Part shown: one piece after another, positions 1 to 14,856 of the stretch | How positions within the stretch are numbered: the first letter of the stretch is position 1 | How the letters are laid out: every line of letters starts with the position of its first letter | Virus record (IMG/VR): IMGVR_UViG_2778261223_000017 | Length of the DNA: 14,856 nucleotides | DNA from: a virus | Lineage: Duplodnaviria > Heunggongvirae > Uroviricota > Caudoviricetes | Strand: one strand, 5' to 3' | Program-made: the position numbers and the translations under genes | Notes under the pieces: model-generated | What the model saw: only the letters and a program-made list of their open reading frames with translations | What the model was told of the DNA's origin: nothing | The model's database searches: none

Positions 1-77
1 ATGCTTCCATCGGAAACGATGATCTGGCAGCCTGAGTTCACAGATAAAACACTCTCCAGGAAACCCGGGGCGGTTCA
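1..77 (+). mobile_element. Partial IS3-family insertion sequence, right end (terminal inverted repeat about 41-77)
   Basis: Bases 41-77 (cagataaaacactctccaggaaacccggggcggttca) are an imperfect inverted copy of 14780-14816; the terminal 13 nt and a CTCCAGGA core match exactly. The TG...CA termini are typical of IS3-family elements. A frame-3 ORF fragment ends at 33-35, as expected for a transposase C-terminus just inside the repeat. The exact IS name was not determined. Confidence 0.6.
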
Positions 78-142
78 GGAACGTTACCTGAGCAAGCTGA
101 AAAAATGTTTATGGAGTATGTGAAGAAAGGTTCTTAATTTAC

Positions 143-168
143 AACAAAGGCGGTTATCCCGCCTTTTA
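143..168. terminator. Stem-loop (aaaggcgg / ccgccttt) with flanking T/A runs, likely terminator downstream of the 171-920 gene
   Basis: Perfect 8-bp inverted repeat with a 5-nt loop seen directly, located just past the stop of the minus-strand gene. Confidence 0.5.
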
Positions 169-170
169 TA

Positions 171-920
171 TTACTTGTCCTTTGATGTCGATTGAGACTC
201 ATATATTGTCTCTACGTCATCTATTAGTTTATTAATACCCCACAATCCAGTGTCTTTATAAAAATCACTTTCTTCAATTGCTTTTAATAAATCGGCAAAA
301 TCTTCTTGCGTGGAAATTCTTTTCTTTTTTGCTTTATATATATCGACAATTACTTTTATGCCGTGATACAGATTCACTCTGGCACTCTCAATCTCTCTCT
401 TCTTCTCTTCAATTGCAGACAATAATTTATATTGATCTTCTGTTTGCTTTTCTAGACTTAAAAGCTTGCTCTCTTTTTGCTTCAAGTTGATCTGCAAATC
501 TTTTATTCTTGCCCTCTCTTCTAAATCAAACTCATAGTCAATGTATCTAATTCTTGCATAGTTCCTGCCTGTTGCTTTTGATATACACATTGTTATATAA
601 GGCATTACCACTGACGCAGTGGTTCCATATATAAATGGCATAACAAAATGAGCCACAAACGGAGATACAATGATGGGGCCAACATAAGGAAAGTGATATT
701 TCTCACCAACCCATACTATAGACAATGTTGTATATATATCGTACTTTGATCTAAATAATATAATAATATCCTGCCAGTTAACGACAAAAAAAGAAACCAC
801 AACATATGCAAACAATTTATTAAATAACTTGTCTCTTATGGCTTCTTCGATTGTGTTCCTGACTGTGACATTTTCATCTTTATTTTCTAATGATGAATCT
901 TTGCTCATATAAAAATTCAA
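171..920 (-). CDS. Hypothetical membrane protein: hydrophobic N-terminal half (two to three predicted TM segments), charged coiled-coil-like C-terminal half
   Basis: Long ORF (249 aa) in a visibly AT-rich segment with Lys/Ile/Tyr-rich codon usage unlike its neighbours. Hydrophobic stretches LFAYVVVSFFVV and IIVSPFVAHFVMPFIYGTTASVVMPYI; C-terminal KE-rich heptad-like region. No recognisable catalytic motif. A weak AGAAGG sits upstream of the ATG at 920; an alternative start is at 908. Confidence 0.65.
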   Translation of the reverse strand: MNFYMSKDSSLENKDENVTVRNTIEEAIRDKLFNKLFAYVVVSFFVVNWQDIIILFRSKYDIYTTLSIVWVGEKYHFPYVGPIIVSPFVAHFVMPFIYGTTASVVMPYITMCISKATGRNYARIRYIDYEFDLEERARIKDLQINLKQKESKLLSLEKQTEDQYKLLSAIEEKKREIESARVNLYHGIKVIVDIYKAKKKRISTQEDFADLLKAIEESDFYKDTGLWGINKLIDDVETIYESQSTSKDK

Positions 921-945
921 ACCTTCTTATCTTTATTTTTGGTGA

Positions 946-964
946 AGGCGGTCTTCCAGACCGC
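946..964. other. Intercistronic perfect hairpin (ggcggtct-tcc-agaccgcc) between the HTH gene stop and the membrane-protein gene start
   Basis: 8-bp perfect inverted repeat with 3-nt loop seen directly. It is not followed by a U-run on either strand, so it is more likely an RNA processing or stability element than a terminator. Confidence 0.35.
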
Positions 965-969
965 CAAAC

Positions 970-1329
970 TCAAACACCAACCAGGCTTTCAAGAGGAATG
1001 CCAAACTGGGAATGTAAACGACGAATCATAGGTAACGTCAAATTTCGCGTGCCATTAAGCACTTCGTAAACACGGTTTGACTTACCAATCGCCGGTTCCA
1101 GATCCTTCACGGTCAGCCCTTGCTGTTCCATGCGGAACTTAATGGCCTCAATAGGTGATGGTGGTTGAATTGGGTAATGTTTCTTCTCGTACTCCTCAAT
1201 GAGAAGACTCATAACCTCAAAGAAATCAGCTTCCGGAGTATTCATTTCCGGTTCGTTATCGAACATCGGTTCGACCGCACGCAGTGCGGCCTCATAATCT
1301 TGTTCTGTACGGATAGGTTTAATGTTCAT
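970..1329 (-). CDS. HTH-XRE family protein resembling HigA-type antitoxins (C-terminal helix-turn-helix)
   Basis: 119-aa ORF. The C-terminal segment LTVKDLEPAIGKSNRVYEVLNGTRNLTLPMIRRLHSQFGIPLESL resembles the HTH region of E. coli HigA-family antitoxins as I recall them; the N-terminal IKPIRTEQDYEAAL is typical of that family. Not verified by search. Confidence 0.6.
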   Translation of the reverse strand: MNIKPIRTEQDYEAALRAVEPMFDNEPEMNTPEADFFEVMSLLIEEYEKKHYPIQPPSPIEAIKFRMEQQGLTVKDLEPAIGKSNRVYEVLNGTRNLTLPMIRRLHSQFGIPLESLVGV

Positions 1330-1341
1330 TAATTACAAAGG

Positions 1342-1370
1342 AAAGCCCACTTGCTAAGTGGGCTTTTTGT
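1342..1370. terminator. Hairpin aaagcccactt / aagtgggcttt followed by TTTTT; bidirectional-looking terminator between higA and the downstream HTH gene
   Basis: Inverted repeat and T-run seen directly. Confidence 0.5.
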
Positions 1371-1385
1371 ATGTGTTTTACTATA

Positions 1386-1724
1386 TCAGGCTGCTTTTTT
1401 ATTCAGGTTACGCTGAGAAATAAATTTTTCAGCAGTATTGATACGACTTAACTCTTCCTGAACGCGCATATCATTTTCGACTTCCCACAGATCTACTGCG
1501 GTCTGAAGATTAATCCAAAAATCTACAGAAGTATCGAATGCTTTTGCCAGGCGATATGCCATATCCATCGTTAGCTTACGATTATTATTAACAAGAGCAC
1601 TTACGGTGTTACGATGAACATGAAGTATTTCTGCTAACTCGTTGATCTTCAGCTCTAACGGCTCCAGGTATTCGTACAGCAGGATATCACCTACGGTCGT
1701 CGGTTTTCTGGTTGCCTGTTTCAT
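1386..1724 (-). CDS. higA: HigA antitoxin (HTH, VapI/COG3093-like)
   Basis: 112-aa ORF directly downstream of the higB-like gene on the same strand. The motif TVGDILLYEYLEPLELKINELAEILHVHRNTVSALVNNNRKLTMDMAYRLAKAFDTSVDFWINLQ matches the HigA/VapI antidote HTH family by recall. Confidence 0.8.
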   Translation of the reverse strand: MKQATRKPTTVGDILLYEYLEPLELKINELAEILHVHRNTVSALVNNNRKLTMDMAYRLAKAFDTSVDFWINLQTAVDLWEVENDMRVQEELSRINTAEKFISQRNLNKKAA

Positions 1725-1794
1725 TTTTTGCCCTTACTAGCGTGCGTATTAAGTGGACTCTGGTCAGAACCCGGTCCGTAACCGGGTATCTGTT

Positions 1795-2097
1795 TTAGTA
1801 TTTGTGAGGGTCGAGATACAAGTCCTCGGCCTTTCCGTTAACCCACTTAAAAATTAACCTATATTGCTTATTCACCCTTACTGATGAATAGCCATTTAGC
1901 TTCCCTGACAGTTCCTCATACCGATTACCTGGTGGTGATCTTAAATCCTTACAGGTAGTTGCGGCATTGATAATGTCCAACTTCCGTGACAATGTCATAT
2001 GAATATCAGGAGGTATCTTTCTATGTGGTGTTGAAAATTCAAAAAAATCATCAAGCCACGCATCCCTGAAATCCTTTATGTTAATTTTTTTGGTCAT
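1795..2097 (-). CDS. higB: HigB toxin (plasmid maintenance killer protein, RelE/ParE superfamily)
   Basis: 100-aa ORF. KDFRDAW...LRSPPGNRYEELSGKLNGYSSVRVNKQYRLIFKWVNGKAEDLYLDPHKY matches the HigB/killer-protein family pattern by recall. Toxin-first order with higA downstream. Confidence 0.8.
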   Translation of the reverse strand: MTKKINIKDFRDAWLDDFFEFSTPHRKIPPDIHMTLSRKLDIINAATTCKDLRSPPGNRYEELSGKLNGYSSVRVNKQYRLIFKWVNGKAEDLYLDPHKY

Positions 2098-2142
2098 TAG
2101 TCATTTGATCCTCCGTGATGATTACCGAATGCCATAACTATA

Positions 2143-2179
2143 GCGCACCGTTGCACTGTGCGCAAGTGCATTTTATGAA
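2143..2179. promoter_or_regulatory. Divergent promoter/operator region between higB and the four-gene operon
   Basis: Inverted repeat GCGCAC-N8-GTGCGC overlapping a TTGCAC / 17 bp / TATGAA promoter-like arrangement on the + strand. All read by eye; function inferred. Confidence 0.3.
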
Positions 2180-2259
2180 TTCCCCCTCCTTCATCCAAAA
2201 TCACAATCTCCCGAAAATCTTCCTTTCGATACCTGACAGATCGACCTTTGAGGATGCTT

Positions 2260-3051
2260 ATGGGCCGTTTTGACGAATGGTTTGCTGACGATGCAAACCT
2301 GGCAAGTAAGGAGTCAGAACATGACAGCACGCAGAGAGAAACGCCAGCGCCGATTGAAGTGAATGCAGGAGGCGCGCCGGAACATGGCAATACCGGTTCG
2401 GATTCATTCAGCATTCTGGAAGAGCAACCCGCCGCCAAAGCTGATAGCCATGATAATTTTGCTGATAGCAACGGTGGCCTTACTCCGGATGCTGGCGAAT
2501 CAGATATAGCCATACTTCCACCTTCCCTGGCTGGCAGAGAATCAACTCCACAGCTAAAAGCACGCTATAACGGGCATAAAGCCTTTAACGACCAAATCCG
2601 CGCAGACTGGATGCTGATTATTGAATCCAGCCCAGACGCGTTTCAGGCTCTCTTATATCGACCAGATGTTGGCACATATGGGGTAGTCAGCGACGAAACA
2701 GGAGAAGAGTCATTCACTGAACTGGATAACAACCAACGCGAACTGACTTACCAGGAACCTGAAATCGTTTATGTGCTGGATAACCCTGACGGGCGTGACT
2801 CTTTCCATGCGATTGACGCAGACGGTGAGCAGGATGGCTTAACCGATGATGTTCTGATTCTGCGTATTGCAGCAAATAACGTCCCCGTCGGCTCAATTCT
2901 TGAATGGAATGAAGAGATGGTAAACGGCGTAGCGCGCCGCTGGTGGTACGTGCACCGTATTTTTAGCTACGGCACACAGCATGTTGGTTCGCTTTACTAC
3001 TGCATACCTGCCAGGAATTTTGATACGACTCAAAACGGAGTGATCGAATGA
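2260..3051 (+). CDS. Hypothetical protein, first gene of four-gene operon; acidic low-complexity N-terminal region and structured C-terminal domain
   Basis: ORF with GAGGA Shine-Dalgarno about 5 nt before the ATG at 2260 (the track's 2248 start is a TTG). N-terminal about 110 aa are D/E/S/G/P-rich; the C-terminus contains RRWWYVHRIFSYGTQHVGSLYYCIPARNFD. The stop overlaps the next start (ATGA at 3048-3051). No family recognised. Confidence 0.6.
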   Translation: MGRFDEWFADDANLASKESEHDSTQRETPAPIEVNAGGAPEHGNTGSDSFSILEEQPAAKADSHDNFADSNGGLTPDAGESDIAILPPSLAGRESTPQLKARYNGHKAFNDQIRADWMLIIESSPDAFQALLYRPDVGTYGVVSDETGEESFTELDNNQRELTYQEPEIVYVLDNPDGRDSFHAIDADGEQDGLTDDVLILRIAANNVPVGSILEWNEEMVNGVARRWWYVHRIFSYGTQHVGSLYYCIPARNFDTTQNGVIE

Positions 3052-3815
3052 CTTCAAATAAAACCCTCCTGGCGCGAACAGGTGAATGGCAAACCTCACG
3101 CACAGGAAAATTCCAGACCACGGGCTTTGAAAACGTGGATAACGCGTTTGCGACGCTAATCAGCAACATTTTTTCTGATATCTTACTGGTGGCCCCCGCG
3201 CCGGAAGAAAAACGCTTTGCGTCATTCCTGAATCGTCCACCAGCAGAGCGTGTTTATGTGGCCCGTTTCGACAATGCGATCGAGTTTCTTAAAGCAGTTC
3301 GTCGCGCAAATGCCGGGCAAGGGAGAAAACCTGAAAACCAGAACATTAACCGGGATGCTCTCCCCCTGGTCAATATCTCACGCACTATGGATATCAATTA
3401 TATCAACGATGATCAGCAGATTGACCGCAAAAAAGTAGCCAGTTTTTGCGAACCGGATACCGGAATGCCTTTAGCAGAACTGGAATACACCCAGGCTATT
3501 CTGACGTATGACGTTACGTTAATGGCAACTGATAAAGCGACCATGAGTCTGATGTGTAATTCGCTGGGCGCACGGCTTCGCCTGATGACAGGTACACAAT
3601 TTGAAGCAACCACTCACCTTGTTCGTGTCCCGGTCCCGCTGATTTGCTCGATACAGGATGCCAAAGAAGTCGGCTTTACGGATGTTTCAGCACCAATTGG
3701 AGAAGAGCGTATTTATGCCACACAAGCGCCGATAAGTGTGATTGCAGACGTGATCACAGCATGGGAGTTGGACGCAAAACGTATTATTACCGAAACCTCG
3801 ATATCTATGGGGTGA
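3048..3815 (+). CDS. Hypothetical protein, second gene of four-gene operon
   Basis: 255-aa ORF translationally coupled to the upstream gene (ATGA overlap). No family recognised. Confidence 0.6.
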   Translation: MTSNKTLLARTGEWQTSRTGKFQTTGFENVDNAFATLISNIFSDILLVAPAPEEKRFASFLNRPPAERVYVARFDNAIEFLKAVRRANAGQGRKPENQNINRDALPLVNISRTMDINYINDDQQIDRKKVASFCEPDTGMPLAELEYTQAILTYDVTLMATDKATMSLMCNSLGARLRLMTGTQFEATTHLVRVPVPLICSIQDAKEVGFTDVSAPIGEERIYATQAPISVIADVITAWELDAKRIITETSISMG

Positions 3816-3818
3816 TAA

Positions 3819-4799
3819 GTGGCCCAGGAGTTACAACAATATTTTCTACAGTCAGTGCTCATTAACGATAACAAAGTGCCACGAGACTGGATTTTTACCG
3901 CAGTATATGTAGAAAAAACCAGCCTCAAAGCCCCTTTGCTAAAACTGGAAATTCATGACGCTACCGGCACCGTAATTGATGACTGGAAAGCCAAATACGG
4001 TGCATCGCTGGTGGCTGAAATGGGCGATCCAAACGGTAATGCAGGCACTTTTAAAACAGATTTCTTTGTTACGTCTGCAATGCTGGCTGGTGATGTTGTT
4101 ACCGTTATTGCTGTCAGTGAAGACGTGCGCAGGTTTAAGATCCCCTCCCCGCGCACAAATTTACATACCAACAAAACACCAGACGCTATATTCAAGGCAT
4201 ATTCCGGCAAGCTTAAAATTACCAGCAGCGTGCTAAAACGCGCAGTTACATATCATCTGAATGCCGGTGACAAACCGTCAAAAATGCTTTCGGAGATAGC
4301 GCGAGACAAAGGTGCATTATGTTGGGTATGCCGGGGGGAATTTAACTTTTACACCCTGGCTGATCTGATGAAGCAAACGCCATCATTTACCTACGAGGGG
4401 AATAACCCTAAAGCAGAATACACTTTGTCCAAAATGCGCCTACTCCAACAGGAACATGCGACAACAGCAAAGAATCAATATCGTTTTGTTGGGTATTCCA
4501 TGACCGATGGCTACGTCGAATATGGCGATAGCTCACTCCCAGTGCGTTATATATCCGACTCTGATATGGAAACTCTTCGCAATATGCAGCTGTCTCTCGT
4601 CCCCAAAATGGATATAGAAGTCGCAGGCAATCCTGATATAAAACCGGGGATGGTGATAGAGATTATCGTATACCGCTATGACCAGGAAAACCGCATTGAT
4701 GAATCAATGCCCCGTAAGCTGATAGTAAAAAATGTTGCGCACTTTGAAGACCGCGTAGGCTACACAACACGAATGATATTGGGAGTGCCGAACAAATGA
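3819..4799 (+). CDS. Putative phage baseplate hub protein (late control gene D / gp27-like)
   Basis: 326-aa ORF with a GTG start 4 nt after the previous stop. Segments KMLSEIARDKGALCWVCRGEFNF and GNPDIKPGMVIEIIVYRYDQENRIDESMPRKLIVKNVAHFEDRVGYTTRMIL resemble conserved regions of P2 gpD-family hub proteins by recall. Immediately followed by, and coupled to, a spike-like gene. Confidence 0.5.
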   Translation: MAQELQQYFLQSVLINDNKVPRDWIFTAVYVEKTSLKAPLLKLEIHDATGTVIDDWKAKYGASLVAEMGDPNGNAGTFKTDFFVTSAMLAGDVVTVIAVSEDVRRFKIPSPRTNLHTNKTPDAIFKAYSGKLKITSSVLKRAVTYHLNAGDKPSKMLSEIARDKGALCWVCRGEFNFYTLADLMKQTPSFTYEGNNPKAEYTLSKMRLLQQEHATTAKNQYRFVGYSMTDGYVEYGDSSLPVRYISDSDMETLRNMQLSLVPKMDIEVAGNPDIKPGMVIEIIVYRYDQENRIDESMPRKLIVKNVAHFEDRVGYTTRMILGVPNK

Positions 4800-5449
4800 A
4801 GCGTAGAGCGCAAATTGTTGGAACTGTGCACCCGGCAGGGCTTATGCGTGCTCAAGTCCGTGTTTTACCTGACTGGAATGGCGTTCCTGATGACGATCTA
4901 CCCTGGGCGGAATACCTGTTACCCATCGGAAACGCTTTTGTACCCACAGTCAAAGGTGACCTGGTCTGGGTAGAGTTTCCTTATTTAGATGTTAACGGTC
5001 GAATAGACACCAGACGCCCAATGATAGTTGGTGCCGCTCAGGATGCACCGGGAGGAATTCCAAACGTTGCACCAGAAGCATCTGGCAAAGGCAACGGCTG
5101 GACGCCGCCGGAAGTAGATGGAGCACCTCCCCGCCCCCAAATCTCAGCAACGAAAGACTTCGTTATTCACCGCAACAATATTCTTGAAGTACGAACTGCT
5201 GGTGGCGGCTATGAAATTGCCAATACGGCAGCAGGCGCAAGGATTGGCATGAATGAGTCCGGGCAGATATATATCATTGGTCCGGCTGATGTAATCGTGA
5301 ATGCAGGAGGGAGTGTTAACGTCAAATCAGCCAACAACATCAATGTTAATGGGGAAAATATAGCTGTCACCGCTAACGGAGACATAGCTTTCAAGGCAGG
5401 AGGAACCTTTCAGGCCACTGCTGGCAACTTCGATTTCAAGAAAGGATAG
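4796..5449 (+). CDS. Putative baseplate central spike (gpV / gp5-like OB-fold N-terminus with C-terminal beta-helix repeats)
   Basis: 217-aa ORF. N-terminal IVGTVHPAGLMRAQVRVLPDW...PWAEYLLP...VKGDLVWVEF fits the gp5/VgrG/gpV OB-fold signature. The C-terminus is Gly/Asn/Val/Ala-rich with short periodic repeats (VIVNAGGSVNVKSANNINVNGENIAVTANGDIAFKAGG) typical of a spike beta-helix. ATGA coupling at 4796-4799. Confidence 0.65.
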   Translation: MKRRAQIVGTVHPAGLMRAQVRVLPDWNGVPDDDLPWAEYLLPIGNAFVPTVKGDLVWVEFPYLDVNGRIDTRRPMIVGAAQDAPGGIPNVAPEASGKGNGWTPPEVDGAPPRPQISATKDFVIHRNNILEVRTAGGGYEIANTAAGARIGMNESGQIYIIGPADVIVNAGGSVNVKSANNINVNGENIAVTANGDIAFKAGGTFQATAGNFDFKKG

Positions 5450-5457
5450 AAAATGCA

Positions 5458-5502
5458 CCCATTTGTGTTAGATAATTAATATGTATTTTCTAACACAAAT
5501 GG
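5458..5502. repeat. Perfect 14-bp inverted repeat (ccatttgtgttaga ... tctaacacaaatgg) with 17-bp AT-rich spacer
   Basis: Seen directly between the spike gene stop (5449) and the rdgC-like start (5509). Candidate operator or terminator-like hairpin. Confidence 0.5.
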
Positions 5503-5508
5503 TGATAC

Positions 5509-6414
5509 ATGAGATCAGTCGCTTTCAAAAATATCTTCATCTATCGTCTTTCACGCGAAGTTAGCTGGGATACTGCAGAAGTAAATGCAGCCCTTAGCAA
5601 GTTTGTGTTTACCCCATGCGGTTCTCAGGATATGGCTAAAGCTGGTTGGACCTCCGTTCTTGGTGACAACCTCACCCATGAATACCAGGGTTTTCTTCTG
5701 ATACAGCATAAACGAGAGGAAAAAATCCTACCTTCTCAAGTGCTCAAAGAAGAGTTACAGAAAAAAATCCTGACACTTGAAGAAGAGCAAGACAGAAAGC
5801 TGAAGAAGACCGAAAAAGATTCGCTGAAGGATGAAGTGCTTCACTCTCTTCTTCCTCGTGCTTTCACGAGAAAATCACTCGCCAAAATCCTGATCGACCG
5901 CAGAAACCATCTGGTATTCGTTGAGGCAAGCAGCGCCAAAAAGGCAGAGGACCAGCTGGCTTTATTGCGAAAATCGCTCGGCAGCCTGCCTGTCATTCCA
6001 TTCACACCACGCGAACCGCTGGAAATTACAATGACCGAGTGGTTTAAAAACGGCTTCCCTGCCGGATTTACAGCAGGTGAAGACGCCAAATTAAAGGGTC
6101 TGCTCGATAATGGTGGTGCCGTTCGCTGCAACAAAGTTGATCTACAGTCCGACGAGATTATGTCTCACATTGAGGCGGGGAAAGTAGCTACGACCGTTGC
6201 AATTAACTGGATGGACCGCGCGTCGTTCAGAGTCAACGATGATATGAGTATCAAAGCCCTGACATTCTGTGATGATCTCTATGACCAGAACGACGATATC
6301 GACCGGGAGGATGTAGCACAACGATTTGATGCTGATTTCGTGCTCTTTACGGGCGAATTATCTGCACTGTTTAACGCGCTGGTGGAGGCCATTGGCGGTG
6401 AAGCAGAACGATAA
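5509..6414 (+). CDS. rdgC: RdgC-like recombination-associated DNA-binding protein (divergent homolog)
   Basis: 301-aa ORF. N-terminus [10 protein letters not shown]...[14 protein letters not shown] and central [23 protein letters not shown]...[26 protein letters not shown] closely parallel E. coli RdgC (about 303 aa) as I recall it, though clearly diverged elsewhere. Confidence 0.8.
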
Positions 6415-6430
6415 TAACCGACCGCTTGTT

Positions 6431-7078
6431 GTGAGTCTTTGTGATTTTACGGGGGCAATGGTTGCCCCCTGGCTGGAATACGGTGTCGATGCCGCTATCG
6501 TCGATCCACAGCACTTATCGACCAGTGACGAGCGGATGCAATCAGGTGCCGTTCTGACGCGTATTAGTGCGATCATCGATAGCGATGAAGTATACGCTTT
6601 TCTCCGTAAGAATTTGCAGCGCATCGTGTTTCTGGCCGGGTTCCCACCGTGTACTGACCTGGCTGTTTCCGGCGCGCGCTGGTTTTCGGACAAGGCTAAT
6701 AAAGATCCGGTTTTCCAGTTCAAAGCAATGCAGGTTGTCTGGCAGTGTTATGACATTGCAAAGATGATCGGTTGTCCGTACATGATTGAAAATCCGGTCA
6801 GCAAAATATCGACATTCTGGCGTAAGCCAGATCACATCTTTCACCCTTACTTCTTCACTGCATATTGTCAGGAAGATAACTACACCAAAAAAACATGCCT
6901 CTGGAGCGGCCAGGGCTTTGTCATGCCTGATGCCCTAATGGACGAATCATTAGGCAAGCCAGATAACAGAATCCATGCCGCGCCACCAGGGCCTGACAGG
7001 GCTAATTTTCGAAGTGCTACTCCACATGGATTCGCAAAGGCAGTTTTCGAAGCGAATAAGGGGGTGCTCTATGAGTAA
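6431..7078 (+). CDS. Putative short DNA (cytosine-5) methyltransferase-like protein
   Basis: Contains a motif-I-like LCDFTG, a motif-IV-like GFPPCTDLAVSG (Pro-Cys) and a motif-VI-like IENP. The start is uncertain: the ORF is open back to 6326 and overlaps the rdgC-like gene; GTG 6431 was chosen because it lies just after the rdgC stop and precedes motif I. About 215 aa is short for a C5-methyltransferase, so the call is tentative. Confidence 0.45.
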   Translation: MSLCDFTGAMVAPWLEYGVDAAIVDPQHLSTSDERMQSGAVLTRISAIIDSDEVYAFLRKNLQRIVFLAGFPPCTDLAVSGARWFSDKANKDPVFQFKAMQVVWQCYDIAKMIGCPYMIENPVSKISTFWRKPDHIFHPYFFTAYCQEDNYTKKTCLWSGQGFVMPDALMDESLGKPDNRIHAAPPGPDRANFRSATPHGFAKAVFEANKGVLYE

Positions 7079-7976
7079 ATCTATAGCAAGCATAGCCATA
7101 GAAAAACAGGATACGATGGCTGAAATTAGCTATATGCGCACCATTCGGACTCCGGATGAATATGAGCGTCCGATATTCAAATGGGTAGGTGGTAAATTCT
7201 CAGAATTGCCTACAGTGCTTGAGCATCTACCACACGGTAAGCGGTTAATAGAACCATTCGTTGGTGGCGGTTCCGTATTTACGAATGCAGGATTTCGCCA
7301 CAACCTGCTTAATGATATTAACGGTGACCTGATTAACTTCTATCAGACATTGCAGCGAGAAGGACATTCGCTCGTCACGCTGTCATATAGTTTTTTCCAA
7401 AATTACAACAACGCTGACGCTTACCTCGAAGTGCGTGAGGCATTTAACAGAGGAAAGTATGACCAGCTACATCATGCTGCCGCCTTTTTGTACCTTAATC
7501 GGCACTGTTTTAATGGCGTAACGCGGTACAACCAAAATGGCGAGTTCAACGTGGGGTATGGCAAATACAAAGCACCCTACTTCCCACACGCAGAGATGGA
7601 GGCATTTTTGGCTGATGACGTACTCAAAAACACGTCCTTTGTATCAGGTGACTTTGCTGGCGTCATCGAGGCGGCTGGTGAAGGCGATGTGATTTTTTGC
7701 GATCCGCCGTATGAACCGCTGCCGGATACAGAAGGGTTTACCAGTTATTCAGGAAATAGCTTCCGTTTCGACGAACAGAAACGGCTGGTATCTCTATTGG
7801 TGGAAGCCCACCAGCGCGGCGCTAAGGTAGTGATAACAAATAGTGGTGCGCCAAACATCCGTGAACTATATGAAGGAAACGGGTTTAAAGTACATCATAT
7901 GGCAGCCAGACGGTCGGTGTCCTGCAAGGCGTCAACACGTGTAGTTGCTAACGATATAATTGCAATAATGAAGTAA
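7071..7976 (+). CDS. dam: Dam-like DNA adenine (N6) methyltransferase
   Basis: FKWVGGK, EPFVGGGSVF, LYLNRHCFNGVTRYNQNGEFNVGYGKYKAPYFP and the catalytic DPPY motif parallel E. coli Dam. AAGGGGG Shine-Dalgarno before the ATG at 7071; the start overlaps the preceding gene's stop by 8 nt. Confidence 0.85.
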   Translation: MSKSIASIAIEKQDTMAEISYMRTIRTPDEYERPIFKWVGGKFSELPTVLEHLPHGKRLIEPFVGGGSVFTNAGFRHNLLNDINGDLINFYQTLQREGHSLVTLSYSFFQNYNNADAYLEVREAFNRGKYDQLHHAAAFLYLNRHCFNGVTRYNQNGEFNVGYGKYKAPYFPHAEMEAFLADDVLKNTSFVSGDFAGVIEAAGEGDVIFCDPPYEPLPDTEGFTSYSGNSFRFDEQKRLVSLLVEAHQRGAKVVITNSGAPNIRELYEGNGFKVHHMAARRSVSCKASTRVVANDIIAIMK

Positions 7977-8008
7977 AAAACGCCGCAGTAGCGGCGTTTA
8001 CTTTTTTA
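7977..8008. terminator. Bidirectional rho-independent terminator (acgccgc-agta-gcggcgt with A-run before and T-run after)
   Basis: Seen directly between the convergent dam-like and glnS genes. Confidence 0.7.
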
Positions 8009-8024
8009 TGTGGCGAAATACCTA

Positions 8025-9686
8025 TTAACCTAACTTCGCCCAGGTATCACGCAGCCCAACGGTGCGGTTAAATACCGGTTTTTCCGCCGTAGAATGGCGG
8101 CTGTCGAGGCAGAAATAACCTTCACGCTCAAACTGGAATGCTTTACCCGCTACCGCGTCTTTCAGAGACGGTTCAGCAAAGCCCTGTTTGATCACCAGCG
8201 ATTCCGGGTTAATCACCGACAGGAAATCATCCGCAGCACCTGGGTTCGGCACGCTGAACAGACGGTCATACAAACGGATTTCAACCGGCAGCGCATGTGC
8301 CGCGCTCACCCAGTGAATAACACCTTTGACTTTACGACCATCTGCCGGATCTTTGCTTAAGGTATCGGCGTCATAAGTACAGAAGATGGTGGTGATATTA
8401 CCTTCGGCATCTTTCTCGACGCGTTCTGCCTTAATCACATAAGCATTACGCAGACGCACTTCTTTACCCAGCACCAGACGTTTGTACTGCTTGTTAGCTT
8501 CTTCGCGGAAATCGGCGCGATCAATCCAAATCTCACCGCTAAACGGCACCTGACGGCTCCCCATTTCCGGTTTGTTCGGATGGTTCGGCATGGTGACCAT
8601 TTCGCCTTCGCCCTGATAGTTTTCGATAACCAGTTTCACCGGATCGATAACCGCCATTGCGCGCGGCGCATTTTCGTTGAGATCTTCACGGATGCAGGAT
8701 TCCAGCGACGCCATCTCAATGGTGTTGTCCTGCTTGGTCACGCCGATGCGTTTGCAGAACTCACGAATAGAAGCAGCAGTGTAACCACGACGACGCAGAC
8801 CGGAAATGGTCGGCATACGCGGGTCATCCCAGCCTTCAACGTGCTTGTCGGTCACCAGCAGGTTCAGCTTACGCTTGGACATCACAGTGTATTCCAGATT
8901 CAGGCGCGAGAATTCGTACTGGCGCGGGTGAACAGGAATGGTGATGTTGTCCAGTACCCAGTCATACAGACGACGGTTGTCCTGGAACTCAAGCGTACAC
9001 AGAGAGTGCGTAATACCTTCCAGCGCATCGCTGATGCAGTGGGTGAAGTCGTACATCGGGTAGATGCACCACTTGTTGCCAGTCTGGTGGTGTTCAGCAA
9101 ACTTAATGCGGTACAGCACCGGGTCGCGCATCACGATAAACGGCGAAGCCATATCGATTTTCGCACGCAGGCAGGCTTTACCTTCTTCAAAACCACCGGC
9201 ACGCATTTTTTCGAACAGCGCCAGGTTCTCTTCAACGCTGCGATCGCGGTACGGGCTATTTTTACCCGGCTGCGTCAGGGTGCCGCGGTATTCGCGGATC
9301 TGTTCCGGCGTCAGTTCGTCAACATACGCCAGGCCTTTGTTGATCAGTTCAACAGCATAGGCATGGAGTTTGTCAAAATAATCGGAGGAGTAACGGATGT
9401 TGCCAGACCAGTGAAAACCTAACCATTCAACGTCGTTTTTAATCGACTCGACGTACTCGATATCTTCTTTTACCGGGTTAGTGTCGTCGAAACGCAGGTT
9501 GCACTGGCCTTTATAGTCCTGGGCGATCCCGAAGTTCAGGCAGATAGATTTCGCATGGCCAATATGCAGATAGCCATTCGGCTCCGGCGGGAAACGGGTG
9601 TGTACTGTGGTGTGCTTACCACTGGCCAGATCTTCATCGATGATCTGACGAATAAAGTTAGTCGGGCGGGCTTCTGCCTCACTCAT
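8025..9686 (-). CDS. glnS: Glutaminyl-tRNA synthetase
   Basis: 553-aa ORF. N-terminus [47 protein letters not shown] (class I HIGH motif) and a VMSKR-type KMSKS motif; near-identical to E. coli GlnS as recalled. Confidence 0.97.
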
Positions 9687-9875
9687 TGTGGATTCCTCAA
9701 AGCGTAAACAACGTATAACAGCGTATGATCTTATAAGCCGAATAGGCTGACAACCACTAGTTGATTAGAAATTGCTTTCTATCGTTATTTCAATAATGAG
9801 CTTTTTCATGAAGCCCACTTTTGCGCATAAGTAAATTAATGACAAATGGTACACAATTGGAACCAAAAAGGATGT

Positions 9876-9913
9876 AAAGGTGCACCAAATTAGTGGTGTA
9901 TTGGTGCACCTTT
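9876..9913. promoter_or_regulatory. Perfect 13-bp palindrome arms (aaaggtgcaccaa ... ttggtgcaccttt) with 12-bp spacer in the glnS-upstream / partition-downstream intergenic region
   Basis: Seen directly. Could be an operator, a centromere-like site or a terminator hairpin for the upstream partition operon. Confidence 0.4.
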
Positions 9914-9954
9914 GGTTCAAGACTTTTTAAGTTCTAAAACCAACCTGAAAGACT

Positions 9955-10242
9955 TTATTTTGCTTCCTCAGACTCCGCTAACATGAGGATAGCATGGCGG
10001 ATCATATTCAATTTGCTGCGATTATGCTTTTTACTTAACGCATCAAGTACTTGGTACTCGTATTCATTGAAACCAACACGAATAGATTTAAAATCACGTG
10101 GAGCGTCCTTATCGAGCACTTTGTTGTCTTCTGGTTGCTCACCCGGCACCAAATCAGCCTTACTGGCAAAATCCTCAATTCGGCGTTCAAGATCAGGGTC
10201 TTTTACTTCGGGGGCTTTTACCGATTTACGAGGCTTAATCAC
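9955..10242 (-). CDS. Small partition-operon DNA-binding protein (ParG/ParB-like, probable ribbon-helix-helix)
   Basis: 95-aa basic ORF directly downstream of and overlapping (8 nt) the ParA-like gene. Disordered N-terminus, then C-terminal KSIRVGFNEYEYQVLDALSKKHNRSKLNMIRHAILMLAE consistent with a beta-strand plus helices RHH fold. Confidence 0.55.
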   Translation of the reverse strand: MIKPRKSVKAPEVKDPDLERRIEDFASKADLVPGEQPEDNKVLDKDAPRDFKSIRVGFNEYEYQVLDALSKKHNRSKLNMIRHAILMLAESEEAK

Positions 10243-10876
10243 TTAATAACTCCTTAACCAACATCTGGATTTCACCTTTAGCTTTCCCGTTGTCCATCTC
10301 AACAACGCCCTTCCCTTCAGCCATGCAATCGCGGTAAACCTTACGATCACGAATGATGGTTTTCAGCAACTTCAGTTGCGGATATTCAGCCAGGTACTCT
10401 TTGGCCTCATTGGTTTCATTCACAACCGGATTGGATGGGGCCATTGTTAAGACTGCGAACGCCTTGATGCTAGGATTAGGCATCAGGTCCAAAGCCTCTT
10501 CAAACACTTCAACAAAGTGTGCCAGCGTGTCTAAATCTGGTTGAGATGGTCTGAATGGGACCAACACAATATCTGCAGCGGTTATGCCTGTACGCATCTC
10601 TTTGCTATCGCGCCCGGCTGTATCAACAACTACAAATTCATAACGCTTATCCAGATCGAGAAGTGTTTCTCGAATATTACCAAACTTCTGGACACAATGA
10701 ATTACAGGAGAAACCTCTGCCGTGTTACGGTCAGCTGCCCAGCGGGCAGCTGTTCCTTGCTTGTCTGCATCTAGTAACACTACATCCTTATTTTCGCGGG
10801 CAAGCTCCGCACAGATGTTTACGCTTGTGGTTGATTTTCCACAGCCACCTTTTTGGCTGACTACCAATATAATCAT
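10235..10876 (-). CDS. parA: ParA/ParF-type partition ATPase (deviant Walker A)
   Basis: VVSQKGGCGKSTTSVNICAEL Walker A box and VVVDTAGRD Walker B-like motif. Start chosen at ATG 10876 (GAGGA Shine-Dalgarno 5 nt upstream) rather than the track's TTG at 10906. Confidence 0.85.
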   Translation of the reverse strand: MIILVVSQKGGCGKSTTSVNICAELARENKDVVLLDADKQGTAARWAADRNTAEVSPVIHCVQKFGNIRETLLDLDKRYEFVVVDTAGRDSKEMRTGITAADIVLVPFRPSQPDLDTLAHFVEVFEEALDLMPNPSIKAFAVLTMAPSNPVVNETNEAKEYLAEYPQLKLLKTIIRDRKVYRDCMAEGKGVVEMDNGKAKGEIQMLVKELLSD

Positions 10877-11114
10877 ATCCGTTCCTCGGTGTGATTTTGG
10901 TATCAAAACGGTTCCAGATAAGAGCCTTTTTGATGCGGGACAGGCTCTATAATGGAGTCATGAATGTTTGGCAAAGTATAACATCAATCAGACCAAATAC
11001 ACCTTATATTGCATCCTATTTAACACGAAAGCAGCCCCAAATTGGAACCAGATACAAAATTGCACCATAACAGCACCTAACTGGTGCCAGATTAACACTA
11101 ATTAGACACCATTA

Positions 11115-11146
11115 AGGCATAAAAAAGGCTGCAATTTGCAGCCTTA
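11115..11146 (-). terminator. Rho-independent terminator after parR (aaggctgca-loop-tgcagcctt followed by a U-run on the minus strand)
   Basis: Seen directly. Confidence 0.65.
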
Positions 11147-11163
11147 AACCAGCACATCTTCTG

Positions 11164-11502
11164 TCAATCAGGTAGAGAGTCAGCCAGATTGCGCGCCGAC
11201 GCGCTTTTGGCAACAAATTGCTCCTTCACTGGCTCAATGGAGGCAGGGCGCTCCTCAACCGCAGCTGGTAGTTCCAAGAAGGATGCCAGCATTTTTCGGA
11301 TCAGCTCCGGGTTATTGTCTTCGGTCAGCAGGGAAGCCAGTAATCCTGGAAGCCTGCTATCGACTTCTCCCAGCGCAAGCCCTGCCAACAATGCAGTTCT
11401 TGCCATATCGCTATGTTTTTTTATCTTCTCGCTCGCCGCCTTTTCATTGGCATAAGCCTCTGGGCGAAGATAAATCATCACTTTCTTACGTTCCTGAGAC
11501 AT
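11164..11502 (-). CDS. parR: ParR/StbB-like centromere-binding protein
   Basis: Small ORF immediately downstream of parM. ARTALLAGLALG resembles the R1 ParR motif NRAALTAGLALY by recall. Start at ATG 11502 (ACGAGG 7 nt upstream); 11508 is an alternative. Confidence 0.65.
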   Translation of the reverse strand: MSQERKKVMIYLRPEAYANEKAASEKIKKHSDMARTALLAGLALGEVDSRLPGLLASLLTEDNNPELIRKMLASFLELPAAVEERPASIEPVKEQFVAKSASARNLADSLPD

Positions 11503-11514
11503 GGACATACCTCG

Positions 11515-12471
11515 TTAACCGATTGCTTTCAGGCCATGAACAAGAGCAAGTTGCGGGTCATCCGCCACGAAGAAACGGTCATCACGAATATTAACTTGCT
11601 CGCGAATTGCATCTGCCACCAGCGGTGCGCCACCACCGATCACCATGACATGCGTATATCCTTTAAAGTCGCCAATCACATCAAGAACGCGGGTACGCAG
11701 ACGGTCAATGCTTGCGGCAATGGCCTTTTTCACATCACCAATCGCTAATGGGTCATTGATATTGTCGTTCAGATAATCTTCATCGTGGCGGTTAATAATG
11801 AGCTGATCAACATTGTAATTTGACGTTTCGGTATTGGCCCTTGCAAGTGCTTGCCTTACTTCCCTGGTGACCAGTGATACACCAAGATTCGAATCGCCAA
11901 AAACACGGGAAACTGCCGTCATTTGTCCAGCGACCATTGAAACATCAAGGGTAGTTCCACCCAAATCGACGATAAGAACAGAGTGGGCAGGGTTCAGATT
12001 GTCGCACAGGCTAATTCCCGCCGGGATAGACTCCGGGCGTACCGTAACTTTCTTAATAGTGAATACATTGCCTTTATTCAGCGTGACGGGGCGCATAAGA
12101 CTGGCTTTCTTGCGCTCGATGTTATCGAGATTGTATTGCGCGTCGTCGTCGTAAAACTCTGCCAGAGGCAGCGTGACCACAATTTCTACTTCCTGCGGCT
12201 CAATACCGCTTGTCAGCAGGGCATGGTGAACAGCCAGGACGTTAAGCGGGCTGTATTGCCATTCCACATTATTCGTCGGCAGAACATCTGGCGATATCAA
12301 GTCGTATGAATACTTTTCGTCGTCAATGACATAGTTAAACGGCTTGCCCGCACCAAATGTTGCTGACCATCCGCGCTTAAAGCTGTTAGGGCTGATGTGA
12401 GTGCGAGTTTCCCCGTCGTGCTCCCACAGCATTTTGATATTGGTTGAACCATCATCGATAAAAATGCGCAT
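11515..12471 (-). CDS. parM: ParM/StbA actin-like partition ATPase
   Basis: MRIFIDDGSTNIKM..., HISPNSFKRGW, AVHHALLTSG, NIERKKA, ESIPAG, LIVDLGGTTLD, GDSNLGVSLVT and GYTHVMVIGGGA parallel R1 ParM motif by motif. Start at ATG 12471 (GGAG upstream); the track start 12495 is 8 codons longer. Confidence 0.9.
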   Translation of the reverse strand: MRIFIDDGSTNIKMLWEHDGETRTHISPNSFKRGWSATFGAGKPFNYVIDDEKYSYDLISPDVLPTNNVEWQYSPLNVLAVHHALLTSGIEPQEVEIVVTLPLAEFYDDDAQYNLDNIERKKASLMRPVTLNKGNVFTIKKVTVRPESIPAGISLCDNLNPAHSVLIVDLGGTTLDVSMVAGQMTAVSRVFGDSNLGVSLVTREVRQALARANTETSNYNVDQLIINRHDEDYLNDNINDPLAIGDVKKAIAASIDRLRTRVLDVIGDFKGYTHVMVIGGGAPLVADAIREQVNIRDDRFFVADDPQLALVHGLKAIG

Positions 12472-12495
12472 CTTCTTGCTCCACTTCTGAGACAC

Positions 12496-12660
12496 ATTTG
12501 AGAATCAAAATGTAATTTTAAAAGAGAAGCCCCCAAAAATCCACACCAAACGAGATAAAAAAGGGCGCTTGTTGAGTTTATTTTGAGAATATCTTAATCA
12601 CCCACCGAATGATGGTCTGATAGTGAGATTTATTTGAGAGCGAATTGAGAATACAAAAAT
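12496..12660. repeat. Candidate parC-like centromere: repeated TTGAGA(A/G)-containing elements upstream of parM
   Basis: TTGAGAAT at about 12499 and 12582, TTGAGAG at about 12634, TTGAGAAT at about 12649; two longer related copies gagtttattttgagaat and gagatttatttgagagc. Seen directly; the role is inferred from position upstream of parMR. Confidence 0.4.
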
Positions 12661-12737
12661 ATTCCGAAATTTAACTCTCCGTTTGAATGACGAAATAACA
12701 AAGTGATGACAATAGAAGGATAACCAGGAGGTGAAGA

Positions 12738-13022
12738 ATGAGCGCAATAGCCACCAGCGACACCCTTTGTTCTGGTCACGGAGGATTTCCGCCGCGACTG
12801 GTAGCTGAAACCGTTCCCTGGTTCACCGTTAACGGTAAGCCAGTTGTTGTAGATGGTGCCATGTTTCCCAGTCACACTGACGGTAACAGTGCACATCCAG
12901 GGGCAGCTGTATCGACGCGAGCATGGTTTTCGATAGGTGGAAAGGGAGTTGTCTGTGTAGGCGATCTGCTTTCTTGTGGTTCTGTTATCGCCAACGGCGA
13001 GGATATTTTTCAGGTTGCATAA
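12738..13022 (+). CDS. PAAR-like domain protein (spike-tip protein)
   Basis: 94-aa ORF with strong AGGAGGTG Shine-Dalgarno. Repeated motif pattern FTVNGKPVVVDGAMF and SIGGKGVVCVGDLLSCGSVIANG with conserved Cys/His/Gly positions typical of PAAR proteins. Confidence 0.7.
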   Translation: MSAIATSDTLCSGHGGFPPRLVAETVPWFTVNGKPVVVDGAMFPSHTDGNSAHPGAAVSTRAWFSIGGKGVVCVGDLLSCGSVIANGEDIFQVA

Positions 13023-13828
13023 TGCTTGATTCAATAGGTGAAGTTAAAGCCTTCAAAATTCTGTCAGATGCCGGTATCTCTACACCAGAATCTATAACCA
13101 TAAGCCGAGCAGCTTCTGTAAAAGCCTCATCGCTCGCCAGCGCCATACAGGGAATAGTTCACGCCGATAAAACCTATCCTGATTCTGTTTCGGCCTGGAC
13201 TACTCAATTGCTTGGCTTTTCTGAACAGCTCAATGAGGCCAGCAAAGCGTCTTCATTACTGGCTGATTCTCTTTCCCCATACACCAAGCCATCAGAGCTG
13301 TTACAGATGAAGATTGGCTGGGAATGCTACGCAAAAGGTAACGAGCTGACCCCCATACCTGCTTTCGCCCTTGTTGAGGGAATGGGGAATGTTTCCATTC
13401 CGCAATCTCTAACGGACGCATTGACGGCGCTAAAACTTGATGCTCTGAAAACCGCCATGAACGCCATTAACGCAAAAATTGAAGCTGCCGGAAGTGCTGG
13501 TGGTGGTGATAGCAATGGTGGACAGGGTGGTGCTGGGGGCGCTCAGGCTCCAGTCATTACTCAGGATGAAATTGATGCTTTACGGGAAGCAGTGACAGCC
13601 GCCGAAGCTTTACTCTCCGAAATTAACTCAGCAAGTGAGAGTGTCGTAGCCCTTACAGGTCGCATTAAAACGTCAACCACTCAGGCAACCAAAGGTTTAG
13701 AGAACGCTGTCGCCATCACGTTAACTGGCTCTCTACTGGATGATGCAGTAATGAGTCCGGCAATCAGTTTAATCATGCCACAAGGCGTTATCGATGCGCT
13801 CCAAAAGAACACCAAAAAGGAACCATAG
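13022..13828 (+). CDS. Hypothetical protein coupled to the PAAR gene; Ala/Ser/Thr/Leu-rich with an internal Gly-rich linker
   Basis: Start ATG overlaps the PAAR stop (TAATG at 13020-13024). Predicted helical, no TM segment, linker AGSAGGGDSNGGQGGAGGAQAP. No family recognised. Confidence 0.6.
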   Translation: MLDSIGEVKAFKILSDAGISTPESITISRAASVKASSLASAIQGIVHADKTYPDSVSAWTTQLLGFSEQLNEASKASSLLADSLSPYTKPSELLQMKIGWECYAKGNELTPIPAFALVEGMGNVSIPQSLTDALTALKLDALKTAMNAINAKIEAAGSAGGGDSNGGQGGAGGAQAPVITQDEIDALREAVTAAEALLSEINSASESVVALTGRIKTSTTQATKGLENAVAITLTGSLLDDAVMSPAISLIMPQGVIDALQKNTKKEP

Positions 13829-13883
13829 CAACACCACTTAGGCACACAAAAGGATGTAATTTGGTACATGTTTAACACCGAAA

Positions 13884-14357
13884 ATGAACCTGAAGAGGAT
13901 GGTTTTGAAAAAGATAATTTTGATTGTAATTGCGCTTTTAGCCATTTCTGGAATTTACCGAACAACGACGGCAGTTATCGAACACATCAGGTATGTCCGA
14001 TCGCTTGAAGACTCAAAATCACAACTGGAAAGCACGAACAACACGCTTTCTACCGCATTACAGTTAAGTGAGAACGCTCGCTCAGCCATGCTGACCGAAA
14101 ACGAAAGAATTAAAGCACTGGAAAAGGAGTACCAGCGCAAAACAGCAGAACTGAATGCCAACCTAATCAAACAACGAGAGGAAAGCCAGAATGAAATCAC
14201 TCGCCTTGAAAATGCGTTACGCCGTGCTGGGATTAACGATGTGCGTGTGCCTGATGACGTTATCAGGATGCAGCGGGAACGGGCAAAAGCCATCAACCAG
14301 CGTGCCAGTGAAAATTACCGTAGAAGCCACCAGCAAGCCGCAGGCAAATCTGATTGA
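13884..14357 (+). CDS. Rz-like inner-membrane spanin (i-spanin): N-terminal TM anchor plus periplasmic coiled coil
   Basis: N-terminal hydrophobic segment KKIILIVIALLAISGIY followed by a charged heptad-rich region. NALRRAGINDVRV resembles the Rz C-terminal region of lambda by recall. An overlapping +1-frame lipoprotein gene is embedded at its 3' end. Confidence 0.6.
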   Translation: MNLKRMVLKKIILIVIALLAISGIYRTTTAVIEHIRYVRSLEDSKSQLESTNNTLSTALQLSENARSAMLTENERIKALEKEYQRKTAELNANLIKQREESQNEITRLENALRRAGINDVRVPDDVIRMQRERAKAINQRASENYRRSHQQAAGKSD

Positions 14358-14523
14358 TTACTCCCCTTGTTTAGTGCCAGAAGACACGCCAGTGCTGTTA
14401 AACAAGTATCCGACATACGCTGAACAGTTATTCAGCACGATCGACGAATGCAACCAACGAAACGCACTGAATAACCAAAGAAACAGGGAGATTTGGGAAG
14501 GGAAGGGGGATCAAGGCTCCTGA
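14191..14523 (+). CDS. Rz1-like outer-membrane lipoprotein spanin (o-spanin), overlapping the i-spanin gene in another frame
   Basis: GAGGAAAG Shine-Dalgarno before the ATG at 14191. Signal peptide with lipobox LSGC (MKSLALKMRYAVLGLTMCVCLMTLSGC), Pro-containing mature region, and two further Cys residues. The gene begins inside the Rz-like gene and extends past it, the overlapped spanin architecture. Confidence 0.55.
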   Translation: MKSLALKMRYAVLGLTMCVCLMTLSGCSGNGQKPSTSVPVKITVEATSKPQANLIDYSPCLVPEDTPVLLNKYPTYAEQLFSTIDECNQRNALNNQRNREIWEGKGDQGS

Positions 14524-14779
14524 AGCCAGATGTCCTGGCTGTCAGCTTCTTCGAAACCGTGACAGACGTTAAAGTCACTCAAACGATACTGACGCTGACG
14601 GCCCCTATTTCGCTCATGCCAATGCATATATCCACCAGCAAATGCCAGCGGACAATCGCTATAGTCTATGTAACCAATACCATTCCCCAAACGTGCTTCG
14701 CGCGCACCAGCTTTCCAGGACAGTAGAAAAGAGTCACGATCCGCCAGCATAACAACAAAATCGTCCGGATCTCCGATAC

Positions 14780-14856
14780 TGAACCGCCCCGGAAATCCTG
14801 GAGACTAAACTCCCTGAGAAAGAGGTAAACAGGATGACTAAAAATACTCGTTTTTC
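14780..14856 (+). mobile_element. Left end of an IS3-family insertion sequence (terminal inverted repeat TGAACCGCCCCGG...) including the start of the transposase orfA
   Basis: Terminal repeat is inverted relative to 41-77. An ATG at 14834 preceded by GAGG opens a frame reading MTKNTRF..., which matches the N-terminus of an IS3-family OrfA as I recall it. Truncated by the window end. Confidence 0.65.
14834..14856 (+). CDS. IS3-family transposase OrfA, N-terminal fragment (partial, runs off window)
   Basis: ATG with Shine-Dalgarno inside the IS left end; only 7 codons visible. Confidence 0.5.

Follow-up and report, generated by a model that had tools for sequence, protein, structure and literature searches.

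The window analysed here is a stretch of 14,856 nucleotides that constitutes a whole short-read assembly contig, NLUO01000078.1 (assembly GCA_002233385.1); the 10,346 nt of this contig that were compared (L014) agree exactly with the window in reverse complement. Both of its ends are pieces of an insertion sequence (IS), and the 14,702 bp between them (78-14779), referred to below as the cargo, hold phage structural genes and plasmid maintenance genes. The features are listed below; assignments were made from Pfam and PHROG matches and from comparison with the annotation of phage D6.

1-77, plus strand: right end of IS629/IS1203; orfB finishes here with its stop codon at 39-41, and the right inverted repeat closes with CA at 77
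78-137, plus strand: 3' remnant of a tail protein gene, homologue of P1 gene 25 and D6 orf74 (phrog_1722), 19 codons plus stop
78-80: GGA, putative 3-bp target-site duplication of the left IS (inner copy)
171-908, minus strand: hypothetical protein similar to D6 orf73 (phrog_8191), in a patch that is variable among D6-like plasmids
970-1329, minus strand: HTH protein, first of the 970-2097 module (annotation; Pfam matches of the module: HTH_3 and HigB-like_toxin at 4e-35)
1386-1724, minus strand: HigA antitoxin, same module (annotation)
1795-2097, minus strand: HigB/RelE-like toxin, same module (annotation)
2260-5449, plus strand: tail and baseplate module, homologues of P1 genes 7, 24, 6 and 5 (D6 orf69-66; tail and baseplate PHROG families at 1e-46 to 1e-144; D6 annotation)
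5509-6414, plus strand: RdgC (Pfam RdgC, 2.5e-103)
6398-7078, plus strand: D6 orf64-like protein
7071-7976, plus strand: Dam-type N6-adenine methyltransferase (Pfam MethyltransfD12, 2.5e-56)
8025-9686, minus strand: plasmid-borne glutaminyl-tRNA synthetase (D6 orf62; Pfam tRNA-synt_1c, 6e-130)
9955-10242, minus strand: small ORF of the maintenance module
10235-10876, minus strand: ParA-like ATPase (Pfam, annotation)
11164-11502, minus strand: StbB/ParR (Pfam, annotation)
11515-12471, minus strand: StbA/ParM (Pfam, annotation)
12738-14357, plus strand: PAAR-motif protein (P1 upfC-like), upfB-like protein and a 152-aa protein similar to Rz-like spanins
14511-14779, minus strand: 3' part of a D6 orf53 homologue (phrog_8101), cut by the right IS; 79-aa remnant ORF from 14750 to 14511
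14776-14779: ATAC, putative 4-bp target-site duplication of the right IS (inner copy)
14780-14856, plus strand: left end of IS629/IS1203; the left inverted repeat starts with TG, and orfA begins with its ATG at 14834 (MTKNTRF)

Rfam and tRNA scans of the window gave no matches.

The two terminal pieces belong to IS629/IS1203, an IS3-family element of 1310 bp that is abundant in E. coli O157:H7, other STEC and Shigella. Positions 1-77 are the last 77 nt of this element and positions 14780-14856 are its first 77 nt. In blastn comparisons each piece was 100% identical (77/77 identities at each of the two ends, E about 1e-40, far above chance) to an end of IS copies of 1310 bp, the left piece to their right end and the right piece to their left end. 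Both pieces match the same two copies, one on the chromosome of E. coli O157:H7 PV15-279 (L005, 1601-2910) and one on plasmid pE2855-2 (L006, 4001-5310), each annotated as 'IS3-like element IS1203 family transposase, programmed frameshift'. The left piece corresponds to L005 2834-2910, L006 5234-5310 and also L003 2001-2077, and the right piece to L005 1601-1677 and L006 4001-4077. The left piece ends ...GGGGCGGTTCA and the right piece begins TGAACCGCCCC...; when the left piece is reverse complemented, 23 of its first 27 positions match the right piece, including all of the first 13, and TGAACCGCCCCGG is found at both tips. The ends therefore show the imperfect terminal inverted repeats and TG...CA tips of the IS3 family. 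In this family a programmed -1 frameshift joins orfA to orfB and yields a DDE transposase; of that coding sequence, the window shows 8 codons at the start of orfA (from 14834) and 12 at the end of orfB (3-38).

Both ends are of a single IS species and lie in direct orientation, with exact boundaries at 77 and 14780. This bears out the first-pass annotation, which had read IS3-family ends at these two positions and had named an origin in unrelated elements as the observation that would overturn its reading; an origin in two different IS3-family elements is ruled out, since the same IS copies match both pieces at 100%. The IS3-family element of pMTY12355_3 (L004) is unrelated to the IS ends of the window. 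Of each copy, 77 nt lie in the window, and each IS is presumably full length. The visible part does not differ from what is known of IS629/IS1203: the tips, the start of orfA, the end of orfB, the 3-4-bp duplications and the prophage target are all alike. Target-site duplications of 3-4 bp have been reported for IS629, and 62% of its copies in O157:H7 sit in prophages (PMC3271280). Duplications of 3 bp are visible beside the IS copies at L005 and L003.

Five D6-like plasmids of Salmonella align with the cargo as a single match of 99.9% identity. One of these, pYU39_89 of Salmonella Typhimurium ST213, has been described as a D6-like plasmid prophage (PMC6799933), and differs from the cargo by 9 substitutions and no indel. 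Phage D6 is 99.3% identical over 96% of the cargo, which corresponds to D6 orf74' through orf53' in the same order and on the same strands. The P1/D6 structural genes are colinear and are accompanied by the D6-specific stbAB partition genes and glnS, as expected for a D6-like plasmid prophage; the D6 annotation corresponds gene by gene, and the Pfam and PHROG matches agree with it. At a coverage of at least 80%, the cargo is carried by 67 complete genomes of E. coli and by 91 plasmids in PLSDB, in every case without these IS junctions. Most E. coli relatives diverge from the window in the patch 78-1147, their matches beginning at 736, 948 or 1148. The host is apparently E. coli, from the name on the protein record WP_089592004.1 described below; across the full segment, by contrast, the Salmonella plasmids have the closest backbone.

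Phage tail genes here adjoin partition, toxin-antitoxin and glnS genes, which at first sight gives the segment a mixed look, and the first-pass annotation had proposed that IS-mediated recombination assembled a mosaic. On that reading an inversion, a deletion or the resolution of a cointegrate would have joined the segment to its neighbours. Phage D6 and over 150 IS-free plasmids, however, share this gene order, and the cargo aligns without a gap, at 99.9% identity, to D6-like plasmid prophages that are IS-free. Because of this colinearity, the gene order is the native P1/D6 layout rather than a mosaic built by the IS. Recombination of this kind would moreover part matched target-site duplications, yet both of the putative pairs described below are intact, and we consider an origin by this route extremely improbable.

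In pYU39_89 both of the sites concerned are empty, whereas in the window IS629 interrupts two genes of the backbone. The left IS lies inside the tail gene (the homologue of P1 gene 25 and D6 orf74), 57 nt upstream of its stop codon; the empty site in pYU39_89, within a 398-aa tail gene, reads ATGGCA/GGAACG (the slash marks the point of insertion). The right IS lies within the homologue of D6 orf53, a 152-aa gene that it splits in two; the empty site of pYU39_89 in this gene reads CCGATAC/AGTGAAG. The ORF at about 14511-14750, which had been suspected of being truncated by the IS, is indeed the 3' 79 codons of this 152-aa gene on the minus strand. The IS ends at the left junction in CA, and the two backbone bases ahead of GGA happen to be CA as well; the boundary was read from the canonical IS tip.

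In a diverged D6-like plasmid (93% identity; Logan ERR5023166), an IS629-type left end is found 10 nt away from the right site, in the same orientation. In other D6-like plasmids, orf53 carries IS200/IS605 insertions, a nonsense mutation or a frameshift.

The proteins expected at the outer junctions, on the far side of each IS, were predicted and then looked up by exact sequence. At the left, duplication of GGA gives a truncated tail protein of 380 aa that ends in ...VMAG and terminates at a TGA of the IS left end. This sequence exists as WP_089592004.1, which is named as an E. coli protein; the product predicted for a 4-bp duplication was absent from the protein collection, products cut by a contig edge included. 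At the right, the predicted product is a 77-aa fusion of orf53 and the IS (...LHCIEPPRVSWRVFYL), which requires ATAC beside the right end of the IS. This protein was likewise found by exact look-up, and the products predicted for the 3-bp versions of the right duplication were absent from the protein collection, again including those cut by a contig edge. Both outer-junction proteins occur on exactly one contig each, and in both cases the contig is 76,131 bp long.

The exact protein matches, rather than nucleotide sequence, thus point to separate target-site duplications of GGA at the left and ATAC at the right, within the 3-4 bp reported for IS629, and they suggest that the 76,131-bp contig comes from the same isolate as the window. 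Since each IS appears to have a duplication of its own, the two would have inserted independently and in place. The 76,131-bp contig would open with the final 77 nt of IS629 and then ATACAGTGAAG..., and at its other end ...GTCATGGCAGGA would lead into the first 77 nt of IS629. The sizes add up to 75,977 + 14,702 - 7 = 90,672 bp; D6 measures 91,159 bp and pYU39_89 88,949 bp. Carriers of either junction were sought with 180-nt queries against complete E. coli genomes and with 42-mers against representative genomes and metagenome contigs; none was found among complete E. coli genomes (5,426), PLSDB plasmids (72,556), GTDB representative genomes and JGI metagenome contigs.

These observations bear on the suggestion in the first-pass annotation that the segment could be mobilised as a unit. 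A composite transposon, in which IS629, cargo and IS629 moved together into this plasmid or did so elsewhere, agrees with the presence of one IS subtype in direct orientation on both sides, and the outer ends of the two copies are formally usable together. The arrangement resembles Tn10, Tn5 and Tn9 in having two copies of one IS around a multi-gene segment. It differs from them in several respects. Insertion as a unit would give one duplication outside the whole unit, whereas here GGA and ATAC are separate and each putatively belongs to its own IS. The segment is not foreign to its replicon, being the native D6 backbone from orf53 to orf74, and the inner flanks and the predicted outer flanks are contiguous in the IS-free relatives. 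Finally, the IS-cargo-IS arrangement has no second context in the collections searched, in which neither junction was present in any E. coli genome, plasmid, representative genome or metagenome contig. IS3-family elements move by a copy-out-paste-in route via a circle of the single IS, and rarely form composite transposons. We therefore regard movement as a unit as having only the faintest likelihood. Two IS copies on a circular plasmid bracket both of its arcs alike, and so the bracketing geometry is in itself uninformative.

The contig begins with the right end of an IS and finishes with a left end, as would also be the case for a circle of about 16 kb, made up of the cargo and a single IS, that had been excised when the two IS copies recombined. 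Both ends of the contig would then connect to one IS node of an assembly graph. Such recombination would preserve all four junctions, and the 76,131-bp contig also appears to start and end in IS. That contig holds both outer junctions, an argument against the circle, although this does not separate an integrated plasmid from a pair of excised circles. A stronger argument is that the circle would be without a replicon: in these plasmids the Rep3-type initiator sits outside the cargo, some 8 kb past the right junction (L007-L009, L011). We consider it highly improbable that the contig represents an excised circle, though a minor excised or deleted form may exist.

The explanation that we favour, and in which we have high confidence, is that two separate IS629/IS1203 insertions occurred in a resident D6-like plasmid prophage, so that the segment is native backbone on a contig broken by assembly. 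The window would then be a 14.7-kb arc of a circular D6-like (P1-related) plasmid prophage of about 91 kb, most likely from E. coli. The two copies of the IS would have entered the resident plasmid separately and in the same orientation, the left one at the 3' end of the P1 gene 25 homologue with duplication of GGA, and the right one in the D6 orf53 homologue with duplication of ATAC. The assembler would have collapsed the IS copies and split the plasmid into two contigs, of 14,856 and 76,131 bp, each terminating in 77 nt of IS. The symmetric 77-nt ends are probably the result of an assembler break at a collapsed repeat, and their length would correspond to the k-mer overlap of the assembler. 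The tail and baseplate genes, higBA, rdgC, dam, glnS and stbAB/parMR are native plasmid backbone and were not delivered by the IS.

The D6-like prophage of this isolate may be defective, with a tail protein that would lack its last 18 residues and a split orf53. The direct IS repeats would allow RecA-dependent loss of the 14.7-kb arc, and the arc at risk of such a deletion holds partition and addiction genes. The finding itself is ordinary, and its importance is slight beyond housekeeping: where a contig has symmetric IS ends, the assembly may simply have broken at a collapsed repeat within a known plasmid prophage, and such ends are not to be taken as evidence for a composite transposon. It is conceivable, though unlikely, that the orf53 stretch is a preferred target of IS629 or that loss of orf53 is favoured and, as a separate matter, that the IS629 pair leads to loss of the 14.7-kb arc or to its movement as a unit.

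The clustered substitutions in glnS were considered as a possible trace of conversion by a chromosomal copy; in a partial check, at least two of the alleles proved to be common to other E. coli D6-like plasmids.

The left IS piece, at the start of the window, finishes at 77 with ...CCAGGAAACCCGGGGCGGTTCA, and the right piece, also 77 nt long, begins TGAACCGCCCCGGAAATCCTGGAG at 14780. When the left piece is reverse-complemented and compared with the right piece, 23 of the first 27 positions agree, including all of the first 13, an agreement typical of imperfect terminal inverted repeats with TG...CA tips. In local blastn searches, the 77-nt piece at the left of the window proved 100% identical to the right end of certain 1310-bp elements, and the piece at the right to the left end of those same elements. 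Two such copies are annotated as 'IS3-like element IS1203 family transposase, programmed frameshift':

L005 1601-2910: E. coli O157:H7 PV15-279 chromosome, 100% to both 77-nt ends
L006 4001-5310: plasmid pE2855-2, 100% to both 77-nt ends

The right end is also matched at 100% by a third copy (in locus L003), which has 2 mismatches to the left end, and the left-end 77-mer is present in 3,566 of 5,426 complete E. coli genomes, at a median of 3 places per genome. The first-pass annotation described IS3-family ends in direct orientation, with boundaries at 77 and 14780, and the 100% matches to IS1203-annotated copies bear this out: judged by them, the bracketing element is IS629/IS1203, with 77 nt of each copy visible in the window.

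Positions 76-14779 are matched by five Salmonella plasmids in PLSDB, in one ungapped piece at 99.9%. Comparison with pYU39_89 (L001), described as a D6-like plasmid prophage (PMC6799933), gave 9 substitutions and no indels over 14,704 aligned bases, and phage D6 (MF356679) covers 96% of the segment at 99.3% identity. The gene order of the segment corresponds one to one with D6 orf74 down to orf53:

tail gene 25 homologue
orf73-like gene
HTH gene, then higA-higB
homologues of P1 genes 7, 24, 6 and 5 (tail and baseplate)
rdgC, a small methylase-like ORF, dam
glnS (8025-9686, minus strand)
ParA-like ATPase, stbB-stbA (parR/parM)
PAAR-motif protein (12738-13022, plus strand), upfB-like protein, spanin-like protein (13899-14357, plus strand)
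orf53 (3' part, 14511-14779, minus strand)

Pfam and PHROG scans are consistent with this D6-type annotation. Tail genes interspersed with maintenance genes are, on these comparisons, the normal P1/D6 layout; the mosaic gene content suggested earlier was not borne out for the stretch between the IS ends (78-14779), given the ungapped 99.9% match and the same order in IS-free D6-like relatives.

Among D6-like plasmids, 78-1147 is a variable patch, made up of the orf73-like gene and, next to it, a 119-aa HTH gene. Most of those from E. coli match the window from 1148 only, and some from 736 or 948; the five Salmonella plasmids match the patch too (99.9% throughout), though the isolate appears to be E. 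coli. In pMTY12355_3 (L004 1174-2402), another D6-like plasmid, a different IS3-family element lies between the orf73-like gene and higA, in the place of the window's HTH gene, and IS hits on the D6-like backbone thus recur. Seven of the nine substitutions relative to pYU39_89 sit in two tight clusters in glnS (8115-8166 and 9558-9600, minus strand), a distribution that points to short patches of recombination; other E. coli D6-like plasmids share at least two of these alleles. The full-length glutaminyl-tRNA synthetase that glnS encodes and the small PAAR-motif protein, which is P1 upfC-like, are already annotated in phage D6. The 152-aa spanin-like protein is hypothetical in relatives; it has PHROG similarity to Rz-like spanins (phrog_214, 2e-15), and its C-terminal half matches phrog_17671.

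In an IS-free relative, the left insertion site lies inside the gene for a 398-aa tail protein (phrog_1722), 57 nt before the stop, and window 78-137 holds the final 19 codons and stop. The right site lies inside the gene for the 152-aa orf53 homologue (phrog_8101), and the short ORF adjoining the right IS end (14750-14511, 79 aa) is a remnant of it, as had been suspected.

The window is the whole of WGS contig NLUO01000078.1 (GCA_002233385.1; 14,856 nt), of which L014 is a part (its 10,346 nt are identical to the window's reverse complement), and the outer flanks therefore lie outside the directly readable sequence. Products across the outer junctions were predicted by assuming that each IS is a simple insertion into a D6-like backbone. 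At the left, the reading frame of the tail gene continues into the IS left end, where, given a 3-bp duplication (GGA), the tip TGA provides an immediate stop; the product is a 380-aa protein with the C-terminus ...ALVMAG. At the right, orf53 runs antisense into the IS right end, and a 4-bp duplication, ATAC, gives a 77-aa fusion protein ending ...LHCIEPPRVSWRVFYL. Both proteins were found by exact-sequence look-up among about 15 billion proteins, from which the products of alternative duplications (4 bp left, 3 bp right, including edge-cut versions) were absent. The 380-aa product is WP_089592004.1, 'phage tail protein [Escherichia coli]', on one contig of 76,131 bp, and the fusion is likewise on one contig of 76,131 bp. 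The implied backbone (76,131 - 154 + 14,702 - 7 = 90,672 bp) fits one plasmid, D6 having 91,159 bp and pYU39_89 88,949 bp. Target duplications of 3-4 bp and a location mainly in prophages are reported for IS629 (PMC3271280), and 3-bp duplications are visible at the IS copies in L005 and L003.

As read from the exact protein matches at the outer junctions, each IS has a matched duplication of its own, the hallmark of two insertions that occurred independently in place. Insertion as an IS-cargo-IS unit is ruled out by these separate duplications, together with inner and outer flanks that are contiguous in the empty site, and so is any subsequent inversion between the two IS copies, since this would have parted the duplication pairs. 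The proposal that the segment was mobilised as a unit or assembled by IS-mediated recombination is unsupported. The cargo was found elsewhere without any IS, in the same layout, in 67 complete E. coli genomes and 91 PLSDB plasmids (those covering at least 80% of the window); no junction-spanning record occurred in complete E. coli genomes, PLSDB plasmids (whose best matches run from 76 to 14779), representative genomes or JGI metagenome contigs. Two IS copies on a circular plasmid bracket each of its arcs alike, and the geometry therefore does not mark out the window's arc. The Rep3-type initiator of these plasmids lies outside the segment, about 8 kb past the right junction (L007-L009, L011), so that this arc, if excised as a circle, would be without a replicon.

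Exactly 77 nt of IS stand at each end of a deposited contig, and both predicted outer products reach their stop no more than 77 nt from the IS tips. From this we infer, as the simplest reading, that a de Bruijn assembler with k = 77 merged the copies of the multicopy IS, with k-mer overlaps remaining at contig ends. On this reading the bracketed appearance is a product of assembly fragmentation, and there is no support for a composite transposon or a mosaic assembly.

IS629, like other IS3-family elements, moves by copy-out-paste-in of a single IS. Two such events would have struck a resident D6-like plasmid prophage, which may be impaired, since the tail protein is 18 residues short at its C-terminus and orf53 is interrupted. 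Homologous recombination between the direct repeats, which are 14.7 kb apart, could delete the arc that carries higBA, stbAB and the tail genes. There is nothing unusual in the insertions or their consequences: the feature is real but ordinary, and already explained as a known IS in a known plasmid prophage.

The orf53 homologue is broken independently in other D6-like plasmids, in a sample biased towards broken genes because the loci were retrieved with the 79-aa remnant ORF as query. L015 (1-60) has an IS629-type left end 10 nt from the window's orf53 site, in the same orientation, a junction absent from the complete E. coli genomes searched. One or two IS200/IS605 elements (Y1 transposase plus TnpB) lie in the 5' part of orf53 in L007 (8069-10388) and L010/L012 (5738-10389), while orf53 carries a stop at Q40 in L013 and a frameshift in L008.

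Follow-up and report, generated by a model that had tools for sequence, protein, structure and literature searches.

Does the AT-rich membrane-protein gene of IMG/VR virus record IMGVR_UViG_2778261223_000017 form a functional pair with the helix-turn-helix (HTH) gene beside it, or does it stand on its own, and in what role? A preliminary description of this 14,856-nt stretch of caudoviricete DNA (here, the window) proposed an antitoxin-like regulator followed by a membrane effector, as a candidate abortive-infection or toxin-like module. Our best explanation, to which we assign a probability of roughly 0.45, is that the locus is a cargo hotspot holding three separate things, namely a RelE-family higBA, an orphan Escherichia coli-type HigA, and the membrane-protein gene (hereafter X), and that X is an autonomous candidate factor for phage exclusion or abortive infection.

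A cargo hotspot in a D6-like phage-plasmid

The window belongs to a D6-like (P1-family) phage-plasmid; phage D6 and D6-like plasmids of Salmonella and E. coli contain a near-identical region. The locus is a variable hotspot for cargo, bordered by tail genes 25 and 7; it occupies the gp7-to-gp25 position in 22 of 22 related IMG/VR contigs, and its cargo is transcribed opposite to the flanking tail genes. Similarity of the window to D6-like plasmids begins at position 76, and positions 76..137 correspond to 4001-4062 of the related contig L001, within a CDS at 2866..4062; D6 orf74 carries the annotation "similar to P1 gene 25". The features of the locus are listed below (coordinates, strand where assigned, description).

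1..80, end of an IS629 (IS3-family) element disrupting tail gene 25; numerous Stx phages have IS629 ends 98-100% identical to it
76..137, +, final 62 nt of a P1 gene-25-like tail gene (stop codon 135-137)
146..166, GC-rich hairpin followed by a T-run (terminator scan; -15.4 kcal/mol), shared terminator of X and gene 25
171..908, -, X, 245-aa predicted inner-membrane protein of family phrog_8191
909..969, -, HigA-to-X spacer, read from the sequence; it folds and contains a Shine-Dalgarno-like AAGAAGG motif
970..1329, -, E. coli-type HigA antitoxin (orphan) of 119 aa; toxin-binding region at the N-terminus, HTH at the C-terminus
1330..1341, recombination junction (~1336/1337), where similarity to plasmids with a PF09907 higB stops
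1342..1366, bidirectional terminator-like hairpin with 11-bp perfect arms, end of the RelE-type higBA cassette
1386..1724, -, HigA (TIGR02607, HTH_3; antidote_HigA 8e-30), antitoxin of a second, complete higBA
1795..2097, -, HigB-like toxin (PF05015, RelE/ParE superfamily; E=4e-35)
2260..3051, +, P1 gene-7-like tail gene, which closes the hotspot on the other side

X had been described as a 249-aa gene lying 49 bp downstream of the HTH gene. The corresponding open reading frame (171..920, minus strand) is present, with a TTG start at 920, and from that TTG the 49-bp gap is right. However, all homologues begin at a methionine matching the ATG at 908 (MS.D/E...), the RefSeq annotation is 245 aa, and the TTG is just 1 nt from the purine-rich AAGAAGG; we therefore place the gene at 908..171, encoding 245 aa, with 61 nt between the ATG and the HTH stop codon (970). 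The compositional contrast noted earlier is confirmed: X is the lowest-GC stretch within the window, at 32.7% GC (GC3 31.3%), whereas the window as a whole has 46.4% and the tail genes on either side have 45-50%. X family members are AT-rich in every host (GC 35-44% versus 50-62% in adjacent genes), so that low GC by itself is no evidence of recent separate acquisition here; the proposal of horizontal acquisition nevertheless stands insofar as X is a horizontally exchanged cassette.

This cassette is self-contained and discrete, and is bounded by two hairpins: that at 146..166 downstream, and upstream a stem-loop (GGCGGTC-TGGAA-GACCGCC, 947-965) that occurs at the matching position in all three HigA lineages discussed below. 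In sibling locus L005, which retains the HTH gene, X is exactly missing between the two hairpins, and the sequence 3' of the downstream hairpin is joined straight to the upstream hairpin. A scan of the region for an X promoter returned 7 promoter-like sites against 6.5 expected in shuffled sequence, and identified none.

Predicted structure, relatives and alleles of X

In a hydropathy analysis of X, the first transmembrane helix (TM1) falls at residues ~32-52, and residues 75-110 form a second hydrophobic stretch. An AlphaFold2 model based on only 12 close homologues was poor (pLDDT 64.6), and was replaced by one that drew on 59 members of the family and reached a mean pLDDT of 83.8. In the latter, a helix at 31-53 leads through a short loop containing a beta-hairpin to a single uninterrupted helix at 83-193 (pLDDT >90 at residues 100-180), after which residues 201-242 form a small helical domain at the C-terminus. 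The predicted layout is thus an N-terminal tail, TM1 at ~31-53, and TM2 at ~83-110 running into a coiled coil of ~85 residues that extends to ~193, in agreement with the earlier characterization of X as membrane-anchored with a long coiled coil. A positive cluster (KATGRNYARIR) directly follows TM2, for which reason the C-terminal part of X is predicted to be cytoplasmic; the charge distribution would place the coiled coil in the cytoplasm, and the N-terminus is predicted to lie there too. Asn44, Pro91 and Pro103 are invariant in the conserved TM hairpin.

X matches phrog_8191 over its full length (E=4e-116), its residues 1-245 aligning with positions 1-241 of the 242-position profile, and distant members of the family also match phrog_4780 and phrog_13369. 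The family is small and is carried by temperate phages and plasmids; a profile search of genome contigs with a narrower X-family alignment returned one locus. X stands alone at the orf30 variable site of P2-like prophages, a P2 site known for horizontally acquired genes (PMC3091744), and relatives also occur alone in an Enterobacter chromosome and in a genomic island, as well as behind TacAT in another P1-like hotspot. At both the D6 and the P2 sites X lies on the strand opposite the late genes. Many Klebsiella plasmids and some D6-like contigs carry a truncated X, and the gene is therefore dispensable.

Within X allele classes, dN/dS is 0.2-0.4, which points to a real gene under purifying selection; together with the conservation of the family, this rules out the notion that X is not a real gene. 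Between classes, X alleles are 33-45% identical across plasmids whose HigA is 96-100% identical, and the divergence between sibling plasmids is limited to window positions ~100-990. The alleles are mosaic, and identity between them averages 57% for the membrane domain, 24% for the coiled coil and 34% for the C-terminal domain. X is thus exchanged as very divergent alleles between otherwise near-identical plasmids, in a pattern that resembles an arms race.

Database comparisons returned no accepted Pfam match for X, no match of the window protein in PADLOC (PADLOC-DB v2), no match among annotated PHROGs, and only generic coiled coils in profile and structure searches of PDB and BFVD. A weak Pfam match to DUF6947 (E=0.004) is below the cut-off and is not shared by other family members. 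When all 59 members were scanned with PADLOC, the top matches were generic SMC-like coiled-coil models; a "2TM effector" match of one X homologue (E=4e-4) is isolated, and this model is not among the families listed in the 59-member scan. Literature searches found no description of the X family or of a HigB-HigA-membrane-protein operon.

The HTH gene and its relation to X

The HTH gene is HigA-type, as the preliminary description held. The 119-aa protein matches HTH_3 at residues 63-115; it aligns nearly full length with E. coli HigA (PDB 5YCL_A, 5IFG_B; phmmer, E=3e-8), with residues 6-112 corresponding to HigA residues 21-129, and it matches the HigA-like N-terminal 119 positions of the PD-Lambda-2_B profile (3e-43). 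In sibling loci L003, L012, L027-L029, L031 and L032, a cognate PF09907 HigB (100 aa, resembling E. coli HigB) is encoded directly upstream, 3 nt from higA, and the window HigA is 96-100% identical to its counterparts in plasmids carrying this toxin. The cognate PF09907 higB is absent from the corresponding position in the window, where the gene directly upstream is instead the TIGR02607 HigA of the separate, complete PF05015 higBA; the statement that the HTH gene has no toxin of its own beside it is therefore correct. The PF05015 HigB and the TIGR02607 HigA are adjacent at 1386-2097, toxin first, and this RelE-family higBA is a complete addiction module with its own terminator.

The junction between the two systems is evident from the sibling plasmids: one matching plasmid with a PF09907 higB (H20) covers window positions 76-1336 only, and sliding identity to L003 and L012 collapses past ~1344. 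The sibling higB promoter (-35/-10) is flanked by palindromic operators, TCCCAGCATGGGA and GTCCCATATTGGGAC, with the lineage motif TCCCA-N3-4-TGGGA; a search for TCCCA-N2-5-TGGGA found no such operator motif anywhere in the window. The sibling operons are alike to the E. coli K-12-type HigB-HigA (YgjN-YgjM; PF09907 plus COG5499-type; 5IFG, 5YCL, 6JQ4), whereas the window has neither toxin gene, promoter nor operators of this type, and carries a non-homologous PF05015-type higBA and terminator in their place. Based on these comparisons, the 119-aa HigA appears to be the remnant of a second higBA operon, of which higB, the promoter and the operators were replaced by the RelE-type higBA.

How, then, does X relate to this gene? 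If X were a toxic membrane protein with the HTH protein as its antitoxin or its own repressor, the two would make up a two-gene abortive-infection or toxin-antitoxin (TA) module, a reading that we regard as very improbable. The adjacency of the genes on one strand, the short spacer with its palindromic stem-loop, and an intact HTH reading frame that differs from the L003 copy mostly at synonymous codons (14 versus 3 non-synonymous) are in its favor, but the HTH protein is homologous to HigA along its entire length, its partner in siblings is the PF09907 HigB, and the operator motif of its lineage is missing from the window. Nor do the two genes occur together obligately. In 10 of the 22 IMG/VR loci (a common plasmid type), an intact X adjoins an HTH gene that is truncated and lacks the HTH domain, and in L035 a nonsense codon in the HTH gene adjoins a full-length X; conversely, L005 has the HTH gene without X. 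Because X persists beside truncated HTH genes, follows TacAT, and stands alone without any HTH neighbour, a two-gene system of antitoxin and membrane toxin is unsupported. On present sequence evidence, X and the 119-aa HigA are best regarded as neighbours rather than as a TA pair, and X does not depend on the HTH gene; the pairing put forward in the preliminary description is not upheld.

A broader association with TA modules has more to recommend it. The order higB-higA-stem-loop-X recurs in three divergent HigBA lineages (the D6-like lineage A; Klebsiella P1-like elements together with IS-flanked copies on IncFIB/HI1B plasmids; and locus L022), among which HigB and HigA are 22-54% and X ~25-43% identical. 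In L022 only ~8 nt separate the stem-loop from the X Shine-Dalgarno motif, which leaves no room for a separate promoter and implies that X is co-transcribed with HigBA in that locus. The position of X directly 3' of PF09907 higB-higA in three lineages could reflect a real functional coupling to the TA module, and X might accordingly be read as the accessory or sensor component of a tripartite HigB(PF09907)-HigA-X defence system, of which the window would hold a degenerate derivative without higB. Three-part defence based on HigBA has precedent (PMC9519451; HigBAC). PD-lambda-2 comprises a HigB-like protein, a HigA-peptidase fusion, and a third gene needed for defence (Vassallo et al. 2022, PMC9519451), and the X relatives share with it the order HigB, HigA, third gene; however, the window HigA lacks the peptidase domain (119 aa versus a 402-position profile), and the third gene here encodes a two-TM coiled-coil protein unrelated to the P4 antitoxin. 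HigBAC/CmdTAC shares the concept of a HigBA-type TA plus a third gene in variable regions of temperate phages, but X is not SecB-like (no Pfam match) and is also found without any TA, and the window HigA can be aligned with E. coli HigA along its whole length, with no C-terminal chaperone-addiction (ChAD) extension for a chaperone-like partner. Moreover, the same X alleles are found behind either TA type, including the unrelated RelE-type higBA with truncated HigA, X relatives follow TacAT or stand alone, and L005 keeps HigA with X exactly absent. We therefore consider the tripartite reading improbable, although less so than the two-gene module.

Candidate roles of X

The autonomous reading of X draws on its setting, which is typical of cargo for defence or exclusion: a variable hotspot of a temperate phage-plasmid, beside TA modules, and with extreme allelic diversity. 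A defence role is plausible on this guilt by association and allelic diversity, both of which fit other accessory genes too. Prophage-encoded membrane proteins that act in exclusion or abortive infection include T4 Imm, P22 SieA, lambda RexB, and the 2TM/SLATT effectors of CBASS. Like such proteins, X is small, inner-membrane, AT-rich, highly polymorphic, and located at a moron or variable site of a temperate element, opposite to the late genes; database searches detected no sequence or fold similarity of X to any of these, and the X neighbourhood in the window contains no partner cyclase or sensor.

Alternatively, X could be accessory cargo with a function other than defence, or with none for its host, such as a membrane scaffold or lysis-timing factor of the phage-plasmid, an agent of lysogenic conversion of the envelope, or a tolerated hitch-hiker in a recombination hotspot. 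The X family is without functional annotation anywhere, some elements carry X in truncated form or lack it, coiled-coil membrane proteins have many functions, and hotspot residence alone is no proof of defence. Set against this is the purifying selection within X alleles. In addition, near-identical plasmids share a conserved membrane domain in X but differ greatly in its cytoplasmic domains, which would be unexpected for a structural or housekeeping phage function, and X runs opposite to the late genes at both of its sites in D6 and P2. A role in lysis in particular was considered and rejected: X has no spanin or holin PHROG match, whereas the window's own Rz-like i-spanin (13884-14357) is recognized by Rz-like PHROGs and serves as a positive control. 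Rz-like i-spanins do resemble X in that a coiled coil follows a membrane anchor at the N-terminus, but X has two TM helices, a coiled coil predicted to be cytoplasmic, and TA and tail genes rather than lysis genes as neighbours. Overall, we judge a non-defence role to be rather unlikely.

For the autonomous exclusion or abortive-infection factor that we prefer, we posit that X would act alone at the membrane to exclude competing phages or abort their infection. The conserved TM hairpin (with Asn44, Pro91 and Pro103) would be the membrane-acting part, and the hypervariable coiled-coil and C-terminal domains in the cytoplasm would set specificity. In the lysogen, X might be expressed at a low level from transcripts of the upstream TA operon that run on past the stem-loop behind it. 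Regulation of X would not fall to the orphan HigA; if any role is left to this protein, the likeliest may be the neutralization of HigB from related incoming plasmids.

A more general proposal, which we hold to be somewhat doubtful, is that phrog_8191 and phrog_4780 represent a new class of single-gene membrane anti-phage factors resident in P1-like and P2-like hotspots and wired to TA modules in the P1-like elements. Under this proposal, the two-TM hairpin would be the effector, and the coiled-coil and C-terminal portion a swappable module that determines specificity; in P1-like elements, loss of a labile antitoxin-repressor during infection could raise the expression of X.

If X does serve in exclusion or abortive infection, it would represent a defence family missed by current catalogues, given its lack of PADLOC, Pfam, and annotated PHROG matches, and X-bearing phage-plasmids are common in E. 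coli, Salmonella, and Klebsiella from clinical and food-chain sources. The natural series of X alleles in otherwise isogenic plasmids would allow direct mapping of specificity through exchange of alleles. Should X prove to have no phenotype, the locus would be an ordinary one, comprising two TA remnants and a moron of unknown function. In either case, the locus is a clean example of the turnover of hotspot cassettes: one type of higBA has replaced the toxin half of another and orphaned its antitoxin, and the adjoining cargo gene X is swapped or deleted at its flanking hairpins.

Setting of the locus and the HTH gene

The locus, between gp7 and gp25 in 22 of 22 related IMG/VR contigs, comprises in the window:
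171-908, minus strand, membrane-anchored coiled-coil protein of 245 aa (here X)
970-1329, minus strand, HTH protein of 119 aa, upstream of X
1386-2097, minus strand, RelE-type higBA pair (PF05015 HigB/TIGR02607 HigA)

The first 2.3 kb of the window show 96-100% identity to ~90 kb Salmonella and E. coli plasmids (e.g., pYU39_89), and phage D6 is ~95% identical to positions 736-2300; in the matching plasmid and D6 records, the region is flanked by homologues of P1 tail gene 25 and gene 7 on the opposite strand. These matches and the tail-gene setting identify the window as a D6-like, P1-family phage-plasmid. An IS629 end (1 to ~80) cuts the homologue of P1 tail gene 25 at 62 nt from its stop codon, and therefore this copy may be defective as a phage.

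The HTH protein aligns almost end to end with HigA of PDB 5YCL/5IFG (E=3e-8); it also matches PD-Lambda-2_B (3e-43) in the N-terminal, HigA-like domain, which has been described previously (PMC9519451). It is an E. coli-type HigA, in agreement with the preliminary description, which also noted correctly that it has no cognate toxin in the window; this, however, is a secondary state. Sibling D6-like elements encode a 100-aa PF09907 HigB, resembling E. coli HigB, 3 nt upstream of a HigA 97-100% identical to that of the window. Window and siblings cease to be similar at ~1336, which lies 7 nt ahead of the start codon of HigA; beyond this point, the window has the complete PF05015/TIGR02607 pair, terminated by a perfect hairpin of 11 bp. 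In the siblings, a TCCCA-N3-4-TGGGA palindrome stands on either side of the higB promoter, and motifs of this type are absent from the whole window. The similarity break, the foreign higBA pair and the missing palindromes together indicate that one higBA cassette took the place of another's toxin gene, promoter and operators, leaving an orphan antitoxin. The orphan HigA still looks constrained, with 14 synonymous and 3 non-synonymous codon differences from the copy in L003, a sibling locus. It is nonetheless dispensable: the commonest plasmid type retains only ~58-65 residues of it, and a nonsense codon interrupts it in the related locus L035.

X in relation to the HTH gene

Three arrangements were found upstream of X in the 22 contigs: PF09907 higB and higA (6/22), RelE-type higBA with the orphan HigA intact, the arrangement of the window (6/22), and RelE-type higBA with a truncated HigA (10/22). 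One X allele class occurs behind both TA types. The related locus L005 (NZ_OY757108.1, 3530-3625) represents an 'empty site', in which HigA is kept and X is exactly missing between two flanking hairpins; the upstream stem-loop (window 947-965) is fused to the sequence after the downstream hairpin, the X terminator (window 146-166), at the shared ACCGCCTT. This exact absence indicates that X forms a separate cassette with a similar hairpin at either end.

In P2-like prophages, distant relatives occur by themselves at the orf30 site, which lies between genes S and V and is known to accumulate genes acquired horizontally (PMC3091744); others stand alone on an Enterobacter chromosome and in a genomic island. 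In four of the prophages (L015-L018, 4001-5576), the X relative is convergent with a second AT-rich ORF (35% GC, 247 aa; phrog_10503, function not annotated). At three further loci (L049-L051, 2281-4214), an X relative lies behind a TacA/GNAT-toxin pair and a 68-aa ORF; this is a second P1-like hotspot, from tail tube to PmgC, and in the related locus L022 the same site holds higB-higA-X. From these comparisons, X does not appear to be tied to the HTH gene. The HTH gene had been proposed as antitoxin or regulator of the membrane gene, but it is a stranded HigA, and X is kept behind truncated HigA, or alone.

The order higB(PF09907)-higA-stem-loop-X nevertheless recurs in three HigBA lineages that are no more than 22-54% identical to one another: the D6 lineage, a lineage from Klebsiella (a P1-like element, also IS-flanked on IncFIB/HI1B plasmids, with X often truncated), and L022. 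Among the matches listed, most Klebsiella records match X over only ~139 residues, split into two places; on two large Klebsiella IncFIB/IncHI1B plasmids (L007 and L009), the triplet adjoins IS66 and IS5 elements. A stable stem-loop directly follows the HigA stop codon in each lineage, and L022 leaves no room for a promoter ahead of the X ribosome-binding site, so that X was likely co-transcribed with the TA operon in the ancestral arrangement. Conservation of this order across such divergent lineages would favor a functional tripartite higB-higA-X system, although we consider this unlikely.

Features, diversity and candidate role of X

The membrane gene was described as coding for 249 aa, and an ORF at 171..920 (-) does exist; translation almost certainly begins at the ATG at 908, however, because all homologues begin at that Met and RefSeq annotates 245 aa. 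The HTH gene does adjoin it, although the proposed 49 nt spacer holds for a TTG start and becomes 61 nt from the ATG. X is AT-rich, as reported (32.7% GC vs 46.4% for the window); however, its relatives are equally AT-rich in every host examined, and low GC is therefore a family trait and provides no evidence of a recent, separate acquisition here.

Hydropathy (two hydrophobic segments) and an AlphaFold2 model (the second model; 59 sequences, pLDDT 83.8) agree on the membrane anchor and coiled coil already recognized. In the model, TM1 (residues 31-53) is followed by a short loop containing a beta-hairpin, one helix in which TM2 runs into the coiled coil (83-193) and, at the end, a small domain of helices (201-242). 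By the positive-inside rule, the basic cluster KATGRNYARIR behind TM2 speaks for a cytoplasmic location of the C-terminal two-thirds.

X matches phrog_8191, a PHROG without functional annotation, over its full length. Pfam, NCBIfam, PADLOC and PDB gave no match that passed the threshold, and the hits of the fold searches were all generic long helices. As a control, the Rz-like i-spanin of the window (13884-14357, +; phrog_214 and phrog_89), also TM plus coiled coil, was recognized by lysis PHROGs. Among 1.84 billion representative proteins, a profile search recovered only 63 X relatives (E<=1e-3), which share one common architecture and invariant Asn44 (TM1), Pro91 and Pro103 (both TM2). Neither this family nor an operon of HigB, HigA and a membrane protein was described in the literature searched.

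X alleles are 33-45% identical between plasmids whose HigA are 96-100% identical, and the divergent block is limited to window ~100-990. Between alleles, identity averages 57% for the membrane domain, 24% for the coiled coil and 34% for the C-terminal domain, and domain mosaics occur among them. Within allele classes, dN/dS is 0.2-0.4, which indicates that the gene is functional. The conserved membrane part and interchangeable cytoplasmic parts, in a temperate-phage hotspot opposite late genes and with TA neighbors, together resemble the pattern of prophage exclusion and abortive-infection genes. Based on this association, we posit that X may act as an exclusion or abortive-infection factor. 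The earlier suggestion of a defence or exclusion gene is thus credible for X, but not its pairing with the stranded HigA. The HigA and higBA parts are of already known kinds, and X represents an uncharacterised family whose setting is of a familiar type; the evidence so far holds nothing surprising to a specialist, and the locus offers a well-defined, easily testable candidate with a natural allele series.

Other genes of the phage-plasmid

An ORF with a lipobox-like LSGC motif (14191-14523, +), which probably encodes the o-spanin, overlaps the i-spanin gene. A full-length glutaminyl-tRNA synthetase gene (glnS; 8025-9686, -) lies between methyltransferase genes and the partition region, in a stretch present in at least 98 D6-like plasmids at >=95% identity; the window contains no tRNA genes. 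The methyltransferase genes are overlapping ORFs (6326-7078 and 6975-7976, +) that both match DNA methyltransferase PHROGs; their P1 equivalent, dmt, is a single fusion gene. Two different partition-type systems stand side by side, at most 1.3 kb apart: a ParA-like ATPase (10235-10906, -) and a ParM/StbA-like partition protein (11515-12495, -). A PAAR-motif protein (12738-13022, +; phrog_281, E=2e-28) adjoins a 301-aa protein of phrog_1559 (function not annotated).

Follow-up and report, generated by a model that had tools for sequence, protein, structure and literature searches.

Four tightly coupled genes at positions 2260-5449 of the stretch of DNA analysed here (the window, 14,856 nt) almost certainly form an ordinary operon for virion assembly, carried by a D6-like plasmid prophage of the P1 family and encoding in order a head-tail stopper, a tail terminator, a baseplate hub and a central spike (Table 1), with the rest of the tail encoded elsewhere on the ~90-kb element. 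Sequences and descriptions of the element (phage D6/pYU39_89) are already available, and each of the four proteins has a structurally defined orthologue in P1. A preliminary description of this DNA had taken the operon for a minimal puncturing module detached from a contractile tail. That reading is contradicted by the P1 homologues found for all four genes and by the full tail gene set carried by D6 and pYU39_89.

Table 1. Coordinates of features in the window, with the evidence or remarks that go with each.
Feature	Position	Strand	Evidence or remark
Right end of an insertion sequence of IS629/IS1203 type (IS3 family)	1..77	.	Window starts inside; terminal repeat CCCGGGGCGGTTCA
Last 19 codons and stop of P1 gene-25 homologue	78..137	+	Cut by IS or contig end
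Hypothetical protein, D6 orf73 homologue	171..920	-	D6 annotation; varies among D6-like plasmids
higBA-type toxin-antitoxin cassette	970..2097	-	HTH protein 970-1329, HigA 1386-1724, HigB 1795-2097
Putative D6-type late promoter, AAATCACA-N7-GAAAAT	2198..2218	+	62 nt upstream of first gene
Gene 1: P1 gp7 homologue, head-tail connector stopper (head-completion hexamer)	2260..3051	+	PDB 9ums_B Gp7, 3.3e-43
Gene 2: P1 gp24 homologue, tail terminator hexamer capping tube and sheath	3048..3815	+	PDB 8jan_y Gp24, 1.6e-14
Gene 3: P1 gp6 homologue, trimeric baseplate hub	3819..4799	+	PDB 9vzk_1 Gp6, 7.6e-72; phrog_1390, 2.6e-144
Gene 4: P1 gp5 homologue, trimeric central spike without lysozyme domain	4796..5449	+	PDB 9vzk_q Gp5, 2.9e-55
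Perfect inverted pair of ATTTGTGTTAGA	5461..5500	.	Between spike gene and rdgC
Second putative D6-type late promoter, AAATAACA-N7-GACAAT	12693..12713	+	Upstream of PAAR gene
P1 UpfC homologue, PAAR protein capping spike	12738..13022	+	PDB 9vyi_A UpfC, 7.3e-35
P1 UpfB homologue, "tripod" at spike tip	13022..13828	+	D6 orf56 "similar to P1 upfB"; phrog_1559, 2.1e-110
Left terminal end of second IS629-type copy (inverted repeat and orfA start)	14780..14856	.	TGAACCGCCCCGG...ATGACTAAAAATACTCG; IS629 matches

The four genes are intact and their tight coupling, as first described, is seen directly. The ATG of the first gene is preceded by GAGG at 2250-2253, ATGA overlaps join genes 1 and 2 (3048-3051) and genes 3 and 4 (4796-4799), and between genes 2 and 3 the stop codon TGA (3813-3815) is followed by TAA (3816-3818) and then by a GTG start; the spike gene ends with TAG (5447-5449). 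The products are 263, 255, 326 and 217 aa long, so that the earlier length for the second protein holds and that for the first (264 aa) is off by one. A minus-strand ORF (2097-2513) overlaps gene 1, a gene conserved across at least 46 homologues.

Orthology was tested by phmmer against the PDB, with near full-length coverage except at the gp7 N-terminus, and by BLASTP against P1 proteins, and was found for four of four products (gp7, gp24, gp6 and gp5). The annotation of D6 agrees, equating its orf69, orf68, orf67 and orf66 with P1 genes 7, 24, 6 and 5. In P1, CRISPRi knockdown has classed genes 5, 6, 24 and 7 as essential and gene 25 as non-essential (PMC10695390). That the spike scaffold has been put to some new use had also been suggested; the two upstream proteins would then be novel partners. 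This reading could draw on the facts that Pfam returns nothing for genes 1-3 and that RefSeq calls the products hypothetical. Yet all four match PHROG families that carry a tail-protein annotation (1e-46 to 1e-144), and the structures of the P1 orthologues have been solved and are matched by the models of genes 1 and 2, leaving such a function scarcely credible. The Pfam result for the four proteins (none at E<=0.01; in the spike, DUF2345 scores a sub-threshold 17.1 bits against a cut-off of 30.7) is uninformative and provides no evidence of novelty. RefSeq lists all four genes as hypothetical; the hub is widely mislabelled "tail length tape measure protein" in public databases, and "baseplate" is the name given to the terminator.

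The two upstream genes, previously said to match no family, are recognized both by sequence and by AlphaFold/Foldseek as relatives of P1 gp7 and gp24, which have been defined by cryo-EM as the head-tail stopper (PMC12810830) and the hexameric tail terminator (PMC10304247), respectively. Their products are thus ordinary proteins of the neck and tail. The gene 1 product is 44% identical to P1 gp7 over 171 aa (BLASTP), and the top Foldseek match of its AlphaFold model, through the C-terminal domain, is 9ums_B (8.8e-15). Weaker matches include the neck of phiCD508 (4e-3), the stopper of phage 812 (prob 0.99) and the gp13/gp14 neck of T4. The model, of moderate confidence (mean pLDDT 61.6), shows the stopper fold of a helix, a beta-sandwich and a long loop. 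The acidic, disordered N-terminus noted earlier is borne out by 19 D/E versus 4 K/R within residues 1-85 and by a pLDDT below 50 at residues 9-81. An acidic N-terminal extension of 60-114 aa and variable sequence is present in every member of the stopper family; this tail is absent from the modelled P1 cryo-EM chain. The gene 2 product is just 22% identical to P1 gp24 (227 aa, E 4e-19, BLASTP), yet the fold match is strong: its model (pLDDT 76.9) has the terminator core fold and finds 8jan_A as the top Foldseek match (6.7e-20, TM 0.74), followed by T4 gp15 (1.5e-06), T5 p142 (3.7e-04), contractile injection system (CIS) caps and the pyocin collar. By homology to gp24, the gene 2 product would form a hexamer on the last tube/sheath ring.

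The last two genes had been described as a gpD/gp27-like hub and a gpV/gp5-like spike. The assignments as hub and spike stand, through identities of 38% to P1 gp6 (over 321 aa) and 46% to P1 gp5 (both by BLASTP); no sequence-level membership of the gpD/gp27 or gpV families was found. The spike also matches phrog_430, a gp5-type family (6.8e-46), and has weak beta-helix matches to VgrG (0.037), phiKZ gp164 and T4 gp5. A profile of the hub built from 25 homologues finds P1 Gp6 as its sole match among PDB sequences, hhalign gives a probability of 0.3% for the hub against Mu gp44, and BLASTP of the spike against Mu gp45 returns nothing. The sequence signature of gp27/gpD/Mu gp44 (Pfam Phage_GPD, the N-terminal part of VgrG) is not found in the hub. 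Membership of the gpD/gp27 and gpV families at the level of sequence is consequently not claimed, the Pfam, PDB profile, hhalign and BLASTP searches being negative.

In the P1 particle, cryo-EM has defined gp6 as a trimeric hub and gp5 as a lysozyme-less spike that is capped by the PAAR protein UpfC and carries UpfB, the "tripod", attached to its tip; the gp6 fold is reported to contain tube-like domains, which form a pseudo-hexameric ring in the trimer (PMC12810830). The role of the gene 3 product as a hub is predicted from its identity to this structurally defined gp6, and the gene 4 product is expected, by its likeness to gp5, to consist of an N-terminal OB-fold domain and a C-terminal triple beta-helix. 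The window also contains both tip proteins: the PAAR protein, which in addition matches T4 gp5.4 (1.8e-4) and Pfam PAAR_motif (1.8e-06), and the UpfB homologue, which has no solved structure.

Sheath, tube and wedge genes are indeed absent within the 14.9-kb window, as first reported, because the window is cut there; the statement fails for the element itself. The sheath gene of pYU39_89 lies 3 kb past the right end of the window, and both D6 and pYU39_89 encode sheath, tube, tape measure, wedge and fibre proteins elsewhere on the element. D6 has homologues of P1 genes 22, bplB, tub, pmgG, sit, pmgA, bplA, 16, 26, 25 and the S/R/U fibre genes, and relatives of the window element encode capsid, portal and terminase. 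The absence of these genes from the window, together with the nearby PAAR protein, had allowed the operon to be read as a stand-alone hub-plus-spike module serving a type VI secretion system (T6SS) or a tailocin encoded elsewhere. We consider this vanishingly improbable. The products are orthologues of virion proteins seen in the P1 particle, and the PAAR protein is itself the UpfC orthologue. In the closest relatives a complete set of tail genes lies on that one replicon, and every match in complete E. coli genomes (102 of 102) is plasmid-borne. Hub and spike fall below the threshold of all Pfam families, VgrG-type included, and no T6SS families were detected with Pfam. An orphan VgrG island or tailocin was also rejected in view of the separate hub and spike genes, the exclusively plasmid location of the complete E. 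coli matches and the head genes of the relatives. Both P1 orthology and genomic context thus contradict the suggestion of an orphan island.

A survey of related loci, which had been recommended as a check, reveals conserved synteny: the order 26-25-7-24-6-5, and with it 7-24-6-5, is kept in P1 and in nine loci from Citrobacter, Pantoea, Enterobacter and Xenorhabdus. The window preserves gene 25 (3' end)-[insert]-7-24-6-5, with gene 26 off the window. In P1 the homologous operon lies between pmgL-pmgP and dbn/ban. The operon looks isolated because P1-family phages normally scatter their tail genes. Its flanks are as first described, with HigB/HigA and an extra HTH protein on the minus strand to the left and RdgC and two methyltransferases to the right.

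Positions 736-14779 are 99.3% identical to Escherichia phage D6 (MF356679), and positions 76-14779 differ from the Salmonella plasmid prophage pYU39_89 (NZ_CP011430) by 9 substitutions and 0 indels in 14,704 bp (99.9% identity), with all four operon proteins identical. Positions 76-735, which hold the orf73 homologue, depart from D6 and match the pYU39_89 variant. This gene, whose product has no Pfam hit, is the first of an accessory insert between genes 25 and 7. An Rfam scan of the whole window gave 0 families at threshold. D6-like plasmids are common in Salmonella and E. coli.

The carriage of a whole virion gene set by a phage-plasmid is seen in D6 and in the nearly identical pYU39_89; the window copy ends in IS copies. 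The left IS end is 97-100% identical to IS629 copies in many Stx phages, and the second copy, in the same orientation, sits in the D6 orf53 homologue. What remains of gene 25 translates as GTLPEQAEKMFMEYVKKGS, which matches the C-terminus of D6 gp25 (...PPAQAEKMFMEYVKKA); the homologue in pYU39_89 is complete (19777-20973). No record of the IS/gene-25 junction was found in complete E. coli genomes or PLSDB. Since the copy is bounded by IS629-type ends and gene 25 is cut, the prophage in the source may be incomplete or non-functional. The copy could be part of a decaying or rearranged element, in which a 14.7-kb D6-like segment lies between two directly oriented IS629-type copies as a non-functional remnant or a composite-transposon-like unit. 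Such a state would account for the truncation of gene 25 by the left IS and the interruption of the orf53 homologue by the right one. However, contigs in short-read assemblies routinely end in IS copies within otherwise complete elements. In addition, all ORFs between the IS ends are intact and there are just 9 substitutions relative to a complete plasmid prophage, arguing for a very recent insertion rather than long decay. Defective D6-like variants generated by IS deletion have been documented, for example pSO21_75 (PMC6799933), but the gene that is cut here is the one found non-essential in the P1 knockdown (PMC10695390). On balance decay is unlikely, and it is compatible with the identification of the four genes as a virion-assembly operon.

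The higBA cassette (Pfam HigB-like_toxin 4.4e-35; HTH_3 7e-11 and 3.3e-05) is absent at the corresponding position in P1, and querying nine other relatives with the toxin gave no match; in most of them genes 25 and 7 are adjacent. Upstream of 2260 there is no P1-type Lpa box (AAGTNACTT, 4 nt, TAnnnT). The 9-mer TAGTCATTT at 2098-2106, equal to the -22 box of P1 LPpmgL, was rejected as a P1-type late promoter; it is judged a chance occurrence because there is no -10 element on either strand and it overlaps the higB start. A different motif, AAATMACA-N7-nAnnnT, occurs twice in the window (0.14 matches expected) and in D6 precedes 11 morphogenesis, lysis or dar operons, all co-oriented. The copy at 2198-2218 is a putative late promoter, and the motif may already be described in the literature. 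Downstream of the spike gene, the 12-mer ATTTGTGTTAGA of the inverted pair recurs in D6 upstream of ref, upstream of gene 23 and near repL, and a sigma-70-like hexamer pair (5447-5476) overlaps the pair. An intrinsic terminator was rejected, as no T-run follows; this, together with the operator-like positions of the half-site in D6, makes an operator likelier. The inverted pair probably serves the promoter of the (early) operon that comes next as a bivalent C1-type operator, and the 3' boundary of the late operon probably lies here.

Taken together, the region is best explained as the last four genes of the late morphogenesis operon known from the P1 family, here on a D6-like plasmid prophage, with the roles of the products transferred by orthology from the P1 structures. 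In the filled head, the gene 1 hexamer would close the portal-adaptor channel and dock the tail, and the gene 2 hexamer would cap the last tube and sheath rings and bind the stopper. The hub would serve as the platform for building the tape measure, tube initiator and tube, and the spike would be sharpened by the PAAR protein and decorated by UpfB. All four are expected to work only with the sheath, tube, tape measure, wedge and fibre proteins from other clusters of the element. In the D6 lineage the oppositely transcribed higBA cassette was probably inserted between genes 25 and 7, and the four genes would since have had a late promoter to themselves, most likely the one at 2198-2218, with coupled translation. 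A fuller version of this history, to which we give about even chances, holds that higBA split an ancestral six-gene operon, that the distal four genes became an independent late unit and that AAATMACA, followed after 7 nt by a -10-like nAnnnT, is an activator box specific to the lineage, replacing AAGTNACTT at all late operons; it also takes in the acidic N-terminal tail of the stopper family.

A short window from a P1-family phage can imitate an "orphan" spike module, the tail genes being interspersed with genes for plasmid functions and recombination and with accessory genes. Public annotation has not caught up with the structures, and similar false leads are expected to recur. The D6-type promoter motif and the operator-like repeat could help in annotating D6-like plasmids.

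A known system of like organization is the P1 LP26 operon 26-25-7-24-6-5, which shares gene order and orthologous proteins with the window and is likewise sited among non-tail genes. Its proteins, however, are only 22-46% identical to those of the window, no toxin-antitoxin cassette lies between genes 25 and 7, and all six genes are driven from LP26 with a AAGTNACTT-type box, whereas another motif stands upstream in the D6 lineage. D6 and pYU39_89 have in common with the window the higBA insert, the rdgC/methylase block, glnS, the partition genes and upfC/upfB; they differ in lacking the IS629-type ends. With the terminators and stoppers of other phages the likeness is at the level of fold only (6-12% identity): gene 2 falls in the class of T4 gp15, T5 p142, lambda gpU and the pyocin R2 collar, and gene 1 resembles the phage 812 stopper, T4 gp14 and the phiCD508 neck. 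The P1 spike complex resembles T4 gp5/gp5.4 (PMC12810830), and T4 gp27-gp5-gp5.4, Mu gp44-gp45, P2 gpD-gpV and T6SS VgrG-PAAR would share with the window the same architectural role, a trimeric hub and trimeric spike with one PAAR tip. Unlike VgrG, the window operon encodes hub and spike as separate proteins.

The four-gene operon is already known, and comes from a known phage-plasmid family. The tight coupling of its plus-strand genes reported in the preliminary description holds up in the ORF list and when the junctions are read directly: start and stop codons overlap as ATGA at 3048 (genes 1/2) and 4796 (genes 3/4), the stop codon of gene 2 and the GTG start of gene 3 are set apart by a TAA triplet (3816-3818), and each of the four starts has a Shine-Dalgarno-like sequence ahead of it. 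The flanks are likewise as described: the minus strand on the left encodes HigB, HigA, and one more HTH protein, and RdgC and two DNA methyltransferases are encoded on the right. A PAAR protein gene lies at 12738-13022, and the 14,856-nt window contains no sheath, tube, or wedge genes.

That the four proteins belong to P1 protein families is established (Table). The record of Escherichia phage D6 (MF356679) labels the corresponding genes, orf69, orf68, orf67, and orf66, as similar to P1 genes 7, 24, 6, and 5, and tail-protein PHROG families match all four proteins (1e-46 to 1e-144). The last two genes had been correctly read as hub and spike; the first two, said to match no family, are orthologues of P1 gp7 and gp24 by phmmer, BLASTP, and Foldseek. 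Structures of the gene-1 and gene-2 proteins were predicted from homologue alignments built here. For the gene-2 model (pLDDT 76.9), the top Foldseek match is P1 tail chain 8jan_A (E 6.7e-20, TM 0.74), followed by T4 gp15, T5 p142, contractile injection system caps, and a pyocin collar. The gene-1 model has a disordered N-terminus and a C-terminal domain that matches P1 connector chain 9ums_B (E 8.8e-15), with lower matches to the phiCD508 neck, the phage 812 stopper, and T4 neck proteins. Public databases carry outdated names for the hub ("tail length tape measure protein") and for the gene-2 product ("baseplate"), and RefSeq names all four genes hypothetical in pYU39_89, a Salmonella plasmid prophage (NZ_CP011430).

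Table. Features of the window and tail genes of phage D6
Feature	Location	Strand	P1 protein	Evidence and remarks
Right end of IS629/IS1203-type element	1-77			Same orientation as second copy
Accessory cassette (variable 249-aa protein, HTH protein, HigA, HigB)	171-2097	minus		~2.1 kb; between genes 25 and 7
Putative late promoter, box AAATCACA	2198-2218			AAATMACA-N7-nAnnnT motif; 62 nt before gene-1 ATG (2260)
Gene 1	2260-3051	plus	gp7	ORF list, junctions read directly; PDB phmmer 9ums_B, 3.3e-43; BLASTP 44% identity, C-terminal 171 aa
Gene 2	3048-3815	plus	gp24	ORF list, junctions read directly; PDB phmmer 8jan_y, 1.6e-14; BLASTP 22% identity, 227 aa, E 4e-19
Gene 3	3819-4799	plus	gp6	ORF list, junctions read directly; GTG start at 3819; PDB phmmer 9vzk_1, 7.6e-72; BLASTP 38% identity, 321 aa
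Gene 4	4796-5449	plus	gp5	ORF list, junctions read directly; PDB phmmer 9vzk_q, 2.9e-55; BLASTP 46% identity, 201 aa
Putative late promoter	12693-12713			AAATMACA-N7-nAnnnT motif; 45 nt before upfC
Left end of second IS629/IS1203-type copy	14780-14856			Direct orientation relative to first
Sheath	D6 orf48
Tube	D6 orf45		BplB
Tube initiator	D6 orf43		Tub
PmgG	D6 orf46		PmgG
Tape measure	D6 orf40		Sit
Wedge	D6 orf39-37		PmgA, BplA, gp16
Plug	D6 orf75, orf74		gp26, gp25
Fibre genes	D6 orf32-36

In P1, gp24 is the hexameric tail terminator, which caps the tube and contacts the last sheath ring (2023 cryo-EM, PMC10304247). Within the portal-adaptor-stopper connector, gp7 is modelled as a hexameric stopper that docks on gp24; gp6 is modelled as the trimeric hub, and gp5 as a trimeric spike without a lysozyme domain, which is capped by the monomeric PAAR protein UpfC and carries UpfB as a tripod (2026 study, PMC12810830). 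Genes 5, 6, 24, and 7 are essential, and upfB and upfC non-essential, by genome-wide CRISPRi (PMC10695390). Given the orthology and these P1 roles, the operon encodes the head stopper, the proximal tail cap, and two central proteins of the distal end; genes 1 and 2 are thus no accessory partners of a spike. The PAAR protein of the window matches UpfC at 7.3e-35 (T4 gp5.4 at 1.8e-4), and the gene directly after it encodes a UpfB homologue.

The stopper begins with an acidic, low-complexity extension (2260-2514, residues 1-85). The acidic, disordered N-terminus noticed earlier is borne out by 19 D/E versus 4 K/R in these residues and by a pLDDT below 50 at residues 9-81. All 46 homologues carry such a tail, of 60-114 residues and with a net charge of -11 to -25; that of P1 gp7 has 23 D/E and no K/R in 67 aa. 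Its sequence varies among the homologues, the conserved part being MGRFDEW only, and it appears to be unmodelled in the P1 cryo-EM chain (158/242 residues).

D6 is a P1-related myovirus, and its prophage state is a circular plasmid. By megablast, window positions 736-14779 are 99.3% identical to D6, and positions 76-14779 are 99.9% identical to several Salmonella enterica plasmids of ~75-93 kb. One of these, pYU39_89, differs by nine substitutions and zero indels across 14,704 bp; the four operon proteins, UpfC, UpfB, GlnS, HigB, and HigA are identical. PMC6799933 describes this plasmid as a D6-like prophage that is complete. Across 5,426 complete E. coli genomes, the left part of the window has 102 matches, every one plasmid-borne and none chromosomal. 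Other genes of the window, glnS and those for a ParA-like ATPase and StbA/StbB partition proteins, fit this picture of a D6-like plasmid prophage. The glutaminyl-tRNA synthetase gene (8025-9686, minus strand) is full-length and lies amid phage and plasmid genes; it has already been reported as cargo of all D6-like elements (PMC6799933). Toward the right end, an Rz-like i-spanin gene (13884-14357; phrog_214, 7.6e-16) is overlapped in another frame by an ORF (14191-14523) encoding a protein with a lipoprotein signal (...LMTLSGC). The two likely constitute an overlapped Rz/Rz1 spanin pair; they are D6 orf55 and orf54, both labelled hypothetical there.

The operon looks isolated, and tail genes are scattered in P1-family phages. 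In P1 itself the LP26 late promoter drives 26-25-7-24-6-5, an operon flanked by pmgL-pmgP and, on the other side, by dbn/ban. D6 encodes homologues of all proteins in the P1 tail model, and the genes lie in separate clusters (Table). Sheath and tube genes are both present elsewhere in D6, and in pYU39_89 the sheath gene begins ~3 kb past the right end of the window. The idea of a stand-alone hub-plus-spike module is therefore refuted on its own terms: genes 1 and 2 encode ordinary neck and tail proteins, and relatives possess the full tail set.

The synteny survey suggested earlier was run with a single genome for each species and added nine loci, from Citrobacter, Pantoea, Enterobacter, and Xenorhabdus; the majority are on contigs of 83-93 kb. 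The order 7-24-6-5 is kept in P1 and in these loci, all nine of which have the longer order 26-25-7-24-6-5 with rdgC downstream; upfC was detected downstream in eight, and the sequence of the Enterobacter locus stops ~2.6 kb after rdgC. The accessory cassette was not detected between genes 25 and 7 in P1 or the nine other relatives. Since the HigB toxin finds no match in the nine loci and genes 25 and 7 adjoin in most of them (Citrobacter has an uncharacterised gap of ~950 bp), the cassette is a D6-lineage-specific insertion. In pYU39_89, genes 26 and 25 stop 34 bp ahead of the cassette, whose leftmost gene is not the same as in D6. In the Xenorhabdus szentirmaii locus (7308-11562), homologues of 25, 7, 6, and 5 are each broken up in tblastn into several segments that differ in frame, which suggests that the operon has decayed in this genome.

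The two IS ends enclose 14.7 kb of D6-like DNA. The left IS truncates the gene-25 homologue, leaving its last 19 codons in the window, and the right IS interrupts the orf53 homologue; the left IS/gene-25 junction has no record among complete E. coli genomes and PLSDB plasmids. The favoured source is a complete D6-like plasmid that recently took up two IS copies: the window is nearly identical to an intact prophage, and IS copies are routine break points of assemblies. Defective variants of the D6-like element via IS are known (PMC6799933) and speak for a source that holds only a fragment, a reading less favoured than the complete plasmid.

P1 late promoters consist of a -22 box, AAGTNACTT, four bases, and TAnnnT; none of this type is present upstream of gene 1. 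The -22 box of P1 LPpmgL, TAGTCATTT, occurs at 2098-2106, overlapping the higB start codon, and is judged a chance match since there is no -10 element on either strand. The D6 morphogenesis operons share a different upstream architecture: AAATMACA, seven bases, and a -10-like nAnnnT. This motif occurs twice in the window (0.14 expected from shuffles) and at 11 sites in 80 kb of D6. All 11 are co-oriented with, and 45-160 nt upstream of, a late-type operon start (mat, 7, upfC, 23, a lysin, pmgB, R, lydA, ddrB, prt, and darB), and among the late-type operons checked in D6 and in pYU39_89, every one has the motif ahead of it. The sites are shared with pYU39_89 and absent from P1 and most distant relatives. 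Judged from this distribution, the motif stands in place of the P1 box in the D6 lineage; it is a probable lineage-specific late promoter motif, and probably provides the D6 Lpa homologue (orf4) with its binding site and -10 element. The four genes would then form a late unit of their own in this lineage.

The interval from the spike gene to rdgC contains ATTTGTGTTAGA as a perfect inverted pair (5461-5500). In D6 this 12-mer recurs ahead of ref, ahead of gene 23, and close to repL; it resembles the P1 C1 operator, ATTGCTCTAATAAATTT. A terminator was considered, but the pair looks like an operator of a D6 C1-type repressor, and this is preferred. It most likely marks a repressor-controlled promoter of the rdgC-methylase operon, so that the late unit would end there.

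The points that remain are minor: the probable promoter motif, the operator-like repeat, the acidic tail of the stopper, and the outdated names of hub and terminator. No Pfam family matches the hub or spike above threshold; a hub profile built from 25 sequences has P1 Gp6 as its sole match among PDB sequences, hhalign gives the hub a probability of 0.3% against Mu gp44, and the spike has no BLASTP match to Mu gp45. Membership of hub and spike in the Pfam gpD/gp27 and gpV/VgrG families is thus not established, and their fold-level kinship would carry over from the P1 structures. Trimeric hub and spike with their PAAR tip would act like the canonical centrepiece of a contractile tail, to which the operon adds a standard terminator and stopper.

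Follow-up and report, generated by a model that had tools for sequence, protein, structure and literature searches.

The three genes at positions 5509-7976 raise the question why an RdgC homolog, a 226-aa C5-methyltransferase-like protein (here called mini-Dcm) and a Dam methyltransferase are encoded together, in co-directional and overlapping genes on the + strand, and whether the two methyltransferases act with or without a restriction enzyme. The window, by which we mean the whole stretch of 14,856 nucleotides that was analysed, gave an answer that we hold with good confidence, namely that 5509-7976 represents the hrdC-dcm-dam operon of a phage-plasmid of the D6 type, which is related to P1, and that this operon forms a stand-alone DNA-marking module without a restriction enzyme. 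The locus is already known as a published and annotated module of D6 that is equivalent to hrdC-dmt of P1. The cluster is ordinary except for its very short cytosine methylase, which is missed by the standard protein-family databases.

Identity of the element and of the three genes

The window and the P1-like phage-plasmid D6 (Escherichia phage D6) are 99.8-99.9% identical, and about 100 plasmids of E. coli and Salmonella (121 plasmid records) match the window at 99.8%. The phage or plasmid origin proposed in the earlier note is correct, and the element is the phage-plasmid D6. The genome of phage D6 was reportedly described by Gilcrease and Casjens in 2018. In the D6 annotation (MF356679) orf65-orf64-orf63 are exactly the same three genes, gene for gene, and the locus is the same, with no substantive difference, in D6 and in D6-like plasmid prophages such as pYU39_89. 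What is said here of the D6 and P1 genomes is based on their GenBank annotations. The coordinates of the features are collected in Table 1.

Table 1. Features of the hrdC-dcm-dam region and its borders (positions in the window)
Feature	Position	Strand	Description
Palindrome	5459-5502	.	Two 18-nt arms, 5459-5476 and 5485-5502, each with the 11-mer TTTGTGTTAGA; putative operator
hrdC/rdgC	5509-6414	+	RdgC-family DNA-binding protein, 301 aa; D6_65
mini-Dcm start signals	6384-6388, 6398-6400	+	GGAGG Shine-Dalgarno and GTG, within the 3' end of rdgC
mini-Dcm	6398-7078	+	C5-cytosine-methyltransferase-like protein, 226 aa, without sizeable target-recognition domain
Exchangeable cassette	6415-7145	+	mini-Dcm body and first 25 dam codons (7071-7145); junctions read from DNA
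LCDFTGAM	6437-6460	+	mini-Dcm, motif I-like
FPPC	6641-6652	+	mini-Dcm, catalytic; Cys85 at 6650-6652
ENP	6788-6796	+	mini-Dcm, Glu131
Lys164-Lys165	6887-6892	+	mini-Dcm
dam Shine-Dalgarno AAGGGGG	7058-7064	+	dam's own
dam	7071-7976	+	Dam-family N6-adenine methyltransferase, 301 aa, ATG at 7071; D6_63
FVGGG	7257-7271	+	dam, EPFVGGGSVF at residues 61-70 (FxGxG SAM-binding motif)
DPPY	7701-7712	+	dam residues 211-214, catalytic
Intrinsic-terminator-like hairpin	7978-7999	.	Bidirectional; 9-pair stem (6 G-C), T runs on both strands

The three ORFs that had been read as an RdgC-like gene and two methyltransferase genes are all present at these places on the + strand, and the 8-nt overlap that had been seen between the methyltransferase genes is real (ATGAGTAA, 7071-7078) and out of frame, while rdgC and the mini-Dcm gene overlap by 17 nt (6398-6414). 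Purifying selection acts on rdgC, on the mini-Dcm gene and on dam. In the comparisons in which dS could be estimated (1.4-1.7), dN/dS was 0.07-0.11 for rdgC and the short gene, and in those in which synonymous sites were saturated (rdgC against the relative L010 and dam against the relative L009) pN was about 0.15 and pS about 0.8. Because of these values the three ORFs are real genes and not chance ORFs. The cluster is flanked by baseplate and tail genes, glnS, partition genes and a HigBA module. An Rfam scan of the window came back empty.

The RdgC homolog and the Dam methyltransferase

The first gene had been described as a diverged RdgC homolog, but its product matches E. coli RdgC from end to end (2OWL, E 2.2e-108 over residues 5-301; 2OWY, E 8.4e-61) and it passes the equivalog-level cut-off of NCBIfam NF001462 (385 bits, cut-off 330). 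Pfam PF04381 covers residues 6-298 of 301 with an E value of 2.5e-103 (345.9 bits, cut-off 25), and the identity to HrdC of P1 is 52%. The dimer of E. coli RdgC is ring-shaped, binds DNA and inhibits RecA. HrdC of D6 would likewise bind DNA as a ring protein of the RdgC type and most likely temper the action of RecA on replicating phage DNA. E. coli RdgC (2OWL) and E. coli Dam (2G1P and 4GBE) are full-length, high-scoring homologs of the first and the third gene, but on the E. coli chromosome rdgC and dam are unlinked, whereas here they are in one operon on a phage-plasmid. When a mini-Dcm gene was looked for after rdgC in Edwardsiella phage EPP-1, the downstream ORF of 220 aa was found to be unrelated, and in phage Carvaje no methylase adjoins its RdgC fragment. 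Since neither phage has mini-Dcm next to RdgC, the linkage of RdgC and methylases seems to be particular to P1/D6-type elements.

The third gene was assigned to the Dam family by Pfam PF02086 (MethyltransfD12; E 2.5e-56, 191.7 bits, cut-off 22) and by TIGR00571 (249.4 bits, cut-off 114.85), and it aligned with E. coli Dam structures at an E value of 1.7e-58, but it scored 240.6 against the cut-off of 441 of the NCBIfam equivalog NF008152 and thus did not reach it. With the C-terminal half of P1 Dmt it shares 69% identity. This identity to the Dam half of Dmt and the alignment with E. coli Dam point to GATC as its target. In P1, Dam methylation is needed at the packaging site, pac (PMC12707154). 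D6 has a sole cluster of GATC sites, with 5 sites in 132 bp, and it lies in the 5' part of pacA; a cluster of such size is expected about once by chance per 91 kb, and it is only its position that is meaningful. By analogy with P1, Dam would keep the GATC cluster of the pac site inside pacA fully methylated for cutting by the terminase, and protection from GATC-directed restriction would be a side effect of this methylation. On this analogy, Dam probably serves methylation of the packaging site at least as much as it serves anti-restriction.

Orphan status of the methyltransferases

The earlier note had called the methyltransferases orphans, and this has been borne out: no endonuclease or nuclease domain was found in the window, no restriction enzyme is listed in the complete D6 annotation, and the res/mod genes of P1 are absent. 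Type II systems often include methyltransferases of the Dam family or of the C5 class, and the dam ORF also matches the Type II methyltransferase models of PADLOC, which would fit a cluster that provides the methylases of an ordinary restriction-modification system with its endonuclease nearby. However, the neighbours of the cluster are the baseplate/tail, glnS, partition and HigBA genes named above, none with a nuclease domain, the annotation of the entire D6 genome is likewise free of a restriction enzyme, and of the PADLOC models it is 'orphan methyltransferase' that fits Dam best (8.6e-85). We give an ordinary restriction-modification system practically no chance and read the cluster as a stand-alone module.

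A probable minimal C5-cytosine methyltransferase

The cytosine methyltransferase ORF is, as had been noticed, unusually short. Its start had been called unclear, and it can now be placed at the GTG at 6398. The reading frame is open from 6326, and this GTG, the most likely start, follows the GGAGG at a distance of 9 nt. It is kept in L009 and L010, relatives with 74-79% DNA identity, in the second of which no other start precedes the ATG chosen by PGAP, and the fused P1-type methylase of the sister plasmid L007, which carries the alternative cassette described below, has the same GTG start with the first four codons in common. The RefSeq copies of the short gene start from a later ATG and are given as a 206-aa 'hypothetical protein' in which motif I is lost. 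The family to which mini-Dcm belongs is routinely annotated by RefSeq as a truncated 'hypothetical protein', so that orphan methylase surveys, and those of triggers of retron Ec86, will undercount this family.

Searches of the short ORF against Pfam (including E <= 10), NCBIfam, PADLOC and PDB sequences gave nothing meaningful. Its top PDB sequence matches, BH2621 and ornithine decarboxylase, had E values of about 0.3 and were rejected as noise. The PF00145 HMM did not match mini-Dcm even at E <= 10, 63 diverse family members gave one weak match only (E 0.0039), and profile-profile comparison (hhalign) with the C5 domain of P1 Dmt was not significant with either a shallow or a broader profile (E 0.27-0.38). 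The predicted fold of mini-Dcm, in contrast, is the catalytic fold of C5-methyltransferases with the Pro-Cys nucleophile of motif IV and the Glu of motif VI, and the structures nearest to it are those of DNMT3B, of a C5-carboxymethyltransferase and of a C5 methyltransferase from a prophage. Since there is no significant sequence match to PF00145, the membership of mini-Dcm in the C5-methyltransferases is one of predicted fold and motifs. With the canonical PF00145 enzymes (M.HhaI, M.HaeIII and DNMT3A/B) it shares the Rossmann-type fold and the order of motifs I, IV (PC), VI (EN-) and IX/X, but it is about 100-250 residues shorter than these enzymes. Between motifs VIII and IX there is no target-recognition domain of any size, as YTKKTCLW and RSATP are separated by only about 35 residues, partly of low pLDDT.

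Mini-Dcm is by no means an isolated protein. It matches phrog_757 over residues 2-224 (E 4.3e-78), and its homologs, of about 215-250 aa, number more than 7,900; when grouped at 50% identity, the family makes at least 2,588 clusters, nearly all of 200-280 aa and stand-alone, and it has matches in 1,580 phage records. Cys85, Glu131 and Lys164 are invariant among the 63 diverse members, and Lys165 is conserved in most of them and is Arg in PeterMerian. The Dcm-like proteins of the Drexlerviridae in the BASEL collection (phrog_757) belong to the same length class, with FPxC, ENP, YTKK and RSxTPxGF conserved and collinear, and both they and mini-Dcm of D6 are encoded by orphan genes in early or replication regions of phages. 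The two branches differ in that they are 31-35% identical, that the Drexlerviridae branch has two insertions and FDGSG as motif I where the D6 branch has LCDxTG, and that the D6 gene would be translationally coupled to a Dam gene.

One member of this family, Dcm of phage K42, is the trigger of retron Ec86 and makes 5mC by LC-MS (preprint). When C82, E128, K175 and K176 of K42 Dcm were jointly changed to alanine, both the formation of 5mC and the triggering of the retron were abolished (preprint); CCWGG as its target is the assumption of that preprint and not the outcome of mapping. When mapped via two Drexlerviridae homologs from BASEL, these residues appear to correspond to Cys85, Glu131, Lys164 and Lys165 of mini-Dcm. 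D6 contains 224 CCWGG sites against 265 expected and 325 GATC sites against 428 expected, which is no telling avoidance or enrichment of either motif in D6, and no conclusion on specificity was drawn from these counts.

Split and fused methylases at the same locus

The operon of P1 is Pdmt/Odmt-uhr-hrdC-dmt under the C1 repressor, and its Dmt is a bifunctional C5-cytosine and Dam methyltransferase. P1 and the element in the window, both P1-like phage-plasmids, have the same gene order with an RdgC homolog directly upstream of the methylases. The uhr gene, however, is in P1 and absent from the window, the genomic neighbourhood is unlike that of P1 with tail genes upstream and glnS downstream, and the cytosine methylase is here a separate gene for 226 aa of an unrelated sequence family, whereas in P1 it is a PF00145 domain of about 470 aa fused to Dam. 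A single bifunctional Dmt polypeptide (PF00145 and PF02086) is not in the window but it is present in the sister plasmids L007 and L008.

The earlier note had suspected a frameshift and had suggested looking for one that would fuse both methyltransferases. The short ORF and dam would then be a P1-like bifunctional Dmt broken by a frameshift, with the short ORF a decaying pseudogene fragment, as might be thought from the one fused C5 and Dam protein at the same position in P1 and in some D6-like plasmids and from the out-of-frame overlap of the two genes. Against this, the short ORF does not resemble the N-terminal half of P1 Dmt in sequence and matches the large stand-alone family over its full length, dam has its own Shine-Dalgarno and ATG, and the split is intact in lineages with dS above 1.4 and dN/dS of 0.07-0.08. 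A broken Dmt is thus very improbable, and the split is a conserved and selected state (dN/dS about 0.08).

What is found at this locus is an exchange of cassettes. In some D6-like plasmids the slot at 6415-7145 is occupied by a canonical C5 domain of the P1 type, fused in frame to the same Dam; p13ZX36-90 (NZ_MN101855) is a plasmid of this fused type. The resulting proteins of L007 (762 aa) and L008 (691 aa) contain PF00145 and PF02086, and the L007 protein, the Dam part of which is of the D6 type, has an overall identity of 85% to P1 Dmt. A natural mini-Dcm::Dam fusion occurs in P0121, where the ORF upstream of the fusion is not RdgC. The use of the same slot, start codon and Dam partner in the sister plasmids, together with the P0121 fusion, suggests from sequence comparison that mini-Dcm is functionally equivalent to the canonical C5 domain.

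A protein with a C5 fold could nevertheless do something other than make 5mC in DNA: it could transfer a different group (e.g. carboxymethyl from Cx-SAM), it could have RNA, or DNA in single-stranded or hairpin form, as its substrate, or it could be a non-catalytic partner of Dam. This is unlikely in our judgement, considering that the family member from K42 makes authentic 5mC by LC-MS in dependence on the conserved Cys, Glu and Lys-Lys, that the catalytic Cys and Glu are invariant and under strong purifying selection, and that the mini-Dcm gene lies exactly at the position of the canonical DNA C5-methyltransferase domain of the sister plasmids. We prefer the reading that mini-Dcm would be a minimal C5-cytosine methyltransferase that adds 5-methylcytosine to DNA and thereby gives extra protection from restriction, the cost of which may be that the phage is laid open to defences that sense methylation, retron Ec86 or McrBC among them.

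Significance of the locus

The value of this locus as a discovery is small, as the D6 locus was published in 2018, mirrors hrdC-dmt of P1, and contains a short methylase of a family with an experimentally tested member. Of minor practical use are two observations: the minimal C5 methylases form a very large family in phages for which there is no Pfam, NCBIfam or PADLOC model, and D6-like plasmids have a choice of two cytosine-methylase cassettes for a single slot with precise borders, which is a natural experiment on what each enzyme protects the phage from or exposes it to. Going further is speculation to which we attach a low, though not negligible, probability: mini-Dcm may be a cytosine methylase of relaxed specificity or directed by structure and not a CCWGG enzyme, the two interchangeable cassettes may be kept at one recombination-defined slot by an arms race between restriction enzymes and methylation-sensing defences (retron Ec86, McrBC-type), and RdgC/HrdC could be functionally tied to the methylases beyond co-transcription.

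Putative control of the operon

Directly upstream of rdgC is an inverted repeat, the arms of which are 94% complementary; as RNA it has a predicted fold of -21.3 kcal/mol (z -5.3). The D6 genome (91 kb) has exactly 5 copies of the 11-mer TTTGTGTTAGA contained in each arm, against about 0.04 expected, the copies outside the palindrome being upstream of icd/ant, orf52 and ref, and a copy with 1 mismatch is upstream of c1. In P1, Odmt/Op68, a C1 operator, is annotated at the equivalent place at the start of the operon, and the operator-like sequence of the window agrees with the P1 Odmt site at about 9/17 positions. The palindrome is a putative divalent operator to which the C1-type repressor of D6 (orf1) would bind, and its 11-mer is proposed as a candidate operator sequence for this repressor. 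A weak promoter-like site (TAGAAA 5447-5452, GATAAT 5471-5476) overlaps the palindrome; its match is 9/12, and such sites are no commoner than in shuffles.

Transcription would start at a promoter covered by the palindromic pair of C1-type operators, so that the operon would be kept repressed while the element is a plasmid prophage and would be turned on upon induction or infection; transcription may also run in from the tail genes that lie upstream. The three genes would be translationally coupled via their 17-nt and 8-nt overlaps. The terminator-like hairpin after dam is common to the end of the operon and to the convergent glnS, and the transcript would end there.

Identity of the element and its three-gene module

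The three-gene region with 100-bp flanks matched Escherichia phage D6 (MF356679, 61,591-64,211), a plasmid prophage related to P1, over its full length at 99.8% identity, and many non-mobilizable plasmids of 75-95 kb from E. coli and Salmonella matched it at 99-99.9% identity. Altogether, 121 plasmid records matched the region, 97 of them with at least 80% query coverage. The three ORFs described in the earlier note were confirmed, all on the + strand, and its overall interpretation was essentially supported. Since the three genes are already annotated in the D6 GenBank record, the module is known and has been described before. What is added here is small, namely a start-codon correction, the finding that no curated HMM covers the very large mini-Dcm family, a two-state methylase cassette in D6-like plasmids, and a candidate operator for the D6 repressor.

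Features of the window, with D6 GenBank annotations (MF356679) where available
Feature	Position	Strand	Description	D6 annotation
rdgC/hrdC	5509-6414	+	PF04381 along entire length, E 2.5e-103	orf65, 'recombination associated protein of RdgC family, similar to P1 hrdC'
mini-Dcm	6398-7078	+	GTG start, 226 aa	orf64, 'putative DNA-cytosine methylase'
dam	7071-7976	+	PF02086 and TIGR00571, both far over cut-offs	orf63, 'site-specific DNA-adenine methylase, similar to C-terminal half of P1 dmt only'
Motif ATTTGTGTTAGAAAAT	window 5459-5502; D6 195, 21270, 54211, 64112, 64139, 76640		intergenic, upstream of c1, icd/ant, orf52, hrdC (x2), ref	
Palindrome arms	5459-5476, 5485-5502			
Weak promoter-like site			TAGAAA-18-GATAAT, under putative operator	
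Bidirectional terminator hairpin	7978-7999		operon end, common to convergent glnS	
glnS	8025-9686	-	Pfam tRNA-synt_1c, 6e-130	
Partition modules	9955-10906, 11164-12495	-	two, adjoining	
Toxin-antitoxin genes	970-2097	-	RelE/HigB-type toxin, then two different HigA-type antitoxins (D6 annotation)	
249-aa ORF	171-920	-	inserted among tail genes	orf73

The RdgC homolog had been called diverged but is instead well conserved: besides its Pfam match, it matched E. coli RdgC (2OWL) with an E-value of 2.2e-108 and scored above an NCBIfam equivalog cut-off. E. coli RdgC is a DNA-binding ring that restrains RecA, and by analogy HrdC would have the same role. RdgC-methylase linkage was not found in two other phages carrying RdgC sequences. 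The third gene was correctly taken for a Dam-like methyltransferase, as its family matches, its similarity to E. coli Dam structures (E 1.7e-58) and its FVGGG and DPPY motifs show. The 8-nt overlap of the two methyltransferase genes is real (ATGAGTAA, 7071-7078) and dam has its own Shine-Dalgarno sequence, AAGGGGG, 6 nt upstream.

The short methyltransferase and its start

Mini-Dcm had no match in Pfam, even at E <= 10, or in NCBIfam, PADLOC or PDB sequences. It matched phrog_757, 'DNA methyltransferase', at 4.3e-78. Its homologs, about 215-250 aa long, number more than 7,900 (2,588 clusters at 50% identity), and tblastn matches came from 1,580 phage records, among them Drexlerviridae, Dhillonvirus, rV5-like phages and the nin regions of lambdoid prophages. 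An AlphaFold model from 33 homologs was confident (pLDDT 85.7, pTM 0.85). In the family alignments the invariant or nearly invariant stretches were LCDxTG (motif I-like), DPQH, GFPPCTDLAVSGARW (motif IV with the catalytic Cys85), ENPVS (motif VI, Glu131), YTKKTCLW (Lys164, Lys165) and RSATPxGFAxAV (motif IX/X-like). Homologs in BASEL phages are annotated 'Dcm-like C5 cytosine methyltransferase'. A preprint shows for K42, a Drexlerviridae phage, that its 711-bp Dcm gene increases 5mC on the msDNA of retron Ec86 by LC-MS and triggers the retron, and that changing C82, E128, K175 and K176 jointly to alanine abolishes the effect; the CCWGG target given there was assumed from the host Dcm and not mapped (10.1101/2023.08.16.553469). 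Mapped via the BASEL homologs and not the K42 sequence, these residues are Cys85, Glu131, Lys164 and Lys165 of mini-Dcm. Because of the phrog_757, motif, BASEL and K42 evidence, the description as a short C5-cytosine-like methyltransferase was correct, and mini-Dcm falls outside canonical PF00145, in a minimal family whose members have no sizeable target-recognition domain.

Close homologs (59% identity) lie in the lambdoid nin region of Cronobacter prophages (L014-L016, 4001-4690), between NinB and NinE/NinF/NinG and without a Dam or nuclease partner; the family is therefore a free-standing phage accessory gene. One member of the broader family alignment (A3) also had Hint/LAGLIDADG (intein-like) matches.

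The start of the middle ORF, which had seemed unclear, was resolved to GTG 6398. The frame is open from 6326, and this GTG lies 9 nt past GGAGG within the final codons of rdgC. Both are kept in plasmid loci L009 and L010, relatives with only 74-79% DNA identity, and in L010 it is the sole start codon upstream of the ATG chosen by PGAP. Where another methylase gene fills the slot in sister plasmids, it starts at the same GTG and has identical first four codons. PGAP/RefSeq models are 206-aa 'hypothetical proteins' from an internal ATG (window 6458; L009 1319-1939, L010 1298-1918) and lose the conserved motif I. These models are truncated, because the N-terminus encoded from the GTG, NNRPLxVSLCDYTG, is conserved as protein and holds the motif I strand and loop.

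A two-state methylase cassette

The order in P1 is Pdmt/Odmt-uhr-hrdC-dmt, Odmt being a C1 operator, and the 754-aa Dmt consists of PF00145 and PF02086. P1 HrdC shares 52% identity with D6 HrdC and the C-terminal half of Dmt shares 69% with D6 Dam, whereas mini-Dcm has no similarity to the N-terminal half. D6-like plasmids show two states at this one slot, a split state with mini-Dcm and Dam (this window, L009 and L010) and a fused state (L007 and L008) with a 762- or 691-aa protein that joins a C5 domain nearly identical to the P1 one to a D6-type Dam part. The L008 protein is likewise begun late, at 691 versus 762 aa, and loses motif I. The junctions are sharp in the DNA, as homology stops just past the rdgC stop (6414) and restarts close to Dam codon 26 (window 7146). 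The cytosine-methylase module has undergone non-homologous replacement.

The dN/dS of mini-Dcm was 0.07-0.08 (dS 1.4-1.7) and that of rdgC, where dS was estimable, 0.08-0.11 (dS 1.4-1.7); synonymous sites were saturated for rdgC against L010 and dam against L009 (pN about 0.15, pS about 0.8). The earlier note had raised a frameshift separating one fused enzyme. This is essentially ruled out by the split state, which is kept though synonymous sites are near saturation, by the low dN/dS and by the lack of likeness between mini-Dcm and the Dmt N-terminal half. A natural single-chain mini-Dcm::Dam fusion of 563 aa (P0121) occurs in a metagenomic contig (L018 218-1909). This fusion, and the canonical DNA C5-methyltransferase that fills the same slot, argue that mini-Dcm acts as a partner of Dam in the way that the canonical C5 domain does.

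Regulation

The 59-bp spacer before rdgC contains a palindrome whose 11-mer core, TTTGTGTTAGA, has exactly five copies in the 91-kb D6 genome versus about 0.04 expected: two before hrdC and one ahead of each of icd/ant, orf52 and ref. The c1 gene is preceded by a copy with one mismatch. In P1, ref, icd/ant, c1 and dmt are C1-controlled. ATTTGTGTTAGAAAAT is a candidate operator consensus for a D6 C1-type repressor; the motif agrees with the P1 Odmt site at about 9/17 positions. We infer that the palindrome is the D6 equivalent of Odmt, a putative divalent operator that covers a weak promoter. Expression by read-through and a role at the RNA level may also occur, because transcription entering from the tail genes upstream would let the palindrome form a -21 kcal/mol RNA hairpin, without a U tract.

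The full-length glutaminyl-tRNA synthetase gene, glnS, convergent with dam on this phage-plasmid, is a known cargo of D6-like elements whose benefit was left unexplained (PMC6799933).

Orphan status and function

No endonuclease was found in the window or the D6 annotation, and the P1 res/mod genes are absent from the latter; therefore both methylases are orphans, as had been proposed. The established role of Dam in P1 is to methylate the GATC sites of pac, which is required for packaging and renders dmt essential on dam- hosts (PMC12707154). The sole 200-bp stretch of D6 with at least 5 GATC sites lies in the 5' part of pacA (3715-3846); the cluster, whose size alone is statistically unremarkable, is suggestive of a P1-like pac role because of its position. 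As the earlier note proposed, the methylases may plausibly serve a second function, guarding GATC sites and the mini-Dcm target against restriction; D6 also has Dar anti-restriction genes.

Among the other neighbours, the orf73 product, with a hydrophobic N-terminal part and a coiled-coil-like tail, had no Pfam or PADLOC match. Of the partition modules, one has a ParA-type ATPase followed by a small ORF and the other pairs StbB with an actin-type ATPase, StbA/ParM.

Follow-up and report, generated by a model that had tools for sequence, protein, structure and literature searches.

A probable host-derived glnS cargo gene in a fragment of a D6-like, P1-family phage-plasmid

Phage D6 was reportedly described by Gilcrease and Casjens in 2018. 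In its GenBank annotation (MF356679 / NC_050154), orf62 is named 'glutaminyl-tRNA synthetase', and the genes around it are ordered as in the DNA analysed here. All D6-like genomes carry glnS, and a role of this gene in plasmid retention has been proposed (PMC6799933); both the presence of glnS on D6 and D6-like elements and the retention idea are already known, having been described in 2018-2019. In S. Typhimurium ST313 D23580, the essential cysS is the copy on the plasmid pBT1, with the chromosomal cysS down-regulated, and this system serves as a model of essential-gene-based plasmid maintenance (PMC6333337, PMC6785131). Mobile aminoacyl-tRNA synthetase genes are uncommon, with 30 complete genes among 13,661 plasmids surveyed (PMC6785131), and it has been proposed that they serve as an unconventional means of maintaining plasmids.

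The DNA analysed here, referred to as the window, is a viral stretch of 14,856 nucleotides (IMG/VR record IMGVR_UViG_2778261223_000017). We consider it likely, with a probability of about 0.88, that the window is a 14.7-kb part of a D6-like, P1-family phage-plasmid and that its glnS is host-derived cargo that was captured once. Alignment to the plasmid pYU39_89 revealed a colinear match with 99.9% identity over positions 76-14779, and phage D6 aligned in a single piece with 99.3% identity over positions 736-14779. The order dmt, glnS, orf61, parA-like, stbB and stbA was the same in D6, pYU39_89 and the window, with backbone identities of 99.3-99.9% and GlnRS identities of 99.8-100% between D6 or D6-like elements and the window; the differences from D6 and pYU39_89 were two short tracts in the window glnS and the IS629 insertions in the orf53 homologue and in the tail gene resembling P1 gene 25. 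In 91 plasmid records, the match extended over at least 80% of the window, and the same glnS was carried by about 100 D6-like plasmids of approximately 90 kb, with E. coli and Salmonella as hosts. Along with this colinearity, the window contains P1-type tail and baseplate genes as well as stbAB and parA-like partition genes; a RepB-type replicon (rep_cluster_1704) and the complete virion gene set were found in the relatives, where they lie outside the range of the window. The phage-like and plasmid-like modules, which the preliminary description had treated as separate, are parts of one phage-plasmid genome and not two elements, as evident from the gene-by-gene annotation of D6. The mobile element carrying a glnS copy that the same description had offered as one of its two readings is this D6-like phage-plasmid. 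IMG/VR also contains more D6-like contigs with glnS, while the 85%-identical and remoter GlnRS proteins in that collection were set aside, as their contigs had nothing else in common with the window.

The D6 backbone begins at position 76 and, by comparison of annotations, extends to 5449 with a tail-gene remnant, orf73, an HTH gene, the HigA/HigB toxin-antitoxin pair (1386-2097, minus strand) and the tail and baseplate genes homologous to P1 genes 7, 24, 6 and 5 (2260-5449, plus strand). An rdgC/hrdC-like gene and two methylase genes follow as a plus-strand operon that converges on glnS (5509-7976); it consists of RdgC (5509-6414), a putative cytosine methylase corresponding to D6 orf64, and a Dam-family, dmt-like adenine methylase corresponding to D6 orf63 (about 7071-7976, with its stop at 7976). 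The region 7977-9954, to which attention had been drawn, is exactly the dmt-to-orf61 intergenic region, and the glnS noted there between a methyltransferase operon and plasmid partition genes was confirmed as an intact gene at 8025-9686 on the minus strand. The next genes on the same strand are orf61 (95 aa) and a ParA-like partition ATPase (9955-10906), which probably form a type Ib partition pair, and StbB with ParM/StbA of a type II partition system (11164-12495). The P1 upfC-like (PAAR-domain) and upfB-like genes, D6 orf55 and the orf53 homologue occupy 12738-14779. Searches with Rfam and ARAGORN found no known RNAs or tRNAs near glnS, and no tRNA-Gln gene was found in the window.

The segment had been described as bracketed by insertion sequences. 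IS629 termini were indeed present at both ends in direct orientation, but as remnants of just 75 bp and 77 bp: the right-end terminus of this IS3-family element at 1-75 and the left-end terminus, including the orfA start, at 14780-14856, each a contig-end fragment on the plus strand. The first copy interrupts the 3' end of a P1-gene-25-like tail gene, so the element is possibly defective as a phage, and the second truncates the D6 orf53 homologue at 14780. None of the PLSDB records contained IS629 at either junction. The IS629 ends are strain-specific and incidental to glnS, as about 100 plasmids have glnS in the same context but neither of these IS copies; two IS629 insertions into the phage-plasmid would have occurred in the source strain. 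A composite IS629 transposon carrying glnS was accordingly rejected, given the missing junction matches in PLSDB and the constant neighbours in those plasmids.

The glnS gene encodes a class I aminoacyl-tRNA synthetase of 553 aa, in which the three GlnRS Pfam domains (PF00749, PF03950 and PF20974) were matched from end to end and the TIGR00440 glnS equivalog model, with its cutoff of 426 bits, scored 1068 bits. The HIGH motif was located at residue 41 and the KMSKS-type motif VMSKR at residue 268, and residues 1-553 were aligned to 1o0b_A, which showed near-identity to the crystallised E. coli enzyme. The family, domain order and catalytic motifs were those of the E. coli K-12 GlnRS (PDB 1GTS, 1QTQ and 1O0B), with a protein identity of about 99%; the differences were three conservative substitutions (V97I, Q106K and I112V) and an altered tail beyond residue 548, where the crystallised constructs stop, such that the protein ends in AKLG on the plasmid and in AKVGE on the chromosome. 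From its sequence, the plasmid GlnRS is apparently full-length and catalytically competent, so that a lysogen would have a second, plasmid-borne glnS beside the chromosomal one. The protein was at least 99% identical in 103 plasmid records, and 10 of the 11 sampled plasmid alleles were intact. The exception, CP088384.1, had one additional A in an A-run, which resulted in a frameshift and a product of 539 aa; this reflects either a sequencing error or the dispensability of glnS. We counted 97 synonymous and 10 nonsynonymous plasmid-private variants, corresponding to a pN/pS of 0.03, part of which could stem from the import of pre-filtered chromosomal sequence and not from selection on the plasmid copy. 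We infer expression from the retained promoter and enzymatic activity, together with any selective benefit, of which the likeliest would be an extra or host-independent supply of GlnRS.

Upon comparison with E. coli chromosomes, the homology was found to be confined to about 8033-9770 (alignments reached about 8029-9774), with an identity of about 96.3-97.4% among the alleles listed. Its 3' edge lies inside the last three codons of glnS and its 5' edge precedes the ATG by about 85 nt, so the captured piece still has the native sigma-70 promoter, complete with the GATC site for Dam, and the Shine-Dalgarno sequence. A single capture is indicated by the 11 sampled plasmid alleles, all of which, even in the divergent lineages of pTB423 and E. 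fergusonii, have the same 5' junction and the same hairpin terminator. We propose that illegitimate recombination with an Escherichia-like chromosome gave glnS to the ancestor of the D6 lineage in a single event. The empty site, in which dmt adjoins orf61, was found in 20 plasmid records; in pPSS-08-1 the homology to the window ended at 7984 and restarted at 9957, and pMUB-MIN14-1 showed the same arrangement. The glnS block took the place of a spacer of about 140 nt between the convergent dmt and orf61/parA-like operons. The 9771-9954 sequence (about 185 nt, minus strand), which was absent from both the empty-site relatives and the E. coli chromosomes, came with or beside glnS. It contains a perfect 13-bp inverted repeat at 9876-9913 that is probably the terminator of the orf61/parA-like operon.

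The promoter match of glnS (9725-9753, minus strand), based on consensus and homology, consists of a -35 TTGTCA (9753-9748), a 17-nt spacer and a -10 GATCAT (9730-9725), in which the Dam GATC site is contained as in the chromosomal promoter region. The chromosomal glnS promoter has been studied previously and is Dam-sensitive. A functional pairing of this promoter with the neighbouring Dam-family methylase was set aside as a probable coincidence, since the methylase belongs to the ancestral backbone and is also present at empty sites. Downstream of glnS, a hairpin with a 9-bp GC-rich stem and T-runs on both strands was predicted at 7978-7999 (fold z of -4.4 and -3.5), which would act as a bidirectional intrinsic terminator for dmt (plus strand) and glnS (minus strand). 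The 'own terminator' attributed to the gene is therefore real as a hairpin, but it is common to the convergent dmt, and it is element-specific and differs from the chromosomal glnS terminator. The locus resembles a lambdoid-type moron, being an autonomous unit between two operons with a promoter match of its own (known from sequence only) and a terminator, absent from close relatives at the site, and higher in G+C than its surroundings (50-54% over most of glnS versus 44-50% in the adjoining backbone). Typical morons are virulence or exclusion factors, whereas the cargo in the window is a core housekeeping gene in ongoing exchange with its chromosomal parent.

This exchange was studied with 11 alleles from plasmids and 7 from chromosomes. 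Seven of the nine differences between the window and pYU39_89 were inside glnS (binomial 7e-6), a clustering that points to recurrent gene conversion. The window allele contained two short tracts, with seven nucleotide differences in total, that were missing from D6 and pYU39_89; at CDS nt 87, 105 and 129 its state was that of all six E. coli chromosomes, a combination seen in none of the 10 other plasmid alleles. Between plasmid and chromosomal alleles there were 35 shared polymorphisms and one fixed difference, the four-gamete test was failed by 1052 of 1953 site pairs, and a PHI-like test gave p = 0.01. The glnS CDS diverged by 1.6-3.4%, compared with 0.3-1.2% in the flanks. The plasmid alleles are thus mosaics; with 1.7 kb at roughly 97% identity, the plasmid copy would swap short tracts with the resident chromosomal gene, and this exchange would account for their mosaic structure and local hypervariability alongside a conserved protein. 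A patch at CDS nt 231-450 (9237-9456, minus strand) differed by about 9% both from E. ruysiae and from the chromosomal alleles of E. coli; it carries the three substitutions and some 20 plasmid-specific SNPs, and it was kept in most plasmid alleles. About half of the window-specific states in the patch were common to outgroup genera. In a scan of species-representative genomes with glnS, E. ruysiae reached 95.0% nucleotide identity and Citrobacter, Salmonella and other genera at most 88%; the best donor match for the patch in that scan, which left out the E. albertii, E. marmotae and E. fergusonii chromosomes, was about 91%.

Other explanations have to be weighed against host-derived cargo on a phage-plasmid. 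The preliminary description had also offered a chromosomal glnS with insertions of accessory DNA to its left and right, and had named a misassembled contig as what would overturn the observation. The roughly 97% identity to the E. coli chromosomal gene and the IS629 repeats at the contig ends, which can confuse assemblers, are compatible with a chromosomal or chimeric origin, but we regard this as next to impossible: nagE, chiP and REP elements are absent, homology breaks off within the final codons and some 85 nt ahead of the start codon, with D6 backbone around it, and 76-14779 is colinear as one piece with D6 and with many independent complete plasmids, which together with the 91 records excludes misassembly for this span. 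Integration of D6-like elements into the chromosome through glnS homology was likewise rejected, as the 4.9-Mb 'plasmid' record with two GlnRS matches proved to be a mislabelled chromosome with an ordinary nagE-glnS-chiP context and no D6 sequence. It is also unlikely, though less so, that glnS is a neutral passenger without benefit, kept intact mainly through repair by recurrent gene conversion from the chromosome. In its favour, the evidence for conversion tracts and shared polymorphisms is strong, one allele is frameshifted, and the sister lineage with the 20 empty-site plasmids thrives without the gene; yet glnS is kept in essentially all D6-clade plasmids, including defective 75-kb variants, it is intact in Salmonella hosts too, where 85% identity should make conversion repair rare, and the plasmid-specific patch has persisted in most alleles and was not erased.

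The gene had further been suggested to drive retention of the element, and for D6-like elements such a device has been proposed in the literature (PMC6799933). The plasmid GlnRS would then take over as the functional enzyme of the cell, with the chromosomal glnS lost or silenced, such that loss of the plasmid is lethal or costly. The pBT1 precedent, in which an essential aminoacyl-tRNA synthetase gene is likewise duplicated on an extrachromosomal replicon, favours this idea, as do the position of glnS next to, and in the same orientation as, two partition systems, the nearby HigBA pair and the strong conservation of GlnRS over about 100 plasmids. The chromosomal gene, which would be lost, inactivated or silenced in addiction of the pBT1 cysS type, was nevertheless kept in essentially all E. 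coli genomes, those of carriers among them: glnS was found at 5428 chromosomal places in 5426 genomes and at 81 plasmid places, and a query with the 220-nt patch gave 5392 chromosomal places in 5392 matching genomes and 76 plasmid places (all aggregate counts). Retention by gene replacement is therefore unsupported at the DNA level. Whereas the pBT1 CysRS is distinct, less active and replaces the chromosomal gene, the window GlnRS is about 99% identical to that of the host and thus has no obvious distinct property, and we consider a retention device improbable. Somewhat less doubtful, but still unlikely, is a role as a phage auxiliary translation gene, by which GlnRS, along with the tRNA genes of the element, would sustain or retune translation when the phage grows lytically or the host is a poor match. 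There are four tRNA genes in D6-like genomes (PMC6799933), huge uncultured phages (630-640 kb) likewise have full-length genes for GlnRS, and the element moves among Escherichia species and Salmonella, whose GlnRS shows 94% protein and 85% nucleotide identity. Against this role, the housekeeping host promoter is retained, glnS is located among the plasmid-maintenance genes rather than in a late operon, the near-identity to the E. coli enzyme would add dose and no new specificity, and the window has no accompanying tRNA-Gln gene.

On two of the checks suggested earlier, the same dmt and orf61 neighbours flank glnS in about 100 plasmids and a second, chromosomal glnS is present in E. coli carriers according to the aggregate counts. 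The mobile glnS copy, singled out earlier as notable, is real, but its notability is weakened because glnS on D6-like elements was already published; what the window contributes is limited to details of anatomy and population genetics. The approximately 20 patch SNPs would ease allele-specific expression tests. There is a slim chance that the plasmid GlnRS is dominant or conditionally required in lysogens with the chromosomal copy down-regulated, which would allow the element to secure its own retention and to shuttle alleles; if this were true, recurrent conversion would make the element a shuttle of essential-gene alleles between Escherichia lineages. The host-derived cargo described here offers a clean natural example in which the carried gene is near-identical to the host gene, was captured together with its native promoter and is still recombining with the chromosome.

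The longest open reading frame of the interval 7977-9954 was found to be glnS (8025-9686, minus strand), which encodes a 553-residue glutaminyl-tRNA synthetase (GlnRS). The class I Glu/Gln-tRNA synthetase catalytic domain and both anticodon-binding domains were each matched end to end, and the protein scored 1068 bits against TIGR00440, the NCBIfam glnS equivalog (cutoff, 426 bits). It aligned with the crystallised E. coli GlnRS along its full length and contained the signature motifs HIGH at residue 41 and VMSKR at residue 268. Compared with the K-12 enzyme, the only differences were V97I, Q106K, I112V and the C-terminal tail, which ends in AKLG (553 aa) in the plasmid form and in AKVGE (554 aa) in the chromosomal form. 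Since the crystallised GlnRS constructs end at residues 547-548, the altered tail lies beyond the ordered core. In the E. fergusonii plasmid NZ_CP099330.1, the 3' tail differed again (AKVEG, 554 aa) and the terminator hairpin was unchanged. Ten of 11 sampled plasmid alleles were intact; that of CP088384.1 contained a +1 A frameshift within an A-run, truncating the protein at 539 aa. Plasmid-only variants comprised 97 synonymous and 10 nonsynonymous changes (pN/pS ~0.03), some of which may be imports from unsampled chromosomes. The G+C content was 50-54% over most of glnS, compared with 44-50% in the neighbouring backbone.

As proposed in the preliminary description, glnS lies between a methyltransferase operon and partition genes. 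To its left, on the plus strand, are rdgC, a putative cytosine methylase gene and a Dam-family methylase gene ending at 7976; to its right, on the minus strand, are orf61 and the genes for a small ParA-like ATPase, StbB and ParM/StbA. Two partition systems thus adjoin at 9955-12495, the ParA-like ATPase with orf61 (type Ib-like) and ParM/StbA with StbB (type II); the 95-residue Orf61 had no match in Pfam or NCBIfam. The region 970-2097 has an unusual three-gene arrangement, in which a HigB/HigA toxin-antitoxin pair precedes another HTH gene (970-1329) that the D6 annotation also assigns to the HigA family. The P1 upfC homologue at 12738-13022 carries a PAAR-domain annotation in pYU39_89; such proteins typically form the spike tips of type VI secretion systems or phage tails.

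Positions 76-14779 aligned as a single piece with pYU39_89, an 88.9-kb S. Typhimurium plasmid (99.9% identity), and positions 736-14779 were colinear with the Escherichia phage D6 genome (99.3%). Dozens more ~90-kb non-mobilizable plasmids of E. coli and Salmonella matched 76-14779 at 96-99.9%, and 91 plasmid records covered at least 80% of the window. Misassembly was excluded between the IS ends, as this stretch was colinear with D6 and with many independently assembled complete plasmids. The D6 annotation has the same gene order, names orf62 as "glutaminyl-tRNA synthetase, similar to E. coli GlnS" and lists P1 homologues for the adjoining tail, baseplate, hrdC, dmt (Dam-family methylase), upfB and upfC genes. 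Therefore, the phage-like and plasmid-like modules are parts of one phage-plasmid genome. Two explanations had been offered for the position of glnS, namely a mobile element carrying a copy of the gene, or accessory DNA inserted on both sides of the chromosomal gene. The colinearity established the former; E. coli chromosomes matched the window only at ~8029-9774 (~96.3-97.4%), contrary to the latter.

The edges of the captured segment were read from a base-level alignment against the K-12 nagE-glnS-chiP locus. Chromosomal similarity began ~85 nt 5' of the ATG, tapering off over ~15 nt more, and ended within the final three glnS codons; the REP-containing 3' region of chromosomal glnS was absent from the window. 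The gene was said to have its own terminator, and a hairpin is indeed present at 7978-7999 (9 bp, GC-rich, with T-runs on both strands), folding significantly better than shuffled sequences on both strands. However, this element-specific hairpin is a bidirectional terminator common to glnS and the convergent methylase gene. Upstream, the captured segment still includes a match to the glnS promoter (TTGTCA, 17 nt, GATCAT), with the GATC of the -10 kept. According to PMC12369378, Dam represses chromosomal glnS through the GATC in its -10, and Dam deletion or Dam-site mutation derepresses the gene (Plumbridge & Soll 1987, summarised and confirmed there). In the window, the Dam-family methylase gene (7071-7976) adjoins glnS, whose captured -10 (9725-9730) contains GATC; this juxtaposition is probably coincidental because the methylase belongs to the ancestral backbone.

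A query joining the two flanks of the glnS block revealed 20 plasmids that have dmt next to orf61. The closest was pPSS-08-1 (91.7% identical), where homology to the window broke off at 7984 and resumed at 9957, with a spacer of ~140 nt containing its own hairpin; the same arrangement was found in the E. marmotae plasmid pRHBSTW-00605_3 and in pMUB-MIN14-1. In place of this spacer, the window thus has a ~1.97-kb block that matches the interval 7977-9954 and consists of the new terminator, glnS with its promoter and ~185 nt with an inverted repeat. This perfect 13-bp repeat (9876-9913; AAAGGTGCACCAA ... TTGGTGCACCTTT, with the palindrome GGTGCACC present twice), absent from the empty-site relatives, is located in the gap separating orf61 from the glnS promoter, downstream of the par operon, and is predicted to form a strong hairpin (z = -4.1). 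It probably terminates the par operon, although it could instead be a protein-binding site. The 5' junction and terminator hairpin were identical in all 11 sampled plasmid alleles, two of them from divergent backbones, which argues for a single capture of glnS in an ancestor.

The window glnS differed from K-12 at 47 nucleotides, 21 of them within CDS nt 234-444. A patch at CDS nt 231-450 (9237-9456) had ~91% identity with both E. coli chromosomes and E. ruysiae, and contained all three internal amino acid changes. With the patch as query, only 70 records were found at 95% identity or more, compared with 76 plasmid places found, consistent with a plasmid-specific patch from an Escherichia-like donor. 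A few plasmid alleles, such as CP088384.1, were chromosome-type here. Between the window and pYU39_89, seven of nine differences in 14,704 nt fell in glnS, in two clusters (binomial, 7e-6). At CDS nt 87, 105 and 129, the window agreed with all six E. coli chromosomal alleles examined, in a combination seen in none of the 10 other plasmid alleles. Across the 11 plasmid and six E. coli chromosomal alleles, 35 polymorphisms were shared and one difference was fixed; of 1953 informative site pairs, 1052 failed the four-gamete test, and p was 0.01 in a PHI-like permutation. The CDS differed by 1.6-3.4% where the plasmid flanks differed by 0.3-1.2%. The simplest reading of these alignments is that recurrent short-tract gene conversion has occurred between plasmid glnS and the resident chromosomal glnS. 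Mosaicism and conversion of plasmid glnS were not found in the literature searched.

PMC6799933 describes glnS as a moron present in all D6-like genomes and, drawing a parallel with the plasmid-borne aminoacyl-tRNA synthetase gene cysS of pBT1, suggests that it may serve fitness or plasmid maintenance. Element retention had also been raised in the preliminary description, together with the question of a second glnS. With a 1978-nt query, 5428 places on chromosomes and 81 on plasmids were found across 5426 complete E. coli genomes; with the patch as query, 5392 matching genomes gave exactly 5392 chromosomal places, alongside 76 on plasmids. Chromosomal copies are thus kept, and the decay or loss of chromosomal glnS predicted at the DNA level by the retention model was not observed. 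Integration into the chromosome via shared glnS homology was not found in the one candidate examined.

The segment had been described as IS-bracketed, and IS629 termini are present at both ends in direct orientation: a right end at 1-75, which cuts the final ~60 nt of a P1-gene-25-like tail gene, and a left end including the orfA start at 14780-14856, which cuts the D6 orf53 homologue. However, no PLSDB record contained IS629 at either junction, and these elements did not mobilise glnS. Their position at the contig ends most likely reflects short-read assembly breaking off at repeats, in an E. coli or Shigella host rich in IS629; an E. coli host would be in keeping with the E. coli-type conversion tract. 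This copy of the element may be defective as a phage or prophage, and the two IS629 copies could delete or excise the whole partition/toxin-antitoxin/glnS block. The D6-like contig IMGVR_UViG_2537562191_000039 (14,457 nt) also ended in an IS629 terminus, at another backbone position, suggesting that IS629 has repeatedly colonised D6-like plasmids in IS629-rich hosts.

By tblastn, 103 plasmid records encoded proteins at least 99% identical to the window GlnRS; over all matches, Escherichia accounted for 91 and Salmonella for 17, and the rows sampled included one E. fergusonii plasmid. D6 was the only cultured phage with this protein; no other phage match exceeded 57% identity, the sources being huge phages known from uncultured material or contigs of doubtful status. 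Publications of 2018-2019 already covered the gene, its occurrence across the D6 lineage and the retention hypothesis. The capture boundaries, the empty site, the retained Dam-sensitive promoter, the conversion-shaped mosaic alleles and the kept chromosomal copies are added here as modest refinements to the picture of glnS in the D6 lineage.

Follow-up and report, generated by a model that had tools for sequence, protein, structure and literature searches.

The centromere-binding proteins of type Ib partition systems are ribbon-helix-helix (RHH) repressors acting on direct and inverted repeats beside their operon (PMC5016525). In pSM19035, the RHH protein omega recognises arrays of 7-10 short iterons, direct and inverted, which are present in three separate places and serve as operators and centromeres, and in TP228 a small Walker ATPase (ParF) is combined with an RHH protein with a flexible N-terminal tail (ParG) and a site, parH, of direct and inverted short boxes with AT-rich spacers upstream of the operon (PMC5016525). 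The parC site of plasmid R1 consists of 11-bp repeats in two blocks around the operon promoter, which are bound by the RHH protein ParR (PMC5016525). The par2 locus of pB171 encodes a small ParA and a DNA-binding protein of ~90 aa, and its operon is flanked on either side by repeat arrays (PMC4270457).

The stretch of DNA analysed here (the window, 14,856 nt) is the reverse complement of Escherichia phage D6 DNA, with 99.9% identity. D6 is a P1-like plasmid prophage with a genome of 91 kb, and a D6 coordinate equals 69611 minus the window coordinate. The minus strand of the window carries parM/stbA (11515-12471), parR/stbB (11164-11508), orf60 (10235-10876, with its ATG at 10876), which encodes a ParA-like protein of 213 aa, and orf61 (9955-10242), which encodes a predicted centromere-binding protein of 95 aa. 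The start of orf61 overlaps the end of orf60 by 8 nt. A canonical intrinsic terminator on the minus strand (11125-11145, AAGGCTGCAAATTGCAGCCTT followed by TTTTAT) is located directly after parR and divides the transcription unit of parMR from that of parA-orf61. The partition cassette is directly followed by glnS (8025-9686, minus strand), encoding a full-length glutaminyl-tRNA synthetase; its presence on D6-like plasmids has already been noted (PMC6799933). On the plus strand, upfC-like and upfB-like genes run to 13828 and are followed by orf55, starting at 13905, the product of which matches Rz-like spanin families (phrog_214, E 3.9e-15), in agreement with the preliminary description of this DNA. 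The D6 record and one paper on D6-like plasmids (PMC6799933) give the par genes and no centromere. The region discussed below is matched by 138 plasmid records.

When written in an 11-bp register, three regions of the window, designated R1, R2 and R3, appear as arrays of similar units. The unit consensus, from 113 pooled units of seven systems, is AWnnRGYACCA with the core GYACCA, of which ACCA is the most informative part. R1 (9844-9923) is located downstream of orf61, ~90 bp upstream of a candidate glnS promoter, and consists of about 7 units of 11 bp: AAATGGTACAC, AATTGGAACCA, the degenerate AAAAGGATGTA and AAGGTGCACCA, followed by the inverted units TACACCA, AAGGTGCACCA (9902-9912, minus strand) and GTCTTGAACCA (9913-9923, minus strand). 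Relaxed cores occur 14 times per 100 bp in R1 and 1.4 times per 100 bp in the window. R2 (10880-11116) extends beyond what had been seen before: its units are found on both sides of an extended -10 element and continue into the parA leader. The distal part (10996-11116), upstream of the parA promoter, includes ATTTAACACGA, AATTGGAACCA, AAATTGCACCA, TAACAGCACCT, AACTGGTGCCA, GATTAACACTA and ATTAGACACCA, and the proximal part (10880-10940), in the parA 5' leader, reads GCATCAAAAAG GCTCTTATCT GGAACCGTTTT GATACCAAAAT CACACCGAGGA on the minus strand. Homologous 11-bp units are present at the same place in two further loci, L003 and L004. The candidate promoter of parA-orf61 (TGnTATACT, 10975-10983, minus strand) was read from the sequence; it has no good -35 and a consensus promoter scan made no call there. 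It is kept in D6, L003 and L004 despite diverging flanks. R3 (13804-13891) comprises 8 units (AAAGAACACCA, AAAAGGAACCA, TAGCAACACCA, CTTAGGCACAC, AAAAGGATGTA, ATTTGGTACAT, GTTTAACACCG and AAAATGAACCT), shares 25 nt with the 3' end of the upfB-like gene and stops 14 nt short of the spanin start. It is 2.7 kb away from the parA operon, beyond the parMR operon.

The units were initially delimited by eye, and the position matrix derived from them is low in information, so that single-unit calls are unreliable and significance is claimed for arrays only. As an unbiased test of periodicity, lag-11 self-identity was calculated in 88-bp windows over the window and the whole 91-kb D6 genome. R1, R2 and R3 scored 0.51, 0.49 and 0.43, respectively (genome mean 0.252, sd 0.052). 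R1 and R2, which are exactly the two flanks of orf60-orf61, rank first and second in the genome, and R3 ranks seventh. With the position matrix, the best array score (44.5) was that of distal R2. When a matrix trained on R1 and R2 only was run over the rest of the 91-kb genome, R3 came out on top, with a score of 35.5 against 23.2 for the next array (background mean 1.9, sd 2.8). The divergence between units is too great for Tandem Repeats Finder, which found no repeat in R1-R3 at a minimum score of 30.

Ranks three and four in the lag-11 test are taken by other 11-bp families. One of these is located upstream of repA (locus L001, 596-683; D6 45596-45683), where a DnaA-box-like TATCCACAG is followed by 11-bp-phased (A/T)ATCCTTTTT repeats; these repeats, the third highest in periodicity, are presumably part of oriR. 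The other is found directly upstream of parM, where TGAGA copies are present at 12488/12499, 12573/12584 and 12624/12635/12646 (2+2+3). The TGAGA repeats (12488-12650) are probably an unannotated parC centromere/operator of the ParMR system and the sites of ParR. Similar (T/A)GAGA repeats precede parM (4451-4650) in the Enterobacter plasmid L021. We considered R1-R3 as oriR repeats of D6, which was rejected since the oriR repeats have a different unit. In addition, a perfect 14-bp inverted repeat with a 16-bp spacer (CCATTTGTGTTAGA / TCTAACACAAATGG, 5459-5502) is located in the 59-bp gap between a gene 5-like and an hrdC-like gene and may act in termination or regulation. Another inverted repeat, imperfect and ~26 bp long (CTCCAGGAnnnCCGGGGCGGTTCAG), is present at the window ends (55-80 and 14779-14804); both copies lie within coding regions and read LQ(E/D)xRGGS in the sense frame. 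Searching the whole window against Rfam gave 0 matches at the gathering score.

In the preliminary description the three regions had been linked by exact words. The 12-mer AAAAGGATGTAA is found at 9866-9877 and 13848-13859, as claimed, and the 11-mer AATTGGAACCA at 9855-9865 and 11040-11050, with a small offset from the coordinates first given; its second copy is 164 bp upstream of the parA-like ATG. A GGT(G/A)CA element, which was said to follow the 12-mer, is also present (GGTGCA at 9879-9884, GGTACA at 13863-13868), but its offset from the 12-mer is 13 bp in one case and 15 bp in the other, and thus the registers differ. Repetition is frequent in the window, where 23 distinct 12-mers and 92 11-mers occur more than once, and the observed count was reached in 2 of 200 shuffles for the 12-mer and in 18 of 200 for the 11-mer. 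Since repeated words are this common, we reject a significance of the exact words. Furthermore, the 12-mer consists of the degenerate unit AAAAGGATGTA and one base of the next unit, and does not match the core; the identity of AAAAGGATGTA between R1 and R3 is within chance. AGGATG was tried as an element common to the three arrays and discarded, being within chance and not conserved in pLD93-1. Among the elements described initially, the palindrome alone is improbable by itself: a 13-bp perfect inverted repeat is expected 0.005 times per window, and any was seen in only 1 of 200 shuffles. In summary, the exact words are within chance and the 11-bp-phased arrays are clearly non-random; the proposal of a common regulator site is retained as a site of one DNA-binding protein in three regions, but not with the exact 11- and 12-mers as the functional unit.

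Homologues of orf61 beside a small ParA are present on plasmids of Serratia, Aeromonas, Arsenophonus, Spongiibacter, Rahnella, Marinobacter, Hahella, Acinetobacter and others; a first, word-indexed protein search had found close relatives only. The plasmids belong to several gammaproteobacterial orders, have differing replicons and usually show no ParMR. Using the D6-derived matrix, the top arrays were found to flank the cassette in plasmids of Serratia, Aeromonas, Spongiibacter, Marinobacter, Hahella, Rahnella and others. The strongest arrays directly precede parA or follow the small gene; they score 25-48, the background being about 2 ± 3. Among another 27 genome loci of ~5 kb encoding the same type of protein, the best array adjoined the cassette in 21 (binomial 6e-11, the flanking zones making up 19% of the sequence). 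The homologous loci L023, L031, L034 and L045 scored weakly. Candidate RepA iterons, or a replication origin, were rejected as an explanation, as the arrays follow the par cassette across replicon types.

Three relatives of P1 and D6 lacking the cassette served as negative controls. The Enterobacter D6-like plasmid L021, which contains parMR and neither orf60 nor orf61, has no GYACCA array and has kept the TGAGA repeats, and no GYACCA arrays were found in P7 and Cronobacter phage JK004, which are cassette-less as well. In all three the junction between upfB and the spanin gene is compact and R3 is absent. The co-travel of the arrays with parA/orf61 homologues on unrelated plasmids and their absence where the cassette is missing support a common site.

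A third, distal array, 0.8-2.4 kb from the operon, was found in the Serratia locus L005 (4170-4360), the Spongiibacter locus L009 (3340-3395), L019/L035 (~4895) and L032 (~3972); a three-array layout may be typical of this parA/RHH family. In L005 and L009 the third array is located between convergent genes, where a promoter is not expected. With these positions, and with R1 lying downstream of orf61, a shared ancestry of promoters, which had been offered as a second explanation for the recurring elements, is not supported.

Among D6-like plasmids the arrays are fast-evolving, as judged by sequence comparison, with the units being kept. R3 is conserved in L003; in L004 its sequence has diverged and the units can still be recognised. 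In GGnACC the central position varies freely, being A, T or C depending on the plasmid. In the otherwise D6-like L015 (NZ_CP122809), a 55-bp deletion at ~4568 removes exactly five 11-bp units inside R1. It corresponds to window 9847-9901; the similar TGGT(A/G)CAC units on its two sides point to slippage of units or to recombination.

A type Ib ParA is short (about 200-230 aa), with a deviant Walker A motif and without an N-terminal DNA-binding domain. The product of orf60, a Walker-type ParA of 213 aa, fits this description; it starts directly at the P-loop (MIILVVSQKGGCGKST). It matches the Pfam families CbiA/AAA_31/MipZ and scores 162.8 bits with NCBIfam ParA_partition (cut-off 180). It is 43% identical (E 2e-58) to the ParA of the double par locus on pMAR7 (NC_010862), a locus which we take, from its gene order, to be of the pB171 type. 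Other features of type Ib systems are found as well: the small gene is located right downstream of parA in the same operon, and each homologous locus that was inspected shows this pairing; an RHH fold is predicted for the small protein; and direct and inverted repeats are present at the operon and overlap its promoter, R2 surrounding the candidate promoter and R1 following the operon.

From weak sequence matches and a monomer model, orf61 is predicted to be an RHH protein. The widespread family comprises at least 692 sequence clusters, all annotated as hypothetical and none assigned to a Pfam family, and orf61 matches no Pfam and no NCBIfam family. Its profile gave E 0.0013 against CopG when built from 10 sequences and 0.55 when built from 61; the match to an Arc-like PHROG had an E value of 1.8e-4, and RHH_1 matches were obtained for 23 of 61 family members. 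The N-terminus is basic, with invariant K3 and R5, and is followed by a helix (16-29) and a linker. The predicted C-terminal RHH domain (~45 residues) consists of a strand (~52-58) and two helices (60-73 and 77-94). The predicted DNA-reading strand reads K-x-I/L/M-R-V in every GYACCA system. The Acinetobacter clade has K-T-H-T-I instead, and AACTAAT as its flanking 11-bp units. Strand and box sequence thus covary, which amounts to protein/site covariation at the level of sequence.

Compared with ParB of the pB171 type, orf61 gave a BLAST E value of 1.1 and an hhalign probability of 1.6%, with the N-terminal MVK(R/K) motif alone aligning. This motif and a short helix (IEAFA / AEALA) are common to the orf61 family and the unrelated pB171-type ParB; they are located in residues 1-28 of orf61 (window 10159-10242, minus strand) and at 44031-44110 in L012. 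The ParA partners of the two proteins are 43% identical, and this N-terminal peptide may be the part that contacts ParA.

The explanation we prefer is that R1-R3 are the cognate sites of orf61 in an orf60-orf61 type Ib partition cassette of the phage-plasmid D6, with a probability of roughly 0.78. R1-R3 would then most likely be its unannotated centromere/operator arrays. What was observed are the periodic arrays, found exclusively together with the gene pair, and the predicted fold. Binding, repression and partition (stabilisation) activity of orf61 we infer from that co-occurrence, the negative controls and the protein/DNA covariation. The preliminary description had named this small RHH protein as a possible binder, and on sequence grounds it is the best candidate. 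One orf61 dimer is expected to bind each unit through its two-stranded beta-ribbon, and as the units are one helical turn apart, the dimers would align cooperatively on one face of A-tract-phased DNA. Since R2 surrounds the candidate extended -10 promoter and the leader, a coat of orf61 would occlude both and so autoregulate parA-orf61. The coated R2 and R1, at the operon flanks, and R3 would serve as centromeres, at which the basic N-terminal tail of orf61 would stimulate nucleoid-bound ParA-ATP, so that the plasmid prophage is positioned. Type Ib systems are described as working in this manner (PMC5016525).

The palindrome in R1 can be read in a second way. Its arms, AAAGGTGCACCAA (9876-9888) and TTGGTGCACCTTT (9901-9913), are 100% complementary, with 12 nt between them, which agrees with the earlier claim of a perfect 13-bp palindrome. 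They could chiefly form an RNA hairpin terminating parA-orf61 before glnS, the resemblance to the motif being secondary; we regard this as possible but unlikely. The palindrome is located 42 nt past the orf61 stop codon, the minus strand RNA has a predicted fold of -31 kcal/mol (z -3.4), and the scan found no other terminator between orf61 and glnS. It made no call on the minus strand for the palindrome either, however: this is a stable hairpin with a 12-nt loop, a moderately GC-rich stem and the tail UUUACAUCCUUUUU, without a direct U-run. Strict conservation is absent, as pLD93-1 and pTB423 each carry one uncompensated change in the palindrome. Both natural changes would give G.U pairs in the minus strand RNA, in favour of a terminator, but two wobble-compatible changes out of two have a chance probability of 1/4. 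An inverted repeat follows the small gene in several homologous cassettes, and in Serratia it is a canonical terminator. In D6, however, the palindrome is built from a central unit with an inverted GGTGCACC unit on each side, and its arms match the consensus twice and keep the 11-bp register of the adjacent units; a terminator would moreover leave R2 and R3 unexplained. Besides lying in a proposed centromere/operator array, the palindrome may terminate the parA-orf61 operon.

In several members of the family a GGAGCC...GGCTCC inverted repeat is located right after the small gene (L005 3280-3310; L009 2495-2554; L017 2795-2840; L011 2740-2790; L020 2785-2830), often with A/T runs and a GGTAC unit in the middle. 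These repeats are built much like the D6 palindrome, with a different arm sequence.

It is also conceivable, and in our view improbable, that the arrays serve chiefly as operators and that orf61 is a global regulator of the omega kind, controlling parA-orf61 through R2, glnS through R1 and the spanin gene through R3. Plasmid maintenance would thereby be linked to expression of cargo and lysis genes, and the idea overlaps and is compatible with a centromere role. The omega protein of pSM19035 indeed has three iteron arrays at three promoters which are also parS sites (PMC5016525), and every D6 array is located upstream of a co-directional gene (R2 of parA, R1 of glnS, R3 of orf55), with the end of R3 only 14 nt from the spanin start. 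However, a scan found no promoter inside R3, and the sole candidate promoter of glnS (9753-9725) is ~90 bp beyond R1. The downstream array is furthermore present in L003 and L004, from which glnS is missing and in which a terminator follows that array, and the third arrays of the Serratia and Spongiibacter plasmids, between convergent genes, are again in a position without an expected promoter. A small chance is given to a broader proposal, in which orf61 would go beyond the role of a partition adaptor and act through R1 and R3 as an omega-like global regulator or roadblock, or in which the three arrays, bracketing the ParMR and ParA operons, would build a higher-order 'partition island'. If the regulator version were true, the partition state would be tied to expression of the cargo gene glnS and the late lysis (spanin) gene via R1 and R3; if the 'partition island' version were true, two segregation machines would be coupled.

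ParR (StbB) from the neighbouring type II ParMR locus, suggested initially as the alternative binder, is very improbable in that role. The 11-bp period is the same as that of parC of plasmid R1 (PMC5016525) and R2 directly follows parR. A distinct 11-bp family, TGAGA, however, fills the parC position before parM (12488-12650) and persists in the Enterobacter parMR plasmid without GYACCA arrays, and GYACCA arrays with parA/orf61 homologues occur on plasmids showing no nearby ParMR. Classification of R1-R3 as type II parC was rejected, as such arrays do not travel with ParMR and the parC position is taken by the TGAGA repeats. That short words merely recur by chance where intergenic DNA is A-rich, without a shared function, is hardly credible: this is a fair description of the exact 12-mer identity alone, repeated 11- and 12-mers being common in the window and the 11-mer recurring in shuffles. 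For the arrays it is excluded by the first two periodicity ranks, by the detection of R3 in the held-out test, by the arrays recovered on distant plasmids and by the negative controls.

Phage-plasmids of the D6 type are often found in E. coli, Salmonella and Shigella, and stable inheritance sets their persistence. The present work places three candidate centromere/operator arrays on the map and puts a name to their likely binder. R1-R3 are defined DNA targets for work on incompatibility, curing and stability, and the orf61 family would offer a natural specificity switch for RHH recognition (IRV/GYACCA versus HTI/AACTAAT). The system appears to be of an ordinary kind, with an uncharacterised DNA-binding protein, and does not reveal a new principle.

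Of the known systems, par2 of pB171 resembles the D6 cassette in having arrays on both sides of the operon and an adjoining ParMR system. Compared with the pB171-type locus on pMAR7, the D6 proteins are 43% (ParA), 43% (ParM) and 32% (ParR) identical. The small protein of par2, however, is not detectably related to orf61, parC1 and parC2 of pMAR7 contain ATCACA/TTCATA-type boxes instead of GYACCA at 11 bp, the two operons are divergent in pMAR7 but arranged in tandem in D6, which also possesses a third array at a distance of 2.7 kb. Membership of D6 in the par2 family proper was therefore rejected: the ParA proteins are homologous, but ParB homology and the pB171-type 6-bp boxes were not found. 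With delta/omega of pSM19035, also type Ib, D6 shares the three-array layout; omega binds contiguous 7-bp heptads and each of its sites is at a promoter, whereas the D6 units have 11-bp spacing and a different core, and two of the three D6 arrays do not overlap a recognisable promoter. TP228 differs from D6 in box sequence and spacing, and its parH is a single upstream locus. Finally, R2 shares the two-block geometry of parC of plasmid R1, but the partner of the latter is the actin-like ParM of a type II system, whereas the D6 arrays go with a Walker ATPase and the ParMR system of D6 has TGAGA repeats of its own.

Follow-up and report, generated by a model that had tools for sequence, protein, structure and literature searches.

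The double par locus of pB171, a virulence plasmid of Escherichia coli, is the closest described system to the locus discussed here. It comprises two partition cassettes, par1, which is a type II system (parMRC), and par2, a type Ib system (parABC). The ParB protein of this plasmid reportedly represses the non-cognate par1 promoter. In the ParMRC system of R1, parC consists of 10 repeats of 11 bp placed around the promoter; the ParG protein of TP228 recognises ACTC-type boxes, which are known upstream only. Type Ib arrays are found upstream as well as downstream of their operon in pB171, pSM19035 and pESBL (PMC7602700). The pairing of type Ib with type II is already described, as in pB171, and it is common: 971 plasmids of PLSDB combine a type I system of the ribbon-helix-helix (RHH) kind with a type II system (PMC13245405).

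The DNA that we analysed, henceforth the window, is a stretch of 14,856 nucleotides. Four intact genes, all on the minus strand, lie within positions 9955-12660, and the order along that strand is parC iterons, parM, parR, a strong terminator, an iteron array, parA, the gene of a 95-aa partner and a second iteron array. A type II and a type Ib cassette are thus adjacent on one replicon, separated by 287 nt (11164 to 10876), and the original prediction that two different partition systems lie side by side in the same orientation is borne out. We consider it likely that the locus is the native maintenance module of a D6-like (P1-related) phage-plasmid, made of two independent and complete partition cassettes in tandem. 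Its features are:

12482..12660, minus strand: predicted parC-like centromere/operator, with 11-bp-phased (T/A)CTCA iterons
12515..12543, minus strand: putative parMR promoter (-35 TGGATT at 12543-12538, 17-nt spacer, -10 TAAAAT at 12520-12515)
11515..12471, minus strand: parM, actin-like segregation ATPase of 318 aa (Pfam and structure matches)
11164..11502, minus strand: parR, predicted parC-binding adaptor of 112 aa (Pfam, 2jd3 and PHROG matches)
11125..11145, minus strand: intrinsic terminator closing the parMR operon, 9-bp stem AAGGCTGCA/TGCAGCCTT followed by TTTTTT (terminator scan)
10990..11113, minus strand: predicted upstream centromere/operator array, about 11 degenerate TGGTRCC-type units in 11-bp phase
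10975..10985, minus strand: putative parA promoter, extended -10 TGTTATACT, within conserved TTG(A/C)TG(T/C)TATACT
10888..10919, minus strand: three further phased units, TGGAACC, TGATACC and TCACACC (register print; hexamer positions 209 and 220)
10235..10876, minus strand: parA, 213-aa partition ATPase of the small Walker kind, type Ib (Pfam, ParF structures and PHROG)
9955..10242, minus strand: gene for a 95-aa RHH protein, proposed as a ParG/ParB-like partner of ParA (fold and position)
9845..9921, minus strand: downstream array, some 7 units in phase, with ACC/TCC at their ends

The type II cassette had been recognised as an actin-type parM-parR pair with iteron-like repeats, and this holds in every part. 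ParM matches Pfam StbA_N (E 9.5e-70) and the ParM C-terminal domain (E 1.2e-54), and its residues 1-318 align with structures of R1 ParM (E 1e-110). The parR gene lies directly 3' of parM, 12 nt from its stop codon. Its product matches Pfam Plasmid_stab_B (E 3.4e-11), the pB171 ParR structure 2jd3 (E 1.1e-6) and PHROG 8671, 'partition protein'. Upstream of parM, seven (T/A)CTCA units follow one another in 11-bp phase, their minus-strand starts being 12650, 12639, 12628, 12588, 12577, 12503 and 12492, besides a degenerate TCTCG at about 12555. The pattern TCTCAA-N6-CTCA is present four times in the window, always within 12488-12650, for 0.93 expected in the whole window, and in the autocorrelation of this stretch lag 11 tops all lags, a value equalled in 0/2000 shuffles. 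The units are kept in diverged relatives, and L005 differs by one exact additional 11-bp unit, TCTCAAATGTG. The putative promoter is placed between the iteron groups, and across five diverged sequences its two hexamers stay the same where their flanks vary. A scan for the sigma-70 consensus called no minus-strand promoter in the control region of either parM or parA; that of parMR would have been missed because its -35 is weak. At the other end of the operon, terminator stem and T-run are unchanged in 5/5 aligned relatives.

The Walker-type parA of the next cassette, also seen in the original prediction, is of the small kind. It carries a deviant Walker A motif, KGGCGKST, at residues 9-16, and has no N-terminal HTH/regulatory domain. 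It falls in the Pfam families CbiA/MipZ/VirC1/AAA_31 and in PHROG 164 ('ParA-like'), and aligns over its full length with the ParF structures of TP228, 4dzz and 5u1g (E 1.5e-18), ParF being 206 aa long. Against NCBIfam ParA_partition it scores 162.8 bits across the whole profile, under the equivalog cutoff of 180 bits. The match to the P1-type ParA structure 3ez9 is marginal and partial (E 0.00098, ParA residues 68-133).

Identification of its partner asked for more indirect evidence. The 95-aa ORF is orf61 of D6, annotated as 'hypothetical' in that phage and as 'cop', a putative copy-number control protein, in pYU39_89. It begins with GTG, is preceded by an AAGGAG ribosome-binding site and has an 8-nt overlap with the stop of parA, an arrangement that indicates translational coupling of the two genes. 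By itself the ORF finds nothing in Pfam, NCBIfam or PDB sequences; its family has no model in Pfam or NCBIfam, and a word-indexed search for homologues returned close relatives only (76-97% identity). PHROG gives 'Arc-like repressor' (E 1.8e-4), and 17-19 of 64 remote homologues match Pfam families of the RHH clan. An AlphaFold model made from a shallow alignment had a pLDDT of 60 and yielded noise only in Foldseek; a model built from the 64 remote homologues reached a pLDDT of 89, and its Foldseek matches are nearly all RHH proteins, CopG, Arc and ParG included, at a target TM of 0.70-0.84 and an rmsd of 1.0-1.7 A (owing to the small size of the domain, every E-value exceeds 0.1). The top structural matches are repressors and antitoxins (CopA, CopG, Arc), with ParG at rank 23. 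In hhalign the RHH domains of the protein and of ParG are in register (E 0.0017), with a probability of only 15.7%, and BLASTP and hhalign found no relationship to the pB171-type ParB or to two other ParA partners; 'ParG-like' is therefore to be understood as a matter of fold and context, not of homology. As for context, homologues are encoded directly 3' of parA in pACICU1 (next to repM) and in a Serratia plasmid. The protein is laid out as a flexible basic N-terminal half followed by a C-terminal RHH domain; its 64 homologues share an MxKxR N-terminus with a near-invariant Arg5, and in the RHH domain (residues 50-95) alleles hardly differ. The small RHH partner that had been proposed for ParA is upheld in this way: the model and its neighbourhood make an RHH protein that binds the centromere on behalf of ParA the most likely identity.

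GGTRCC-type arrays flank the parA operon on both sides. Upstream, units such as TGGTGTC, TGGCACC, AGGTGCT, TGGTGCA and TGGTTCC have hexamer positions 14/36/47/58, L005, L006 and L008 show corresponding 11-bp ladders, and the autocorrelation puts lag 11 first and lag 22 second, as equalled in 2/2000 shuffles. The putative parA promoter, for which no -35 was found and which the consensus scan did not call, lies in the nearly fully conserved TTG(A/C)TG(T/C)TATACT (TTGATGTTATACT in the window; two positions differ in L008), in a spacer otherwise 58-59% identical. The three units at 10888..10919 sit between it and the ribosome-binding site of parA. Downstream, lag-11 autocorrelation is 0.44 (0/2000 shuffles), a perfect 13-bp inverted repeat, AAAGGTGCACCAA / TTGGTGCACCTTT, occupies 9876-9913, and equivalent GGTACC/GGCATC ladders are found 3' of the partner gene in L005 and L008. 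This array holds 4 of the 13 GGTGCA sites of the window; their whole-window count alone is not significant (7.9 expected), and the signal consists of clustering and 11-bp phasing. Coding controls gave no 11-bp periodicity signal like that of the arrays. The three phased arrays of the locus occupy non-coding stretches only, and their period is kept in relatives with spacers 58-59% identical. The two arrays of the parA cassette had been overlooked in the original prediction, one of them (about 9845-9921) lying just beyond the region it described. Among type Ib alleles the repeat cores are unchanged, of a degenerate GGYRYY type. A diversifying specificity of this mosaic cassette was considered as well, and downgraded because the RHH domain is near-invariant at residues 50-95 and the repeat cores are still GGYRYY.

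How might such a module work? In the type II cassette, dimers of ParR would coat parC, upstream of parM, along its 11-bp TCTCA iterons and, doing so, would repress the promoter embedded among them. Filaments of ParM-ATP, captured by the ParR/parC complex, would push sister plasmids apart; the strong terminator closes the operon. The following cassette is type Ib, of the kind of TP228 ParF/ParG and pB171 par2. There, the 95-aa RHH protein would bind upstream of parA to the TGGTRCC-type repeats in 11-bp phase, where the operon would be autoregulated, and may also occupy the repeats located 3' of its own gene. With a conserved basic tail at the N-terminus (MxKxR), the protein would stimulate the ATPase of nucleoid-bound ParA, and the ParA gradient so formed would space the plasmid copies over the nucleoid. 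Binding of the adaptors to their arrays, autoregulation, ATPase stimulation and stabilisation of the prophage are all expected by analogy with characterised partition systems.

The setting of the module is that of a phage-plasmid. Positions 76-14779 of the window match, colinearly and at 99.9%, non-mobilizable circular plasmids of some 89 kb, Salmonella pYU39_89 among them; overall identity to circular D6-like plasmid prophages (pYU39_89, Escherichia phage D6) is 99.9-100%, and the par region of D6 itself is 99.9% identical. P1-like tail and baseplate genes border the locus on either side, repA lies over 10 kb from it, and a scan of the whole window with Rfam found no RNA family. The records of D6-like elements and pYU39_89 already label three of the four genes (parM/stbA, parR/stbB and parA) as partition genes. 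We found no experimental work on partition in D6 in the searchable literature, to which the paper by Gilcrease and Casjens (2018) on the genome of D6 does not belong. IS3-family termini form both ends of the window and make the replicon context in its particular source genome unreadable.

The original prediction had gone from a plasmid or phage-plasmid origin, which the ~89-kb circular plasmids, phage D6 and the P1-like flanks confirm, to a cointegrate or a chromosomally captured fragment, and this part is not supported. A recent cointegration or capture, be it of a plasmid fragment into a phage or chromosome or by fusion of two replicons, could account for the unequal evolutionary depth of the cassettes. 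In L006 the type Ib cassette, from its upstream array through parA to the partner gene, is 59-82% identical to that of the window, against 94-100% for parMR and both flanks, a contrast that shows recombination in the region. Such an event might also be read in the IS3-family termini and in the host glnS inserted beside the locus. It is nevertheless most improbable. The four genes keep their order and their place in the backbone, with upfC/PAAR on one side and dam or glnS on the other, in each of the diverged D6-like elements that we examined, whether glnS is present or absent; they are found together in some 118-120 of 123 related plasmids, with marks of purifying selection; and the window is colinear with complete circular plasmids. 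Among the matches listed for complete E. coli genomes, those extending past glnS or the IS ends are on plasmids, the chromosomal ones being restricted to the glnS segment: glnS is a host gene captured by the phage-plasmid, the reverse of a chromosomal capture. Each IS end is exactly 77 nt long, as would sooner be expected of an assembly broken at a repeat than of a biological boundary. From the same L006 contrast one might see the type Ib cassette as an exchangeable allele in an otherwise constant backbone, perhaps with cross-regulation between the cassettes; we find this quite unlikely. If it were true, two centromeres might let D6-like phage-plasmids swap one of them or let it drift, active segregation never being lost, and swapping could, for example, evade partition incompatibility with co-resident plasmids.

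Does the element need both cassettes? One alone may do the work, the other being redundant, decaying or repurposed, with for instance the RHH protein as a CopG-like regulator of copy number or transcription and ParA as an accessory. The name 'cop' in the re-annotation of pYU39_89, the ranking of CopA, CopG and Arc above ParG, and the related plasmid NZ_CP031917, where parA is frameshifted, so that the type Ib cassette may be dispensable unless this is an assembly error, all go in this direction. There is a precedent in SCP1, a dual-ParABS plasmid where one of the two systems alone mattered for stability in the laboratory (PMC13245405). Against this, flanking arrays on both sides are a known layout of type Ib centromeres (PMC7602700), and here they surround the parA operon, with repA far off. 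The translational coupling to parA and the position of the homologues, directly 3' of parA in the unrelated plasmids examined, also tie the 95-aa ORF to partition. The dN/dS ratios, 0.02-0.05 for parM, 0.08-0.15 for parR, 0.03 for parA and 0.07 for the partner (synonymous sites of the parA cassette are saturated across the lineages compared), show strong purifying selection on all four genes, which show no internal stops across three diverged lineages. We therefore hold a single working cassette to be unlikely. The two might, alternatively, form one cross-regulated unit as in pB171, where the type Ib ParB is said to repress the type II promoter too, with mutual influence. They nearly always co-occur, and a GGTG-containing stretch inside parC, TTGGTGTGGATT, whose core TGTGGATT is invariant, resembles the core of the type Ib repeats. 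Yet the -35 region of the putative parMR promoter would account for this stretch just as well, and the cassettes are in tandem with an invariant terminator between them and no common control region. We see cross-regulation as rather unlikely, and keep to two independent cassettes, native to the phage-plasmid.

The double partition locus in itself is ordinary, its sequence being essentially identical to that of published D6-like plasmid prophages with partition labels. What is added here is that the 'hypothetical' or 'cop' ORF is best read as an RHH centromere-binding partner of ParA, together with coordinates for three centromere-like arrays.

The known systems place the two cassettes as follows. 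P1 ParABS (type Ia) has the same role, upkeep of a plasmid prophage of low copy number, and its phage backbone is related. The type Ia set, a large ParA with an N-terminal HTH, an HTH ParB and parS, is not what is found here: the window has no gene for an HTH-type ParB, the partner being the 95-aa RHH protein, and ParA, of 213 aa, lacks the N-terminal regulatory domain; in the annotation of D6, the similarity noted to P1 ParA is confined to the C-terminal third of the latter. The par locus of P1 is next to repA, whereas here the distance exceeds 10 kb. With R1, ParM is strongly similar (E 1e-110), and the design of the control region is alike, parC lying upstream with 11-bp direct repeats and a putative promoter between repeat groups; clear iterons are fewer, however (7-8, arranged 3 + 2(3) + 2), they have another sequence, and ParR is nearer the pB171 type. 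For the type Ib cassette, ParF of TP228 is the best solved relative of ParA (full-length), and the RHH fold of ParG is in register with that of the partner, with marginal sequence similarity (hhalign probability 15.7%); the repeat core differs, and there are two arrays here.

It is with pB171, compared through the pB171-type locus of pWS1933D_83 (L004), that the likeness goes furthest. The same pair of system types adjoins on one replicon, and the type Ib operon has arrays upstream and downstream in both (PMC7602700). Identity is 43% for ParM, 42.6% for ParA and 32% for ParR (N-terminal 79 residues), whereas between the small partner of ParA and the pB171-type ParB no sequence similarity could be detected. 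The repeats are unrelated (TCTCA and GGTRCC here, ACTCAAT- and ATCACA-type in L004), and the host is a phage-plasmid instead of a conjugative virulence plasmid. Above all, both operons here are on the minus strand, in tandem, with a terminator between them and separate arrays, whereas those of the pB171 type diverge from a shared central cis-acting region (parC1), which this locus does not have. The tandem, terminator-insulated double par locus of D6-like elements thus offers a comparison case for the divergent, cross-talking version of pB171.

Two partition cassettes, a type II parC-parM-parR and a type Ib array-parA-partner-array, follow one another on the minus strand. Their parts and neighbours are as follows.

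Upstream of parM: control region of 266 nt, common to parM and the divergent PAAR gene
Unit starts 12650, 12639, 12628, 12588, 12577, 12503 and 12492: parC, (T/A)CTCA units in groups with exact 11-bp spacing
12471..11515, minus: parM, 318 aa
11502..11164, minus: parR, 112 aa
11145..11125, minus: hairpin terminator after parR
Between terminator and parA: spacer of about 250 nt
10990-11113, minus: about 11 degenerate TGGTRCC-type units, upstream of parA
10888-10919, minus: three further units, flanked by a conserved extended -10 (TGTTATACT) and the ribosome-binding site
10876..10235, minus: parA, 213 aa
10242..9955, minus: partner ORF, 95 aa, with an 8-nt overlap with the parA stop and an AAGGAG ribosome-binding site
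9845-9921, minus: about 7 units downstream of the partner, including a perfect inverted repeat, AAAGGTGCACCAA/TTGGTGCACCTTT
Beyond the partner ORF: spacer of about 180 nt, then glnS
8025-9774, minus: glnS, complete gene for glutaminyl-tRNA synthetase, with the 88 nt before its start
1-77 and 14780-14856, in the same orientation: IS3-family (IS1203/IS629-like) termini, the two ends of one such element, exactly 77 nt each

ParM contains both ParM Pfam domains and matches R1 ParM structures at E 1e-110; ParR matches Plasmid_stab_B (Pfam) and the pB171 ParR structure 2jd3. ParA, which carries KGGCGKST, matches ParA/MinD-type Pfam families and can be aligned over its whole length with TP228 ParF (E 1.5e-18).

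As a single query, the 95-aa partner found no match in Pfam, NCBIfam or PDB sequences. Among PHROGs it matches an 'Arc-like repressor' family (E 1.8e-4), and an exhaustive phmmer search gathered 101 representative relatives, 55-141 aa long with one outlier of 1491 aa. Conserved features in an alignment of 64 relatives are an N-terminal MxKxR, with Arg5 nearly invariant, an IExFAxxAD motif and a C-terminal block, KxIxVPFNEYEYxxLExxAxxxGRSKLNxIRxAI. Pfam families of the RHH clan, NikA-like, RHH_1, DUF6290 and TraY among them, are matched by 17-19 of the 64, and the top PDB matches of the partner profile are CopG-family proteins, at sub-threshold E of 0.15-0.4. An AlphaFold model built on a shallow alignment had a pLDDT of 60 and gave an uninformative fold search; the one built on the 64-sequence alignment reached 89 (92-99 across residues 50-90), and in it helices 60-73 and 77-94 come after an extended segment. 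Foldseek with this model returned nearly exclusively RHH proteins (CopA, CopG, TacA, Arc, ParD, AmrZ, NikR), with ParG at rank 23; target TM was 0.70-0.84 and rmsd 1.0-1.7 Å over 40-43 residues, with E above 0.1 for this small domain. Using a ParG sequence confirmed beforehand to be identical to 1p94, hhalign brought the entire RHH domain into register with the partner (E 0.0017, at a probability of only 15.7%). A homologue also lies directly downstream of parA in a Serratia plasmid and in Acinetobacter pACICU1, there next to repM. RHH-family matches, fold model and position after parA thus lead us to read the ORF as an RHH protein, the predicted centromere-binding partner of ParA; its labelling as a copy-number regulator ('cop' in the pYU39_89 re-annotation) was set aside for this reading. 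With these Pfam and structure matches and the partner model, the original prediction of a Walker-type parA with a small RHH partner beside an actin-type parM-parR, in the same orientation, is borne out.

Iteron-like repeats had been predicted beside parM-parR, and they are there. The pattern TCTCAA-N6-CTCA occurs four times in the whole window, against 0.93 expected, always within 12488-12650, and the 11-bp-spaced (T/A)CTCA units are the conserved islands of parC in alignment with diverged relatives. One of these, L005, has an extra exact 11-bp iteron unit, TCTCAAATGTG (L005 1497-1790 against window 12482-12514), a duplication that changes the parC copy number by one repeat unit. Between the second and third iteron groups, the hexamers TGGATT and TAAAAT, 17 nt apart, are invariant; we propose them as a putative parMR promoter, a pair that a consensus promoter scan did not call. 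In all three non-coding regions the autocorrelation peaks at lag 11, with lag 22 the runner-up in both arrays flanking parA; the observed lag-11 value was reached by at most 2 of 2000 shuffles, and coding controls showed no signal. The 11-bp ladders recur in L005 and two further diverged D6-like relatives, L006 and L008, even where the spacer is only 58-59% identical to that of the window. Arrays upstream and downstream of the operon are the published type Ib layout, seen in pB171, pSM19035 and pESBL (PMC7602700).

None of the four genes has an internal stop in comparison with three diverged D6-like lineages, and dN/dS, taken only where dS was not saturated, lies at 0.02-0.05 in parM, 0.08-0.15 in parR, about 0.03 in parA and 0.07 in the partner. 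The four-gene order is constant in every relative fetched. About 118 plasmids carry ParA at 80% identity or more, about 118 the partner at roughly 75% or more, and 120 of the DNA matches span 80% or more of the par region. In plasmid NZ_CP031917.1, otherwise 98.8% identical, parA (844-1760) is frameshifted and lacks a CDS annotation, and parM is also called shorter; the frameshift could be true decay, or assembly error from long-read indels. Neither par locus looks like a remnant.

The plasmid or phage-plasmid origin suggested at the outset is confirmed by identities of 99.9-100%. Several Salmonella plasmids, pYU39_89 (NZ_CP011430) among them, share the par region (9700-12760) at 100% identity, and Escherichia phage D6 shares it at 99.9%; pYU39_89, an 88.9-kb circular, non-mobilizable plasmid typed rep_cluster_1704, matches window 76-14779 in a single piece at 99.9%. 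In the D6 annotation, one flank of the par region holds P1-like baseplate/tail genes, rdgC, two methyltransferases and glnS, the other P1 upfC/upfB homologues with genes for capsid and sheath; repA, of the Rep_3 type, is over 10 kb distant. These identities and P1-like neighbours show the source to be a D6-like, P1-related phage-plasmid. By contrast, a cointegrate or a chromosomally captured plasmid fragment, also envisaged earlier, is unsupported, because the position is conserved, selection is purifying and the region is colinear with complete circles. The paired cassettes are a maintenance module native to a known phage-plasmid family and already annotated there. Neither junction carries an IS in complete relatives such as pYU39_89; judging by the equal 77-nt termini, the window is probably an entire contig of short reads that breaks off at a repeat.

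Near the left end, a 249-aa ORF (171-920, minus), without significant Pfam match, sits in a low-GC stretch (33-36% GC). Since blastn finds no D6 match for 78-729 and the match to several other relatives begins only at 736-1148, it would be a variable accessory gene. At 1795-2097 (minus) lies a HigB-like toxin (Pfam E 4e-35); next come an HTH antitoxin (1386-1724) and a second HTH_3 protein (970-1329, minus), so that 970-2097 is a predicted toxin-antitoxin module with an extra regulator within the tail-gene region. At 13884-14523 (plus), overlapping ORFs of 157 and 110 aa look like an i-spanin/o-spanin pair of the embedded kind, with a weak, sub-threshold match to a T7-like o-spanin family (E 0.01).

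Recombination does act on the par locus. L006 has a mosaic patch (3083-4285, against window 9955-11160) where the upstream array, parA and partner are only 59-82% identical, whereas identity is 94-100% in parMR, the PAAR gene, the downstream array and glnS; synonymous divergence reaches saturation in parA and 1.7 in the partner, against about 0.12 in parM. A change of centromere specificity among alleles is not indicated, because the RHH domain and repeat type remain conserved among type Ib alleles. The glnS gene stands by the par locus in the window, D6 and L006; L005, L008 and L009 lack it and have dam immediately after the par locus. With its 88 upstream nucleotides (8029-9774) it is 96.5-97.2% identical in DNA to chromosomal E. 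coli glnS, so it is a host gene captured recently, and the capture beside the par locus ran from host to phage-plasmid.

Active partitioning by the cassettes, their binding to DNA, autoregulation and possible cross-talk are predictions. The window has no P1-type ParABS; among described arrangements, the pB171 double par locus comes closest. Compared with pB171-type proteins, ParM is 43% and ParA 42.6% identical, the N-terminus of ParR is 32% identical, and the small partner has no detectable similarity to its counterpart, ParB. In the pB171-type locus of pWS1933D_83, parR-parM is divergent from parA-parB; in the window the cassettes are in tandem, with an insulating terminator between them that does not vary among relatives, and therefore lack the shared central parC1 that defines pB171. 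The combination of partition types is already known: a 2026 survey (PMC13245405) lists 971 PLSDB plasmids combining type-I-RHH with type II and terms it previously reported. The analysis refines this picture by assigning the RHH partner, giving coordinates for three repeat arrays and describing the layout as tandem and insulated.

Follow-up and report, generated by a model that had tools for sequence, protein, structure and literature searches.

An overlapping gene pair of a D6-like plasmid prophage encodes a PAAR-fold spike tip and a putative UpfB tripod subunit

The gene pair at positions 12738-13828 of a 14,856-nt stretch of Caudoviricetes DNA (IMG/VR record IMGVR_UViG_2778261223_000017; this whole stretch is called the window here) is the phage D6 version of the genes for UpfC and UpfB of phage P1. 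In our assessment, the two genes probably encode the distal end of a D6-type contractile tail, consisting of a PAAR tip and a UpfB tripod subunit, and not a toxin-delivery cassette. The window consists of D6-like plasmid-prophage DNA: over nucleotides 12600-14600 it shares 99.8% identity with Escherichia phage D6, a plasmid prophage related to P1, and nucleotides 76-14779 are 99.9% identical to D6-like plasmids, e.g. Salmonella pYU39_89. The GenBank record of D6 describes orf57 as "PAAR motif, similar to P1 gene upfC" and orf56 as "similar to P1 gene upfB", and the orf56 product is 100% identical to the 268-aa protein of the window. The ORFs of the hub and the spike (Table 1) are annotated in D6 as similar to P1 genes 6 and 5, respectively. 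Public records and papers already contain the two genes, their resemblance to upfC and upfB of P1 and the roles of the P1 proteins, and the pair is a rediscovery.

Table 1 Features of the window that bear on the PAAR-UpfB gene pair
Feature	Position	Strand	Basis
gp6-like baseplate hub gene	3819..4799	+	P1 Gp6 in baseplate structure 9vzk, E=7.6e-72; PHROG 1390 tail protein
gp5-like central spike gene, predicted partner of the PAAR tip	4796..5449	+	P1 Gp5 (9vzk_q), E=2.9e-55; PHROG 430 baseplate hub/spike
Intergenic region between parM (minus strand) and PAAR gene	12496..12737	.	TGAGA-type direct repeats; presumed promoter of the PAAR operon
PAAR-fold spike-tip gene, orthologue of P1 upfC and T4 5.4, 94 aa	12738..13022	+	PF05488; matches to solved UpfC and gp5.4
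TAATG overlap coupling the PAAR gene to the UpfB-like gene	13020..13024	+	Read from sequence
UpfB-like gene, 268 aa, putative spike-tip 'tripod' subunit	13022..13828	+	Identity to D6 orf56; P1 UpfB homology; PHROG 1559
Gly-rich hinge (residues about 157-176) between N-terminal helical bundle and long C-terminal helix	13490..13549	+	Low pLDDT; length variation
Rz-like inner-membrane spanin gene	13884..14357	+	PHROG Rz-like spanin families 214, 89, 2466
Rz1-like outer-membrane lipoprotein spanin gene	14212..14523	+	PHROG 456 Rz-like spanin, E=4.7e-5; lipobox

The upstream ORF of the pair starts with ATG. An earlier note on this DNA had called its product PAAR-like, and this assignment holds: the 94-aa protein scores 28.5 bits against the Pfam family PAAR_motif (PF05488; cut-off 27, E=1.8e-6), matches PHROG 281 with E=1.7e-28 and aligns through residues 1-93 to the solved UpfC of P1 (9vyi_A, E=7e-35), to which it is 56% identical. 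T4 gp5.4 is matched as well (5iv5_ZA, E=1.8e-4; 4ku0_D, E=3.5e-4), and a tblastn search with the 94-aa protein found relatives in 235 phage records, mostly T4-like myoviruses, at the position of gene 5.4. Canonical PAAR proteins bind a metal at their apex through three histidines and one cysteine. According to the alignment of 17 PAAR orthologues, H14, H46 and C80 are kept throughout and H53 is kept too, except for a one-residue shift in a single orthologue (L041), a His/Cys pattern that would be compatible with an apex metal site. The equivalog model for PAAR proteins of type VI secretion systems (NCBIfam T6SS_PAAR, NF033420) returns 34.2 bits for the 94-aa protein at a cut-off of 124, and the gene stands among phage tail, plasmid partition and lysis genes, not in a T6SS gene context. 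The 94-aa protein is a phage spike tip and not a T6SS PAAR protein.

The second ORF opens with the first in-context ATG, in another frame than the PAAR ORF. P1 UpfB aligns to its product collinearly over the full length (residues 1-262; 27% identity, 50% positives, E=3e-23), with the Gly/Ser-rich stretch of P1 UpfB falling at the same place of the alignment as the Gly-rich hinge of the D6-type protein, and PHROG 1559, a family without annotated function, is matched with E=1e-110. We searched a profile derived from an alignment of the D6 clade (A1) against 1.84 billion representative proteins. This search returned 74 sequences only, of which the full-length ones are almost all about 240-265 aa long, and it retrieved with E=1.5e-35 the P1-type member P0059, which is 53% identical to P1 UpfB. 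The uniform length of these matches and the inclusion of P1-type members indicate a single UpfB family that is small, uniform in architecture and located in P1-like gene contexts. PAAR-UpfB fusion proteins are absent from the 74 profile matches. The dN/dS ratio of the UpfB-like gene (0.15-0.18) reflects purifying selection and hence a real gene. For the PAAR gene the ratio is 0.04-0.05 against close alleles, and with low values for both members and a recurrence of the pair in dozens of loci down to 27% identity, these are genuine genes and not chance ORFs.

The P1 counterparts have been studied by genetics and cryo-EM. UpfC was first tied to T4 gp5.4 by HHpred, in a study in which phage with an upfC deletion showed normal plating (PMC9024508). 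Infectious phage is obtained with in-frame deletions of upfB as well as of upfC (published supplementary Table S3), and CRISPRi classified upfB, upfC and their neighbours ppfA and mlp as non-essential (PMC10695390). Two cryo-EM studies, one of them PMC12810830, place UpfC at the tip of the P1 gp5 needle. In the same PLoS Pathogens 2026 work, extra density at the spike tip was assigned to "three trimeric tripod (UpfB)" anchored on the tip (PMC12810830); the map of the tripod is of medium resolution, and an AlphaFold3 trimer of UpfB was fitted into it with no atomic model built (PMC12810830). A later paper describes three UpfB copies attached to UpfC, as opposed to three trimers in PMC12810830. 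UpfB was absent among the proteins detected by LC-MS/MS of P1 virions, although Gp6, with three copies, was found. Trypsin releases only six peptides of 7-25 residues from P1 UpfB, and the small number of peptides suited to mass spectrometry may explain why the protein was missed.

By this orthology, the 268-aa protein matches a phage structural protein, P1 UpfB having been assigned to the virion. The earlier note had proposed an effector, adaptor or immunity component and had itself named such a match as the result that would speak against its proposal, which is not borne out: beyond the orthology to UpfB, no signature of any of these functions is found in Pfam, NCBIfam or PADLOC. We infer from P1 that the D6 protein is present in the virion, is oligomeric and contacts the PAAR tip. 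Since the assignment of UpfB in P1 is weak, a different role stays a live rival, namely that of a non-virion assembly factor, a chaperone or scaffold that folds or loads the PAAR protein and is then discarded. The tight translational coupling to the PAAR gene, the all-helical and flexible architecture typical of chaperones, the failure to detect UpfB in P1 virions by LC-MS/MS and the assignment of the P1 tripod solely through the fit of a predicted model would all agree with such a factor. We nevertheless regard it as unlikely, given that the extra density at the P1 spike tip fits the model of a UpfB trimer.

The predicted structure agrees with membership in the UpfB family. An AlphaFold2 model of the 268-aa protein calculated from alignment A1 is all-helical (mean pLDDT 82.5, pTM 0.74) and contains helices at residues 23-45, 54-87, 90-106, 116-136 and 140-158, a 58-residue helix at 181-238 and two short C-terminal helices. 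Residues 160-173 are disordered with pLDDT below 50, in agreement with the earlier description of a helical protein with a flexible Gly-rich linker. The long helix 181-238 displays an a/d heptad pattern with a mean hydropathy of 2.2 at positions a and d versus -0.6 elsewhere. Sequence analysis of the 268-aa protein revealed no transmembrane segment, signal peptide, lipobox or hydrophobic hairpin. Pfam, NCBIfam and PADLOC hold no family that matches it, the latter two giving no match of any weight, and in a Pfam search of 52 UpfB family members no family was common to more than 3 of them at E values up to 1. Toxin, T6SS adaptor (DUF4123, DUF1795, DUF2169), immunity and defence domains were looked for in the same three collections and none was found in the 268-aa protein.

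PAAR proteins of T6SS have the same fold, which caps a trimeric β-helical spike, and there, too, the product of the next gene is thought to sit on the cone. In contrast to T6SS loci, the D6-type locus is devoid of T6SS genes and encodes neither a toxin domain nor an adaptor or immunity protein, and the partner belongs to a family of putative phage virion proteins restricted to P1-like elements (the 74 sequences among 1.84 billion). One loose point in favour of the earlier note is that the 268-aa protein would be carried on the PAAR tip, much like T6SS cargo.

In line with the effector idea of the earlier note, and by analogy with PAAR-associated effectors of T6SS, the 268-aa protein could also be a cargo that travels on the PAAR tip and is released to the periplasm or membrane of the host, where it would act on the envelope, for example by an opening of its helical bundle on a membrane. 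If the P1 assignment holds, it would indeed ride the PAAR cone and enter the envelope together with the spike, and its central region evolves fast. We consider this role very unlikely all the same, as it is opposed by several observations: the protein matches no toxin, enzyme, T6SS adaptor or immunity family and contains no hydrophobic hairpin, transmembrane segment or secretion signal; the genes that follow are those for spanins and not an immunity-like gene; a lysogen would express the protein only with the late genes; loss of upfB in P1 is without plating phenotype; and the structural matches of the 268-aa model are those of any long helical bundle.

We compared the pair in 39 loci, comprising 36 IMG/VR contigs, one Citrobacter genome, P1 and Cronobacter phage JK004. 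All 39 have the PAAR gene as the direct upstream neighbour of the UpfB homologue, at UpfB identities from 99% down to 27%, and the conservation of the pair in related loci, proposed in the earlier note as a check, is thus without exception in this set. Remote members of the UpfB family were located by exact sequence look-up. Two of these, L046 and L047, likewise have the PAAR gene directly upstream of the UpfB-like gene, in the order gene-7-like, hub, spike, optional cargo, PAAR, UpfB-like, Rz-like, cargo, major capsid and sheath. In L041 and L043, the PAAR gene comes right after the spike gene, and the UpfB-like gene follows at a distance of 1.5-2.6 kb, directly ahead of the capsid gene. Both genes lie within the tail and head structural block in the remote relatives, and the separation of the UpfB-like gene from the PAAR gene in two of them, still inside that block, speaks against a chaperone or scaffold dedicated to the PAAR protein.

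The cognate spike is present in the same element, as a gp5-type β-helical protein encoded next to the hub. The location of spike and hub at 3819-5449, some 7 kb away from the pair and behind glnS and two partition systems, was described correctly in the earlier note; the genes between spike and PAAR gene are rdgC, two DNA methyltransferase genes, glnS, a ParA-like pair and parM with its partner (parMR). The note had further taken the puncturing apparatus to be split across the island. The distance of about 7 kb is real, whereas a special design behind it is not supported by the relatives, in which cargo accumulates at the same position, and in P1 the same kind of interruption lies between gene 5 and the PAAR gene. 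The 7-kb gap of D6 is therefore the result of accessory and plasmid-maintenance genes that accumulated between gene 5 and the PAAR gene.

The translational coupling of the two genes, which had been read from the overlap of the PAAR stop with the start of the 268-aa ORF, is supported by the junction TAATG, in which the last A of the TAA stop codon (13020-13022) is the first base of the ATG start codon (13022-13024). An AGGTG motif resembling a Shine-Dalgarno sequence lies inside the final PAAR codons. The junction reads TAATG or TGATG in 35 of the 39 related loci, and likewise in L046; P1 and Cronobacter phage JK004 have a spacer of 8-9 nt and a separate ribosome-binding site between the two genes. 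The stop/start overlap would co-ordinate the synthesis of the PAAR protein and its UpfB-like partner.

Upstream of the pair, the intergenic region 12496-12737 contains the repeat families D1-D3 and a single weak sigma-70-like site at 12634-12663. In related loci, the aligned counterpart of the motif AAATAACAAA (12693-12702) is CAAATCACAAAC. Motifs like CAAATCACAAAC are kept upstream of the PAAR gene in D6-clade loci, at a count within the window that is not above chance. A P1-type late promoter was also considered, using an operator-like motif from the upstream region of P1; it gave only matches with 3 mismatches, which is chance level, and this candidate was rejected.

Downstream, the two genes that follow the pair have the hallmarks of a two-component spanin, i.e. 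a transmembrane Rz and an overlapping, out-of-frame lipoprotein Rz1. The Rz-like protein has an N-terminal transmembrane segment at residues 6-24 (KD19 2.48), the Rz1-like protein carries the lipobox LSGC at residues 17-20, and the Rz1 gene overlaps the end of Rz at 14212-14357 in another frame; Rz and Rz1 are also annotated at the equivalent positions of P1. Similarity to Rz is detected downstream of the UpfB gene in 35 of the 39 loci and similarity to Rz1 in 38. The pair has the same orientation as Rz/Rz1, the gap between the UpfB-like gene and Rz is short, and no terminator is predicted in it, such that the pair is probably co-transcribed with the spanin genes. This arrangement, and the nearly constant position of the UpfB gene just ahead of Rz/Rz1-type genes in the loci examined, could be taken to mean that the 268-aa protein acts in lysis together with the spanins, e.g. 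as a regulator of or accessory to Rz/Rz1. Such a function is barely credible in our view: the protein has no signal peptide, transmembrane segment or lipobox and hence has no route to the periplasm, the site of spanin action, PHROGs contain no lysis family that matches it, its divergence in the loci L018-L020 tracks that of the PAAR gene and not that of Rz, and the cryo-EM assignment in P1 puts UpfB on the tail.

Comparison of closely related loci points to a distinct history of the pair. Against L018 and L019, synonymous divergence amounts to 0.35 for the PAAR gene and 0.26-0.42 for the UpfB gene, compared to 0.009-0.09 for Rz, and the upstream gene parM is 93-97% identical. The divergence of PAAR and UpfB genes is far above that of the adjacent Rz, so that the pair together with its upstream intergenic region appears to have a history separate from its neighbours and to be exchanged as a unit. 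The comparison to L020 gives a nucleotide identity of 74-80% for the PAAR gene and the initial 80 nt of the UpfB gene, followed by a drop to 43-63% in UpfB codons about 27-226 and a rise to 88-95% in the last 40 UpfB codons and Rz/Rz1. Column entropies of the UpfB alignment separate conserved segments at residues 1-20, 91-110 (SELLQMKIGWECYAKGN), 141-150 and 221-260 from the variable helices between them, and the length differences of 1-8 residues among near-identical UpfB alleles fall almost entirely within the Gly-rich hinge. Conservation of the N-terminus, of residues 91-110 and of the C-terminus alongside variable central helices fits a protein with a conserved docking part and an exposed part; the conserved segments may thus be docking or oligomerisation elements and the variable ones exposed surface. 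A hypervariable centre and co-exchange with the PAAR gene are also better explained by an exposed, host-facing component of the tail than by an assembly factor that is discarded.

The D6 pair resembles that of P1 in its orthology (56% identity for PAAR, 27% for UpfB), in the gene order PAAR, UpfB, Rz, Rz1, in the separation of genes 5 and 6 from the pair by accessory genes and in the predicted architecture of UpfB with the Gly-rich hinge at the same place. It differs in that the D6 genes overlap (TAATG), whereas those of P1 are 8-9 nt apart with an own ribosome-binding site for the second gene, and in that the central helices of UpfB are highly diverged. T4 gp5.4 is a small, monomeric PAAR-fold cone on the gp5 β-helix with detectable sequence homology (E=1.8e-4). 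In contrast to D6, T4 has no UpfB homologue; the neighbouring gene 5.1 encodes a small unrelated protein, whose binding to gp5.4 is only modelled, in one paper. The gp5 of T4 also has a lysozyme domain, which the spike of P1 and D6 lacks.

Taken together with the P1 and T4 structures, the preferred reading of the pair as the distal end of the tail suggests the following assembly. The monomeric 94-aa PAAR cone would cap the blunt end of the trimeric gp5-like spike, like UpfC and gp5.4. The 268-aa protein is predicted to be soluble and to consist of an N-terminal bundle, a Gly hinge of variable length, a long heptad helix and a conserved C-terminus; by analogy to P1, it would oligomerise and dock on the faces of the PAAR cone to form a tripod as on the P1 tip. 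The tip assembly would then be the first part of the tail to be driven into the host envelope at infection. Tripod and tip would likely aid engagement or penetration of the outer membrane and would not be strictly required, because P1 without upfB or upfC still forms plaques. The absence of a plating defect on deletion or knock-down of upfB and upfC in P1 argues that the tripod would be a fitness or host-range accessory rather than a core part. T4 gp5.4 is dispensable for assembly and matters for fitness and for infection of hosts with truncated LPS.

A more far-reaching proposal, which we put forward as a speculation and consider doubtful, is that the UpfB tripod is an exchangeable, host-facing module. 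Its termini would dock on the cone, and the hypervariable bundle and hinge would be the first to touch the outer membrane or LPS, thereby tuning which envelopes can be penetrated, or would be released into the periplasm like T6SS PAAR cargo. If true, the UpfB tripod would be a previously unrecognised determinant of host range or penetration in P1-like phage-plasmids.

P1-like phage-plasmids are common in E. coli and Salmonella, and the pair illustrates how their injection needle is completed at the tip. Of the two parts, the PAAR tip is well characterised, and its helical partner was put on the virion only in 2026. To this, the present analysis makes small additions, namely the small size and uniform length of the UpfB family, its nearly constant translational coupling to the PAAR gene, the apparent co-exchange of the pair, the conserved ends and variable middle of UpfB and the polymorphism in hinge length, which offer handles for tests of penetration and host range.

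Judged by their sequence, both termini of the window are ends of insertion sequences (IS) of the IS3 family, with D6-like DNA limited to positions 76–14779. An inverted-repeat terminus (…ggaaacccggggcggttca) closes positions 1–75, and from 14780 on TGAACCGCCCCGG… comes first, followed by the start of orfA (MTKNTRF). One IS/D6 junction lies within the P1 gene-25-like tail gene, ~60 nt ahead of its stop, and the other within a homologue of D6 orf53. Either this prophage copy has received two IS insertions and may be defective, or the contig was merely broken at IS repeats.

The D6-like interval carries several cargo genes in addition to the PAAR gene and the UpfB-like gene that overlaps it. The phage-plasmid glnS, which is also annotated in D6 and D6-like plasmids, is placed between methyltransferase genes and partition genes, and the latter form two distinct modules, ParA-like and ParM, that adjoin each other. 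A HigB/RelE–HigA pair is located directly 5′ of the tail gene block; relatives hold different toxin–antitoxin pairs (ParE/Phd, HicAB) in comparable cargo positions.

Positions of cargo genes and of the motif upstream of the PAAR gene
Feature	Position	Strand	Basis
glnS, glutaminyl-tRNA synthetase, 553 aa, full-length, host-like	8025–9686	minus	
Partition module: ParA-like ATPase and small partner	9955–10906	minus	
Partition module: ParM (StbA) actin-like ATPase and small partner	11164–12495	minus	
parM	11515–12495	minus	
HigB/RelE-type toxin (100 aa) and HigA-type HTH antitoxin (112 aa)	1386–2097	minus	
CAAATCACAAAC-type motif	window 12693–12702; related loci L020–L031 at ~3680–3700		comparison of D6-clade loci

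Upstream of parM, positions 12488–12660 contain TGAGA-type direct repeats (TGAGAnnnAnTTGAGA, some spaced 11 nt), which by appearance resemble a parC-type centromere or a ParR-binding array. This putative array and the presumed promoter of the PAAR operon appear to occupy one common intergenic region. A motif, CAAATCACAAAC (AAATAACAAA in D6), is kept ~25–45 nt 5′ of the PAAR start in D6-clade loci, and a comparable AAATCACAAT is found ahead of the gene-7-like tail operon at positions 2198–2207. The motif may represent a late-promoter element, although its count within the window shows no excess over chance.

We compared the all-helical AlphaFold2 model of the 268-aa UpfB-like protein (mfb4466770ebc) with BFVD, where it gave weak matches to DUF7217 proteins of ~240 aa (TM 0.40–0.54, E 1e-3 to 2e-2) encoded by Pectobacterium phage Wc4 and by Serratia phage 3M. 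Salmonella phage 38 is likewise among the weak BFVD matches, and similarity drops further for E. coli phage FEC14, at E 0.58.

Adjacency of the PAAR and UpfB-like genes is common, not universal, since the two are separated in the remote relatives L041 and L043. In both of these loci the spike gene is followed directly by the PAAR gene, small ORFs (in L043 also a methyltransferase gene) part the latter from the UpfB-like gene, and the major capsid gene is located directly 3′ of the UpfB-like gene.

The UpfB-like protein also varies in its Gly-rich hinge, which is coded at positions 13490–13549 by repeats rich in GGT/GGC and differs in length by 1–8 residues between alleles that are otherwise 94–98% identical. 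One database variant of the protein, P0021, has a frameshift at its start.

Divergence is unevenly distributed along this part of the D6-like DNA. Compared with the related loci L020–L023, the centre of the UpfB-like gene (positions 13100–13700) retains 43–63% nucleotide identity, whereas the ends of the same gene, the PAAR gene and the downstream spanin-like genes Rz/Rz1 retain 74–95%, well above the gene centre. For two further related loci, L018 and L019, synonymous divergence of PAAR and UpfB amounts to many-fold the value for Rz. This unevenness, both at the centre of the UpfB-like gene and between PAAR/UpfB and Rz, points to exchange of the tip pair, PAAR together with UpfB, as a module.

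Follow-up and report, generated by a model that had tools for sequence, protein, structure and literature searches.

The two overlapped genes described here most probably encode a spanin (we put the probability at about 0.9), namely the two-component overlapped i-spanin/o-spanin pair of a plasmid prophage that is D6-like and related to P1; its position corresponds by homology to that of P1 ppfA/mlp. The genes lie in a 14,856-nt stretch of phage DNA, called the window below; for brevity, the two genes and their products are termed i-spanin and o-spanin throughout. Both plus-strand ORFs reported in the first-pass annotation were recovered at the same coordinates in the ORF listing (Table 1), and its description of a membrane-anchored protein, with a +1-frame lipoprotein ORF starting inside the 3' end of its gene, agreed with the reading frames, the transmembrane domain (TMD) and the LSGC lipobox that we found.

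Over bases 12500-14779, the window was 99.9% identical to Escherichia phage D6 and 100% identical to ~90-kb Salmonella and E. coli plasmids, for example pYU39_89, a Salmonella plasmid with tail sheath, RepB and ParM genes. The annotations of D6 and pYU39_89 list, on the virion side, tail sheath, tube, baseplate, capsid and terminase genes, and, for plasmid maintenance, RepB/RepA, StbA/StbB and toxin-antitoxin pairs, together with a Cre/lox-like recombinase, the C1 repressor, Lpa (orf4 of D6) and glnS. These matches assign the source of the window to a D6-like, P1-related myovirus plasmid prophage. Phage D6, with a genome of 91 kb, is viable and has been propagated on E. coli C600.

Table 1. 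Features of the spanin locus and its surroundings, in window coordinates; gene names follow the proposed reading.
Feature	Positions	Strand	Basis or remark
Late-promoter-like motif, AAATAACA-N7-GACAAT	12693-12713	+	25 nt upstream of the PAAR gene
PAAR-domain protein, 94 aa, P1 UpfC homologue	12738-13022	+	Pfam, identity to P1, PDB match
268-aa all-helical protein, P1 UpfB homologue	13022-13828	+	PHROG, P1/P7 identity, D6 annotation, AlphaFold2
i-spanin gene (ORF, 157 aa)	13884-14357	+	TMD, PHROG matches, AlphaFold2, start conservation, dN/dS
o-spanin Shine-Dalgarno sequence, GAGGAAAG	14178-14185	+	Inside the i-spanin coding sequence; conserved spacing
o-spanin gene (110-aa precursor)	14191-14523	+	Lipobox, P1 Mlp homology, phrog_456, conservation, dN/dS
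o-spanin signal peptide	14191-14268	+	Predicted
o-spanin lipidated Cys codon (Cys27)	14269-14271	+	Predicted from the lipobox
D6 orf53 homologue, 3' part, convergent	14511-14779	-	phrog_8101; truncated by the IS; outside the spanin system
IS3-family IS1203/IS629 element, left end (77 bases)	14780-14856	+	100% match

The overlapped gene pair and its two products

The best 19-residue Kyte-Doolittle window of the i-spanin scored 2.48 and covered residues 6-24. This was the sole strongly hydrophobic stretch of the protein; Lys/Arg residues precede it, and a 131-residue domain with 33% charged residues follows it. The hydropathy profile and an AlphaFold2 model together gave the layout of an i-spanin, with a single N-terminal TMD in the N-in/C-out orientation and a mostly alpha-helical periplasmic domain. 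In the model, which was built with nine homologues and reached a pLDDT of 87, one helix (residues 2-114) runs unbroken from the TMD, followed by a linker at residues 115-123 (AGINDVRVP) and a second helix at residues 124-152. The protein had initially been called a TM-anchored coiled coil. The TMD and the helices of that description were recovered, but the heptad pattern was not significant: in a crude test of hydrophobicity at the a/d positions, 119 of 2000 shuffles reached the value of the long helix. We describe the protein as helical and regard coiled-coil pairing as plausible. The i-spanin contains no Cys, and a PDB sequence search with it returned low-complexity or coiled-coil noise only.

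An alignment of the start region revealed that the ATG at 13884 is not conserved among the relatives. The conserved start is either the ATG at 13899 or the TTG/GTG codon at 13905 (TTG in the window), and an AAGAGG Shine-Dalgarno (SD) sequence precedes it. Judged from this alignment, translation likely begins at one of these two codons, giving a protein of 152 or 150 aa, respectively. The i-spanin matched two PHROG families annotated as 'Rz-like spanin' (phrog_214, E 7.6e-16; phrog_89, E 1.8e-7), and its dN/dS against close relatives was 0.21-0.24. Conservation peaked where the second helix begins, in PDDVIRMQRERAKAIN, and this same stretch, read in the other frame, codes for the signal peptide and lipobox of the o-spanin.

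The o-spanin ORF is in the +1 frame relative to the i-spanin, with an offset of 307 nt, and the two share the 167 nt from 14191 to 14357. This is the 'overlapped' class of spanin gene arrangement, and it is kept in all of the relatives. The N-terminus of the o-spanin, MKSLALKMRYAVLGLTMCVCLMT-LSG-C-S, consists of a basic n-region, a hydrophobic core and the lipobox LSGC with Ser at +2, in other words, a signal peptidase II lipobox and Cys without the Asp at +2 that is associated with inner-membrane retention. The predicted mature lipoprotein has 84 residues, including 7 Pro and two Cys beyond the lipobox Cys. The o-spanin also matched an 'Rz-like spanin' family (phrog_456, E 1.2e-5). Matches to the curated spanin models stayed under their cut-offs, with 16 bits versus 25 for O_Spanin_T7 (Pfam) and 13 versus 27 for P2_Rz1 (NCBIfam), and the Pfam LysC spanin model was likewise below its curated cut-off. 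A six-frame scan of the window for lipoprotein signals found the o-spanin ORF alone, with an average of 0.075 candidates in simulated windows. The same scan of the whole D6 genome found the o-spanin ORF and one antisense TTG ORF, and by this measure the o-spanin ORF is the sole credible candidate with a lipoprotein signal in D6.

We compared nine D6-like loci. Four of them had i-spanins with 81-88% identity to that of the window, and two were at 43-46%; more distant loci, one from Citrobacter and two others, were reached via the UpfB homologue. The +1 ORF was kept in 9/9 loci, the distance from its ATG to the Cys of the lipobox, an invariant LSGC, was exactly 26 codons, and three motifs after the lipobox were conserved (Y.PCL(V/I)PE, YP.YT and (E/Q)CN.(R/Q)N). 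In all seven of the closest sequences, which are the window and the six relatives with the identities given above, the SD sequence listed in Table 1 (GAGGATAG in one relative, L006) stood at an equal distance upstream of the o-spanin ATG. Across the 54 o-spanin codons downstream of the overlap, dN/dS relative to the window was 0.05-0.16, with synonymous sites near saturation. For the i-spanin, pS was 0.15-0.19 inside the overlap versus 0.24-0.39 outside, and this lower synonymous difference is as expected under dual coding. Only one case of a frameshift or stop was found in the pair among the D6-like elements, in the i-spanin of the distant locus L019. Taken together, the selection on the o-spanin, the depressed synonymous rate in the overlap and the conserved start and SD indicate that the second frame is coding. 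By the six-frame scans, the overlapped gene pair is real and not a chance pattern.

The pair is poorly represented in existing annotations. In the D6 record, the i-spanin is orf55 ('hypothetical') and the o-spanin is orf54, which is annotated from an internal GTG as a 73-aa protein and therefore lacks the signal peptide; this annotated start is wrong. The o-spanin ORF was uncalled in the PGAP annotation that we checked, that of pYU39_89. In a collection of 5.8 billion proteins, the called o-spanin proteins formed 6 clusters versus 18 for the i-spanin, a difference that we attribute to the bias of gene callers against overlapped o-spanins (Kongari 2018). Judged from these cluster counts, most D6-like plasmids are probably without a called o-spanin gene.

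Neighbouring genes, operon and dispersed lysis genes

The PAAR protein encoded upstream scored 28.5 bits with the Pfam PAAR_motif model (cut-off 27) and was 57% identical to P1 UpfC. Its PDB matches were 9vyi_A, which is P1 UpfC (E 7e-35), and T4 gp5.4 (E 2e-4), and the corresponding D6 gene, orf57, is annotated 'similar to P1 upfC'. A cryo-EM study of P1 (2026) found the tip of the gp5 spike to be a UpfC monomer (PMC12810830). By homology, the PAAR gene product is assigned as a phage tail-spike tip and thus a part of the virion. With the NCBIfam T6SS_PAAR_dom model for type VI secretion system (T6SS) proteins, it reached 34 bits, far short of the cut-off of 124, and the neighbours of its gene are phage virion and plasmid-maintenance genes.

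The 268-aa protein encoded between the PAAR gene and the pair matched phrog_1559 (E 1e-110) and was 27% identical to P1/P7 UpfB across 98% of its length; the annotation of its D6 counterpart, orf56, reads 'similar to P1 upfB'. In P1, UpfB forms a trimeric 'tripod' anchored on the spike tip (PMC12810830). An AlphaFold2 model built with 22 homologues (pLDDT 87, pTM 0.80) was all-helical with a Gly-rich disordered linker. Cryptic muralytic activity had been suggested for this protein, an idea that loses its footing with the homology to the UpfB tripod and with the domain and fold searches. Pfam, NCBIfam and a PDB sequence search yielded no match and hence no muralytic domain, the last of these returning low-complexity or coiled-coil noise only. 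A Foldseek comparison of the model with the PDB gave 0 matches at E<=1e-3, the hits being generic helical bundles with a TM score of ~0.2, and no lysozyme or transglycosylase fold.

A k-mer count of words shared upstream of the D6 late genes uncovered a late-promoter-like motif, AAATMACA-N8-A-N3-T, which can be read as AAAT(C/A)ACA, 7 nt and a -10-like nAnnnT. The window contains two copies (at 2198 and 12693; 0.14 expected), both on the plus strand and directly upstream of plus-strand virion operons. D6 contains 11 copies versus 0.6 expected, each immediately preceding an operon of structural or lysis genes, and these operons start with darB, orf16, prt, ddrB, lydA, R, pmgB/sit, gene 23, upfC, gene 7 and mat. 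The holin, hydrolase and spanin operons of D6 thus all have the motif. Its copy ahead of the PAAR gene is a candidate promoter for the four-gene operon, and its distribution suggests that the PAAR-UpfB-spanin operon is expressed late, under regulation shared with the operons of the holin and the hydrolase. No shared element emerged when the regions upstream of the D6 late genes were searched for inverted repeats resembling the P1 Lpa box, and scans of 12400-14856 for sigma-70 promoters and intrinsic terminators returned fewer sites than shuffled sequences and nothing informative. The P1 late box, ACAAGTGAyTT, differs from the D6 motif and was not found upstream of P1 upfC, so that the late regulation of the D6-like operon is not transferable from P1.

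No holin or endolysin gene was found within the window, and the first-pass annotation was right that none lies near the pair. D6, a phage of a Gram-negative host, encodes LydA/LydB homologues (holin/antiholin) at ~31 kb (Pfam LydB E 1e-24) and, at ~19 kb, orf16, a CHAP-domain hydrolase (31 bits versus a cut-off of 26). The missing holin and endolysin near the pair correspond to the dispersed lysis layout of the P1 type.

Downstream of the pair, the IS that had been noted at the end of the locus was confirmed as the left end of an IS1203/IS629 element, which matched thousands of copies annotated as 'IS3-like element IS1203 family transposase'. The terminal TGAACCGCCCCGG of the IS begins at 14780, and the homology of the window to D6 stops at the preceding base, 14779. 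The IS lies 256 nt beyond the o-spanin stop; it cuts the convergent gene and spares the pair. The truncated gene covers positions 74-152 of the 152 positions of phrog_8101, and an intact 152-aa gene is present in D6 and pYU39_89. The exact IS junction was not found in PLSDB or the complete E. coli genomes searched, and the insertion is private to this copy and incidental.

The order of the four genes is that of P1. P1 (MH422554) and Cronobacter phage JK004 both have upfC-upfB-ppfA-mlp-upfA, where PpfA has 140 aa and a TMD at its N-terminus, and mlp lies in the +1 frame over the 3' end of ppfA, with the lipobox LTLSGC in P1 and LTLSAC in JK004. The o-spanin was 31% identical to P1 Mlp (E 6e-9). 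The similarity of the i-spanin to P1 PpfA was weak (BLASTP E 0.11; hhalign aligned only the C-terminal 32 columns, with 54% probability and E 1.3e-4), and for this reason the link to P1 rested on the o-spanin and on synteny. The P1 pair is named Rz/Rz1 in one P1 record, and P1 gp064 is listed as an 'overlapped' i-spanin in the supplement of a spanin census (Kongari 2018). Bednarek et al. (PMC9025707) also described the P1 spanin genes as partly overlapping and as belonging to an operon that is not linked with lyz and lydAB, their function being unverified. With the topology of both proteins, the PHROG matches, the homology to P1 Mlp and the conservation of the overlapped frame, the Rz/Rz1-type spanin architecture that had been proposed for the pair is supported.

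Proposed function and alternative explanations

We propose the following course of action for the pair. The i-spanin (13899/13905-14357) would be held in the inner membrane by its one N-terminal helix and would extend a mostly helical domain of ~130 residues into the periplasm. The primary o-spanin product would be a lipoprotein precursor that undergoes cleavage and lipidation at Cys27 and, having Ser at +2, is directed to the outer membrane. On the model of lambda Rz/Rz1, both subunits would bind each other via their periplasmic ends and thereby span the periplasm, and the complex would be restrained by the peptidoglycan mesh. The LydA-homologue holin and the CHAP-domain orf16 hydrolase would destroy the wall before the spanins act, and after the loss of the wall the spanins would fuse the inner with the outer membrane, or disrupt the two, leading to virion release. 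Transcription of the pair would be late, as the last two genes of the four-gene operon headed by the UpfC/PAAR gene and then the UpfB gene.

The first-pass annotation had offered two other explanations, neither of which fared well. According to one, the pair together with the PAAR and 268-aa proteins would form a membrane-fusion or release device for a PAAR-associated cargo; such a function would be type VI-like or injection-associated. The four genes are indeed contiguous and co-oriented with tiny gaps, their order persists throughout the D6/P1 lineage, and no signal for an internal promoter or terminator is conspicuous among them; however, P1-type genomes usually co-transcribe unrelated late functions. 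The PAAR protein is orthologous to P1 UpfC, which is the baseplate spike tip resolved by cryo-EM (PDB 9vyi), and its T6SS PAAR score is below the cut-off, as described above. PpfA and Mlp are not among the P1 virion-structure proteins listed (PMC12810830), and T6SS genes are absent from the annotations of the surrounding myovirus plasmid prophage, all of which makes such a device exceedingly improbable. It is also very unlikely that the pair is a decaying, non-functional remnant of a lysis cassette that has lost its holin and endolysin. The lack of these genes from the window and the nearby IS would fit such a remnant, but neither frame is disrupted, purifying selection acts on both in comparisons with relatives whose synonymous sites are saturated, and the start codon, SD and lipobox are invariant. 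Furthermore, the holin-less context is ancestral in P1, JK004 and all of the D6-like elements, the IS occurs in this copy alone and hits another gene, and D6 is viable with its holin and hydrolase genes located elsewhere. Since PAAR-UpfB-i-spanin-o-spanin is the normal gene order of the P1 family and the PAAR protein is part of the virion, we regard the pair as neither a remnant nor a release device.

Phage-encoded lipoproteins with roles in exclusion exist, and the pair might accordingly serve another envelope function, such as superinfection exclusion, receptor masking (of the T5 Llp or Cor type) or a plasmid-related modification. The scores of the curated spanin HMMs, which are below the cut-offs, would be compatible with this, as would the dispensability of the P1 pair for plaques. 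CRISPRi knock-down of P1 mlp and ppfA did not abolish plaques (PMC10695390), a result that is expected for spanins on plates and provides no positive support. Against another envelope function, the combination of a type II helical inner-membrane protein, an overlapped +1 outer-membrane lipoprotein and translational coupling signals is diagnostic of two-component spanins, and PHROG spanin families match both proteins. D6 is without another spanin candidate, although one is expected in a phage of Gram-negative bacteria that encodes a holin and a hydrolase, and the operon has a late-type motif, not a lysogenic-expression context. We consider a function of this other kind improbable.

The linkage of the spike-tip, tripod and spanin genes in one operon in every P1- and D6-like element examined raises the question of a functional connection beyond late co-expression, for which we see very little chance. 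If it existed, a common outer-membrane target may be acted on by the spike tip and tripod at entry and by the spanins at exit; alternatively, spanin subunits may additionally contribute to envelope penetration or to the control of superinfection.

The value of assigning the pair as a spanin is mainly one of annotation. The assignment completes the lysis gene set of widespread ~90-kb E. coli and Salmonella phage-plasmids, and it means that a PAAR gene on such plasmids should be read as a phage tail part, not as evidence of type VI secretion cargo. Knowledge of spanins is unchanged by the D6-like pair, and the finding is correct but ordinary: the pair is a poorly annotated further example of a spanin type already catalogued in P1.

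Comparison with P1, T4 and lambda

The PpfA/Mlp pair of P1 and P7 (gp064/gp063) occupies the same position as the D6-like pair, in the order upfC (PAAR)-upfB-i-spanin-o-spanin, and is alike in its +1 overlap and in the stop-to-stop length of the o-spanin ORF, which is 110 aa in both. The lipobox contexts of P1 Mlp and the D6-type o-spanin are near-identical, L(M/L)TLSGCSG, and the two lipoproteins have a periplasmic Cys and a P-E motif in common. P1 PpfA and the D6-type i-spanin end in the same C-terminal motif, (R/V)PxD..R(M/L)xRE, and both pairs are unlinked to the holin and endolysin. In contrast, the two i-spanins are barely alignable outside their last ~32 residues, and the D6-type protein is 10-17 residues longer than PpfA. 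A second conserved periplasmic Cys, in the DECN motif, is present in the D6-type o-spanin and absent from P1 Mlp. The surroundings also differ: the pair is followed by upfA and repA in P1 and by the convergent orf53/orf52 in D6, and the late-promoter boxes of the two phages are unlike.

The 94-aa PAAR protein resembles T4 gp5.4 and the PAAR spike-tip proteins of T6SSs in being a spike-sharpening tip. Unlike the T6SS PAAR proteins, the D6-like protein is a predicted phage virion protein and not a cargo adaptor, and it has no relation to spanin function beyond the common operon.

A sequence match of the D6-like pair to lambda Rz/Rz1 was not detectable at the Pfam level, and the two systems differ in several respects. 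The D6-like genes are overlapped, whereas the lambda Rz1 gene is fully embedded; the mature D6-type o-spanin has 84 aa with 7 Pro, whereas the mature periplasmic domain of lambda Rz1 has 40 aa with 10 Pro (Kongari 2018). Unlike its lambda counterpart, the D6-type i-spanin has no Cys, and the pair is not located downstream of a holin and an endolysin. The overall plan is nevertheless that of lambda. In lambda too, the inner-membrane subunit, Rz, has type II topology, and a linker interrupts its helical periplasmic domain, in the order TMD, helix, linker, helix (Kongari 2018); Rz1, likewise an outer-membrane lipoprotein, is read from the same DNA in the +1 frame.

Annotation and integrity of the spanin genes

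The i-spanin is labelled 'hypothetical protein' in the records of both Escherichia phage D6 (MF356679) and the D6-like plasmid pYU39_89, and the RefSeq/PGAP annotation of the latter (NZ_CP011430 35193-35347) is without the o-spanin. In the D6 GenBank record, the o-spanin is mis-annotated as a 73-aa product with an internal GTG start (orf54, 55088-55309), and the signal peptide is missing from orf54 as annotated. Only one of the nine relatives compared carried a broken copy: in L019, a distant relative represented by a JGI metagenome contig (Ga0557493_045740, 3768-4392), the i-spanin ORF ends after 97 aa, reflecting a nonsense change, a frameshift or an assembly error, and the o-spanin ORF located 3' of the shortened i-spanin is intact.

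Cargo genes, intergenic repeats and an IS insertion

At the end of the window, insertion of an IS3-family element cost the D6 orf53 homologue its first ~63 codons. The resulting IS/orf53 junction was absent from all PLSDB plasmids and all complete E. coli genomes in the collection.

Between the PAAR gene and the divergent stbA/parM gene, we found intergenic TGAGA words recurring at 11-nt spacing (TGAGAcacattTGAGA, TGAGAtttattTGAGAgcgaatTGAGA, TGAGtttattttGAGA), which are kept in three D6-like relatives (L006, L007 and L009). These repeats look like a parC-type centromere of the StbA/StbB (ParM/ParR-like) partition system.

The phage-plasmid also carries a full-length glutaminyl-tRNA synthetase gene (glnS, D6 orf62), cargo that is unusual among temperate phages. 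Elsewhere, a RelE/ParE-family toxin gene with a HigA-type antitoxin, adjoined by a second HTH gene (D6 orf70-72), is flanked by two tail-gene operons.

Coordinates of features in the window and in phage D6
Feature	Position	Strand	Remark
Toxin/antitoxin genes	1386-2097	-	window
Promoter-like motif	2198-2218; 12693-12713	+	window
glnS	8025-9686	-	window
TGAGA repeats	12488-12650		window
Gly-rich linker GSAGGGDSNGGQGGAGGAQAP	13496-13560		window; residues ~159-180 of 268-aa protein
Disrupted D6 orf53 homologue	14511-14779	-	window; phrog_8101, unknown function
IS1203/IS629 element	14780-14856		window; IS3 family
Promoter-like motif	19191, 19215, 25241, 27747, 31531, 38135, 45511, 54144, 56918, 67413, 72120		D6 MF356679

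Comparison with P1: tripod linker and a probable D6 late promoter

In the 268-aa UpfB-like tripod protein, a Gly-rich, low-confidence linker separates two helical parts, and the matching position in P1 UpfB is occupied by a Gly/Ser-rich stretch.

Phage D6 contains 11 copies of the promoter-like motif AAAT(C/A)ACA-N7-nAnnnT, compared with 0.6 expected by chance, and every copy (11/11) lies directly 5' of a structural or lysis operon. This motif is probably the D6 late promoter. The P1 late box that we found in this analysis, ACAAGTGAyTT followed by a -10 element, is unlike the D6 motif. The number of late promoters reported for P1 is likewise 11.
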